Part shown: positions 1 to 34,369 of the stretch, piece after piece | Layout: every line of letters starts with the position of its first letter | How positions within the stretch are numbered: position 1 is the first letter of the stretch | From: Candidatus Woesearchaeota archaeon | GTDB lineage: Archaea; Nanobdellota; Nanobdellia; Woesearchaeales; JAADFO01 | Assembly (NCBI GenBank): GCA_016926055.1 | Contig: JAFGPE010000026.1 | Location: 1 to 34,369 of the forward strand | Reading direction: 5' to 3' | DNA length: 34,369 nt | Notes under the pieces: model-generated | Databases searched by the model: none | What the model was told of the DNA's origin: nothing | Seen by the model: the letters and a program-made list of their open reading frames with translations, nothing else | Position numbers and translations under genes: made by a program

Positions 1-208
1 AAAATCCTCTATGAAATCCGGAAAAAGAATCAAAAAACGCCAATTTCCTGTATATTTTTCCGGAGAGAATCGCTCTTTCTTCAATTCCTCCGGAAGTATT
101 CTGGTTTTTTCTTGTAAAGGCTCATCATTCTGAGCAACAAGAAAAGTTTAATGCAAGAAAGGTTAAGGACAGAAAAACCTGATAAAATCAAAAAAATATT
201 AAGTCGCT

Positions 209-505
209 ATGAAACGAAAGATATCGAATATAATGAGCCGCATCAGCCTGAAGCTTGAAAGAGAGAAAATCGACAGAAGAGAGGTAATAAAAAATATACT
301 CAAGCCAGACAATCTTGTTTTTGTTGGAGTCTCAAAAGCGAAAAATCCAAGCTATGACTTTGTTTATGATTTATATTTCAAGCTGAGCAAAAACAGGATA
401 TTCAAGATTCCGGTGAGCATCAAACCGAAATCTATATATGTGATAACCATTTTTAAGATAAGGAGAAGGATACAAAATGAAGCAATTAAATACTATCAGA
501 AATGA
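209..505 (+). CDS. small basic protein, possible DUF4258/RelE-like toxin partner of the downstream DUF2283 gene
   Basis: ATG-initiated 98-aa ORF. The layout (REKIDRREVIKNIL near the N-terminus, ...SIYVITIFKI near the C-terminus) resembles DUF4258. It overlaps the next gene by 29 nt, and that gene's AGGAGAAGGA ribosome-binding site (461-470) lies inside this ORF. Confidence 0.45.
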   Translation: MKRKISNIMSRISLKLEREKIDRREVIKNILKPDNLVFVGVSKAKNPSYDFVYDLYFKLSKNRIFKIPVSIKPKSIYVITIFKIRRRIQNEAIKYYQK

Positions 506-860
506 GAGATACATCAAGAACCTGAAGTACTCGTATGACAGGCAAAACGACTTATTGTACATATACAGGAAAGACTCTCATGTCTATTCCAATGTAATGA
601 TTGGTGAATTTCACATAGAGTTCGATAAGGTTGGAAAGATTGTTGGAGTAGAAGTACTTAATGCGATAGAAATTCTCCGGGAATACAATGTTGAGAAAAG
701 AATTCTTGAGAATATTGACAATGTCGGGTTAAAGGTTGTGACAAGAAACAACTCTCTGATACTATTCATCGAAATAAACGCTCTTAATGAAACAAAATCA
801 GCAGCTGTCACAATGAACAATCTTGAAATGCCGATTATGCAGAGCATAGCTGAAGCCTAA
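477..860 (+). CDS. DUF2283 family protein (antitoxin-like) with an extra C-terminal extension of about 60 aa
   Basis: 127-aa ORF with an ATG preceded by an SD. It carries the DUF2283 signature: YSYDRQNDLLYIY ... IEFDKVGKIVGVEVLNAIEIL. Confidence 0.7.
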   Translation: MKQLNTIRNERYIKNLKYSYDRQNDLLYIYRKDSHVYSNVMIGEFHIEFDKVGKIVGVEVLNAIEILREYNVEKRILENIDNVGLKVVTRNNSLILFIEINALNETKSAAVTMNNLEMPIMQSIAEA

Positions 861-886
861 TCAAAAATTATAATCCTCCTCAAAAT

Positions 887-1066
887 TCATTCAACAACAA
901 ACACAACAACCTTCTTGCCTATGTAGCGCTTCAGGAAAGGGATTACTGCGCCATTGCCGCTCTTCCTTACAGTCAATGCCTTGCTCTTTGAGTCTGCCGT
1001 GAACATGCCCAGAGCATTGTCTATTCTAATCTTGTTGCTCATGAGCACGTCAACGCTTTTTTTCAT
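887..1066 (-). CDS. small 59-aa protein (below the ORF-track cutoff), possible SpoVT/AbrB-like fold
   Basis: My own translation: MKKSVDVLMSNKIRIDNALGMFTADSKSKALTVRKSGNGAVIPFLKRYIGKKVVVFVVE, ending in TGA at 887-889. ATG at 1064-1066 is preceded by GGTGA (1071-1075) at a 4-nt spacing, the same SD geometry as other genes here. GNGAVIP...G.KVVV resembles the AbrB looped-hinge motif; the functional call is weak. Confidence 0.5.
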   Translation of the reverse strand: MKKSVDVLMSNKIRIDNALGMFTADSKSKALTVRKSGNGAVIPFLKRYIGKKVVVFVVE

Positions 1067-1156
1067 TTTTTCACCTTTTTACGTCTATACTGAGTATATA
1101 CTTGTATTTATGTCTTTCGGAATTCCATGATTGACTGAATTTTTCCAAATCAGAAT

Positions 1157-1765
1157 TTAAGCTGCCCTTCTCATCTTTATCTTCTTCAGCCTTGTGAAGT
1201 TCTCCCTCTCGCGCTCTGCAAGCTTGAAGACTATGCCAATCTTTGTCTTTTCTATCCGTGGCATGATGATGTATTCCAAGGCATTAACCTTTCTTTTTGT
1301 TCTTCCTATCTCCTCGCCAAGGCGCTTGAGTGCAAGCTGCTTCTCAGACAGCTTCAGAAGTACCGGAACAAGGTCTCTATACTGGACAACCGCGGAATCA
1401 AGCTCAAGGGATGACTCGAAATAGCCGAACCAATCATTGCTAACCTTGATTTCCTGAATCTCAGGAAGCTCAACTCCCATTATGCTTTTTTTAGTTACAG
1501 ATATCTGCCCTGTTGGAGGAATGCCGATGACAAATCGTTCCACGTCATGGGAGCCCTGCATTGCCTCGGCCATTCTCAGCGCTTTCTGTGCAGAAGTGAG
1601 TTGTGCTGCAAGCTGCTCCCTGTCCTTCTTTATCCCTTTAAGCATTCTGAAGAATTCAATGACTAAAGCATCTCTCTTCTGTTTCAATAGCTTGTGCCCT
1701 TTCTGGGCCAGCTTTAGCTTCTTTCTTATCTTCAGAAGTTCCATCCTTGTCGGCTTTACGTTCAT
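1157..1765 (-). CDS. atpD: A-type (V-type) ATP synthase subunit D
   Basis: N-terminus [34 protein letters not shown] is the classic subunit D signature. ATGA overlap with atpB. Last gene of the operon. Confidence 0.95.
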
Positions 1766-3147
1766 TTCGCCCTCCTGTCGCCGGGATGGTATTTGTTTAT
1801 TATCTCTTCCTTTATCCTCTTAAGCTCTGCCTTTGGAAGCTCTGATAACAACTTCCATGCTATTTCAAGCGTCTGCGCTATGCTTCTGTCCTCATCATGT
1901 CCTTGGTTGACAAATGTATTCTCGAATTTGTCAGCAAACTCAAGATAAAGCTTGTCAGTTTCACCGAGGGACTCCTCCCCAACGACTGCAACTAGGTCGC
2001 GGGCATCTCTTCCATTGGCATAAGCAGAATAAAGCTGGTCAGAAACCATTTGATGGTCCTCTCTCGTTTTGCCATGCCCTATTCCGTGCTTCATAAGTCT
2101 TGATAAGCTCGGAAGAACATCAACCGCAGGATATATTCCTTTCCTATGCAAATCCCTGCTCAGCACAAACTGTCCTTCTGTTATGTATCCTGTCAAGTCC
2201 GCAATTGGATGAGTTATATCGTCGTCAGGCATAGATATGATAGGCATCTGGGTTATTGAACCTTTCTTCCCTTTTATCCTTCCCGCCCGTTCATAGATTG
2301 ATGCAAGGTCGGTGTACATGTAGCCAGGGTATCCTCTTCTTCCCGGAACCTCTGAACGGGCAGCAGCCACTTCCCTCAACGCTTCACAATAATTGGTCAT
2401 GTCTGTCAATATGACAAGAACATGCATGTCTTTCTCATAGGCGAGGTATTCTGCTGTTGTCAGCGCAATCCTTGGCGTGATTATCCTCTCTATTGCAGGG
2501 TTGTTGGCAAGGTTAAGGAACATCACTGTTTTCTCAAAAGACCCTGTTTTCTCAAACTCATCTTTGAAGAACATCGCTTCCTCGTTTGTGATTCCCATAG
2601 CAGCAAACACCACCGCAAAGCTCTCTTTCTTTCCAAGAACCTTCGCCTGCCTCGCTATCTGCGCAGCCAACCTATTGTGCGGAAGTCCTGCCCCTGAGAA
2701 TATGGGCAGTTTCTGGCCCCTGACAAGGGTGTTCATCAAATCAATTGTTGAGATTCCTGTCTGGATGAATTCGGCAGGATACTCCCTTTTGTACGGATTG
2801 ATTGCCAACCCATTTACATCCATCCTCTTGTCCGGAATTATGACCGGGTTGTTGTCAATTGGTCTCCCGATGCCGTCAAATATTCTTCCAAGCATCTCCT
2901 CGCTCAAACCAATCTTCATTATTTCTCCTGTAAAGCTTACCTTTGTGTGTTTTGTGTCAACGCCGAAAGAGCCCTCGAACAGCTGCAGTATTGCCTTGTC
3001 CTCGCTAATCTCGAGTACTTGGCCGAGGCGTTTTTCCCCTGAGGAAAGCAACACCTTTGCAAGCTCCCCATAGCCAACTTTCTTTACTCCCTCGACAATC
3101 ATCAATGGTCCTGTTATTTCCTTGATGGAGGTGTATGCCTTTGTCAT
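1762..3147 (-). CDS. atpB: A-type ATP synthase subunit B (regulatory)
   Basis: 461 aa with conserved blocks [30 protein letters not shown] and SITQMPI. 4-nt overlaps with atpA and atpD. Confidence 0.97.
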
Positions 3148-4895
3148 ATCAATCCCTCCCTGACGCCCTGCTCAAGCTCCTTTTCCGCGAGCAAGGTTAT
3201 ATCCTTGACTTCTTTCCTTATTTCCCTGGAGAATTTCATCCTTGCAATCCTCTCCTTGAATTTGAGCTTCTGAAGCGAGGATGTTTTCAGCCCTTTGCCG
3301 AGCTTTTCCTCCTCTAACTTATGGATGCTCATGATTAGTTTCAGCATCAGGTATTGCTTTTCAAGACTGCAGTATGAATCAACATCATCATAGGCGCTCT
3401 GCTGGAGAAAATCCTCCCTTAGCGATTTTGCAGTATCAAGCATTAATTTGTCATCCTCCCCCAAGGCATCAGGACCGATAAGCTGGACAATTTCCTTCAG
3501 CTCAGATTCCTTCTGCAGAAGGACCATTGCCTCCTTTCTAAGCCTTGTAAACTCAGGACTGACCTTTGTGTTGAAGTAGTCTACCGTATTCTCAAGGTAA
3601 AGAGAATAGCTTGTCAGCCAGTTGACAGAAGGGAAGTGTCGTCTGTATGCAAGAGACGCATCAAGTGCCCAGAACGCCTTTGTTATCCTGAGCGTGTTTT
3701 GGGTAACAGGCTCTGAAAAATCCCCTCCGGGCGGGCTGACTGCGCCAACTATTGACACAGCACCCTCCTTGTTTCCCAGTGTTTTCACCCTGCCTGCCCT
3801 CTCATAAAACTGAGCCAGTCTCGATGAAAGATAGGCGGGATATCCCTCCTCTCCAGGCATCTCCTCGAGCCTTGATGATATTTCCCTCATCGCCTCCGCC
3901 CATCTCGAGGTTGAGTCTGCCATCAATGCGACAGAATATCCCATGTCCCTGAAGTATTCTGCAATTGTAACCCCTGTATAGACAGATGCCTCCCTCGCCG
4001 CCACTGGCATGTTCGATGTATTTGCTACTATCACTGTCCTCTCCATAAGGGGCTTTCCTGTCTTCGGGTCAAGAAGGCTTGGAAACTCATTAAGGACCTC
4101 TGTCATCTCATTGCCCCTTTCCCCACAACCAACATAAACAATGATGTCTGCATCGGACCATTTTGCAAGATTTTGCTGGGCCACGGTTTTTCCTGCGCCA
4201 AAAGGACCGGGGATTGCCGCTGTACCTCCTTTTGCTATCGGAAAAAAAGTGTCGAAAACCCTTTGTCCGGTAACAAGCGGGACTGAGGGGGGAAGCCTTG
4301 TTCTTATCGGCCTTGGCCTTCTGACAGCCCATTTCTGGTGCATCCTTATTCTTTCTTCTCCGTTTCTTGTTTTTACAACTGCAATGGTTTCCTCAACTGT
4401 AAAATTCCCTCTGTTTATCTTGATTATCTTTCCTGAAATAGTGCCTGGGACAACTATTCTGTGCTCTATGATTCCTGTCTCCTTCACTGTGCCGATGATG
4501 TCGCCCGCCTTTACTTTGTCCCCTTTTTTTACAGCAGGATTAAACTTAAATTTTCTTCTCTTATCCAAACCCGGAACATCTATGCCTTTTGAAATAAAAC
4601 TGCCTGACTTTTTTGCTATTGCCTCCAGTGGTCTTCCAACCCCATCATATATGTTGTTAAGAAGCCCTGGACCAAGGTCTATCTGCAACGGCGCTCCTGT
4701 TGAAACAACTATTTCTCCTGGCTGTAAGCCGTTTGTATCCTCATAAACCTGGATTATTGCATTGTCTTCCCTTAGTTGGATTATCTCGCCTATCAGCTTC
4801 TCAGTTCCCGCCCTTACAAGCTCAAACATCTTTGCACCTTTCATCCCTCTTGCCTCGATAACTGGTCCGCTGATTCTCGAAATTATGCCCATCAT
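3144..4895 (-). CDS. atpA: A-type ATP synthase subunit A (catalytic)
   Basis: 583 aa. Walker [10 protein letters not shown], plus [17 protein letters not shown] and [12 protein letters not shown] blocks typical of A/V-type catalytic subunits. Confidence 0.97.
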
Positions 4896-5179
4896 TTCAC
4901 CTCTATCTCCATTCCTACTGCAGCCTTGATTATTCTTCTCAAATCATCTATTCTCCCCATCTGTTCAGCTTCGTCAGGAAGAGTTATAAGATTCCTGAAG
5001 CCTTGAAGCTCGGGAACCATTTCAATAACGCTGGTATTTGCAATGATAAAATCATCCTTGTGAAGCTCTTTCGTTACTTTGATACCCTTCTGTCTCTCCT
5101 CTATTACAAAGCACTGCCCGATTCCGGAAAGCCTCATCCCAAAAACAAATTCCTCGTTCCCAAGAATCTTTATATTCAT
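4892..5179 (-). CDS. atpF: A-type ATP synthase subunit F
   Basis: 95 aa with the subunit F-like N-terminus [18 protein letters not shown]. Sits between atpC and atpA with ATGA overlaps. Confidence 0.85.
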
Positions 5180-6261
5180 GTTACCATCTCCATTATCTCC
5201 GCACGGCCCATCTTTGCATGGATTCCCTTGCTGATTGAAAGAAGATTATGAAACTCGTTTTCTTTCTTTGCAAGGTAAACAAACAAAGGATACGGGCCAA
5301 TTGAATGGCTGAGCTCTCTTTCTTGAACAAAGTTCTTGTAAAGCTTTCTTAGCTCTTTTTCAAAATGGTACAAGGATTTGTCTTTTTCGTATCCTGCAAG
5401 GGCTTTCATCAGGGAATCTTCAAATAATGTTCCCTTGCATAGCTTAGCAATATCCTCAATCTTGCCAGCTTTTATCAGCTCAGAATGAAGTTTTGAAAGC
5501 CCTGAATCATTAATTATAAGAAGATTGCTTCTTTTTTCGGCAGGAACTTTTCTTGATACTGCCTTCATAAGTGCCATGATGTTCATCACATCTATCTTTG
5601 TATTTATCATCTCGCAAATCAATTTTGAGTCGTGCATTCTTGTGCTTTTTGTTTCCTCAAGCAGGTTCTCGAAAGCGAATCTGTCAATCTCAGACTCAAA
5701 TTCTTCAAGGCTTTTGTATTCCTTTTTCATTATGCCTGAATAAACTGTCTTTGAAAAAAGCCCTCTTAGTCTTTTAATGTCTGTTGCCTGATTCATCCTG
5801 TCAAGCAAATCTGTTGTTATGCTGCCGACAGGAAATAGAATCCACTCATTTGCATCAGCTCCTGAAAACCTTGACCTATAGACGGCTTTTATCATCTTCA
5901 CCTCCCAGAGCATCAGATAGGCATCAAGAATCCTGCTGACTCTTTTTGGTGAAATCTCCTTCAAGTCGACAATGGATTCTACAAAGCTCTTTTCTATTAA
6001 AGAGTGGAACCCTTTCAAATCCGTTTTAATATTCTCCTCGCCGAGGTAATCGCTGGCCTCCAGATGGCTTATTAGTTCGTGGACTGTTCTTGACTCAGAA
6101 AGCTCGCTTAACTTTTTCTTCCCGATGATGTTCCTGCTTCTTGACTGTATTATTGCATTAGAGTAGAAGAAAGGCATCACGGGGTTTACATGTCTGAACA
6201 CAAAAAAGAACACGGTTGCTACCAGAAATGCTGAAAATGCGACTATCAATATGGGTTCCAT
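5176..6261 (-). CDS. atpC: A-type ATP synthase subunit C (V-type d homologue) with an unusual hydrophobic N-terminal extension
   Basis: 361 aa, helical, at the operon position between atpE and atpF. The region from YSNAIIQSRSRN onward matches the usual subunit C start. The first ~25 residues (EPILIVAFSAFLVATVFFFVF) look transmembrane. ATG at 6259-6261 is only 3 nt from the atpE stop. Confidence 0.85.
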   Translation of the reverse strand: MEPILIVAFSAFLVATVFFFVFRHVNPVMPFFYSNAIIQSRSRNIIGKKKLSELSESRTVHELISHLEASDYLGEENIKTDLKGFHSLIEKSFVESIVDLKEISPKRVSRILDAYLMLWEVKMIKAVYRSRFSGADANEWILFPVGSITTDLLDRMNQATDIKRLRGLFSKTVYSGIMKKEYKSLEEFESEIDRFAFENLLEETKSTRMHDSKLICEMINTKIDVMNIMALMKAVSRKVPAEKRSNLLIINDSGLSKLHSELIKAGKIEDIAKLCKGTLFEDSLMKALAGYEKDKSLYHFEKELRKLYKNFVQERELSHSIGPYPLFVYLAKKENEFHNLLSISKGIHAKMGRAEIMEMVT

Positions 6262-6264
6262 TTT

Positions 6265-6807
6265 TCATTCACCGAAAAGCTTCCTGCTTGCGATGTATCT
6301 TAACTCGTCTTTCTTTGATTCAAGAAGGGAATCGACTGTAAAGTCGAATATTGTGCCATTTCCCTCCAATATCGTGCCATTTATTGTCCTGTCAATTCTG
6401 AAATTCTGAAAGTGCTTTCTGTATGATTCAGAACTTCCAACGCATGAAAGGTTCTTTTCTCCCCTTACCCTTGACTTTACAAAGTCAATATAGCTCTGAG
6501 TGAGAATGATTGCTTTGGCATCCTTACGCACCTTTTCAAGAACCTTCCTTATTAATCTCTCCTTCAAGTCATTTTGTTTTAACCTGAGTCTGAGCTTTTC
6601 CTCATTCAGCAGCTTTGTGTAAAGCTGATGTCTTTCCCTTGAAAGGAGTATTCTGTGCTCTTTTCTCATTCCCGAAAGATTCTCATTGCTCTCCTTTCTC
6701 AGCATATCGATCTGCCTATCCGCATTTTTCCTTATTTCTGCGTAGAGCTTGTCGTATCTCTTTTCCACTGCTTTCTTTATTCTGGAGACGCTGCCGTGAA
6801 TAATCAT
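6265..6807 (-). CDS. atpE: A-type ATP synthase subunit E (peripheral stalk)
   Basis: 180 aa with a long charged N-terminal helix and a globular C-terminus ending ...RKLFGE. Operon position between atpK and atpC. Confidence 0.8.
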   Translation of the reverse strand: MIIHGSVSRIKKAVEKRYDKLYAEIRKNADRQIDMLRKESNENLSGMRKEHRILLSRERHQLYTKLLNEEKLRLRLKQNDLKERLIRKVLEKVRKDAKAIILTQSYIDFVKSRVRGEKNLSCVGSSESYRKHFQNFRIDRTINGTILEGNGTIFDFTVDSLLESKKDELRYIASRKLFGE

Positions 6808-6809
6808 TT

Positions 6810-7289
6810 TTAGCCCAGTACTCCAAGACCCACAACAAGCAGTATCAACGACGCTATGAAGCCGAATATTGCGGGGGTTTCTGACTGTCCTGCAAAGACT
6901 ATGCTCGGCACAAATGCCTCCTGATTTTTTGCAGTTGCAACCACTCCTGATGCCGCAATCAGGCCCTGCATGATTGCAGAGAGGCTTGTTATGGCAACTA
7001 GGATTCCTGCACCAAGCATTGCCAGCCCCTGGTAGGGGGTTATTGACTTTTCTGTTCCAAGCAGCCCTGCACCCATAAAAATAAGCAATGCTGTTATGAA
7101 AGCATAGATTGTCTGTGTCTGGGGCAAAGCCTGAAGCACCAGTCCATTCTTGAAATTCTCCTTGTTCTCGGAAACTGCGCCTGCTGCGGCAATGCCTGCA
7201 GCCTTTACTCCAAGGGCTGTGCTTAACCCCGCAGTACCTAAAGCGATTGCTGCTCCGCCAATAGCAAATATTGTTCCGCTACCTATCAT
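6810..7289 (-). CDS. atpK: A-type ATP synthase proteolipid subunit K (c), duplicated double-hairpin form
   Basis: 159 aa, Gly/Ala-rich, four hydrophobic helices. The two halves align at an 80-residue offset. Glu137 (SETPAIFGF) is present in hairpin 2, but the equivalent position in hairpin 1 is Gln57 (PQTQTIYAF). Confidence 0.9.
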   Translation of the reverse strand: MIGSGTIFAIGGAAIALGTAGLSTALGVKAAGIAAAGAVSENKENFKNGLVLQALPQTQTIYAFITALLIFMGAGLLGTEKSITPYQGLAMLGAGILVAITSLSAIMQGLIAASGVVATAKNQEAFVPSIVFAGQSETPAIFGFIASLILLVVGLGVLG

Positions 7290-9175
7290 CTTCTCACCTC
7301 GGTTATTTTTCTTTGAGCCTCAAAAGCCCTGTATTCCTTTCCTCCTCCCTCGTAAAATTTCTGAAAAAACTCAAGAAAGTGAAGCCTCAAGCCATGTATA
7401 AACCCGCCAAGGCTGTTCATGACAATGTTGAAAGTATGGCCTATGATGAAGATAATTACTGCGAGGACAACTCCTGCATAAGGTACCTTTTCCATTGCAA
7501 GAAACGTCATGAAGTTTACCGCAAGGGATATTCCTGAAGTCCCTATTCCTAGCGCCATTAGCCTTGCATAAGAGAATGTGTCGCCTACATATGACATAAA
7601 ACCGAAGACAGAAAGCAGACCTGAAATAAAGCCGCTCTCCCTGGAAACAAAAAAGAGCTGCAGCACTGTATCCGTAACAAGAACGACCAATCCAAGAATC
7701 CTCAAAAAGCTGACTCCGGATATCATGCACAATATTGAAAGAACAAAAACAATCCATACTCCTTGCTCTGTGAAGGCCTTCATGACTCTTTTATTTCTCA
7801 CATTCTCTCTGAATCCGATAACCAAGCCGGTTATCATGTGAAGTGTGCCTATCGACAGAACTATTCCCAGCGTCAGAAGGACTTGTTTCATTGAATCTAT
7901 AACTACCGGAAGATTCAAGCCAATCCTCTGCCAGAAATCTCCGAAGTAACTGCTGAAAACTATTCCGAGAATCATTGTTGATACCCCGAACCACATCAGG
8001 ATGTGGCCAAAAGTTGCTGCTGAACTGCTTCTTCTTGCCGCAGTGAAGTAGATGAACACAGATGCTGCAAAAAGAATCATCCCGTATACAAAATCTGTAA
8101 GCATAAAACCGAAGAACAACGGCAGAAAAACTGCAATTATCATCGTTGGGTCAAACCTCTTATACTTCGGGACAGAATAAAGCCTTGTGATTGCCTCGAA
8201 TGGCTTTGCAAAGGCTGAATTGTTCAATTGTGTCGGCGCATCATCCCGCTCGGTCGATTCAATATAGTACAGTCTTGTTGTTTCTTTCACTGCCCCTTCA
8301 AAAAGCTCAAACTCTCTTTCAGGCACCCACGCTTCCAGAATCGAAAAAGATTTGGAAGCTCCAAACATCCTAAGTGCTGAAAGTCGTTCCCTGCAGATGC
8401 AGAGCTCCTCGTGGATTGCCCTGATTTCATCAAGATAAAGGGAGGCATTCTTCTTCAGAACAAGCCCGACAGAGCTCTCTGTCTCCTCGAGCTCCAATAT
8501 CTCTTCCCTCATCAAATCAATTATCTCGCTCGGTTTTTTCTTCTTAAGCGGTATTTGTATCTCGTGAAAGCCGTGCTCATTGAGTGTTTTTTTTATCAGC
8601 GGTGCATCTTCGCAAAGACAGATAACGCATGCGAAAGCCATGTTGCCTTTCTTTCCGCTCTCGAGCAGCACAGCTTTGTCCTTTGTTTCAGAAACCAACT
8701 CCTTAAGCGATTTCTTCATGATTAAGCCGGGAATCCTCACTACATTCTCCGTGCTTTCAAAAGAATCTGTTCTCATGTCAGGAAGCATCTTCATTATTCC
8801 TGCCAGTGACCTGAGTTCGTGCAACTTTTCATGAATCGATTTAAGCTCGTGGTCTGACATAAGTATCTTGGACTCTATTGCAGATATTCTTTTCTCTGAG
8901 TTTTCAATTGTTTCATTATTTGATTTCGCTTTTGTCCTGAATGGATTATGCTTTTCTTTCTCTGAGTGGCAGCTGAGGATTTCAGAAAGATTATTGGCCC
9001 TTGAAATCAGGGAGTTGATTTGAATGACATTCTCCTGGGAATATTTTTCAGGAAGCTTGTGTTCTGATTTCTTAAGCTCACAGACTCCGATGTTATGGAG
9101 GTTGAATATTAAATCATCTACTTTGTTCTCTGGAAAAAAAAGAGTTACATGGTTCATTGTCAGCGGTCTTCCCAT
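7286..9175 (-). CDS. atpI: A-type ATP synthase subunit I (a-subunit, stator/ion channel)
   Basis: Soluble N-terminal half plus a polytopic C-terminal half with the conserved Arg block FSYARLMALG. The track start at 9184 is TTG. ATG at 9173-9175 gives MGRPLTMNHVTLFF, which matches typical subunit I N-termini. Confidence 0.9.
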   Translation of the reverse strand: MGRPLTMNHVTLFFPENKVDDLIFNLHNIGVCELKKSEHKLPEKYSQENVIQINSLISRANNLSEILSCHSEKEKHNPFRTKAKSNNETIENSEKRISAIESKILMSDHELKSIHEKLHELRSLAGIMKMLPDMRTDSFESTENVVRIPGLIMKKSLKELVSETKDKAVLLESGKKGNMAFACVICLCEDAPLIKKTLNEHGFHEIQIPLKKKKPSEIIDLMREEILELEETESSVGLVLKKNASLYLDEIRAIHEELCICRERLSALRMFGASKSFSILEAWVPEREFELFEGAVKETTRLYYIESTERDDAPTQLNNSAFAKPFEAITRLYSVPKYKRFDPTMIIAVFLPLFFGFMLTDFVYGMILFAASVFIYFTAARRSSSAATFGHILMWFGVSTMILGIVFSSYFGDFWQRIGLNLPVVIDSMKQVLLTLGIVLSIGTLHMITGLVIGFRENVRNKRVMKAFTEQGVWIVFVLSILCMISGVSFLRILGLVVLVTDTVLQLFFVSRESGFISGLLSVFGFMSYVGDTFSYARLMALGIGTSGISLAVNFMTFLAMEKVPYAGVVLAVIIFIIGHTFNIVMNSLGGFIHGLRLHFLEFFQKFYEGGGKEYRAFEAQRKITEVRR

Positions 9176-9184
9176 AGCAATCAA

Positions 9185-9520
9185 CTATTTCAACAACTCT
9201 CCGAGCACAGCCTCTTTTGCTGCATTGAAGTTTTGCGAGAACAGCTCTTCAACCCTTTTTCCTGACTTTTTCTGTCCTTTCGCAAGCAGCATGCCCTCTT
9301 TTCTCACATCCTCCTTCACCCTCTTAATCATCATTGCTTTTTTCTTCTCAAAGAATAAATCTTGTTCACCAATTTTTTTATCAAACCTCTTTCTTGCATT
9401 CTCGATTCTTAACTCCGAATCTCTCTGAAGTTTAATAAGCTTTGATTCCTTTGATTCCTCAAACTTTTTTAACTCTTCGATAACACTGGCGCCATTTACA
9501 CTGTCATCTCCTTTAATCAT
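9185..9520 (-). CDS. atpH: A-type ATP synthase subunit H (peripheral stalk, G-like)
   Basis: Small, highly charged helical protein and first gene of the atpHIKECFABD order. The track start at 9526 is GTG. ATG at 9518-9520 lies 5 nt downstream of GAGGGG (SD-like). Confidence 0.7.
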   Translation of the reverse strand: MIKGDDSVNGASVIEELKKFEESKESKLIKLQRDSELRIENARKRFDKKIGEQDLFFEKKKAMMIKRVKEDVRKEGMLLAKGQKKSGKRVEELFSQNFNAAKEAVLGELLK

Positions 9521-9620
9521 GCTCACCCCTCATGCTTGGTTAAAAAGTGTGTTTTTAAATCTTTCTCGAAATCACATTAATATCATCATTACAACAGTTT
9601 AAGTAAAGAACAAGTCGTTG

Positions 9621-10757
9621 TCAACCAGGCTGAATTTTTGAGAATTTATGCACCTTTTTAAACCCCTCATATAGCTTTCTGAGATGCTCATTTACCTGTT
9701 CAATGATGCCTCTTCCACGGGCGGAATTCAGTTTTATCGCTTGGTTAAAAGAATCAAGGTATATGCTCTTCGCCTGGGAGAATATTGTTTCCGAGATTAT
9801 ATGAACCCCTCCATATGGGTCCCTTGAACCTCTGGTCCTGTTGACGCCTTTTGGTACAATTGAGCCCCTTAAGCTCAATATAAGGTCTCTTGGCTCGTCG
9901 TATTCGAAAATATACATGTGAGGGCCCGGAAGAACCTCAAGATAACGCACATCGAGATTTGGTTCTTTGATTTGCTTTTCAAGGTTTTCTATGACTTGTT
10001 TGCATTCAAGGTATGCTCTTTTGCCGTCATTGTTGAATATTTTCAACGCTCTTCTGAATGTCAGGTCAATATTCAAATCAGTTATGTAGTGAATTTTTAA
10101 TTTCTTTAATGTAAAACAATTATTTCTCTGATTTAAAACAAATTTCTCTCTGTTCATTCCTTCAAATAATGAATCAGTATATGTTATGTTTGGAAAGGGC
10201 GAATCCGCATAGTATGCATTTGCCTTGTTCAGAAGAGCAGCAATTGTTTCCATGTATAAGTCGGGCTCCAGATAAGTGACTATTGGCTTTGATGGCTTGG
10301 TTATGATTTTTTTGAATTTTTTTTCCAGGTCTTTTGAGAAATCGGAAAGATTCTTCATTTCATCATTTAAGCTGTTCTTCCTGCTGTCAAGAATTGATTT
10401 TATCTTGTTCTTGTTTATGCCGTATGTCGCCTTTTCCTTCTTTTCCACTGCACCCACTTTAAGCAAAGGCTTCAGTTGACTGAAAAGATTCTGCCGCTGA
10501 ATCTTTTTATTGAAGCGGTTCTCATATTCTGAGACGATATTTGAAGCCCTGACAGGAATTTTGTTTAATTCAAGTTCATAAACTGTCAAAAGAAGGTCAA
10601 GCTGCTGCTTTGTCAGACCAAGCCACTCTGGTTTAATGTCCATGAAATAACTGTAAATGGAACAATTATAAATTTCTTTGCAATCCTTCTGTTGTTCTTT
10701 TGAGCTCTCTTTCAAACGTTGCATAGTCTCCGAGATGTCTTTGCCTTTGAATTTCAT
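9621..10757 (-). CDS. hypothetical protein with an N-terminal winged-helix (MarR/TrmB-like) region and an uncharacterised C-terminal domain
   Basis: The segment LGLTKQQLDLLLTVYELELNKIPVRASNIVSEY...LKPLLKVGAVEKKE looks like a wHTH, followed by a coiled segment. The start is uncertain: 10757 overlaps the upstream radical SAM gene by 92 nt. In-frame ATGs at 10724 and 10643 are alternatives; 10643 removes the overlap. Confidence 0.55.
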   Translation of the reverse strand: MKFKGKDISETMQRLKESSKEQQKDCKEIYNCSIYSYFMDIKPEWLGLTKQQLDLLLTVYELELNKIPVRASNIVSEYENRFNKKIQRQNLFSQLKPLLKVGAVEKKEKATYGINKNKIKSILDSRKNSLNDEMKNLSDFSKDLEKKFKKIITKPSKPIVTYLEPDLYMETIAALLNKANAYYADSPFPNITYTDSLFEGMNREKFVLNQRNNCFTLKKLKIHYITDLNIDLTFRRALKIFNNDGKRAYLECKQVIENLEKQIKEPNLDVRYLEVLPGPHMYIFEYDEPRDLILSLRGSIVPKGVNRTRGSRDPYGGVHIISETIFSQAKSIYLDSFNQAIKLNSARGRGIIEQVNEHLRKLYEGFKKVHKFSKIQPG

Positions 10758-11694
10758 ATGCAGGACAGCCTACAATTATTCCATTTCTCTTTCGCTGTTT
10801 TCTGGCAGCAATGATTTCAGGAGAGTTCCATAAATCCAGGAAGGAATTATCTTTTATATTCCCGAATCTTGCTCCATCGTCGCAGAACAGGCAATATTCC
10901 GCTATTCCAACTGAGTTGATGGATGCATTGTTTCGTTCTCCGCAGCTCTCATTATCTTCAATGAAAGCATTGTAACCTTGTGGAATGGTGTAAAAGCAAG
11001 GCTGACTCAGTTCTAATCGGGTTGCATTGCCCTTGCTTACAAGCAATGCATCATGTTGTGCTTTGGCTAGCTGCTCTCCTGAAGGAAGCATATTAAGACA
11101 ATTTTGTATTGCGCTACCACTCGGAAACAAAGTTCTCAGCTTGAACTGCTGAACACCCATCCTTGAAACCAATAAATATGTTTTGACTGCATCATCAAGA
11201 TTTTCATCATACAAAGTGTATCTTATGGAAACAGGAAGCCCTGCTTTCAATGCGTTTGTTATTCCTTGCATAGTGTCGTTCCAGGCAGTTTCGGACTTAG
11301 AACGCATGTTCTGAAAACAAGGAGCTGATGAGTCAAGGCCAATTTGTACTGAATTCACACCTAAGTTCTTAAGTTCTTCTGCAAATTGTTTTGAGTCTAT
11401 GAAGTCGCCATTAGTGCAAAGCCTGACATCTGCAGGTTTTGCATACTCTATTAACCTGCATGTTTTTTCCCTTAACTGGGGATGCAATGGTTCTCCGCCC
11501 GTTATGGATGCTGATTCGAGTGTTCCTTGTTCTTTTGTTTCAGAAATTGCCATGAAGAAATCATCAAGGGTTGCAGGTTTGCCTATCCTTTCTTTATCGC
11601 TGTCTTTTGAACAACCAAGGCAACTACGATTACATGATTCGCCGACATTAATTCTCAGTTCCTTTGGGCTTACGATAATTCCCATAATTAACAC
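10666..11694 (-). CDS. radical SAM enzyme with a Cys-rich SPASM/twitch-like C-terminal region
   Basis: CX3CX2C motif (ESCNRSCLGCS) near the N-terminus, then GGEPL, then C-terminal cysteines (C..x..CGERN...EYCLFCDDG...GCPAY). The start is GTG at 11694 or ATG at 11685. Confidence 0.85.
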   Translation of the reverse strand: MLIMGIIVSPKELRINVGESCNRSCLGCSKDSDKERIGKPATLDDFFMAISETKEQGTLESASITGGEPLHPQLREKTCRLIEYAKPADVRLCTNGDFIDSKQFAEELKNLGVNSVQIGLDSSAPCFQNMRSKSETAWNDTMQGITNALKAGLPVSIRYTLYDENLDDAVKTYLLVSRMGVQQFKLRTLFPSGSAIQNCLNMLPSGEQLAKAQHDALLVSKGNATRLELSQPCFYTIPQGYNAFIEDNESCGERNNASINSVGIAEYCLFCDDGARFGNIKDNSFLDLWNSPEIIAARKQRKRNGIIVGCPAYEIQRQRHLGDYATFERELKRTTEGLQRNL

Positions 11695-11740
11695 GAATAC
11701 TGAGGTAATCGAACAGAGAATATAAGACTTCCTATATTTT

Positions 11741-11761
11741 TGTCATATTATAATTATGACA
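11741..11761. promoter_or_regulatory. perfect 7-bp inverted repeat TGTCATA-N7-TATGACA in the divergent radical SAM / ftsZ intergenic region (candidate operator)
   Basis: Read directly: tgtcata ttataat tatgaca. It lies just upstream of AT-rich TATA-like elements (11719-11740) of the minus-strand radical SAM gene. Confidence 0.3.
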
Positions 11762-11876
11762 TCATGCACTTTATCAATATAACTATTACTACACCAGTAT
11801 ACAAAAACGTAACATTTATATACTAGCTAGATTATAGGATAATTTTGCATTCTGCAAGGGAAAAGAGGTGAAAGTC

Positions 11877-12881
11877 GTGAATAGTCAGAAAACTGTTGTA
11901 GGCCAGGCCAACATAAAGGTATTGGGTGTTGGGGGTGCAGGAAACAACATGGTAAGCTGGCTTTATAAAAAGGGAATTAAAGGAGCAGAGATAATTGCAG
12001 CAAATTCCGACCAGCAGCATCTTGCCATATCTTCAGCAGACAGGAAGATTCTTATTGGATTTGACAAGTGCCGCGGTTTAGGATGTGGAGGTTTTCCTGA
12101 GAAAGGAAGGAATGCTGCGCTCGACTCAAGAGAAGATATAAGAAAGTCCCTTGAAGGCGCAGACATGGTCTTCATATGTTCAGGCATGGGAGGAGGCACA
12201 GGAACAGGTGCTGCTGGAGTGGTTGCAAAGATTGCAAAGGACATGGGAGCAATTGTCATAGGTAGCGTTACAATGCCATTCAAGATAGAAAGAGCAAGAA
12301 TTGAAAGGGCAGAGTTCGGGCTCGCCGAGTTAAGAGAGCACAGTGACACGGTAATTGTGATTGACAACAACAGGTTAGTCCAGCTTGCTGGAAACCTTCC
12401 TGTCGAGCAGGCTTTTGCTGTAGCAAATGAGCTTGTCTCAACAATGATTCGTGGAATAGTGGAAACTATTGCTGTGCCAAGCCTTGTTAATCTGGATTTT
12501 GCAGATGTAAAGGCGATAATGACTTGCGGAGGTGTTGCTGCTGTCGGCATAGGCATGTCTGACACAGCGAGTAGGGTCGATGAAGCAGTAAGCAAGGCTC
12601 TGTCAAACCCTCTGCTCGACATAAGTTATGAAGGAGCTGTTGGCGCATTGATACACATAGAGGGCGGGCCCGATATGACCCTCCAGGAAGTAGAGCGAAT
12701 AGGCGACTTAGTAACAAAAAGTCTTGATGAGGATGCAAATGTCATCTGGGGAGCAAGAGTAAATGATTCAATGAAAGGAAAGCTCTGTGTGATGACGATA
12801 ATAACAGGGGTTAAAAGTCCTTATTTAATTGGAAAACAGACAGCAAGAGTAACCCAGGAAGAGATGATGAGGGGGTGCTAG
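11877..12881 (+). CDS. ftsZ: cell division GTPase FtsZ
   Basis: Tubulin/FtsZ signatures VLGVGGAGNNMV and GMGGGTGTGAAGVVAKIAKDMGA. The track start is GTG 11868. GTG 11877 lies 5 nt after GAGGTGA (11865-11871) and is preferred. A TTTATATA box sits at 11815-11822. Confidence 0.93.
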   Translation: MNSQKTVVGQANIKVLGVGGAGNNMVSWLYKKGIKGAEIIAANSDQQHLAISSADRKILIGFDKCRGLGCGGFPEKGRNAALDSREDIRKSLEGADMVFICSGMGGGTGTGAAGVVAKIAKDMGAIVIGSVTMPFKIERARIERAEFGLAELREHSDTVIVIDNNRLVQLAGNLPVEQAFAVANELVSTMIRGIVETIAVPSLVNLDFADVKAIMTCGGVAAVGIGMSDTASRVDEAVSKALSNPLLDISYEGAVGALIHIEGGPDMTLQEVERIGDLVTKSLDEDANVIWGARVNDSMKGKLCVMTIITGVKSPYLIGKQTARVTQEEMMRGC

Positions 12882-12912
12882 GAGAGTATTGAGTTAATTA
12901 CGAAATAAGGTT

Positions 12913-13170
12913 CTATATTCTATAAATACAACAACATCTATGCACGTATTTCATAAACTCAGGAGCATTATCCTCCCTCATTGATCTCATAAAAGATTCA
13001 TGTGCCGCTGCCTTTGGAGATTCTTCTAATTTATTTTTTTGGACATCAATTTCTTCCAAACAAAACTTTACAAGGTCAACTAAGGGCCGATTCAATAAGG
13101 GATTTTGTTCTACTGCATAATACTCTGCAAGATAGTGCATCGTGAGTGATAATTGTTCAATTGTTAGCAT
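12913..13170 (-). CDS. hypothetical 85-aa helical protein
   Basis: ATG start with TTTATAAG (13195-13202, minus) about 25 nt upstream, the leaderless-type geometry. No recognisable family. Confidence 0.5.
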   Translation of the reverse strand: MLTIEQLSLTMHYLAEYYAVEQNPLLNRPLVDLVKFCLEEIDVQKNKLEESPKAAAHESFMRSMREDNAPEFMKYVHRCCCIYRI

Positions 13171-13194
13171 AACGTTCTTAGAGGTCTGAAGGAG

Positions 13195-13202
13195 CTTATA
13201 AA
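13195..13202 (-). promoter_or_regulatory. TATA box (TTTATAAG) for the leaderless 85-aa gene
   Basis: 24 nt intervene before the ATG at 13170. The same geometry recurs at several genes in this window. Confidence 0.4.
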
Positions 13203-13213
13203 TCTTTTTTCAA

Positions 13214-13230
13214 TACTCAAACAGACTCTT
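13214..13230. repeat. 17-bp direct repeat copy A (tactcaaacagactctt), an orphan copy of the polB 3' end
   Basis: Identical to 14456-14472. On the minus strand it reads TAA-AAG AGT CTG TTT GAG TAT-TGA, i.e. stop-KSLFEY-stop, the same last six residues as PolB. Confidence 0.9.
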
Positions 13231-13287
13231 TTATTTCTGTATGTGCACAAATCGCCGAAAGATTAAGAAATTATGTGCACGTACACT

Positions 13288-13815
13288 TTAAACCAGCAGC
13301 TTCTTCATCTCTAACATAAACTGCTTTGCTCTTTTTAGCGAAGTCCTTGCTTTCTGCTCCTGTATTGACTCGGTCATGTCATACTGGAATCTTGACCTTT
13401 TATCCATCTCCAGACCATACAGCCCAATAATCTCGTCTGATTTGATTGAAGCAATCTCCAAAGCATCCTCTTTTGCATTTTCATACTCTTCCAGAAGGCC
13501 TTTCTTTATCTTGTCCATGACAAGAACGATTAAAGCATCATTCGTGACTTTATGCACTACTTTATCTCCTGTTTTATAGCCAAGCTCAAGCAGGACAGCA
13601 TTTGCAATATAGAACATTGAATAATAGGATATGACAACCACCCAAATGAATGGCTTCAAACCGCTGCCCATGCATTCTTCAGCCAAGCTTAAAGATAAAT
13701 CTGCATTTTTTATGTACATGGCTTTTGCAGTTTCATTCTTTTCTTTCTTAATCAGCCCATCGGACAGATATTGCGCAAAGTTCTTCTGGGCCTCTTTCTT
13801 CCTCTCTTTATCCAT
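13288..13815 (-). CDS. HEPN domain protein (partner of the upstream nucleotidyltransferase)
   Basis: 175-aa all-helical protein with a HEPN-like layout (AKAMYIKNADLSLSLAEE ... ISYYSMFYIANAVLLELGY ... KRSRFQYD). 8-nt overlap with the NTase gene. Confidence 0.65.
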   Translation of the reverse strand: MDKERKKEAQKNFAQYLSDGLIKKEKNETAKAMYIKNADLSLSLAEECMGSGLKPFIWVVVISYYSMFYIANAVLLELGYKTGDKVVHKVTNDALIVLVMDKIKKGLLEEYENAKEDALEIASIKSDEIIGLYGLEMDKRSRFQYDMTESIQEQKARTSLKRAKQFMLEMKKLLV

Positions 13816-14395
13816 TGTTCATCTCGTAATACGCTTCTATTCCACATAGAATTATGTTATTTTTTAAAGCTTCCTGTCCTACATTTGATTTTTTCGTATC
13901 AATCATCTCCAAAAACTGTTTCTCAGAAAATACTAAATGATGTATTGGCAAGGGCAATAATCCTGCTGCCCTGCGAACATCTTTCTCAAATAGCTCTTCC
14001 CTTCCATCAGGAACAATAAACATTAAATCAATATCTGAATTCCTGGTTTGTGTTTTCTTTGCATAAGAGCCAAAAACCAGCAGCACACAGAGTTTTGATT
14101 TTAATGCTTTTTTGAAATCATTAAGCATTACAGAAAGGTTTTTGTCTTTCAACAATTCTTTTCTCCTGCCATATTCTGCTTCAAAGATAAGCGGATGCAT
14201 TTGTGAAACAAGCTTAACTCTGCTCGATTGCCCAAAGGACTCCAGCCTGACAAGTGATTCCTTTTCAAGCCTCTTGACAATGGAATGTACATTCTTATAA
14301 TCCATCTTCAATTCCTTGGAAATCCTGAGTATGTTGACCTCTTCATTTTTCCTCTCAATGAGATATCTGATAATTACAACATCCTTGCTTCTCAT
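13808..14395 (-). CDS. minimal nucleotidyltransferase (MNT family) with an N-terminal winged-helix domain
   Basis: Pol-beta-type NTase motif LLVFGSYAKKTQTRNSDIDLMFIVPD. The N-terminal ~70 aa are wHTH-like (ISKELKMDYKNVHSIVKRLEKESLV). GGTGA at 14403-14407 lies upstream of the ATG. Confidence 0.85.
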   Translation of the reverse strand: MRSKDVVIIRYLIERKNEEVNILRISKELKMDYKNVHSIVKRLEKESLVRLESFGQSSRVKLVSQMHPLIFEAEYGRRKELLKDKNLSVMLNDFKKALKSKLCVLLVFGSYAKKTQTRNSDIDLMFIVPDGREELFEKDVRRAAGLLPLPIHHLVFSEKQFLEMIDTKKSNVGQEALKNNIILCGIEAYYEMNNG

Positions 14396-14451
14396 GGCAA
14401 TATCACCGTATAATCATGGTATTATTAACATATATTTAAATATTTCCATTA

Positions 14452-16785
14452 TTAGTACTCAAACAGACTCTTCTGTTTATTGACTAAGTCATCAAAGCTC
14501 TTTCCGTAGAAAACCAGAATTGAATCCGCTATCGGCTTCAATTGCTTTTCAATGTAATGCTCGTAATTAATCTTGTGCTTTAACTCCTCGGCCGGCTCAG
14601 GCCCGTCACTGGTCATGTAATACTCAATGATGCTCGAACTAATTTTCTTGAGTTTTCTTGCTGCCTTGACATGAGGCGGAGTTGTCCTTGTGTATTCATC
14701 GACACCTTTCCTCAAGGCCTTCCTATACACAAGCAAATCATCATACTTTCCTTTCTTCAGCTCGTCAAGGAACTGCTTCACATATCCGACAACCTCTTTT
14801 TTCTCAAAGACCCTTGTTAATAACTCGAGCTGGAACTTCTTTGCCAAGTCCGTCCAATCCCTCCTTACAAACTCTAATCCTGTGAAATCCATCTTCTCTT
14901 TGCCATCCTCGACAAGCAAGCCAGCATACCTTTTCTTCGAACCTTCCTCACTCCCGCGCGTTTTCGGCATCAGGAATTTCTTGTAAACCTTGTCAAACTC
15001 TATCTCAAGGTAGCTTTTCCTCCTGTAGTTGTCATGAATGTATTTTTCCATGAATTTATTAATATCTGTCTCTATCTTCCTCCCAATCCTCTCTGCCTCT
15101 TCAGGACTATTAACATCAAGCTTCAAAAAGAGACTGTCAGTATCAGAATAAATTACCTCATATCCTTTCTCTTCAATATACTTTGCAGATAATTTAATAA
15201 TAAATTGCCCTGTGTGGGTTATTGCATTGCTCATTTCCATTGAAAAGAACCTGCAATTGGGGCTCGCAAGTACTCCAAAGAACGAATTCATCAGTATCTT
15301 TATAGCGTTGCTTGCAAGCGCATTCTTCTCCTTCTTCGCAGCATCACGTTGCTTCCAGAAGGATTGAATTATTGACGGCAACAATCCTTCTTCGTTCTTA
15401 AATATCGCGCCATTCGGCGTCTCAACATATTTCTCAGGAGTTTTGTTCTTCGCAGATAACTTGTCCCGCACAAAGCTCAACGGGTCGATATTGAAAGTCC
15501 TGATAATGCTCGGATACAGGCTCTTGAAATCCAGCACAACAACATAATCATATATCCCTGGCTTTGACTTCATCACAAAGCCGCCCGTTATAGGCTCTTC
15601 CTTCTCTGCGAAGGCAAGGGACATTGCAACATATCCTTTCTTTCTTAAGTGCCTGAGATAAAGCGAGTCAAACGATGCAATTGATGCCCTTACCCTTTCA
15701 AGGGGCATCCCTGTGAGCATTGACCTCAGGATAGAAAGCTTCACTACCCCTGTCTTCTCAAGAACCTTGTAGACAAGCTCAGAATCCTTTAAGTTATAGT
15801 CGACAAGCTTTTGAGGATTATTCTTATAATAATCCTCTATTGTCTCTGCCTTGGATACCTCTCCGATTAGTTTCTTCTCTCCAAGAAACTCAGAGGCTGC
15901 TGTTCCAAGCTTATAATCCTCAAGCTTTACAAAAGATGCTTTTAAAAGAAATATTCCATCGAGAGTTGCCCTTCCCGGAATATTCGCAGAGGAATCCCTA
16001 AAAAAATCTGTATTTATTCTAAGCCTATTCTCCCAGTCAATCCTTCCTAATCTGAACTCAATCTTGTGCTCCCTGAACTTGTTCCTTATGAAATCAAGGT
16101 CGAAATCAATCACGCTCCATCCGGTTATTATATCTGGGTCAAGCTGAATTACTGTCCTCTTGAATGCATCAAGCATTGACTTCTCATCATCAAAAGAAAC
16201 TGCATTTTCAAGCTCCTTGTTCGATACGATAAGCACTTTCTTGTAATCCCTGCAGTATATTGAGATGCTGAAAATACTTTTTCCCTGGCTGTCTGTCTCT
16301 ATGTCCATCGACAGCACTTTCAATTCAGGAAAGAACTCTGATCGAATTAGCTCAGGCTCCTCGTAAATCCTATCAACAAATATTCCTTCCTCAGGCAATG
16401 GCTTTTTGTGATTGCCGTTTATCTCAACAGCACCAAGAATGCTCTTGTCCATAAGAAAGCGCTGCGCAAACCTTATGTCTGCTTCATAACATTTTATTCC
16501 CTTCTCCTCAAAGCTCTTTCTCAGGAAGGGAACATCCTTTGGAATTGAAAGAATTATCTTTTCAACAGCCTCTTCGTCAAAATCCTTTAGCTCTGTGTGC
16601 TGGTGCTTAAACTCAGGCTCCTTAACCTCTTCAGCCCTTTTCAAATCCTCTCGCCTTATGAAGAAATAAGGCTTGAATGAATTTATCGTAAGAAACGATT
16701 CTCCGTTCTCAAGCCTTCCGAACAAATAAACTCTTGCAGAACCATTCTCAATCCTGTAAGTTGGATAAACTATAAAGCCCTTCAT
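14452..16785 (-). CDS. polB: family B DNA polymerase
   Basis: Exo motifs DIETD, GWSVIDFDLDFI and YNLKDSELVY. Pol motifs DFKSLYPSII, KILMNSFFGVL and YSDTDSLF. The track start at 16854 is TTG. ATG at 16783-16785 (MKGFIVYPTY...) has TATAAAAA centred about 25 nt upstream. Confidence 0.95.
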   Translation of the reverse strand: MKGFIVYPTYRIENGSARVYLFGRLENGESFLTINSFKPYFFIRREDLKRAEEVKEPEFKHQHTELKDFDEEAVEKIILSIPKDVPFLRKSFEEKGIKCYEADIRFAQRFLMDKSILGAVEINGNHKKPLPEEGIFVDRIYEEPELIRSEFFPELKVLSMDIETDSQGKSIFSISIYCRDYKKVLIVSNKELENAVSFDDEKSMLDAFKRTVIQLDPDIITGWSVIDFDLDFIRNKFREHKIEFRLGRIDWENRLRINTDFFRDSSANIPGRATLDGIFLLKASFVKLEDYKLGTAASEFLGEKKLIGEVSKAETIEDYYKNNPQKLVDYNLKDSELVYKVLEKTGVVKLSILRSMLTGMPLERVRASIASFDSLYLRHLRKKGYVAMSLAFAEKEEPITGGFVMKSKPGIYDYVVVLDFKSLYPSIIRTFNIDPLSFVRDKLSAKNKTPEKYVETPNGAIFKNEEGLLPSIIQSFWKQRDAAKKEKNALASNAIKILMNSFFGVLASPNCRFFSMEMSNAITHTGQFIIKLSAKYIEEKGYEVIYSDTDSLFLKLDVNSPEEAERIGRKIETDINKFMEKYIHDNYRRKSYLEIEFDKVYKKFLMPKTRGSEEGSKKRYAGLLVEDGKEKMDFTGLEFVRRDWTDLAKKFQLELLTRVFEKKEVVGYVKQFLDELKKGKYDDLLVYRKALRKGVDEYTRTTPPHVKAARKLKKISSSIIEYYMTSDGPEPAEELKHKINYEHYIEKQLKPIADSILVFYGKSFDDLVNKQKSLFEY
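14456..14472. repeat. 17-bp direct repeat copy B (tactcaaacagactctt) inside the last codons of polB
   Basis: Identical to 13214-13230. Encodes KSLFE plus the first two bases of the Tyr codon of PolB (...QKSLFEY-TAA). Confidence 0.9.
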
Positions 16786-16805
16786 AAGCCAAAATGAATG
16801 TTTTC

Positions 16806-16813
16806 TTTTTATA
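16806..16813 (-). promoter_or_regulatory. TATA box (TATAAAAA) upstream of polB
   Basis: Minus-strand CCATATAAAAAG. 20 nt intervene before the ATG at 16785, consistent with a leaderless or near-leaderless transcript. Confidence 0.4.
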
Positions 16814-16864
16814 TGGTTTTTGATTCCTTGTAGATAAATAGTTGTTTCAGCCAAAAATAATTTA

Positions 16865-18061
16865 TCATTTATGTTTTTTTATTGATTCTATCTGCTCCTT
16901 CGCAAGTTCATGGTTTTTGTCAAGAGACAATATCTTCTCGAATTCTGCAATTGCATCTTCATGTCTTCCCAGCTGCTTCAGTGCAACGCCGAGGTTGTAA
17001 TGTGTTTTCTTATTCCGGGGATTAAGCTTTGCTGCCTCACCAAAGCAGCGAACTGCCTGCTCAAAATCCTTCTTCCCGATATAAATCACGCCAAGGTTTG
17101 TATAAGCTCCTGGATTTTTCTCCTTGACCTTAAGCGACTTTTCAAGCACCTTAATTCCTTCTTCAGTGTTTCCAAGCTGGAAGTATGCAAATCCAAGGTT
17201 ATTCAGGATATCTGCACTATCGGGGTAGAAGCGAAGCGATTGCTCAAGAACCTTCTTTGCATCATCGGTTCTGTTCATCTTAATAAGAAGCCCTGTTAAG
17301 CCAAGTATTATCCTGTTTGATGAAGGGAACATCTTGTAAGCGCTGATTAATAAATCAAGCGCCTTGTCAAACTCGCCCATCTTTATATAAGCGCGGCCTG
17401 CCTCGGCATATGGCTTTGAATCATCAGGAATGTCTTTTATATGGGCCAAAGCAAAATCAAGATAGCGCTTGTTCTTTGCAAGCAATTCATCTGAACCTCT
17501 TGAAACGCCATAATGGTGTATTGGTATCTTTGAATCAATAATCTTTCCGTGATGCTTTAGAATTGAAGGCTCCATGAGCTCATGGACCTTGTAGCTGAAC
17601 CGGTATTCTTTCCTGTTTCTGAAAAGCCTTACAAGCCTTGATGGATACCAGCCATCATAGTCTGCAGCCTCTTCATAAGCACCGTCATTTATGGTATAAT
17701 CAACAGTGTCAAGCTCATTGCCGTAATTTCTCTGGATTAGTATATACGCGTCTGCTTCCTTGTCTTCGATTAGCTTCTTAATAATGGGAAGGTCTTTTGG
17801 CGATATCCTCTCGTCGCCATCAATCACGATAATCCAGTCAGAAGTTGCAGCATCTAATCCGATATTTCTTGCCGCAGAAAAGTCATCGCACCACTTGAAA
17901 TCAATAACCTTTGCTCCCAATCCCTTGACTATCTCCTTTGTCCTGTCTGTTGAGCCGGTATCGACAACTATAATCTCGTCAAGAACAGGCTTCAGGCTTT
18001 TAATTGCATCAGCAATATACCTTTCCTCGTTCAAGGCAATCATGCAAAGAGCTAATTTCAT
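16865..18061 (-). CDS. family 2 glycosyltransferase fused to C-terminal TPR repeats
   Basis: N-terminal GT2 motifs (MIALNEERYI..., VVDTGSTDRT, IVIDGDE). The C-terminal ~170 aa contain repeated TPR-like units (A..Y..G......A...). 4-nt overlap with the MBL gene. Confidence 0.85.
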   Translation of the reverse strand: MKLALCMIALNEERYIADAIKSLKPVLDEIIVVDTGSTDRTKEIVKGLGAKVIDFKWCDDFSAARNIGLDAATSDWIIVIDGDERISPKDLPIIKKLIEDKEADAYILIQRNYGNELDTVDYTINDGAYEEAADYDGWYPSRLVRLFRNRKEYRFSYKVHELMEPSILKHHGKIIDSKIPIHHYGVSRGSDELLAKNKRYLDFALAHIKDIPDDSKPYAEAGRAYIKMGEFDKALDLLISAYKMFPSSNRIILGLTGLLIKMNRTDDAKKVLEQSLRFYPDSADILNNLGFAYFQLGNTEEGIKVLEKSLKVKEKNPGAYTNLGVIYIGKKDFEQAVRCFGEAAKLNPRNKKTHYNLGVALKQLGRHEDAIAEFEKILSLDKNHELAKEQIESIKKHK

Positions 18062-18585
18062 TTTAATTCTCCAATTGTTGTTTTCTTCCCGCCATAGTCA
18101 TGGCCCGGATAAATAACTGTGTCAGGAGGCAGATTCATTAATCTTCTTATTGATTTGAATAGCTCCCCTTCATCTCCGCCGAAATCCGTCCTCCCGTAGC
18201 CGTGGACAAACAACGTGTCGCCTGTAAAAAGATTATTCCCTGCAAGAAGGCATATTGAGTCCATTGTGTGGCCAGGAGTATAAATAACTTCGATTTTTGT
18301 TTTCCCCACGGCCAGTTCATCCCCTTCCCTTAACTTAATCTCTGCAAGGCTATTCTTTTCGTGACCATAGATATTAATTTTTATTTTATTTTTTATTTCT
18401 TGAACGGCAGTTGTATGGTCGAAATGATTGTGCGTAATGATTATTCCGATTACATTCAAGCCCTTCACTTCCCTTAATATCTTCCCTGCATCCCATCCGG
18501 GGTCAATAATCACTGCTTCCTTTCCCTCAGCAAGAACATAGCAGAGATTGTCCATGTTTCCGACAGAGATTTGCTTTATTTTCAT
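18058..18585 (-). CDS. metallo-beta-lactamase fold hydrolase (glyoxalase II-like)
   Basis: HxHxDH motif (ITHNHFDH), then TPGHT and a later PGHDY. 175 aa. 4-nt overlaps on both sides. Confidence 0.85.
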   Translation of the reverse strand: MKIKQISVGNMDNLCYVLAEGKEAVIIDPGWDAGKILREVKGLNVIGIIITHNHFDHTTAVQEIKNKIKINIYGHEKNSLAEIKLREGDELAVGKTKIEVIYTPGHTMDSICLLAGNNLFTGDTLFVHGYGRTDFGGDEGELFKSIRRLMNLPPDTVIYPGHDYGGKKTTIGELK

Positions 18586-19487
18586 TCTCTTAAGAATTGA
18601 TATGCGGAAAAGGCCGCCTTTACCCCCTCTGCAACCCCTGTTATCGCCTGTTTGTATGCTGTTGCATTTGTGACATCGCCTGCGGCAAATATTCCCTTAA
18701 CACTTGTCCTTTGGTCTGAATCGACAACAATGTAACCATCCTTATCAGTCTTTACTCCAATCTTTTTCGCAAGCTCTGTTAAGGGCATTCTTCCAATCTC
18801 GACAAACAGTCCGTCAAGCTTTAAAGTCTTGCTTCCATTAAAAACCCTGTCAAGCACAACATCAGACAATACCTCCTTCCCTTTTATTTCAATAACATTC
18901 GCATTATTTATTATCTCTATCTTCTTGTTCTTCTTTACTCTTTCAGCAGTTACCGGCTCTGCTCTGATATTTTCCTTCCTGTAGATTATATAAACCTTCT
19001 TTGCATACTCTGTAAGAAATAATGCTTCCTTTGCGGCAGAATCAGAGCCGCCGACAACGGCAACGGTTGCATCCCTGTAGAGGGGGCCATCGCAGGTTGC
19101 GCAATATGAAACTCCCCTATTCGCAAGCTCTTCCTCGCCGGGAACATTCAGCTTTCTTATCTCCGTGCCTGTTGCAAGGATTATTGCCTTTGAGTCGTAA
19201 ACCTTGTTATTTGTTTTTACCATAAATCTATTTTCTTTCATTTCAACTTCAGAAACCTTCTCGTCCTTTATCTCTGCCCCTGCAGACTCAGCGTGCTCCC
19301 TTATTGACTTTGCAAGGTTCATTCCTGAAACACTCTTGAAGCCAGGATAATTCTCCACAAGATGTGTCTTAGTTATTGTTCCTCCTGGCAACTCCCCCAG
19401 AACCAAGGTATTTAGCATAAAGCGCTTTGCATAAATCGCTGCGCCCAATCCAGAGACTCCTGTACCGAGTATTATCAAATCATGCAT
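18582..19487 (-). CDS. trxB: thioredoxin-disulfide reductase
   Basis: 301 aa. FAD motif ILGTGVSGLGAAIYA, redox-active CATCDG, a second dinucleotide motif VVGGSDSAAKEA, and C-terminal GIFAAGDV. Confidence 0.9.
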   Translation of the reverse strand: MHDLIILGTGVSGLGAAIYAKRFMLNTLVLGELPGGTITKTHLVENYPGFKSVSGMNLAKSIREHAESAGAEIKDEKVSEVEMKENRFMVKTNNKVYDSKAIILATGTEIRKLNVPGEEELANRGVSYCATCDGPLYRDATVAVVGGSDSAAKEALFLTEYAKKVYIIYRKENIRAEPVTAERVKKNKKIEIINNANVIEIKGKEVLSDVVLDRVFNGSKTLKLDGLFVEIGRMPLTELAKKIGVKTDKDGYIVVDSDQRTSVKGIFAAGDVTNATAYKQAITGVAEGVKAAFSAYQFLRE

Positions 19488-19506
19488 GTTTATGACCCCG
19501 GGAAGT

Positions 19507-19761
19507 TTATTCCTCTATCTTGAAGACCTTGTCGTGCTCATGCGCATGGGCAGCAACCTTTAATCCGATGTCATCCCCGGGTTTCGCTTCCTCTATCTTC
19601 TCATGCTCAACCTGCATTGAGTCGACTGACTGCGTGAAGTCAGAGGTTGCTCCCTTGACGCGGATTTTGTCGCCCACCCTGAGGTTTCCTGTCAGCTGAA
19701 TCACTGCAACACCTATCTTGCTGAAGTAATGGGTTATTTTTCCAATCTCAGTCTCTCCCAT
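19507..19761 (-). CDS. small EF-Tu domain 2-like beta-barrel protein (often annotated 'translation elongation factor-like protein')
   Basis: 84 aa. IGKITHYFSKIGVAVIQLTGNLRVGDKIRVKG...VDSMQVEHEKIEEAKPGDDIGLKV matches the widespread short family of that name. GGTGA-N4-ATG SD at 19766-19770. Confidence 0.55.
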   Translation of the reverse strand: MGETEIGKITHYFSKIGVAVIQLTGNLRVGDKIRVKGATSDFTQSVDSMQVEHEKIEEAKPGDDIGLKVAAHAHEHDKVFKIEE

Positions 19762-19861
19762 AAAATCACCTGAACAGGGATAGTTGTCTTGATTTTTATA
19801 TCTTTTCTAGCCGAAAGGATAAATATGAAATTCGTACTAACTACGATTAATCTTCGAAAGA

Positions 19862-19873
19862 TTTAAAATATAA
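19862..19873 (+). promoter_or_regulatory. TATA-like element (TTTAAAATATAA) for the leaderless PEPCK-like gene
   Basis: Centred about 25 nt upstream of the ATG at 19892. No SD lies between. Confidence 0.4.
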
Positions 19874-19891
19874 TGCTGAATCCTTTCAACC

Positions 19892-21658
19892 ATGGCATTA
19901 AAAGATCTTGCTTTTTACAGGAAGACTGCTGTAGTCTGGACAGAAGGCGACCTAGTCAAAAACACAGATGAGCTCCTGGCAAGCAAACCGTTTGCCGCTG
20001 TTATGCACAAGTTTGTTGAGTTTCTCAAGCACCGCGATTCAACCCTGCTCTCATTGTTTCCGCATGGCATCTCAGAAGCAGAACAGCTGCACCTGATTAT
20101 CGAAGTACTCAAGGAATTGAACAAGGCATCCATCGAGCATGTCAGGAAAGAACACACGCACTACAGCCATATACTGTCTGACACTCAGCGTCTCCACAAG
20201 TTCATAGAGGAGCTGTATAATTTCTGGAGAAGTTTTGAAAGATATCTTGTTTGTTTCTCAGATGTTGGAATTGGCTATGACAAGAAGCCATACCGAACCT
20301 TTAATGAAACGGTCAACCAGATGAATGATCTTGTAAGGATGCTTTACAGGGATCTTTGCGAGAACATTACAAGCGACCATCCAAGAGTATACAGACAGGT
20401 TCCTGCAGGATTTGAGGTTGGAATCATCGCTGCAAAGAAAGAGTGGCCCTGTCCAGAGCCGTACAAGCAAGTGGCCAATGTTCCGATAATAAGGCAGGTC
20501 CTTTTGTTTCCTCCAATCGTAATGGACCCGCCGATGAACAAGAGAAAGGGCAAATTTACAGGGATTAATGAAAGCCCGATAAAGGGCATTGATTTTTCAG
20601 GAAGGGAATGGCTTTGTTATCCTGCGAAGGTTGGCGAGGTCATAATTTACATCTACTTCCACGAAAAATACATGGGCCTTGGATGCTCCCTAGCAAATCT
20701 CTTCGAGATGGCAAAAGAAGGCGACTTAAAAAGGCAGCCTGATGCAATCTTTGCATACGGTGTTCCTGAAAAATCACTGGACAAATATGGCCCATTGCCA
20801 ACTGTCTTTTACGATGATGAGAAGCACAACATCCTTGTCGGAGCTGTACCGAGGGATGATGAGTACGGGTATTTTGGCTACCTGAAGAAGATGGTTCTTA
20901 CATTGCATAATATCATGATGATGAAGAAGGGAAGAATGCCCCTCCATGGAGCAATGGTCAGCATTACATTAAAGAATGGCACTTCGGCAAATGTAGTAAT
21001 TATTGGTGACACCGGAGCAGGGAAATCAGAATCCATCGAGGCATTCAGGGTTCTTGGAGATAAACACATAAAGGAGATGACTATTGTTTTTGATGACATG
21101 GGTTCTCTGGAGATTGGAAGTGATGGCAAGATTCGGGCATATGGAACAGAATCTGGAGCATTTGTAAGATTGGATGACTTGTCGCCTGAGTTCGCCTGGG
21201 GCAACATTGACCGCTCCATAATAATGAGCCCGCAGAAGATTAATGCAAGGGCATTGCTTCCTGTAACAACAATTGAAACAATCCTCAAAGGCCACGAAGT
21301 TGATTATTTCCTCTATGGCAACAATTACGAGGAGGTTGACGACAGCCACCCTCTGCTACAACAGTTCCATAATGCAAAAGAAGCCATTGAGCTGTTCAGG
21401 CAGGGCACTGTGATGTCAAAGGGAACAACAGGCACAACCGGACTAGTCCATATGTATTTTGCAAATGTCTTTGGTCCATTCCAGTACAAGGAAATGCATG
21501 AAAAGATAGCAGAAAGGATGTTCAAGCACCTCTTCGACAAGAAAGTTTTTGTTGGAGAGCTCAGGACAAGGCTGGGAGTGGCCGGCTTTGAGACAAAAGG
21601 CCCACAGGAAGCGGCAGAGGCATTGTTCAAATCAATTACGGAAAGAAAGAAAAAATAG
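19892..21658 (+). CDS. divergent PEP carboxykinase (ATP)/HPr-kinase-fold P-loop protein
   Basis: 588 aa. The block YFGYLKKMVLTLHNIMMMKKGRMPLHGAMV...VVIIGDTGAGKSE...IVFDDMG...YGTESGAFVRLDDLSPE is collinear with ATP-PEPCK blocks remembered from E. coli PckA (YGGEMKK..F..MNYLLP.KG...MHCSAN, GLSGTGKTT, LIGDDEHGW, EGGCYAK...LS.E.EP). The LHG...G.(S/T)G.GKSE part also resembles the HprK P-loop. The remainder is unrecognised. Confidence 0.5.
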   Translation: MALKDLAFYRKTAVVWTEGDLVKNTDELLASKPFAAVMHKFVEFLKHRDSTLLSLFPHGISEAEQLHLIIEVLKELNKASIEHVRKEHTHYSHILSDTQRLHKFIEELYNFWRSFERYLVCFSDVGIGYDKKPYRTFNETVNQMNDLVRMLYRDLCENITSDHPRVYRQVPAGFEVGIIAAKKEWPCPEPYKQVANVPIIRQVLLFPPIVMDPPMNKRKGKFTGINESPIKGIDFSGREWLCYPAKVGEVIIYIYFHEKYMGLGCSLANLFEMAKEGDLKRQPDAIFAYGVPEKSLDKYGPLPTVFYDDEKHNILVGAVPRDDEYGYFGYLKKMVLTLHNIMMMKKGRMPLHGAMVSITLKNGTSANVVIIGDTGAGKSESIEAFRVLGDKHIKEMTIVFDDMGSLEIGSDGKIRAYGTESGAFVRLDDLSPEFAWGNIDRSIIMSPQKINARALLPVTTIETILKGHEVDYFLYGNNYEEVDDSHPLLQQFHNAKEAIELFRQGTVMSKGTTGTTGLVHMYFANVFGPFQYKEMHEKIAERMFKHLFDKKVFVGELRTRLGVAGFETKGPQEAAEALFKSITERKKK

Positions 21659-21661
21659 TTC

Positions 21662-21943
21662 TTATTTCGCTTCCAAGACTTTTATAATATGGTATCCGAA
21701 GCGAGTCTTTACAATGCCGGAGAGCTTTCCAGGCAGTGTTGAAAAAGCAGCGTTCTCGAACTCCTTCACCATTTGTCCTCTTGCAAACCATCCTAAATCC
21801 CCGCCTTTCTTTCTGCTCGGGCAAATTGAGTTCTCCAATGCGACCTTCTCAAAATCTGCGCCGTGCTGCAGGTCAAAAAGAATTACCCCTGCCTCCTGCT
21901 CTGTCTTCACCAATATGTGAGCTGCATGTACCTTTACTGGCAT
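21662..21943 (-). CDS. parvulin-type peptidyl-prolyl cis-trans isomerase
   Basis: HAAHILVKTEQEA...ENSICPSRKKGGDLGWFARGQMVKEFENAAF...GIVKTRFGYHIIKV is a single parvulin domain. The track start at 21967 is TTG. ATG at 21941-21943 has GGTGA (21948-21952) 4 nt upstream. Confidence 0.88.
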   Translation of the reverse strand: MPVKVHAAHILVKTEQEAGVILFDLQHGADFEKVALENSICPSRKKGGDLGWFARGQMVKEFENAAFSTLPGKLSGIVKTRFGYHIIKVLEAK

Positions 21944-22052
21944 AGTATCACCTTTTGTTGTTAACAATCTGAATATTTATAAATTTTACCTCGGCTCATC
22001 AACGAAATATTTGACTCAAAATAACTATTTGTAAGTAGTTAAAATAGAAAGA

Positions 22053-22060
22053 TTTATAAA
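22053..22060 (+). promoter_or_regulatory. TATA box (TTTATAAA) for the leaderless orphan gene
   Basis: 22 nt intervene before the ATG at 22083. Confidence 0.4.
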
Positions 22061-22082
22061 CCGCTGCAAGTTTCATGCGACC

Positions 22083-22910
22083 ATGGAATCGCATGATGAT
22101 TTCAAGTTTGACGGAGATTGGAGAGCTACTCCGACTACATTCTTCGATAATTATCCTGATTGGATAAAGCTCAGAGCTACTGAATTAAGATTACCTGAAT
22201 ATATCAGCGGGGGCATTCCAAGAAAAAGGCTAGGAGAGCTGTTATTTCAGTTATCTGTTGCCCTTCTCTTGAAATCCCAAAAAGAAAAAGAATTTGTAAG
22301 AATTTCAAGAGAATATAACTTAAACTCTTTAAATTCTTTCATTAATGAATTCATAGAAAAAAATTATATTAGCTTAAAAGGTCTAGAAGCACATTACACT
22401 GAAATAAACAGAGGTAGATTCGAACATTATCAGCAGGACGGGATAAAATGTATTGCTCAAGTCATTGCAGGTTGTTTAAACCCATATGGCAATAATGTTG
22501 ATTACTTAACTCTGTTCGATCTTCATAAGCGTGACGGGCAACTGAAGAAATATGAAGAAAAGGATATAAGGAATTATGATAAAATCTTATCAAGGCATTT
22601 TAATATTGAATCAAAATTTATTAAAAGTCCGTATGACTATGTAGCTTTTCTCCTTGCAGGGTATCCAATTGTCAAATTGCATGTTTTAAAAGACCATGCA
22701 TATGCGGCCACAGGATTCACAACAGGATATGAAATAAAAATAAATGTAACTAGTGAGCGCATTAACATCCAAGAGCTTAATATATTCATCAATACAACTG
22801 TAGGCTATGATGATGATTACAAGATTTCATTCAATCAAGTTCCAAAACATTTTTATTCTACGAAGCTAGTGCTAAATCCCGTTAAATTGGGAGTTTCATC
22901 GAGAAATTGA
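22083..22910 (+). CDS. hypothetical protein (orphan, AT-rich)
   Basis: 275-aa ATG ORF with a leaderless-type promoter. I recognise no motifs. The composition is visibly more AT-rich than the ATPase or surface genes (hand counts of three 60-nt lines gave 17-40% GC). Confidence 0.6.
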   Translation: MESHDDFKFDGDWRATPTTFFDNYPDWIKLRATELRLPEYISGGIPRKRLGELLFQLSVALLLKSQKEKEFVRISREYNLNSLNSFINEFIEKNYISLKGLEAHYTEINRGRFEHYQQDGIKCIAQVIAGCLNPYGNNVDYLTLFDLHKRDGQLKKYEEKDIRNYDKILSRHFNIESKFIKSPYDYVAFLLAGYPIVKLHVLKDHAYAATGFTTGYEIKINVTSERINIQELNIFINTTVGYDDDYKISFNQVPKHFYSTKLVLNPVKLGVSSRN

Positions 22911-23111
22911 ACACTGCCTAAAAGCCGCCTGAGAACAACGGCTAAAAGAAATTTCCGATAGATATAATTAAAAATACGGCTGCCGTATTCCATCAGTTTG
23001 GTTGGTTACGCTCACTAAGCAGTTCCACAATAAGCCTTTATTTAGATAGATGGACATGGATGCCACTAGTATTTAATTTTTTATCATCGGTAAGTAATAA
23101 AAGAGATTGAA

Positions 23112-23214
23112 TGCGGCTGCCGGGACTTTCAAATCCAAGGGATTTGACCTTGCAATTTTTGAACCCGGGTACCAACCTTGGGAGGGTTGTATCCTGCCGC
23201 TAGATTACAGCCGC
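23112..23214 (-). tRNA. tRNA-Gly (anticodon CCC) with a 32-nt intron in the T-loop (about position 59/60). No encoded CCA.
   Basis: Reverse complement reads GCGGCTG-TA-ATCT-AGCGGCA-GGAT-A-CAACC-CTCCCAA-GGTTG-GTAC-CCGGG-TTCAAA[AATTGCAAGGTCAAATCCCTTGGATTTGAAAG]T-CCCGG-CAGCCGC-A. It has a perfect 7-bp acceptor stem and 5-bp anticodon and T stems. Removing 23126-23157 restores a canonical TTCAAAT T-loop. Confidence 0.8.
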
Positions 23215-23304
23215 AAAATAATGGTATGAAATAATATCTCTTCTTAAAGATTGTTGTGTTTTTCTTCAGGCAAAAATACTTTGGCATTGCTGTTGAAATC
23301 TTCT

Positions 23305-23958
23305 TCAGAAATCCACTAGCTCTATCCCTTTTTTTATTATCCTGTGCTGGTTCTTCTTCTCGATGAGCAAATCATAAACGCACTCCAATGCTTTCTTTGC
23401 CTCTCCAGGACCCATTCCAATCGTCTGGAAAAAGCTCTTCAAATCTAAGGGAGCCCTCATCCGGAATGGCTCTCTTGCAAAGGAGGCAATAATCATTTTT
23501 GCCTTGAATTTCCTGCATAACCTTATGTTCTGGGCCATCCTTCCAATCAAAATCTCTTTTTTGTCTGCACAGAGTATATCAAAAAAACTAAAGCCGACTA
23601 CAATATCCTTTTGAAAGGCAAGTGATGCTGTCACGTGATTCAACCCAGAGTTCCTCTGGTGAAGGCTGTCCTTTCCGTCAATTGTCTCAAGGCCGAAAAC
23701 AACATCAATTGTCTTGTTCTCGAACACAGTTCTTACATCCTTCTCTGCTTTCACAAAGAACAGGCAATCATTTGCAACAATCTGCTTCTTGGCATTAGCA
23801 ATCACTCCAGGCATAAGCTTTATCCTTGTTCTCTTCTGAAGCTCGTCCAGCCTCCTGAACGACGGATACAGAAAAACAAGACAATCATAGCCTAGTTTCT
23901 CTGCTAAGGAAATAAACTCGCTCTCGTTTCCATTCGGCAAGACTATGTCCGCAAGCAT
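23305..23958 (-). CDS. rnp3: RNase P protein component 3 (Rpp30/Rnp3)
   Basis: 217 aa. GLNHVTASLAFQKDIVVGFSFFDIL...NIRLCRKFKAKMIIASFAREPFRMRAPLDLKSFFQTIGM is collinear with archaeal Rpp30 as I remember the Pyrococcus protein. Confidence 0.8.
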   Translation of the reverse strand: MLADIVLPNGNESEFISLAEKLGYDCLVFLYPSFRRLDELQKRTRIKLMPGVIANAKKQIVANDCLFFVKAEKDVRTVFENKTIDVVFGLETIDGKDSLHQRNSGLNHVTASLAFQKDIVVGFSFFDILCADKKEILIGRMAQNIRLCRKFKAKMIIASFAREPFRMRAPLDLKSFFQTIGMGPGEAKKALECVYDLLIEKKNQHRIIKKGIELVDF

Positions 23959-24779
23959 CTTAATTCCTCTTCTATCATCTCATCGCTAAAAGCAATCAGC
24001 GGCATCAAAACCATGTGTTTTGCGTTCATTCTATTAAAGCTTTCTAAAGTGTCCCCTGTGACTATTGCCTTTGCCTTCTTCCCTGCAGCAACCTCATCTA
24101 TTTGCTTTATGTTCTTTATCATGATTAACCTTATTCCCTGACCATATGAATACTTTTCAAGAAGGGACAAATCAAAATCTGAAAAGCCGACAGGAGTTAT
24201 AAAGCAACCCCTCTTCATCATAAGAAATGCTGCAAGAACATCCGCATCGTTTCTTATTAGGCAGACGACCCTGCCCTCCACTCCGAGCGGCAAGCCTCCT
24301 GCACCCTCAGCCCTCTCTGTAAAAATATAGGCATATTGGTTCATTATTTCAATTCCGATATCGATATCAGGATTTTCAAGTCTTACTTTCTTTCCTGTTT
24401 TCCCGACAACAAAAGCTCCAAGGATTCTGTTCAGCTCAGGAGAGCCTTCTGCTGTTGATTTTGTCAGCCTCCTGGCACTTATCCTGAAACTGTTGAAATT
24501 CCTGCTCTTTACAAGAGACAAAATGCCTTCCTCAATATCCTGGACTTTGGCAGGCGTTCTTATTGCTTGGCTAAAAGATGTTATTCCGAAGACATACTCG
24601 AGCTCTTTTACATTCTGCCGCACATTAATCAGTATCCTTCCTCTTGGCCGCTCTATGCTCTCATAACTGACGTTGTTCCTCTTCATGCAGTCAACTATGT
24701 TTTCAACAAGCTTTCTTTCAAACAATGCCCTGTTTTTTCCCTTCAACGCAAGCTCGCCATACCTTACAACCATCACCAT
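23943..24779 (-). CDS. ThiI-like THUMP-domain protein with a degenerate PP-loop (probable non-catalytic paralogue)
   Basis: N-terminus VVRYGELALKGKNRALFERKL is the ThiI signature, and a THUMP-like middle region follows. Where ThiI has LLSGGxDSPVA, this protein has LIRNDADVLAA (24237-24260), followed by the conserved FLMMKRGC. At 278 aa it is shorter than ThiI. 16-nt overlap with the Rpp30 gene. Confidence 0.75.
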   Translation of the reverse strand: MVMVVRYGELALKGKNRALFERKLVENIVDCMKRNNVSYESIERPRGRILINVRQNVKELEYVFGITSFSQAIRTPAKVQDIEEGILSLVKSRNFNSFRISARRLTKSTAEGSPELNRILGAFVVGKTGKKVRLENPDIDIGIEIMNQYAYIFTERAEGAGGLPLGVEGRVVCLIRNDADVLAAFLMMKRGCFITPVGFSDFDLSLLEKYSYGQGIRLIMIKNIKQIDEVAAGKKAKAIVTGDTLESFNRMNAKHMVLMPLIAFSDEMIEEELRCLRT

Positions 24780-24801
24780 GTGTGATTGTGCTATGATAAA
24801 C

Positions 24802-24809
24802 TATAAAAA
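24802..24809. promoter_or_regulatory. single central TATAAAAA element shared by the divergent ThiI-like and MBF1 genes
   Basis: The 52-nt intergenic region (24780-24831) divides as 22 nt + 8-nt TATA + 22 nt. Both flanking ATGs are equidistant, and neither has an SD. Confidence 0.45.
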
Positions 24810-24831
24810 TTTAACCCTTATCTTTGGAATA

Positions 24832-25302
24832 ATGCAATGTGAAATCTGCGGCAAGGATGAGCTTCTATTCAAGACAAATATAGAAGGCACCATGATGAAT
24901 GTCTGCAAGCCCTGCTCAAAATATGGTAAGGTCATATCTGCTGCAAGAGAGGAAACTGCTGTAAGGCAAAAAAAGAAAGATGAGAATAAGACAATCGCAA
25001 TAACGAGAAAGAAGGAAATCATACAGACAATAGTCGAGGATTATGGAGAAAAAGTGAAGAGGAAGAGGGAGCAGCTTGGGCTCAAGCAGGAAGAGCTTGC
25101 GAAGATGATTGCAGAAAAAGAATCCCTCCTGCACCACATCGAATCAGGAAAGTTCGAACCGAATATTGAACTTGCAAGAAAGCTTGAAAGATTTCTCAAG
25201 ATAAGCCTTGTGGAGGAATATGAAGAAGAGAATTCCCGGCTCCAACACACAAAAAGCGACGAGCTGACCATAGGCGACTTGATTAAGGTAAGAAAAAAGT
25301 AG
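24832..25302 (+). CDS. mbf1: archaeal multiprotein bridging factor 1 (zinc ribbon + HTH, MBF1 family)
   Basis: MQCEICGK...NVCKPCSKYG zinc ribbon followed by a cro/C1-type HTH (KRKREQLGLKQEELAKMIAEKESLLHHIESGKFEPNIELARKLERFL). The track ORF start at 24673 adds an implausible hydrophobic 53-aa extension that runs through the neighbouring gene's promoter. Confidence 0.88.
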   Translation: MQCEICGKDELLFKTNIEGTMMNVCKPCSKYGKVISAAREETAVRQKKKDENKTIAITRKKEIIQTIVEDYGEKVKRKREQLGLKQEELAKMIAEKESLLHHIESGKFEPNIELARKLERFLKISLVEEYEEENSRLQHTKSDELTIGDLIKVRKK

Positions 25303-28300
25303 CTAAGTCAGCAAATCCTTTATCAACTGTATAAATCTCAGCATGAAAATCTTCACGCTGTCAAATGCTGACGCGAGCGAGTTTGTGAGCTTGTCGAAGA
25401 AATTAGCTCTTGACTCAGGAAGCTCAAGGTAAGCATCCTTCTGGGAGATTATGTATTTGCACCCTTCGAGAGCATCATCGATAAGCTGCTGCGCTTTGCT
25501 GAACTGATTAGTCTGCAACGCTTTCTTTGCCTCGGTAAGAATCTCATTCAGTTCAAGGCATTCTGGATTCTCCCTGAACAAATCCTCTGTGAAAGTTATC
25601 TTTGTATTTATCTGGGAGACGTTCTCAAGACCTTTCTCGAGACTGTTGATGAATATCTTTGCTGTATCTGCAAACTCTGGCTGCTCGGCCTCTGCTTTCA
25701 CTGTTATTTCCTGCAGGCCATAGATGTTGTTGCCGGCATTTATGTAAAGAACAGTTTCAAATTCCTCACCGGGTTCGAGCTTCGCTAGGGGGTTGTTCTT
25801 GAATGAATAGTTCATTGAAAGATTCGTCAGGATGCTGAGGTTTATTTTGTTGAGGTCAGCCTCATAGTTGTTTACCAGCCTTATTGGTATTTCCATTGTT
25901 TCGTTCTTGTAGAGAGTGACTATTCCTGGCGAGATGAGTTCAATTGTCACCCTCTTTGTCAGATTCGTCTGGTTTATCACCTTTGTTTCCATTATTGTGA
26001 CCACTGAACTTCCTCCGCCTCCGCCTGAAGAAGCAGCAGTCTCTGTATGGGCCGGCGATGCCTGAAATAGTATTGTGACGTTGTTCGAGTAGGTTGTGTT
26101 ATAGCCGTCGTAAGCTGAAAAAGTCAAGGTGACTGTATTAGGGTTCTCTGAATACAATGTAACTACATTTGTTTCATTGTTTATTGTGACAGATATATCC
26201 ACACTTGTAGAGTAGTTATATGTAAGATTGTCTCCTGTGTCAAGGTCGTAGAAGAAGTTATCAAGATCTACCCACAACAGATAGCTATCTTCAATATACG
26301 ATAAGTTTCCTATCGTATAATGAACCTTGACATTAGAAATATCTGGTGTTGTCGTGCTATTGTTTGTCTCAAGGATCATCTTGTACTGGAGATACCTGTG
26401 AGGCGTTACATTAGGGACAAAGCTCTGTCCAGAATGGTTTGCACCCCATGCACCCAGCCCTGCCTGCGAAGCTGCCGTCCTTAACTGGAAAAGCACAGTG
26501 GTATTTGAACCGGTCGTATTTGTTCCTGACCATTCTATCAGCGATACATTTAAGTAGTTCTCCCCCTGGAAGTCAATTACAGGCGATAAATATGTTCCGC
26601 TAGTTATATATGCGCTGCCGTTTCTCGATAAAACTATCCTCCCATCAAGCGTAAGGTTTGTTGAATTGAATGTTCCGCTAATGAAATCAGAGTATGATTT
26701 GTGCTCCCTGAGGCCAAATATTATTGGCCTGTTAAGATTCAAAACAGTAACATTCCATGTTAACGAGGAATTAGTGGTGCCGTCACTTGCTATGGCCGTT
26801 ATATTATGGGTGCCTGCTGAAGAAAAATCAGGTGAGTACGTGTAGTTGTATGTGGTTCCGTTAACAGTGCCGTCTACAAGCCAATAGTAGCTCAATGTGT
26901 CAGAATCAGTAGCGGATATATTCATTCCCTGCGTGGAATTCTCATAAATTGAAAAGCTAAGGGATGTTGGATAATATCCTGTAATATTCGGCGGATTATT
27001 TATTGAAGTTATAAAAAAGACTATTGTTGTTGTGTTTACATTTGTCCCATCTGTAACGTTTATTATGATTGTGTGGTTGCCGCGGTCAGCCAAACTCGGA
27101 GTGAAATTGACCATTACAGATGAATAGTTCACGACTGTGAAGTTGAACAGGGAGGAGTTTGTTCCAAATGACAAGGTATCATTCTCCTCATCATATGCTG
27201 AAACATATTTTGTAAACAAGGTTCCATCATAGGCTGTCCAGTTTGTCAGCGGCGGCGTGAAATATGGCGGGTCATTCCTGAACCTGATTGAAAGATTAAA
27301 CTCTGCTGTGTCGAAGCCGTTTATGTAACCGTCGGATACGTTAACAGTTATTGTATAGTTTCCTACAAGAGTGTAGTCGGGAGTAAAGTTTATTCTTGCA
27401 GCAGTTGAATTGACAGATGTCAAGGTGAACAATGTTGAATTTGTATCATATGTCAGATTGTCGCCATCAGAGTCGAATGAGTTTATTGTAAGTACGAATG
27501 CGGAATCCTCTGTAACGCTCTGGTTCGATATGCTGTCCATTACAGGTGGCGAGTTTATTATCACAAAGAAGTTTATGACCTCTGAATCGTTTGCAATACC
27601 GTCTGACACAGTTATATTTATAGAGTAGTTCCCAAACTGACTATCTGTCGGCGTGAAGTTTATCATGCCTGTTGCCGAATCAACATATGTTATGTTGAAG
27701 AGTGTTGAGTTTGAGCTGAAGTTTAACGGGTCGTCATCCGCATCTGTGGCAGTTATAAGAAGCGTGAACGTATTGTTTATTCTTGCAGTCCTTTCACCTA
27801 TGCTCGTGAGAACAGGAGGGTTGTTTATGTCAAGTATGGTGAAGTAGATTATTGTGGTATTCGGAGCTCCCTTCTCATCTGTGGCAGTTATCGTGACAGT
27901 ATGATTTCCAACATCCGCATTGTCGGGAGTAAATTGTATTCTTCCTGCAGTTGCATTAAGCGCTGCTATATCGAACATGGCCGTATCATCCGAAAAGTTT
28001 ATGCTGTGGTTCTGCAGGTCGAATGCGGTTACATCTACGGAGAACGCTGAATTCTCATAGATGGTCTGGTTTTCCACAGGATATATCGAAGGAGGATTAT
28101 TGTTGGTTATTTCAATATTCATCAGGACGCTGGCATTAAGTGTACCGTCGCCAACAGTTATGTTTATTGTGTGATTGCCTGCGCTTCCTCCTGAAAGTGA
28201 GAAGGATATCAGGCCTGAAGCAGATATGTTGAATAACGATGTATTGTCATAATAATAGAGACTGTCGTATGTATCTACATCTGTTGCATTAACCTGATAT

Positions 28301-29355
28301 GAGAAAGGCGCATACTCATATGCCGTCTGGTCTGGAATCTGCTGGATGACAGGAACATCATTAACTGGCGTGACATTCAGTGTTATGTTGTTGCCTAGTG
28401 TCCTGTTGTAGCCATCAAATATCTCAAAGTAGATTACCTCTGCTCCTGTAAAGTTACCTGTTGGTATAAAGCTGACATTGTGCGTCGATTCGTTTATCAC
28501 TATCCTTATGGATGAGTTTCCATACGCTGCGTAGGTGATTGAGTCATTATTCTGGCCTGTGCATTCCATGTTGTCCAGGTCATAGAAATACTCGTCAAGG
28601 TCCAGTATGTTAACCAAGTTAGTGTCCTCGGGCCATGTCTGATTCTCAAATGTTTTGTTGTGGACAGGTATTCTGTTCGAGTTCAATACTGATACATTCC
28701 AGACCACATAATCTGATGCATTATATAAGTCACTTACAACAAGCGTTATGTTATGATAGCCTGCTTCACAATAGCTTGCCACAAACAACCACGTAGTGTT
28801 TATTGATATGTTGACTGAGTTCTTGTAATAGACGTTGCTAAGGTTGTCTATATTTGGATGGACAAGGTCATCATCAGAAGCATTATAGTCAAATGTAAAA
28901 CCTATTGTGTCGTTTTCATACATCGCAGGAGTCAGATTTGAAGGCGCATACTGCGTTATGTTCGGCGCATCGTTTGTATTGGTTATATTGAATGTGACAA
29001 ACCTTGTTGCTCCCTCTATCGGTGTCCCTGCATCTTTCACAATTATCGTTATCGTATAGGACACAGCAGAATCATTATTTACGGCTGTAAAGTTTATCAG
29101 GGCAGAGGTATCATTGTAGTTATGCATATAGAAGACAGGCAATATTGATTCGGAATCGTCTGAAAAGTTAAGGGGATATTCCCCATCGGAATCTGTTGCC
29201 TCGACATAATACGTGAACAACTGGTCTTCGTATAGCGTAAAATTGTTCGGAAGATCGGTGAAAACAGGGTCTGCAGACTGAACAAAGCTTGCCGATAGAG
29301 CTGCAGATATCAGAACCAATGCCAGGAAATAAAATCTGCCGTCTCTAAGCTGCAT
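25303..29355 (-). CDS. giant secreted surface protein: signal peptide, ~9-10 cadherin-like repeats, Gly5 hinge, CARDB-like and helical C-terminal module
   Basis: Start ATG at 29353-29355 (MQLRDGRFYFLALVLISAALSASFVQS) lies 6 nt after GGAGG and overlaps the upstream gene by 11 nt. Recurrent inter-domain linkers are NDAP/NDVP/NNPP/NSPP/NDPP. About 94 N-x-S/T sequons by manual count. No TM anchor seen. Confidence 0.85.
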   Translation of the reverse strand: MQLRDGRFYFLALVLISAALSASFVQSADPVFTDLPNNFTLYEDQLFTYYVEATDSDGEYPLNFSDDSESILPVFYMHNYNDTSALINFTAVNNDSAVSYTITIIVKDAGTPIEGATRFVTFNITNTNDAPNITQYAPSNLTPAMYENDTIGFTFDYNASDDDLVHPNIDNLSNVYYKNSVNISINTTWLFVASYCEAGYHNITLVVSDLYNASDYVVWNVSVLNSNRIPVHNKTFENQTWPEDTNLVNILDLDEYFYDLDNMECTGQNNDSITYAAYGNSSIRIVINESTHNVSFIPTGNFTGAEVIYFEIFDGYNRTLGNNITLNVTPVNDVPVIQQIPDQTAYEYAPFSYQVNATDVDTYDSLYYYDNTSLFNISASGLISFSLSGGSAGNHTINITVGDGTLNASVLMNIEITNNNPPSIYPVENQTIYENSAFSVDVTAFDLQNHSINFSDDTAMFDIAALNATAGRIQFTPDNADVGNHTVTITATDEKGAPNTTIIYFTILDINNPPVLTSIGERTARINNTFTLLITATDADDDPLNFSSNSTLFNITYVDSATGMINFTPTDSQFGNYSINITVSDGIANDSEVINFFVIINSPPVMDSISNQSVTEDSAFVLTINSFDSDGDNLTYDTNSTLFTLTSVNSTAARINFTPDYTLVGNYTITVNVSDGYINGFDTAEFNLSIRFRNDPPYFTPPLTNWTAYDGTLFTKYVSAYDEENDTLSFGTNSSLFNFTVVNYSSVMVNFTPSLADRGNHTIIINVTDGTNVNTTTIVFFITSINNPPNITGYYPTSLSFSIYENSTQGMNISATDSDTLSYYWLVDGTVNGTTYNYTYSPDFSSAGTHNITAIASDGTTNSSLTWNVTVLNLNRPIIFGLREHKSYSDFISGTFNSTNLTLDGRIVLSRNGSAYITSGTYLSPVIDFQGENYLNVSLIEWSGTNTTGSNTTVLFQLRTAASQAGLGAWGANHSGQSFVPNVTPHRYLQYKMILETNNSTTTPDISNVKVHYTIGNLSYIEDSYLLWVDLDNFFYDLDTGDNLTYNYSTSVDISVTINNETNVVTLYSENPNTVTLTFSAYDGYNTTYSNNVTILFQASPAHTETAASSGGGGGSSVVTIMETKVINQTNLTKRVTIELISPGIVTLYKNETMEIPIRLVNNYEADLNKINLSILTNLSMNYSFKNNPLAKLEPGEEFETVLYINAGNNIYGLQEITVKAEAEQPEFADTAKIFINSLEKGLENVSQINTKITFTEDLFRENPECLELNEILTEAKKALQTNQFSKAQQLIDDALEGCKYIISQKDAYLELPESRANFFDKLTNSLASAFDSVKIFMLRFIQLIKDLLT

Positions 29356-31894
29356 TCTTTTCCTCCCTCTTTGAGATAATCTCATCGTATGCTTTCTTGA
29401 TATCGGAGTATACCTCGTTTTTGTCTGACTCATCAAGCATATTGTACTGTTTAACAAGCGACTTGTATTTCTCAGAGGCGATGACGAGGTTACCTGATGA
29501 TATCTCCCTTCTCGTTTCCTTGATTTCCGCCTTTAACTTCCCGACAGCTATTGCTTTTGTCTGCTTGAATTCGACAGTAATTATGTTCTCCACAAGAGAC
29601 TTTGCTTTGTCTATCTCTGAAGAAAGTTTTGCAGGACTCAGTTCCTCCCTGGTGAACCTCAGCTCCTCAAGAGCCGTGTAAAACTCGGATATCTGGTTTT
29701 TTGTTGCCTGCGAAAGCCTTTGTTTCTCAAGTTCCTGCTTAAGTTCCTCGAGTGTGAAAGCATAGTCTATTTTCAAGGTGGTTGTTATGAAGCCTCTCAT
29801 CAGAGAACTTAACTCCTCGACTATCTGCCTTGAGCTTTTCTTTCCTATGCTAAGCTTCAGTTCTATGAGCCTCTGAAGGAGATAAGCATATATGCTCGCC
29901 ATTGTCGGCTCATACCTTTGTTTTAATTTGCTGACAAGCTCTGAGGCTTTTGATGATAGCTTCTTCGCTGTTTTCCTTAGCGGCTTTCTGAATACTATAA
30001 TAAGAGGAATAATGAGCAGAAGGATAATCAGAAGCTTTCCCCACCAGCTCAAACCAAGCTTTCTCAATGGAGCAGGCATCTCCAGCAGCCTCTTCCTTGT
30101 TCCTCCCAGGCAAGGCGGGCATGGGCCACCGCAGTCTATATCCTCCTCGCCCTGGTTCTTTATTCCGTCGCTACAGGTTGGGCAAGGCGGGCATGGGCCA
30201 CCGCAGTCGACTCCTGTCTCGCCGCCGTTCTTCAGGTGGTCATCACAGGTAGGAATATATATGCAGCTCATTGTCTCATTCGGCTTGTTCAATGTTGTGT
30301 TGCACCCTGTTAAATCAACACATGTCCTTGTCCTGAAGCCCTCTGGATAACACTTTCCCCAAAGAGTACACTGCCAGTTTTCTTTGCAGAGTGTGCGGTA
30401 ATAAAGTGCTCCGCCTCCTCCACCGCCACCCCCTCCGCCTCCTCCACCTCCTGACTCGGGAGTGTCTATTATTATTATGTATACGATATTGCTGTTCGCT
30501 GTTGCATTAAAAGGGTCTCGGGCAGTAAACACCATTGCCCTTTCGCCGTGAAAATCAGGGGCAGGATTCAATGTCACTACATTTGAGCTGGAGTCTATCA
30601 AAACCTCTATGTTTGCCACATCAGATGCTGTGTAAGTTAAAATATCGCCGTCAGGATCAATAAAATAATCATCCAAATCAAGTCCTGTGAGCGATCTGTC
30701 CTCAAGCCATATCAAAGACGGGATCGATACTGCCAGAATTGGCGGCCTGTTTGTTATGTAAAAATAATCTGTTGCGCTTTCGCTGTAATAATTTGTTCTG
30801 TTGCATACGACATTCCATGTATGGTTGCCCTGCCTGCTGAATATTCCTGAATAATTGAATAGCAATTGGTTAACATCGTATTCCATCTGATAGAACGCTG
30901 TCCAGTTTCCTGTTGTGTTAAATCGTATATAACAGCTGCCATCACCTATCAGACTGTTGTTGAGATACGAATAGTTGGCATAAAACCCCACTGTCTGGTT
31001 ATTGTATCTCGTGTAATTGTCTGTATCGTCCCTCAATACTACACTCGCACTCTCCTCTATATCTATGCTCCCCATGTGGTTCACTATGATAAATGAAAGG
31101 TTTCCATAGAAGCTGCTGTTTCCATTGTATGAAAATGAGCCACATATAGAATATGGACAAGGTCTTCCCTCGAAATACCTGAAGGGTTCTACCAAAGTAA
31201 GATTGTAGAATGTAAGGCTCGCGGTCTTGTTCAGGTTAGGAATGGCTGAGGCATTGAATATAAGATGCTGCCTGCCCATGTCTATACTGCCATCAAGGTC
31301 GTATCCATTTATATCTGAAACTGTGCTATATCTTATCTGGGCATACCATGGTATTCCCAGCATAAGGTTCTGAACATTGTCCCAGCAGGTGTAGTTAGAG
31401 AGATTTGTCGATATGCTGTTGTTGAATTTGCTCCACGACGGCTCAGCGCAGTTTGTCACTTCAAGAGGCAGGATTTTCGTAACAATTGAATTCGAGCAGC
31501 CGACACTATCATTCACAGAAATTCGAATGCTGTAGCTTCCAACATAAGCTATTGTCGGAATGAAGTTCATCACTCCCTCCTGCGTTATGTTAAAGAGAAC
31601 TGTGTTATCAGAGAATATCAGCGACGCTCCCTCAGGGTCTGATGCATCTGCCTGACAGTAGTAGTTATGGGCTATCTGAACTGTTGTGTTGCAATGGCTG
31701 ATATTAAGTATTGGGGCAGCATTTATGCAAAGCTCAACAAAGCCATAGGCGCCGGCTTTTCCGGTTAATTCATATCCAACTTTTTTGCAGATAAGGTAAT
31801 TCGACAGCGAGGACAGCAGTATGAAAGCTATCACCAACAAAGCAATCATGTTGTTGCTTATCCCAGGTCTCTGTTGAATATCAACTTTTCTCAT
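29345..31894 (-). CDS. bitopic surface protein: signal/anchor, cadherin-like domains, Gly14 hinge, two DCGGPCPPC Cys-rich modules, TM helix, ~210-aa cytoplasmic coiled-coil tail
   Basis: 849 aa. N-terminal hydrophobic MIALLVIAFILLSSL, Gly run encoded at 30410-30451, CDDHLKNGGETGVDCGGPCPPC and CSDGIKNQGEEDIDCGGPCPPC, TM LSWWGKLLIILLLIIPLIIVF, then a K/E-rich helical tail. ATGA overlap with the upstream gene. Confidence 0.85.
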   Translation of the reverse strand: MRKVDIQQRPGISNNMIALLVIAFILLSSLSNYLICKKVGYELTGKAGAYGFVELCINAAPILNISHCNTTVQIAHNYYCQADASDPEGASLIFSDNTVLFNITQEGVMNFIPTIAYVGSYSIRISVNDSVGCSNSIVTKILPLEVTNCAEPSWSKFNNSISTNLSNYTCWDNVQNLMLGIPWYAQIRYSTVSDINGYDLDGSIDMGRQHLIFNASAIPNLNKTASLTFYNLTLVEPFRYFEGRPCPYSICGSFSYNGNSSFYGNLSFIIVNHMGSIDIEESASVVLRDDTDNYTRYNNQTVGFYANYSYLNNSLIGDGSCYIRFNTTGNWTAFYQMEYDVNQLLFNYSGIFSRQGNHTWNVVCNRTNYYSESATDYFYITNRPPILAVSIPSLIWLEDRSLTGLDLDDYFIDPDGDILTYTASDVANIEVLIDSSSNVVTLNPAPDFHGERAMVFTARDPFNATANSNIVYIIIIDTPESGGGGGGGGGGGGGGALYYRTLCKENWQCTLWGKCYPEGFRTRTCVDLTGCNTTLNKPNETMSCIYIPTCDDHLKNGGETGVDCGGPCPPCPTCSDGIKNQGEEDIDCGGPCPPCLGGTRKRLLEMPAPLRKLGLSWWGKLLIILLLIIPLIIVFRKPLRKTAKKLSSKASELVSKLKQRYEPTMASIYAYLLQRLIELKLSIGKKSSRQIVEELSSLMRGFITTTLKIDYAFTLEELKQELEKQRLSQATKNQISEFYTALEELRFTREELSPAKLSSEIDKAKSLVENIITVEFKQTKAIAVGKLKAEIKETRREISSGNLVIASEKYKSLVKQYNMLDESDKNEVYSDIKKAYDEIISKREEKNAA
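30109..30136. repeat. 28-nt perfect direct repeat, copy 1 (ggcaaggcgggcatgggccaccgcagtc)
   Basis: Identical to 30181-30208, 72 nt (24 codons) apart and in frame. Encodes the DCGGPCPPC core of the Cys-rich module. Confidence 0.9.
30181..30208. repeat. 28-nt perfect direct repeat, copy 2
   Basis: Identical to 30109-30136. Confidence 0.9.
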
Positions 31895-32394
31895 CTTTTT
31901 ACCTTTTTTTGTTGAATATCAACAAATATTTGTTTTGTCGCATACGTTACCTTCCAGTAATCCATGAACTCCTTTATTTTCTCAATTCCTTTTTCAGGCA
32001 GGATGATGCTGTTTCTGCCAATTGTGCTTCCATTTACTTCCCCAAGAAGACCGCTGTCATTGCCCCTGCCCTTCAGGGCGTATCCGAAAAGTGTTTTGTT
32101 TGAATGACCTAGCGATTCAAGACCATATGTAATAATGAACTGTCTTTCCAGCCCGAAAACCTGGTGCAGAGTCTTGCCATGCCTTGCACTATGGCAGTCA
32201 AGAAGGTGTTTTGCCCTTAAGGGGAAGTCTGATAATCTAAAATAACTTTTTATCTTTAAATAAGAAGCCAGCTCTGAATGTAATTCTCTTATGTTCTCAG
32301 TGCTGTCCAAAAAAACCAGGTGAATGCCGTCATCTGATGAAAGAATGTCGAAAATACAACTGTATCTATTCATGACCTCTTTTAAATCGGGCAT
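31891..32394 (-). CDS. hypothetical cytoplasmic protein embedded in the surface-protein locus
   Basis: 167 aa with no signal peptide or TM. ATG start with an ATTTATATAATA element (32414-32425) 20-31 nt upstream. ATGA overlap with the 849-aa gene. No family recognised. Confidence 0.6.
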   Translation of the reverse strand: MPDLKEVMNRYSCIFDILSSDDGIHLVFLDSTENIRELHSELASYLKIKSYFRLSDFPLRAKHLLDCHSARHGKTLHQVFGLERQFIITYGLESLGHSNKTLFGYALKGRGNDSGLLGEVNGSTIGRNSIILPEKGIEKIKEFMDYWKVTYATKQIFVDIQQKKVKR

Positions 32395-32413
32395 GTTTTA
32401 TTATCAACTAAAG

Positions 32414-32425
32414 TATTATATAAAT
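32414..32425 (-). promoter_or_regulatory. TATA-like element for the 167-aa / 849-aa / 1350-aa transcription unit
   Basis: Minus-strand ATTTATATAATA, centred about 26 nt upstream of the ATG at 32394, in the only sizeable intergenic gap (32395-32448) of the locus. Confidence 0.4.
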
Positions 32426-32448
32426 CTTTTGTTGTTGATAGTAAACAA

Positions 32449-32859
32449 TCATATTGCCTTGAAGAAGAATCTTATAGTGGAAGTGTGGTTACCAAATGCT
32501 GCATCTCTTGGCGGATAGATTCTAAACATGATGTCTTTTGTCTGGTTATACAGAAAGAAAGAATAATACTCTGGTTCTATCCAAGTCGCTATAGGGCCAT
32601 CAATCCTTATTGTGACGAGGCTAGGCTCTTTCAGGTGATGTGATATTTGTATTGCTCTTTCAGCACTTCCTCCAGGAAATACTGTCCCAAAATAAAGCTT
32701 GTCTGTATCAAGATTAAACCCTACATAATCCCCTATCTCAACATGAGCGTCTACAGTGAGCGCATCCTGCACAACCCTGTGGACATATATGAAAGAAGTC
32801 AGTCCTGCCGCAACCAGGGCAACTGTAAAAAGAAGGAGCAATAATTTGTTTAATCTCAT
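32449..32859 (-). CDS. small signal-anchored beta-sandwich protein (PapD/ASH-like 'LYFGTV..G' pattern)
   Basis: 136 aa. N-terminal MRLNKLLLLLFTVALVAAGL. LYFGTVFPGGSAERAIQISH...VTIRIDGP resembles ASH/choice-of-anchor-type beta-sandwiches. 4-nt overlap with the upstream gene. Confidence 0.65.
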   Translation of the reverse strand: MRLNKLLLLLFTVALVAAGLTSFIYVHRVVQDALTVDAHVEIGDYVGFNLDTDKLYFGTVFPGGSAERAIQISHHLKEPSLVTIRIDGPIATWIEPEYYSFFLYNQTKDIMFRIYPPRDAAFGNHTSTIRFFFKAI

Positions 32860-34043
32860 GGTTCCTTCCTTTTCCTCTTTTTCAGCCAGATAATATCGAA
32901 TATGATGACCAGCAATACAAAAACTACAATTATTAGTGTCAGAGTTATTGAATTAAACCCTTGCTTCTTCTCTTCCTCTTTCGTCTCAACGGCTTCCTCG
33001 ATTATCTCAACACTGACTTTCTGTTCTGAGGAATATACCTTGTCTTCGCCCTTCTCCTTGAAGAAGAGGTTAATCTTTACTTCAGCCGGCCCGAGCTGAA
33101 AACCTGTCGTGTCGATATAGCTCTGCAACATTGATTCGGCGAATTGCTGCATTTCTATTGTGGGCGATTTAAAGTTCTGGTTGTAAATCTCGCCTGTCGC
33201 ATATACTTCTTCCAGCTCGTTGTTCCATTGGTTCTCGACCAGCATCTCGAACTTATTTATCTTTTCTTCAATAAGTTTTTCAGTGGTTCTCAATAGCTTA
33301 AGTTCGAGAACTCCGACTTTGAACTCTGCTTTAGCCTCTTTCTTGTCTCCTTCGTAAAAATAGGTCGCTTTTCCAAAGTATTTTCCCGGCAGATAGTTCT
33401 CAGAATGCAGTATCTCTGAAAGTGTTGTTGTTTCACCGGAATTGATGTTGATGTCATTGAAATTGATTACGTCTTTAAGAACATCATCTTTGTCCCTTAT
33501 TTCAACAACTGCGTTGGTATTGAGGAGGGGCTCTTTTCCCCTGCTAGTTATCCTCAGATTAACATTTGTGCTCCTGTTAATATTGGTATTGGCTATATCA
33601 AAATATAGGTCCGCGTATTTTCCCGGATAGGGTACTAGGAAAGTCAACCAACCCTCAACAGCTGTTGAAACTCCGATTGTTCCCCCTGTAGAAACTGCGT
33701 CAGCAACGTAAACAGCAATCGTGTTCTTTCCTGGCGTTGGATTAGCGTCTTTTGGTATCTTGACTTTAAAGGTGAAAGGCACCACCCCTGATTCAGGAAC
33801 CGTTGTTTCCATGCACTTGGGGTATATGTACTCCTTTGGCTCAACATACTTTGAAAGCTCACCCATCATATAAATGACGACTGGTGTCTGAAACCCCGGG
33901 TCAGCCCTTGCATAGAATTTAAATTCATATGTCCTTCCAGGCTCAAAATCAACTTCATGTATTGCAGGAACAAGGCCAACTGCAGAAACATCAACCAATA
34001 ACAGAATAAATACAAAAATGTGGAGAAATGATTTCGATATCAT
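32856..34043 (-). CDS. secreted surface protein with a C-terminal TM anchor and basic tail
   Basis: 395 aa. Signal peptide FLHIFVFILLLVDVSAVG, a beta-rich ectodomain, and the C-terminus QGFNSITLTLIIVVFVLLVIIFDIIWLKKRKRKEP. Confidence 0.7.
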   Translation of the reverse strand: MISKSFLHIFVFILLLVDVSAVGLVPAIHEVDFEPGRTYEFKFYARADPGFQTPVVIYMMGELSKYVEPKEYIYPKCMETTVPESGVVPFTFKVKIPKDANPTPGKNTIAVYVADAVSTGGTIGVSTAVEGWLTFLVPYPGKYADLYFDIANTNINRSTNVNLRITSRGKEPLLNTNAVVEIRDKDDVLKDVINFNDININSGETTTLSEILHSENYLPGKYFGKATYFYEGDKKEAKAEFKVGVLELKLLRTTEKLIEEKINKFEMLVENQWNNELEEVYATGEIYNQNFKSPTIEMQQFAESMLQSYIDTTGFQLGPAEVKINLFFKEKGEDKVYSSEQKVSVEIIEEAVETKEEEKKQGFNSITLTLIIVVFVLLVIIFDIIWLKKRKRKEP

Positions 34044-34071
34044 TTTGTTAATTAATGTTAAAAATAAAAAA

Positions 34072-34369
34072 TCAACCTGTGTTTGATCCAGTGAACTGGA
34101 ATGTCACGTTGGAATGTCCTGTTGTTGCGTCCTGTGGAACCCCTACCATGACATAGACACCGACACTGTTTGCCGTTATGTTTGCAGTGAGATTGCCGCA
34201 GATTGAGTATTTTGTTCCTCCCGTTATGTTCTGCCATGTGTTCCAGTTAGAGGCATTATAACCGAGTATCGTGTTGTTGAAGCAGCCGTTGGCATATCCT
34301 GTGGCATAGCCGAGCCGTGAGGAGTATGCTATATACGAGCTGGCGCTTGAGCTTGGCAGGAATGTTCCT
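34072..34369 (-). CDS. 3' end of a secreted G/T/N/S/Y-rich protein (partial; continues beyond the window)
   Basis: My own translation of the minus strand is open for 98 codons to TGA at 34072-34074: ...SYIAYSSRLGYATGYANGCFNNTILGYNASNWNTWQNITGGTKYSICGNLTANITANSVGVYVMVGVPQDATTGHSNVTFQFTGSNTG. It is almost uncharged, has several sequons, and is pilin- or S-layer-like in composition only. Confidence 0.55.
   Translation of the reverse strand, partial: GTFLPSSSASSYIAYSSRLGYATGYANGCFNNTILGYNASNWNTWQNITGGTKYSICGNLTANITANSVGVYVMVGVPQDATTGHSNVTFQFTGSNTG

Follow-up and report, generated by a model that had tools for sequence, protein, structure and literature searches.

A two-gene cassette sits at the extreme 3′ end of polB, the family B DNA polymerase gene of this Woesearchaeota-like DPANN archaeon, between two direct copies of the gene's own last codons. 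Both the repeat and the cassette are real and, as read from the sequence, they are probably the scar of an insertion. At even chances, horizontal transfer brought in the 1242-bp unit as a cassette, which integrated there through a crossover. The cassette was found in the window, by which we mean the whole 34,369-nt stretch of DNA analysed, and its target gene and the two repeat copies are placed there as follows.

14452–16854, minus strand: family B DNA polymerase gene (polB); longest ORF of 800 aa, ending ...NKQKSLFEY-TAA
14456–14472, minus strand: copy B of the 17-mer, encoding K-S-L-F-E-Y (the Y by its first two bases), the working PolB C-terminus; its homology with copy A spans 14452–14478
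13210–13236, minus strand: copy A, a 27-nt homologue of the polB end with the exact 17-mer at 13214–13230; an orphaned relic of PolB's C-terminal codons

The polymerase is recognized by Pfam through DNA_pol_B (7.5e-51) and the exo domain (1.1e-20), and its database entry (P0001) begins at Met24, giving 777 aa at window 14452–16785. Its relatives share at most 61% identity with it, save one at 81%, and a PIP-box-like tail of the form Q-x-[ST]-L-x-x-[FY] closes 117 of 120 of them.

The 17-mer, TACTCAAACAGACTCTT, occurs in two exact copies 1242 bp apart, at 13214–13230 (copy A) and 14456–14472 (copy B), as an earlier sequence-only reading of this DNA had reported; no third copy exists in the window, even with two mismatches, and none arose in 100 shuffles. 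That reading had also recognized copy B as the end of PolB and copy A as an orphan KSLFEY-TGA behind a stop, and the minus strand bears this out: copy B reads ...LVNKQKSLFEY-TAA and copy A, in the register of copy B, HIQK-stop-KSLFEY-TGA. Both copies encode KSLFEY-stop with different Tyr and stop codons; copy A has TAT and TGA, the codons that the host prefers, and the working polB end has a TAA stop, like the two cassette genes. Homology between the copies extends over 27 nt, with 23 of 27 positions identical and all four differences being transitions. The extended alignment scores z = 7.5 against shuffled flanks; the case for homology past the 17-mer depends on 10 flanking positions picked after the data were seen. 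The 17-mer lacks dyad symmetry, and the cassette is flanked by direct copies of the polB end. The arrangement is not an assembly artefact, because a Logan contig, assembled independently and 1862 nt long, covers 12725–14586 with 0 differences at a depth of 7.3, equal to that of the flanks; the 17-nt repeat is shorter than the 31-nt words of that contig's assembler.

Taken alone, the 17-mer repeat is weak evidence, because an exact direct repeat of at least 17 nt appears in 8% of windows across 300 first-order Markov simulations and unrelated exact 16-mers also occur in the real window. The expectation that chance pairs of this length number well below one holds, by a margin that the 8% makes smaller than was claimed. 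These same figures favour the view that the repeat is unrelated to any insertion, with the cassette long resident beside polB and the 17-mers arising by chance or as a shared regulatory site of adjacent promoters. Consistent with that view, the two TATA boxes lie downstream of copies A and B at similar distances (11 and 15 nt), most other cassette contexts are without flanking repeats, and a conserved DPANN MNT-HEPN gene is found 'typically in house-keeping context' (Makarova et al. 2019, PMC6393860). It is position that makes chance implausible: the pair brackets exactly the mobile unit and repeats the last six codons of the gene in frame, extended to the Tyr-stop, a joint placement whose probability is, by rough estimate, orders of magnitude below 0.08. 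Further, a search for the 17-mer elsewhere, which the sequence-only reading had proposed, found it absent from all other cassette loci and from the rest of the window, including its other promoters. We regard a repeat unrelated to insertion as very unlikely.

The interval between the copies codes for nothing but a wHTH-MNT and a HEPN-like protein, and the remainder consists of their own expression signals and a 57-nt spacer.

14396–14451, minus strand: cassette expression signals (TATA box, imperfect palindrome, Shine-Dalgarno), kept in all cassette copies
14430–14440, minus strand: cassette TATA box, conserved in alignments of 7–8 independent loci
14416–14431, minus strand: imperfect palindrome, a putative operator; family consensus TATGGTA-ATAA-TACCATA
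14402–14407, minus strand: GGTGAT, a putative Shine-Dalgarno, 6 nt ahead of the ATG
13808–14395, minus strand: gene for a wHTH plus minimal nucleotidyltransferase (MNT) protein of 195 aa; catalytic motif GSYAKKTQTRNSDID
13288–13815, minus strand: gene for a HEPN-like protein of 175 aa, with an 8-nt overlap at the MNT stop
13231–13287, minus strand: hairpin spacer, 57 nt, unique to the polB locus, holding both TATGTGCAC repeats

Pfam matches and the conservation of the promoter signals in 8 loci uphold the claim that these two genes alone, with their own promoter and Shine-Dalgarno, separate the copies. The MNT protein matches PF01909 (3.8e-8), PF18765 and HTH_24 in Pfam, PDC-M05A in PADLOC (4.8e-12) and, under the cutoff, MntA in NCBIfam; its nearest solved relative in the PDB is MntA (5YEP, E = 0.006). 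The GSx10DxD motif, at residue 109, is kept in 6 homologues, and more than 100 DPANN proteins are homologous at 72–85% identity. The HEPN-like protein lies barely above the Pfam threshold of 22 bits (PF05168, 22.8). A motif scan found no Rx4-6H RNase motif in it or in 4 homologues, and RSRFQY is conserved where the canonical motif is expected; a weak match to the HEPN protein 9xbd in the PDB aligns RNRSDY to RSRFQY, and a single-sequence AF2 model, with a pLDDT of 46.7, does not confirm the fold. Lacking Rx4-6H, the HEPN-like protein is no more than a putative toxin. The proposal of a self-contained TA-like cassette thus stands as to self-containment, with spread in at least 7 contexts, and in part as to its TA-like nature, the GSx10DxD motif being present and Rx4-6H absent.

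Similar to HEPN-MNT TA systems (Shewanella HepT/MntA, type VII, and archaeal pairs), the two genes are adjacent, overlapping and co-oriented, with GSx10DxD and a Pfam HEPN match. Unlike HepT/MntA, the MNT protein at the polB locus has an N-terminal wHTH and its partner carries RSRFQY rather than Rx4-6H; the 80–90% conservation of the HEPN-like family across distant DPANN lineages is likewise unlike the patchy, fast-evolving character of typical TA systems. A DPANN-specific conserved MNT-HEPN gene has been reported as cluster cls.004259 (NEQ050; Makarova et al. 2019, PMC6393860). Compared by description, that gene shares with the cassette its MNT and HEPN domains, wide DPANN conservation and housekeeping neighbours, but it is described as encoding a fused MNT-HEPN protein, whereas polB is followed by two separate genes. 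Neither cassette-like relocation nor flanking repeats are described for cls.004259 in that study (PMC6393860).

Several observations support the insertion of a horizontally spreading cassette. First, the promoter–MNT–HEPN unit recurs at 79–82% DNA identity in at least 7 unrelated DPANN contexts with differing neighbours (L008, L016/17, L018, L019, L020-22, L023-25 and L031-37), and the neighbours of cassette copies include polB, an Rpp14–proteasome–exosome operon and TYW3. Second, the boundaries of the mobile unit coincide with the repeat: homology by blastn begins at window 14446–14452, 3–9 nt off copy B, and stops at the HEPN stop. Third, identity at fourfold-degenerate sites is 0.45–0.65 in the cassette genes and 0.20–0.39 in polB, with about 0.26 expected at random. 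These sites are unsaturated in the cassette but saturated in polB, which points to younger synonymous sites in the cassette and so to horizontal spread, on the assumption that the hosts of the other cassettes are no closer to this organism than the PolB relatives sampled. Protein identities differ in the same sense, 72–85% for MNT across its more than 100 DPANN homologues and no more than 61% for PolB outside the single 81% relative. The interval also has a GC content of 36.7%, compared with a mean of 42.2% (sd 3.4%) for host genes.

In the spacer, the two 9-nt direct repeats TATGTGCAC noticed earlier are present at 13240–13248 and 13272–13280; they also form an inverted repeat (TGTA.GTGCAC / GTGCAC.TACA) within a hairpin at about 13238–13285, and GTGCAC has no other occurrence in the window. 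As single-stranded DNA, the plus strand of the spacer folds at −10 kcal/mol (z −3.1, 0/200 shuffles); the coding strand, folded as RNA, gives no significant structure. The spacer has no homology to the flanks of other cassette loci and no Rfam match. Such a hairpin at the cassette 3′ end, significant as ssDNA, of attC-like size and folding better on one strand, would suit an attC-like site, making the unit an integron-type gene cassette whose integron integrase is encoded elsewhere in the genome. Integrons and attC arrays do occur in Nanoarchaeota/DPANN, with TA as the commonest annotated cargo (PMC9668308), and L018 holds two tandem small modules with a boundary motif in common. However, positions 13205–13300 contain no RYYYAAC (R'') or GTTRRRY (R') core, the 34-kb window holds no integrase or cassette array, the spacer matches nothing in Rfam as stated, the units lying between cassettes in L018 and L031 form no fold, and 17-nt duplications are not a product of integron recombination; we find an integron origin scarcely credible. 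Both dif modules of Acinetobacter plasmids and integron cassettes are small, often TA, and change location through a recombinase supplied elsewhere (PMC6449649, PMC13141974, PMC9668308), and the polB cassette is likewise a small gene module without its own recombinase. Inverted 28-bp XerC/XerD sites bound the dif modules, and attC hairpins carrying R''/R' cores the integron cassettes, whereas the polB cassette has no attC cores and its repeat is a direct copy of the target gene end.

On the far side of copy A, the sequence has a promoter of host type.

13196–13207, minus strand: host-type promoter element AAAGATTTATAA, 25 nt 5′ of the ATG of an 85-aa ORF
12913–13170, minus strand: the 85-aa ORF, the next gene past copy A, without homologues

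The TATA box that had been placed just past copy A is an exact instance of this host motif, which precedes at least 5 window genes with the start codon 23–26 nt after it. The 85-aa ORF has no relatives in 5.8 billion proteins and no Pfam family, and HMMER, run in full over 1.84 billion representatives, returned nothing beyond one weak repetitive match; if it is a real gene, it is probably lineage-specific and leaderless. The cassette promoter differs in design from AAAGATTTATAA-N25-ATG, being leadered with a Shine-Dalgarno conserved across copies. Removal of the cassette would put the polB TAT-TGA directly against the host-type promoter, the compact polB-stop/promoter junction that had been foreseen.

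How could the insert have been made? The homology over 27 nt, with only transitions and a Tyr-stop in both copies, suggests that two diverged polB-end sequences crossed over, rather than a plain target-site duplication, which leaves unrelated sequence outside the repeat. From this pattern we infer a circular intermediate, a crossover, an enzyme and a parental origin for each half-site. The incoming DNA, probably circular, would have carried about 27 nt of polB-end-like sequence together with the cassette. A single reciprocal exchange of this cassette-borne mimic with the polB end of the chromosome, inside the 17 exactly shared nt, would have made both copies hybrid: copy B would be host polB through ...GAGTA, followed by cassette-borne C-TAA, and copy A cassette-borne ...AAATAA, followed by host ...GAGTA-T-TGA and the promoter of the next ORF. 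PolB would now end in copy B with its PCNA-binding-type tail intact. The enzyme may have been a site-specific recombinase acting in trans, or host homologous recombination may have used the short homology. Once inserted, the cassette would probably be autoregulated, with the wHTH domain binding the palindromic promoter element, and it may act as an addiction or defence module built on a putative toxin.

A target-site duplication would dispense with polB-like sequence on the cassette: a transposase-like or end-joining insertion at a 17-nt staggered break, followed by fill-in, would leave the perfect direct repeat that is found exactly at both insert ends. Mobilization in trans would fit the lack of an encoded recombinase, and a DDE transposase fragment is found 276 nt away from the closest MNT relative, whose contigs are short and repeat-like. 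Against this, 13231–13250 and 14436–14455 show no terminal inverted repeats of the kind a DDE transposon or MITE would have, and known transposase duplications are generally shorter than 17 nt. The similarity outside the 17-mer is not predicted, barring selection on the PolB tail, and other cassette copies are without such duplications. We consider a target-site duplication unlikely.

The proposed crossover has an analogue at gene ends. In Escherichia coli, icd runs into the prophage e14, and icdC, a pseudogene of the C-terminal fragment, lies at the far end of the prophage (PMC13626634). As with e14 or phage 21 at icd, or elements at tRNA genes, the insert at polB supplies equivalent terminal codons and leaves the target intact; as at icd, an orphan C-terminal fragment lies at the far end (KSLFEY-TGA in place of icdC) and the copies are similar, not identical, outside the core. 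Unlike e14-type elements, which measure at least 15 kb and carry their own integrase, the polB insert fits two genes, neither of them for a recombinase, into 1.24 kb, its duplicated segment is 17–27 nt where theirs run to tens or hundreds, its host is a DPANN archaeon and its target is a replicative polymerase.

This precedent also raises the option that a larger element (virus, plasmid or integrative element) with an integrase made attL/attR at polB and that deletions then left a hard-to-lose TA-like module. TA modules are frequent cargo of integrase-bearing elements, the spacer, without counterpart at other cassette loci, could be leftover element DNA, and duplication of an att site at a gene 3′ end is typical of such elements, as for e14 at icd (PMC13626634). 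Deletions would, however, have had to trim both sides near-exactly, to 3–9 nt from copy B and to 57 nt between the HEPN stop and copy A, and the interval has no integrase fragment, making this history quite improbable. In agreement with the sequence-only reading, the whole 34-kb window has no recombinase; no viral carrier was found.

The proposed crossover at polB is, so far, a single instance. Flanking repeats are absent from 5 of 6 other cassette contexts, and L018 has a repeat of another kind, an 85-nt leader common to its two adjacent modules. Because no other cassette locus has a PolB-tail relic and none of 6 other polB loci has a duplicated end or 3′-end relic, a polB-targeting att system is not demonstrated; the suggestion of an att-like duplication is favoured over plain target duplication by the 27-nt homology and its transitions but finds no att-type relic at these other loci. 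In keeping with insertion, the gene after polB differs in each of 7 polB loci examined, one having a ParE-type TA pair. The excised or uninserted variants and empty polB sites that the insertion had led the sequence-only reading to anticipate did not appear: no strain variant was found and no contig skips the 1242 bp in the one run that contains the genome, at about 7x and viewed via contigs, which drop rare variants, and in the sole close relative (L005) the contig ends 65 codons before the polB end.

More broadly, the insert may represent recombinase-less MNT/HEPN minicassettes of about 1.2 kb in DPANN, circles that would pass from genome to genome and insert at or near the ends of housekeeping genes through carried gene-end mimics, some of them tandemly arranged after a common boundary motif of GGGGCACACTCAC type. 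We hold such a family to be a long shot. If it is real, archaea would have their own counterpart of integron cassettes or dif modules, with the insertion at polB as the first case in which both junctions are intact.

The window of 34,369 bases contains the 17-mer TACTCAAACAGACTCTT exactly twice, with no further copy at up to two mismatches and none in 100 shuffles. One copy (B) ends a gene for a family B DNA polymerase, polB (Pfam DNA_pol_B, 7.5e-51), and the other (A) is an orphan; all genes of the bracketed region are carried on the minus strand. Only two genes and a 57-nt spacer lie between the copies, and the factual statements of the sequence-only reading on the positions of the 17-mer, the coding of both copies, the genes of the interval and the spacer repeats were all correct:

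14456–14472, minus strand: copy B, the end of polB, reading ...LVNKQKSLFEY-TAA
13808–14395, minus strand: wHTH-nucleotidyltransferase (MNT) gene, 195 aa, between the copies
13288–13815, minus strand: HEPN-like gene, 175 aa, overlapping the MNT gene by 8 nt
Between the HEPN-like gene and copy A: 57-nt spacer with two TATGTGCAC repeats
13214–13230, minus strand: copy A, 1242 bp further along that strand, in the same register, HIQK-stop-KSLFEY-TGA

An assembly artefact was ruled out by an independent Logan contig of 1862 nt, which covers 12725–14586 with 0 differences at the depth of the flanks (7.3); the Logan contigs contain no alternative joins or loose ends at either junction. The repeat by itself is weak evidence, because 8% of 300 first-order Markov simulations of the window contain an exact direct repeat of at least 17 nt somewhere, and unrelated exact 16-mers are also present in the real window. 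These simulations speak for a repeat unrelated to any insertion, an explanation that we consider quite improbable given that the pair brackets one gene module and repeats a gene's last codons in frame; it is on this position that the case rests.

The terminus Q-x-[ST]-L-x-x-[FY] is found in 117 of 120 PolB relatives, which typically end ...SSQKTLFGY, and the aromatic residue is the exact last one in 92. We take this terminus, from general knowledge of archaeal PolB, to be a form of PCNA-interacting (PIP-box) tail. The tail being both conserved in form and PIP-box-like, the duplicated sequence is a functionally constrained C-terminus.

Outside their 17-nt core, copies A and B remain alike, with 23 of 27 nt identical and all four differences transitions (AAACAG in copy B and AAATAA in copy A on one side, TAC-TAA and TAT-TGA on the other, Tyr-stop in both); the likeness fades beyond the 27 nt. 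By our own count, four hits among 27 positions would all land among the outer 10 with a probability of about 0.012, a value of modest statistical weight because the flanking stretch was picked after seeing the data. Mutational decay of a longer duplication would not have left precisely the central 17 nt untouched. A 17-nt duplication of the target by a staggered cut, in turn, predicts unrelated sequence outside the repeat, where the copies are in fact similar, and so appears unlikely. To judge from their alignment, the two copies fit a pair of diverged homologous sites recombined within an identical core, as in attP × attB. Host genes in the window stop with TGA (13), TAG (6) or TAA (4) and prefer TAT for tyrosine; orphan copy A reads TAT-TGA, the working polB end reads TAC-TAA, and both cassette genes stop with TAA. 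This codon evidence is slight, though all of it agrees. The GC content of the interval is 36.7%, compared with 42.2% (s.d. 3.4%) in host genes.

Homology to other cassettes starts at 14446–14452, at a distance of 3–9 nt from copy B's inner edge and with the polB stop codon included, and stops on the other side at the HEPN stop; the 57-nt spacer has no counterpart at other cassette loci. In the conserved cassette leader, a TATA box is accompanied by a palindrome with the consensus TATGGTA-ATAA-TACCATA and by a GGTGAT Shine–Dalgarno site. A boundary motif, GGGGCACACTCAC, belongs to some cassette loci. At least five genes of the window are preceded by AAAGATTTATAA with the start codon 23–26 nt on (13196–13207, 19857–19868, 22048–22059, 32418–32429 and 9553–9564, at up to one mismatch), a recurrent design that points to mainly leaderless transcription in this genome, in contrast to the leadered cassette. 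The 85-aa open reading frame (ORF) beyond copy A has an exact copy of AAAGATTTATAA at 25-nt spacing, and the DNA there looks native. This ORF is plausible as the next gene; protein searches returned no homologues, and it is of no use as a synteny anchor. Removing the interval and one repeat copy (1242 bp) yields ...GAG TAT TGA with the promoter 4 nt on, just the compact junction that had been proposed, and the predicted empty-site sequence is ...CAGAAGAGTCTGTTTGAGTATTGAAAAAAGATTTATAAG.

DPANN archaea (Woesearchaeota, Nanoarchaeota) have more than 100 homologues of the MNT protein at 72–85% identity, and the relatives of PolB reach 61% at most, bar one at 81% (P0002, on contig L005), which comes from the MAG GCA_017973895.1. 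In all, roughly 3,800 PolB homologues from DPANN archaea and roughly 500 MNT homologues were recovered. A unit starting some 52 nt ahead of the MNT start codon and running to the HEPN stop has 79–82% DNA identity across loci with wholly different neighbours:

L008: after an ABC-2 permease
L016 and L017: after a metallophosphatase
L018: between unknown genes
L019: after an aldehyde dehydrogenase
L020–L022: in front of an Rpp14–proteasome–exosome operon
L023–L025: between an AAA-protein neighbour and TYW3
L031–L037: 276 nt after a DDE transposase fragment

At conserved residues, identity at fourfold-degenerate third positions is 0.45–0.65 for the cassette genes and 0.20–0.39 for polB against its 49–62% identical relatives (L001, L006 and L007), with about 0.26 expected from composition. 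Third-position identity being higher in the cassette than in polB, the common ancestor of the cassette copies is more recent than that of the host genes. The younger ancestry points to horizontal spread, with the caveat that the contigs of the other copies have no housekeeping gene in common with the window by which to place their hosts. Many cassette-bearing contigs are only 1–2 kb long; short contigs are the usual assembly outcome for repeated DNA. No viral contigs carrying the cassette were found. Few gene pairs in these small genomes are as conserved and yet as relocated as the cassette.

Among the seven cassette contexts, flanking repeats are present only in the window (z 7.5) and L018 (z 22). 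We rejected them as a property of the cassette at large: none flank five of the six other contexts, and the L018 repeat is an 85-nt leader common to two adjacent modules. In L018, leaders of about 85 nt and about 80% identity (3905–3988 and 5195–5277) start the MNT-HEPN cassette and the next two-gene module, of 91-aa and 47-aa genes, in what looks like an arrangement of tandem cassettes. The shared leader begins with AGGGGCACACTCAC; this start recurs near −93 relative to the MNT ATG of L023/L025 and L031 and, as a variant, in L016/L017; the window cassette is without this leader start and is cut at about −57. The MNT closest to that of the window (85%) is the one 276 nt downstream of the fragment, a DDE_Tnp_1_6 transposase, in L031 (157–870; also L032–L037), a group whose eight contigs are all at most 1.6 kb long. 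L031:640–720 and L018:3845–3900 have in common a conserved segment in which TTTTCCCA...TGGGAAAA form a hairpin.

The two spacer repeats double as an inverted repeat, and the plus strand of the spacer, taken as single-stranded DNA, folds at −10 kcal/mol (z −3.1, 0/200 shuffles). An RNA hairpin or terminator was rejected, the fold of the coding-strand RNA not being significant. Neither integron attC core sites nor an Rfam match were found in the spacer; the lack of such core sites makes an integron-type cassette highly improbable. Homology of the spacer to the unit that GGGGCACA bounds in L018 and L031 was also dismissed, the alignment being unconvincing and the resemblance architectural only. 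The hexamer GTGCAC has two sites in the window, 13243 and 13275, both in the spacer, where our arithmetic from base composition expects about 4–5 for the whole window; this scarcity may reflect restriction-site avoidance. Candidate roles for the spacer are terminator, recombination site or leftover.

No empty site was found at the polB loci covered. Scans of genome and metagenome collections returned PolB relatives of at most 48% identity. The nearest relative, on L005, came from a protein search; it carries a frameshift some 65 codons ahead of its expected end, and its contig stops about 65 codons before the polB stop, short of the insertion site; the remaining relatives are too distant for the comparison and have unrelated downstream genes. 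No uninserted or excised variant appeared: contigs of X1, the only public run containing this genome, give a single form at both junctions. The metatranscriptome from the same study has no reads at the locus. Neither the 17-mer nor PolB-tail peptides were found near other cassettes, and recurrent duplication of the polB end was rejected, no other polB locus having one and a match in L007 falling within the null range. The stretch 3′ of polB may be prone to variation, the next gene being different at all seven polB loci examined. In L006 (61% PolB relative), genes for a ParE toxin and a 77-aa partner (8316–8806) are convergent to polB, with the ParE stop overlapping that of polB, and FtsZ lies about 4 kb downstream of polB, as in the window. 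The PolB at L005:611–3939 has an intein (Pfam Intein_splicing) that the window's PolB lacks.

The 34-kb window has no recombinase, as had been noted. That the cassette is the trimmed remnant of a larger, integrase-bearing element seems to us distinctly unlikely. The rest of the window is core chromosome, with an A-type ATP synthase operon, a radical SAM enzyme, FtsZ, PolB, a glycosyltransferase, thioredoxin reductase, RNase P p30 and ThiI. The radical SAM/SPASM gene (10666–11694) overlaps by about 90 nt a 378-aa ORF (9621–10757) that matches no Pfam family. Within an 849-aa ORF (29345–31894) lie a tandem repeat of 72 nt, 74% identical and with an exact core of 28 nt, and a CCGCC-rich run with a 12-nt period (30109–30252 and 30409–30451); this ORF adjoins a 1384-aa ORF with internal repeats (27353–27957), and both are probably repetitive surface proteins.

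The MNT protein has the canonical GSx10DxD motif, and among solved structures the MntA antitoxin is its best relative, the NCBIfam MntA match falling below cutoff. Assignment of the 175-aa protein to HEPN is marginal in Pfam. None of the five homologues has the Rx4-6H RNase motif; in its place stands an invariant RSRFQY, matched in alignment by RNRSDY in a solved protein with a HEPN domain. The 175-aa protein is 86–91% identical across distant DPANN lineages. Structure prediction from its single sequence was unusable (pLDDT 46.7), and a PDB profile search with the five homologues brought no improvement on the single sequence. Makarova et al. 2019 (PMC6393860) described an MNT-HEPN gene specific to DPANN archaea, unusually conserved and located in housekeeping contexts, and suspected for it a role beyond classical toxin–antitoxin function; the window pair resembles it in this behaviour.

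In logic, the closest parallel to the locus is prophage e14 at Escherichia coli icd, with its icdC relic (PMC13626634). Integron cassettes (PMC9668308) and Acinetobacter dif modules (PMC6449649) are closest in scale and in the absence of a recombinase, but the defining sites of both are missing here. In the best-supported reading, to which we give roughly even chances, a horizontally acquired cassette would have carried a short sequence resembling the polB end and recombined once with the chromosomal polB end, through an enzyme acting in trans; this would have left polB with a hybrid working end, copy B, and its original end orphaned as copy A. The locus is a well-preserved single case whose mechanism we infer. 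If this reading is true, the window preserves a clean scar, open to dating, where a two-gene module entered the final codons of an essential replication gene of a DPANN archaeon and left that gene undisrupted. The junctions, hairpin spacer and boundary motifs would then give a handle on how defence or toxin–antitoxin-like modules move. We know of no mobile-element machinery in these DPANN lineages. A one-off illegitimate recombination would make the locus a tidy but ordinary example of toxin–antitoxin module mobility. The finding also bears on the wide retention of the MNT/HEPN pair among housekeeping genes, a question raised previously (PMC6393860).

What the first reader, a model, noticed from the sequence alone, without database searches (positions are those of the whole stretch)
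25303..31894. Two translationally coupled giant cadherin-like repeat proteins: one membrane-anchored with a cytoplasmic coiled coil, one anchorless
Seen: the 849-aa protein has a signal/anchor, cadherin-like domains, a Gly14 hinge, Cys-rich modules, a TM helix and a ~210-aa K/E-rich helical cytoplasmic tail. The next gene starts 11 nt before its stop, 6 nt after a GGAGG inside the upstream coding sequence. That gene encodes ~1350 aa with a signal peptide, about 9-10 tandem ~95-aa domains separated by N(D/N/S)xP linkers, a Gly5 hinge and a CARDB-like plus helical C-terminus, but no TM. Both proteins share (L/V)DLDxYFxDxD motifs. Inference: the anchored protein may hold the long anchorless one as a heteromeric adhesin stalk, with the cytoplasmic coiled coil coupling it to the cell interior. 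For a putative episymbiotic small archaeon this is a candidate host-attachment apparatus.
Basis: partly seen in the sequence, partly recalled or inferred. Interest (0 to 1): 0.7.

Follow-up and report, generated by a model that had tools for sequence, protein, structure and literature searches.

The report
Conserved paired surface-stalk proteins of Woesearchaeota
Two overlapping genes encode a pair of long, sugar-coated, cadherin-like cell-surface proteins; the pair sits in one larger gene cluster in dozens of tiny (DPANN, Woesearchaeota-type) archaeal species and is even fused into one protein in some, so it looks like a core surface or contact structure of these uncultured cells.

Summary
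On the minus strand, A (29345-31894, 849 aa) and B (25303-29355, 1350 aa) overlap by 11 nt, with GGAGG 6 nt before B's ATG. The Gly14 and Gly5 hinges, Cys-rich modules, TM, helical tail and shared LDLDxYFxD motifs are all present.

New findings:
- A and B end a six-gene operon whose order recurs in Woesearchaeota-type genomes. An A-type gene sits directly upstream of B in 48 of 52 informative loci.
- Four database proteins are in-frame A-B fusions.
- B belongs to a colinear 12-domain family of more than 350 members. Its repeats match true cadherin repeats, and N-glycosylation sequons are enriched threefold.
- 61 of 66 B relatives carry their own C-terminal TM. "Anchorless" describes only this subclade.
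- A's tail is a conserved helical domain, not a demonstrated coiled coil. A soluble paralogue is encoded beside MoxR-DUF58-BatA(VWA) in most relatives.

Best reading: A and B are partner subunits of a membrane-anchored, calcium-stiffened glycoprotein stalk that is linked to the cytoplasm through A. Whether it serves host attachment or acts as an S-layer-like coat is open. I found no published description. Verdict: new variant of a known kind, interest about 0.6.

The parts
34075..34368 (-). C-terminal part of a small secreted beta-rich protein (the '233-aa family'). It is cut by the window end and is the first visible gene of the operon.
   Evidence: An HMM built from L001 7265-7963 and its relatives hits this ORF at E 9e-14. 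The same family precedes g1 in many related loci.
32856..34043 (-). g1, 395 aa: signal peptide, beta-rich ectodomain, C-terminal TM and KRKRK tail.
   Evidence: 32% identity to the L001 counterpart. The HMM finds it in 30 loci. Relatives give sub-threshold WxLIP_HBD hits (E 1.6e-4 and 0.025).
32449..32859 (-). g2, 136 aa: N-terminal membrane anchor plus one Ig-like beta-sandwich. Its start overlaps the g1 stop by 4 nt.
   Evidence: 30 loci. A relative hits PG_0320-like_C at 2.6e-5.
31891..32394 (-). g3, 167 aa: small cytoplasmic protein of unknown function. Its stop overlaps A's start by 4 nt.
   Evidence: 32-55% identity to counterparts in L001-L003. No Pfam, NCBIfam or PDB match.
29345..31894 (-). 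Gene A, 849 aa: membrane-spanning stalk subunit.
31781..31855 (-). A aa 14-38: N-terminal signal anchor or signal peptide helix.
   Evidence: Hydropathy; AF2 helix 14-38.
30467..31726 (-). A aa 57-476: four beta-sandwich ectodomains. The last (aa 382-470) is Big_9 type and carries LDLDDYFIDPDGD.
   Evidence: This is the invariant motif block in alignment A1. Sequons: 24 observed against 7.8 +/- 2.4 in shuffles.
30410..30451 (-). A aa 482-495: Gly14 hinge.
   Evidence: A run of at least five Gly is invariant in all nine family members.
30110..30388 (-). A aa 503-595: Cys-rich membrane-proximal pedestal. It has a CxxxWxCxxWxxC...RxCxD module followed by two 24-aa four-Cys repeats, TCxDGIxNxGExxxDCGGPCPPC.
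   Evidence: The repeats are 62-67% identical to tandem repeats in Bacteroidota T9SS reprolysin-like proteins.
29972..30061 (-). A aa 612-641: transmembrane helix followed by a basic stretch, RKPLRKTAKK.
   Evidence: Hydropathy 2.58; AF2 helix 617-634.
29348..29971 (-). A aa 642-849: conserved helical cytoplasmic domain with motifs FxxxxLKIxYxFTxEEL and AxxxYxxxxxxYxxLxxxxKxxVY.
   Evidence: It is homologous to stand-alone proteins encoded between B and MoxR in relatives. 196 cluster representatives match at E <= 1e-3. It contains no sequons.
29345..29366 (-). Coupling junction: GGAGG (29366-29362), 6-nt spacer, B's ATG (29355-29353), A's TAG (29347-29345).
   Evidence: Overlaps or short gaps also occur in relatives.
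25303..29355 (-). Gene B, 1350 aa: long cadherin-like stalk subunit.
29272..29355 (-). B aa 1-28: Sec-type signal peptide. A cleavage site after QSA is inferred from the sequence.
   Evidence: Hydropathy. It aligns with the N-termini of homologues. In fusion proteins it serves as TM3.
26716..29271 (-). B aa 29-880: nine tandem beta-sandwich domains (cadherin, He_PIG, Big_9 and PKD-like) joined by conserved N-D/N-x-P linkers. The third carries LDLDEYFYD.
   Evidence: The family profile matches protocadherin-15, CELSR1 and cadherin-23 repeats at E 2e-16 to 1e-6.
26341..26715 (-). B aa 881-1005: jelly-roll insert domain (D10), possibly galactose-binding/discoidin-like.
   Evidence: AF2 pLDDT about 97. 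One of 14 homologues hits F5_F8_type_C at 2.9e-4.
26056..26340 (-). B aa 1006-1100: last Big_9-type domain, carrying VDLDNFFYD.
26011..26025 (-). B aa 1111-1115: Gly5 hinge inside a disordered linker (aa 1104-1135).
   Evidence: GGGG appears in the family consensus.
25435..25944 (-). B aa 1138-1307: membrane-proximal pedestal, made of a beta-sandwich and a three-helix bundle. The bundle carries the invariant NPECLELNE motif and two invariant Cys (aa 1266 and 1299).
   Evidence: This motif retrieved 97 species genomes.
25309..25410 (-). B aa 1316-1349: terminal hydrophobic/amphipathic helix, which replaces the C-terminal TM found in 61 of 66 relatives.

Best explanation
A and B are the two partner subunits of a membrane-anchored surface stalk that is conserved across Woesearchaeota-type DPANN archaea.

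Both proteins follow the same plan:
1. A Sec signal or signal anchor.
2. A rod of cadherin/Big_9-type beta-sandwich domains with Ca2+-site-like linkers, carrying many N-glycans.
3. A poly-Gly hinge.
4. A compact membrane-proximal pedestal. In A this is a set of disulfide-knotted Cys repeats. In B it is a beta-sandwich plus a disulfide-clamped helical bundle.
5. A C-terminal membrane segment.

The two are made in fixed proportion by translational coupling, or in some lineages as a single fused chain. They are inferred to sit side by side. B would project an 11-domain rod of roughly 45-50 nm and A a shorter 4-domain arm.

A alone continues into a conserved 210-aa helical cytoplasmic domain. In relatives a soluble paralogue of this domain is encoded next to MoxR (AAA+), DUF58 and BatA (VWA). 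A is therefore inferred to link the outer stalk to a cytoplasmic and membrane chaperone-like module.

In this genome B's own TM has decayed to a hydrophobic/amphipathic helix. Here B is probably retained through that helix and/or through A.

Most likely role (inferred): a core adhesive or spacing fibril of the cell surface that mediates cell-cell or cell-surface contact.

Shown: the anatomy, gene coupling, co-conservation, fusions, topology and family relationships. Inferred: physical A-B contact, Ca2+ binding, glycosylation, rod length, the link to MoxR/VWA and the biological role.
For: - Anatomy and gene overlap.
- Operon: g1, g2, g3, A and B are packed with 4-11-nt overlaps or gaps of 54 nt or less. 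A 233-family gene lies at the window edge.
- Conserved order [small secreted proteins][g1][g2][g3][A][B] in L001-L004 and many of 80 further loci.
- An A-type gene sits directly upstream of B in 48 of 52 loci that have enough upstream DNA. About half of these show an overlap or a gap of 52 nt or less.
- In-frame A-B fusions P0069, P0083, P0087 and P0091 have four TMs in the expected order.
- The B family has 358 hits at E <= 1e-10. 66 aligned members are colinear with 27-44% identity in every domain and few gaps.
- The B profile matches solved cadherin repeats at E down to 2.4e-16. Conserved N-x-N-D-x-P, DxD and E positions lie at the linkers.
- Sequons: B 94 observed against 30.6 +/- 4.6 in shuffles; A ectodomain 24 against 7.8 +/- 2.4; A tail 0.
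- Tail homologues are encoded as stand-alone genes between B and MoxR in 42 of 54 loci. MoxR-DUF58-BatA lies downstream of B in 49 of 67 loci with at least 3 kb of downstream DNA.
- 61 of 66 B relatives have a C-terminal TM plus basic tail, which places the pedestal at the membrane.
Against: - No direct evidence of A-B contact. Complex prediction was not possible with the tools.
- In most relatives both proteins have their own anchors, so co-operonic but independent function is not excluded, although the fusions argue against it.
- MoxR, DUF58, BatA and the soluble tail paralogue are not in this window.
- No distinct ligand-binding tip domain was found. D1 is as conserved as the other domains.
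- The amphipathic character of B's terminal helix is not statistically distinctive: 205 of 2000 shuffles reach the same hydrophobic moment.
- The A model is of only moderate quality (pLDDT 67), and its Cys-rich part is poorly modelled.
- Fold searches gave only generic strings of Ig-like domains.
Confidence: 0.6

Rival explanations
1. Two-component S-layer-type cell coat. B is the main envelope glycoprotein of Woesearchaeota: a type I membrane glycoprotein built of Ig-like domains, like the S-layer glycoproteins of haloarchaea and methanogens. A is a second, membrane-spanning coat or anchor subunit, loosely comparable to SlaB with SlaA.
For: - B has a fixed length, and all 12 domains are evenly conserved across 66 colinear members.
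- The family is found in at least 97 species genomes.
- B has a signal peptide, Ig-like domains, threefold sequon enrichment and, in 61 of 66 relatives, a C-terminal TM plus basic tail.
- The two genes are co-transcribed as a large and a smaller subunit, as for SlaA (1424 aa) and SlaB (475 aa) (PMC10903991).
- I found no S-layer protein assigned for this lineage in the library searched.
Against: - The conserved cadherin-type linkers predict straight rods rather than a compact lattice-forming arrangement.
- There is no sequence or fold match to any solved S-layer protein beyond generic Ig strings.
- A's helical region is cytoplasmic, unlike SlaB's extracellular coiled coil.
- Expression level and lattice formation are unknown.
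Confidence: 0.25
2. Components or substrates of a MoxR/VWA-dependent envelope machine. This would be an archaeal counterpart of the bacterial Bat system, or of the secretion or membrane-remodelling complex predicted by Makarova, Galperin and Koonin (2015). A and B would be its extracellular Ig-like elements, and A's tail the docking site for the ATPase module.
For: - MoxR-DUF58-BatA is adjacent in 49 of 67 informative loci, with a soluble tail paralogue in between in 42 of 54.
- The archaeal MoxR is 51.5% identical to the Bat-operon MoxR of Bacteroides.
- A published prediction describes an archaeal complex of MoxR, vWA and Ig-like S-layer-like membrane proteins (PMC5898192).
Against: - The defining arCOG01314/DUF4350 protein is not among the called genes of L001-L004.
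- No MoxR, DUF58 or BatA gene lies in the window.
- The tail shows no significant similarity to the Bat-operon gene between DUF58 and BatA (hhalign probability 0.3%).
- g1 shows no similarity to BatD (0.4%).
- DUF4381 hits are all sub-threshold.
- The function of Bat systems is itself unknown.
Confidence: 0.2
3. Two independent fibrillar adhesins that merely share an operon. Each would bind its own ligand and no heteromer would form.
For: - Both have their own signal sequence and, in most relatives, their own TM anchor.
- Large Ig-repeat adhesin genes often cluster.
- Fold hits include the extender regions of RTX adhesins, SiiE and SraP.
Against: - The A-B order is strictly conserved in 48 of 52 loci.
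- The start and stop codons overlap.
- Three or four independent in-frame fusions exist.
- Both share the same hinge-and-pedestal design.
- There is no domain shuffling or length variation of the kind typical of repeat adhesins.
Confidence: 0.1

Closest known systems
SlaA/SlaB two-component S-layer of Sulfolobales (PMC10903991)
   Same: - A co-transcribed pair of one large, beta-rich, heavily N-glycosylated protein of about 1400 aa and a smaller membrane-anchored beta-sandwich stalk protein.
- A flexible hinge in the large subunit.
- In this window the large subunit lacks a TM.
   Different: - No detectable sequence or specific fold relation.
- SlaB's long helix is an extracellular coiled coil that ends in the TM. 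A's helical domain lies after the TM, in the cytoplasm.
- Most B relatives have their own TM.
- B is built of cadherin-type repeats with rigid linkers.
Type I membrane S-layer glycoproteins of Euryarchaeota (for example the haloarchaeal csg); comparison from my own knowledge
   Same: A signal peptide, several Ig-like domains, dense glycosylation, a flexible linker before a C-terminal membrane anchor, and a short basic tail. The B family shows this architecture.
   Different: - No homology was tested or found.
- No PGF-CTERM or archaeosortase signal.
- B has 12 domains with cadherin-type linkers and a helical-bundle pedestal.
- B has an obligate partner gene, A.
Cadherin-like, Ca2+-dependent fibrillar adhesins and 'tandem-95 repeat' / Big_9 / He_PIG surface proteins of bacteria and archaea; eukaryotic cadherins
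   Same: - Repeat type and linker motifs. Big_9, Cadherin_5 and He_PIG score above their cut-offs in B.
- The family profile matches protocadherin-15, cadherin-23 and CELSR1.
- Foldseek hits include RTX-adhesin extenders, SiiE and SraP.
- NCBI names some homologues 'tandem-95 repeat protein'.
   Different: - Fixed 12-domain colinear architecture rather than variable repeat number.
- No identifiable tip adhesion domain.
- A C-terminal TM and pedestal instead of T1SS, LPXTG or T9SS signals.
- A partner subunit with a cytoplasmic domain.
- The NCBIfam tandem-95 score is below its curated cut-off (68 against 90).
Bat operon (MoxR-DUF58-x-BatA-BatB-BatC-BatD-BatE) of Bacteroidota and spirochaetes
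   Same: In relatives, MoxR, DUF58 and BatA-type VWA genes flank the A-B cluster. They match the same Pfam families, and MoxR is 51.5% identical to the Bacteroides protein.
   Different: - Only the first three gene types are present; no BatB-E was seen.
- The archaeal locus adds the A/B stalk, g1-g3, small secreted proteins and the tail paralogue.
- None of these Bat-type genes lies in the window itself.
Predicted archaeal secretion or membrane-remodelling complex around arCOG01314 (Makarova, Galperin and Koonin 2015, PMC5898192)
   Same: A MoxR/GvpN-type ATPase, a vWA protein and several membrane or secreted Ig-like 'S-layer-like' proteins in one neighbourhood. It was predicted only by comparative genomics.
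   Different: - The signature DUF4350 (arCOG01314) protein and the DUF1616-type proteins were not seen here.
- It was described for Euryarchaeota, not DPANN.
- The A, B and tail families are not part of that description.
WxL / Csc cell-surface clusters of Firmicutes; comparison from my own knowledge
   Same: A similar gene set: small secreted beta-rich proteins, a protein with signal peptide, beta-domains and C-terminal TM (WxLIP, DUF916/DUF3324), and a very large anchored Ig-repeat protein. Relatives of g1 give weak WxLIP_HBD hits (E 1.6e-4 and 0.025).
   Different: All hits are below the Pfam cut-off (22 against 28.9 bits). No WxL domain was detected. The anchoring chemistry differs.

Membership tests
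Pfam Big_9 (PF17963) bacterial Ig-like domain | Score above the gathering threshold of 23.6 bits | tested here: met
   A 39.7 bits (aa 382-470); B 75.3 bits in four stretches.
Cadherin-like repeat (Pfam Cadherin_5 PF17892; solved cadherin EC repeats) | HMM score above 26.5 bits, or a significant profile match to solved EC repeats that includes the linkers | tested here: met
   B scores 29.1 bits. The B-family profile matches protocadherin-15 (2.4e-16), CELSR1 (4.2e-16) and cadherin-23 (2.4e-10) across consecutive repeats. A alone scores only 21.6 bits, below the cut-off.
Cadherin-like repeat | Ca2+ bound at inter-domain linkers | not testable with these tools
   Only conserved N-x-N-D-x-P, DxD and E positions are seen. 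Ion binding is inferred.
NCBIfam tandem-95 repeat protein (NF012211) | Whole-protein score of at least 90 bits | tested here: not met
   B 68.2 bits in six stretches; A 30.8 bits. Some homologues are nevertheless given this name by NCBI.
CARDB (PF07705), as claimed for B's C-terminal beta-sandwich | HMM match | tested here: not met
   No CARDB hit at E <= 0.1. AF2 shows a generic beta-sandwich at aa 1138-1238.
SlaA/SlaB two-component S-layer | Co-transcribed pair of a large and a small subunit | tested here: met
   11-nt overlap within one operon.
SlaA/SlaB two-component S-layer | Large subunit has no membrane anchor and is held by the small one | tested here: inconclusive
   The window's B lacks a TM, but 61 of 66 relatives have one.
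SlaA/SlaB two-component S-layer | Small subunit has beta-sandwich domains, an extracellular coiled coil and a C-terminal TM | tested here: not met
   A's helical domain follows the TM and is cytoplasmic.
SlaA/SlaB two-component S-layer | Sequence or fold homology to SlaA or SlaB | tested here: not met
   No PDB sequence or profile hit. Neither appears in the top 50 Foldseek matches.
S-layer in general | Forms a regular 2-D lattice and is a very abundant protein | not testable with these tools
   Needs cryo-ET and proteomics.
Fibrillar adhesin | Stalk of repeated Ig-like domains plus a cell anchor | tested here: met
Fibrillar adhesin | Distinct adhesive or ligand-binding domain, usually distal | tested here: inconclusive
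   D1 is an ordinary repeat and as conserved as the rest. The only non-Ig module is the jelly-roll D10 near the base, with one weak discoidin hit among 14 homologues.
Bat-type MoxR-DUF58-BatA module | Genes for MoxR AAA+, DUF58 and BatA_N+VWA next to the locus | tested here: not met
   Absent from the window. Present next to A-B in 49 of 67 related loci, with Pfam scores above the cut-offs. In the closest long relative, L001, these genes lie upstream of the small-protein genes, which is beyond this window's edge.
arCOG01314-associated predicted secretion complex (PMC5898192) | DUF4350/arCOG01314 membrane protein in the neighbourhood | tested here: not met
   No such Pfam family among the called genes of L001-L004. 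The other loci were not scanned for it.
DUF4381 (PF14316), considered for A's TM plus tail | Score of at least 27.2 bits | tested here: not met
   10.5 bits for the window's A, 18.8 for P0160 and 17.1 for P0213.
WxL-interacting protein (WxLIP_HBD PF11797), considered for g1 | Score of at least 28.9 bits | tested here: not met
   22.0 and 15.0 bits in two relatives; no hit for the window's g1.

The most novel reading that the evidence does not exclude
A and B form an integrin-like two-chain transmembrane receptor in an archaeon.

B would be a long Ig-rod chain with a short tail. A would be a shorter chain with Cys-rich repeats next to the membrane and a cytoplasmic adaptor-binding domain. Their conformation or assembly at the cell surface would be controlled from inside the cell. 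The controller would be a MoxR AAA+ / DUF58 / BatA-VWA module that docks on the tail domain and on its soluble paralogue. This would be ATP-dependent inside-out control of cell-cell adhesion in DPANN archaea.
Probability: 0.1. Interest if true: 0.85.

Novelty: new variant of a known kind. Interest (0 to 1): 0.6.

Why it matters
Woesearchaeota are among the most widespread uncultured archaea. Neither their envelope nor their supposed host-contact structures have been assigned to genes.

This locus gives a concrete, lineage-wide candidate. It contains a fixed-architecture pair of glycoprotein stalks with a transmembrane link to the cytoplasm. It sits in a conserved cluster of about eleven genes, next to a MoxR/VWA module whose function is a long-standing puzzle in bacteria.

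It provides defined targets for metaproteomics, antibodies, cryo-ET interpretation and multimer modelling. The A-B fusions offer a natural handle for testing subunit contact.

Tried and rejected
- PDB fold searches with both models returned only generic strings of Ig, cadherin and RTX-extender domains, with TM-scores of 0.18 or less.
- PDB sequence or profile searches gave nothing for B as a single sequence, the A family, g3, g1 or the D10 domain.
- I suspected from memory that A's TM plus tail is DUF4381-like. Only sub-threshold hits resulted. hhalign of the tail family against the Parabacteroides Bat-operon gene between DUF58 and BatA gave probability 0.3%. Rejected as unsupported.
- g1 against BatD by hhalign gave 0.4%. 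Rejected.
- The small 76-aa and 233-aa proteins looked like TasA/SipW-type or class III pilin-type proteins. No Pfam or NCBIfam support was found, and the class III motif does not fit.
- A word-index homology search with the tail alignment found only two hits, probably because K/E-rich words saturated the candidate list.
- The first attempt at search for related loci with the 51-sequence alignment failed for lack of a conserved stretch.
- The metagenome scan for close relatives of B, meant to test strain-level hypervariability, found nothing above 41% identity.
- An exact-sequence look-up of A found no record.
- The literature searches found no description of these families or of this locus.
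- The amphipathicity of B's terminal helix is not significant against shuffles.


Full report
**Check of the observation**

Both ORFs lie on the minus strand at the stated coordinates. A is 29345-31894 (849 aa). B is 25303-29355 (1350 aa, counted from the ATG that homologues support).

B's ATG (29355-29353) lies 11 nt before the end of A's TAG (29347-29345). GGAGG (29366-29362) precedes it by a 6-nt spacer. Other operon-internal genes in the window also carry SD-like motifs 3-7 nt upstream of their starts, so this is the local way of starting internal cistrons.

A has the following features:
- An N-terminal hydrophobic helix (aa 14-38).
- Four beta-sandwich domains (aa 57-476). The last is a Big_9 domain above the Pfam cut-off.
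- A Gly14 run (aa 482-495).
- 14 cysteines in aa 503-595.
- A TM helix (aa 612-641) followed by basic residues.
- A 209-aa tail rich in K and E, predicted to be all-helical.

B has the following features:
- A signal peptide.
- Nine tandem domains of 86-105 aa separated by eight N(D/N/S/R)xP linkers.
- A jelly-roll insert and a further Big_9 domain.
- A Gly5 run inside a disordered linker.
- A beta-sandwich, a three-helix bundle and a terminal 34-residue helix (the model of aa 870-1350 has pLDDT 85.5).

The shared LDLDxYFxD motifs are present: A at aa 405, B at aa 251 and 1029.

Three details need qualification. A 'coiled coil' is not demonstrated. 'CARDB-like' has no HMM support. 'No TM' is literally true of this B protein but misleading for the family, as shown below.

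**Organism and surroundings**

The window is archaeal. It carries an A-type ATPase operon, FtsZ, PolB, RNase P p30 and an MBF1-type HTH gene.

All close homologues of A and B come from Woesearchaeota, Nanoarchaeota or unclassified DPANN-type MAGs.

A and B are the last two genes of a tightly packed same-strand operon:
- a partial gene for a small secreted beta-rich protein at the window edge (34075-34368);
- g1 (395 aa: signal peptide, beta-rich ectodomain, C-terminal TM);
- g2 (136 aa: N-terminal anchor plus one Ig-like domain);
- g3 (167 aa, cytoplasmic, no known family);
- A, then B.

Overlaps are 4-11 nt and gaps are 54 nt or less.

**Co-conservation**

Contigs carrying full-length A homologues all show the order g1-g2-g3-A-B.

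I probed one genome per species with B's most conserved motif, NPECLELNE, which lies in the C-terminal helical bundle. This retrieved 97 genomes, and 80 loci were kept. Family HMMs built in-session were then used to map each locus.

The canonical order is [76-aa and 233-aa small secreted proteins][g1][g2][g3][A][B], then a stand-alone homologue of A's tail (usually on the opposite strand), then [MoxR][DUF58][BatA-VWA].

- An A-type gene, recognised by its Cys-rich module, sits directly upstream of B in 48 of 52 loci with enough upstream DNA. About half show an overlap or a gap of 52 nt or less.
- MoxR-DUF58-BatA follows B in 49 of 67 loci with at least 3 kb of downstream DNA. A stand-alone tail gene lies in between in 42 of 54.
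- In the window these downstream genes are replaced by MBF1, a THUMP/ThiI-like gene and RNase P p30.
- In L001, the closest relative with a long contig, MoxR-DUF58-BatA lies upstream of the small-protein genes. In the window that position is beyond the edge.

**Fusions**

Four database proteins contain A and B in one reading frame: P0069 (2351 aa, 12 member sequences), P0083 (2285 aa, 19), P0087 (2255 aa, 6) and the N-truncated P0091.

Their order is TM1, A ectodomain, Cys repeats, TM2, tail, TM3 (B's signal sequence), B ectodomain, pedestal, TM4.

This is classic Rosetta-stone evidence that the two act together in 1:1 proportion. It also fixes the topology: the tail lies on the side of the membrane opposite both ectodomains. 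Two further results agree. P0002 has an extra TM and cadherin domain after its tail. Sequons are completely absent from the tail but enriched in the ectodomains.

**The B family**

There are 358 hits at E <= 1e-10, most of them 1340-1470 aa long with 95-100% coverage.

An alignment of 66 members is colinear. Each of the 12 domains shows 27-44% identity to the window protein with few gaps. This is a fixed architecture, not a repeat array that expands and contracts.

A profile of the family matches solved cadherin repeats across consecutive domains: protocadherin-15 at 2.4e-16, CELSR1 at 4.2e-16 and cadherin-23 at 2.4e-10. The most conserved positions are the N-x-N-D-x-P linkers and the DxD and E residues that bind Ca2+ in cadherins (the ion binding itself is inferred).

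B has 94 N-x-S/T sequons against 30.6 +/- 4.6 in shuffles. The family median is 6.4 per 100 aa.

61 of 66 members end in a genuine TM helix plus a K/R-rich tail. Only the window protein and its two closest relatives (P0024 from L005, P0045 from L001) end in a weaker hydrophobic/amphipathic helix instead. Its hydrophobic moment is unremarkable against shuffles. B's pedestal therefore sits at the membrane and the N-terminus points outward. 'Anchorless' is a derived trait of one subclade.

**The A family**

Nine aligned members share the following:
- the N-terminal anchor;
- the Big_9 domain with an invariant LDLDDYFxDPDGD block;
- a run of at least five glycines;
- a CxxxWxCxxWxxC...RxCxD module;
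- one to four copies of a 24-residue four-Cys repeat;
- the TM and the tail.

The 24-residue repeat is 62-67% identical to tandem repeats in Bacteroidota T9SS reprolysin-like proteins.

The tail carries two conserved motifs, FxxxxLKIxYxFTxEEL and a C-terminal TPR-like hairpin, AxxxYxxxxxxYxxLxxxxKxxVY.

An exhaustive profile search found 196 cluster representatives at E <= 1e-3. Most are stand-alone proteins of 200-350 aa. Some are A-type proteins with the domain after a TM at about residue 600-750.

**Mechanism**

A and B share one design: signal sequence, Ca2+-stiffened glycosylated rod, poly-Gly hinge, compact pedestal and a membrane segment.

I infer that they stand side by side as a heteromeric stalk. 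B would extend roughly 45-50 nm, from 11 beta-sandwich domains at about 4-4.5 nm each (the per-domain size comes from general knowledge of cadherins). A would form a shorter arm, and its cytoplasmic domain would couple the assembly to partners inside the cell.

The consistent neighbourhood with a soluble tail paralogue and MoxR-DUF58-BatA suggests that those partners belong to a MoxR/VWA chaperone-like module. This is guilt by association only.

In this genome, where B's TM has decayed, retention through A or through the terminal helix is plausible.

**Role**

The evidence does not decide between an adhesive or spacing fibril and an S-layer-like coat.

- For a fibril: rigid cadherin-type linkers; a possible galactose-binding-like jelly-roll (D10, with one weak discoidin hit among 14 homologues); the presumed episymbiotic lifestyle.
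- For a coat: fixed length; even conservation including the distal domain; wide distribution; the typical archaeal S-layer-glycoprotein topology; and a gene arrangement like SlaA/SlaB.
- Against SlaA/SlaB membership: no homology, and A's helices lie on the wrong side of the membrane.

I commit to 'partner subunits of a membrane-anchored surface stalk' at 0.6. Within that, I favour an adhesive or contact fibril over a lattice.

**Comparison with what is known**

The closest published idea is the comparative-genomic prediction of an archaeal complex of a MoxR ATPase, a vWA protein and Ig-like S-layer-like membrane proteins around arCOG01314 (PMC5898192). Its signature DUF4350 protein is not seen here, and the A, B and tail families are not part of that description.

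The MoxR-DUF58-BatA genes are true counterparts of the first genes of the bacterial Bat operon. MoxR is 51.5% identical to the Bacteroides protein, and the Pfam families are the same. BatB-E are missing.

Searches of the held literature found no description of this locus or these families. Database names are 'hypothetical', 'Ig-like domain-containing' or 'tandem-95 repeat protein'.

**Verdict**

The component kinds are known: cadherin-like Ig-repeat surface proteins and a MoxR/VWA module. The following appear undescribed:
- the obligate A-B pair with matching hinge-and-pedestal design;
- the conserved cytoplasmic tail domain with a soluble paralogue;
- the eleven-gene Woesearchaeota locus as a whole.

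I rate this a new variant of a known kind, with interest 0.6.

Noticed in passing
P0069, P0083, P0087, P0091 (database proteins; relatives of window 25303-31894): In some Woesearchaeota lineages A and B are fused in frame into one four-TM protein of 2250-2350 aa. B's signal sequence serves as the third TM.
   Followed up: yes
window 30110-30253 (A aa 548-595): A 24-residue four-Cys repeat, TCxDGIxNxGExxxDCGGPCxxC, is 62-67% identical to long tandem arrays in Bacteroidota T9SS reprolysin-like metalloproteases (P0009, P0018, P0031). No Pfam model covers it. This may be an inter-domain shared module.
   Followed up: partly
L066 5089-6165 and L067 9287-10363: A protein of about 358 aa consists only of B's C-terminal pedestal (beta-sandwich plus NPECLELNE helical bundle) and directly follows g1-g2. 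No A gene and no Ig rod are present. The pedestal may be the ancestral core of the system.
   Followed up: no
L019, L030, L038, L039, L042, L043, L045, L050: In this variant locus type A is about 1850 aa. In seven of these eight loci (not L038) a small Ig-only ORF lies between A and B. There is no stand-alone tail gene, and MoxR follows B within about 100 nt.
   Followed up: no
L001 4032-5018 versus Bacteroides, Parabacteroides and Phocaeicola records (L085): The archaeal MoxR is 49-51.5% identical to the MoxR of the bacterial Bat operon. That is unusually high for an archaeon-bacterium pair and may indicate horizontal transfer of the MoxR-DUF58-BatA module.
   Followed up: partly
window 25302/25303: B's stop codon abuts the stop of the convergent MBF1-like gene (zinc ribbon plus HTH_3; 24673-25302, + strand) with zero intergenic bases. 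No room is left for a terminator between the two genes.
   Followed up: no
window 31891-32394 (g3) and relatives: This conserved small cytoplasmic protein has a strongly conserved C-terminal motif, LxTYxLxxLxHSxKTLFGYALKGRxxxxGxL...GRNxxxxP. It has no Pfam, NCBIfam or PDB match. It is detected in only 17 loci.
   Followed up: partly
window 19892-21658 (+) and 22083-22910 (+): Two sizeable ORFs (588 aa and 275 aa) have no significant Pfam family. The first gives only weak P-loop-like hits around aa 344-396.
   Followed up: no
window 32856-34043 (g1): g1 has very few N-glycosylation sequons (0.24 per 100 aa), unlike A (2.8) and B (6.8), even though it is also predicted to be extracellular.
   Followed up: no
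P0076: A B homologue with 38% identity and 87% coverage is labelled as coming from a CPR bacterium (Candidatus Uhrbacteria). This is probably a mis-binned contig, but it could be a transfer.
   Followed up: no
L049 and L051 (same MAG, CAYWLA01); L077 and L079 (JAGVXQ01): Two genomes carry two copies of the B-type gene on different contigs, so the locus is not always single-copy.
   Followed up: no
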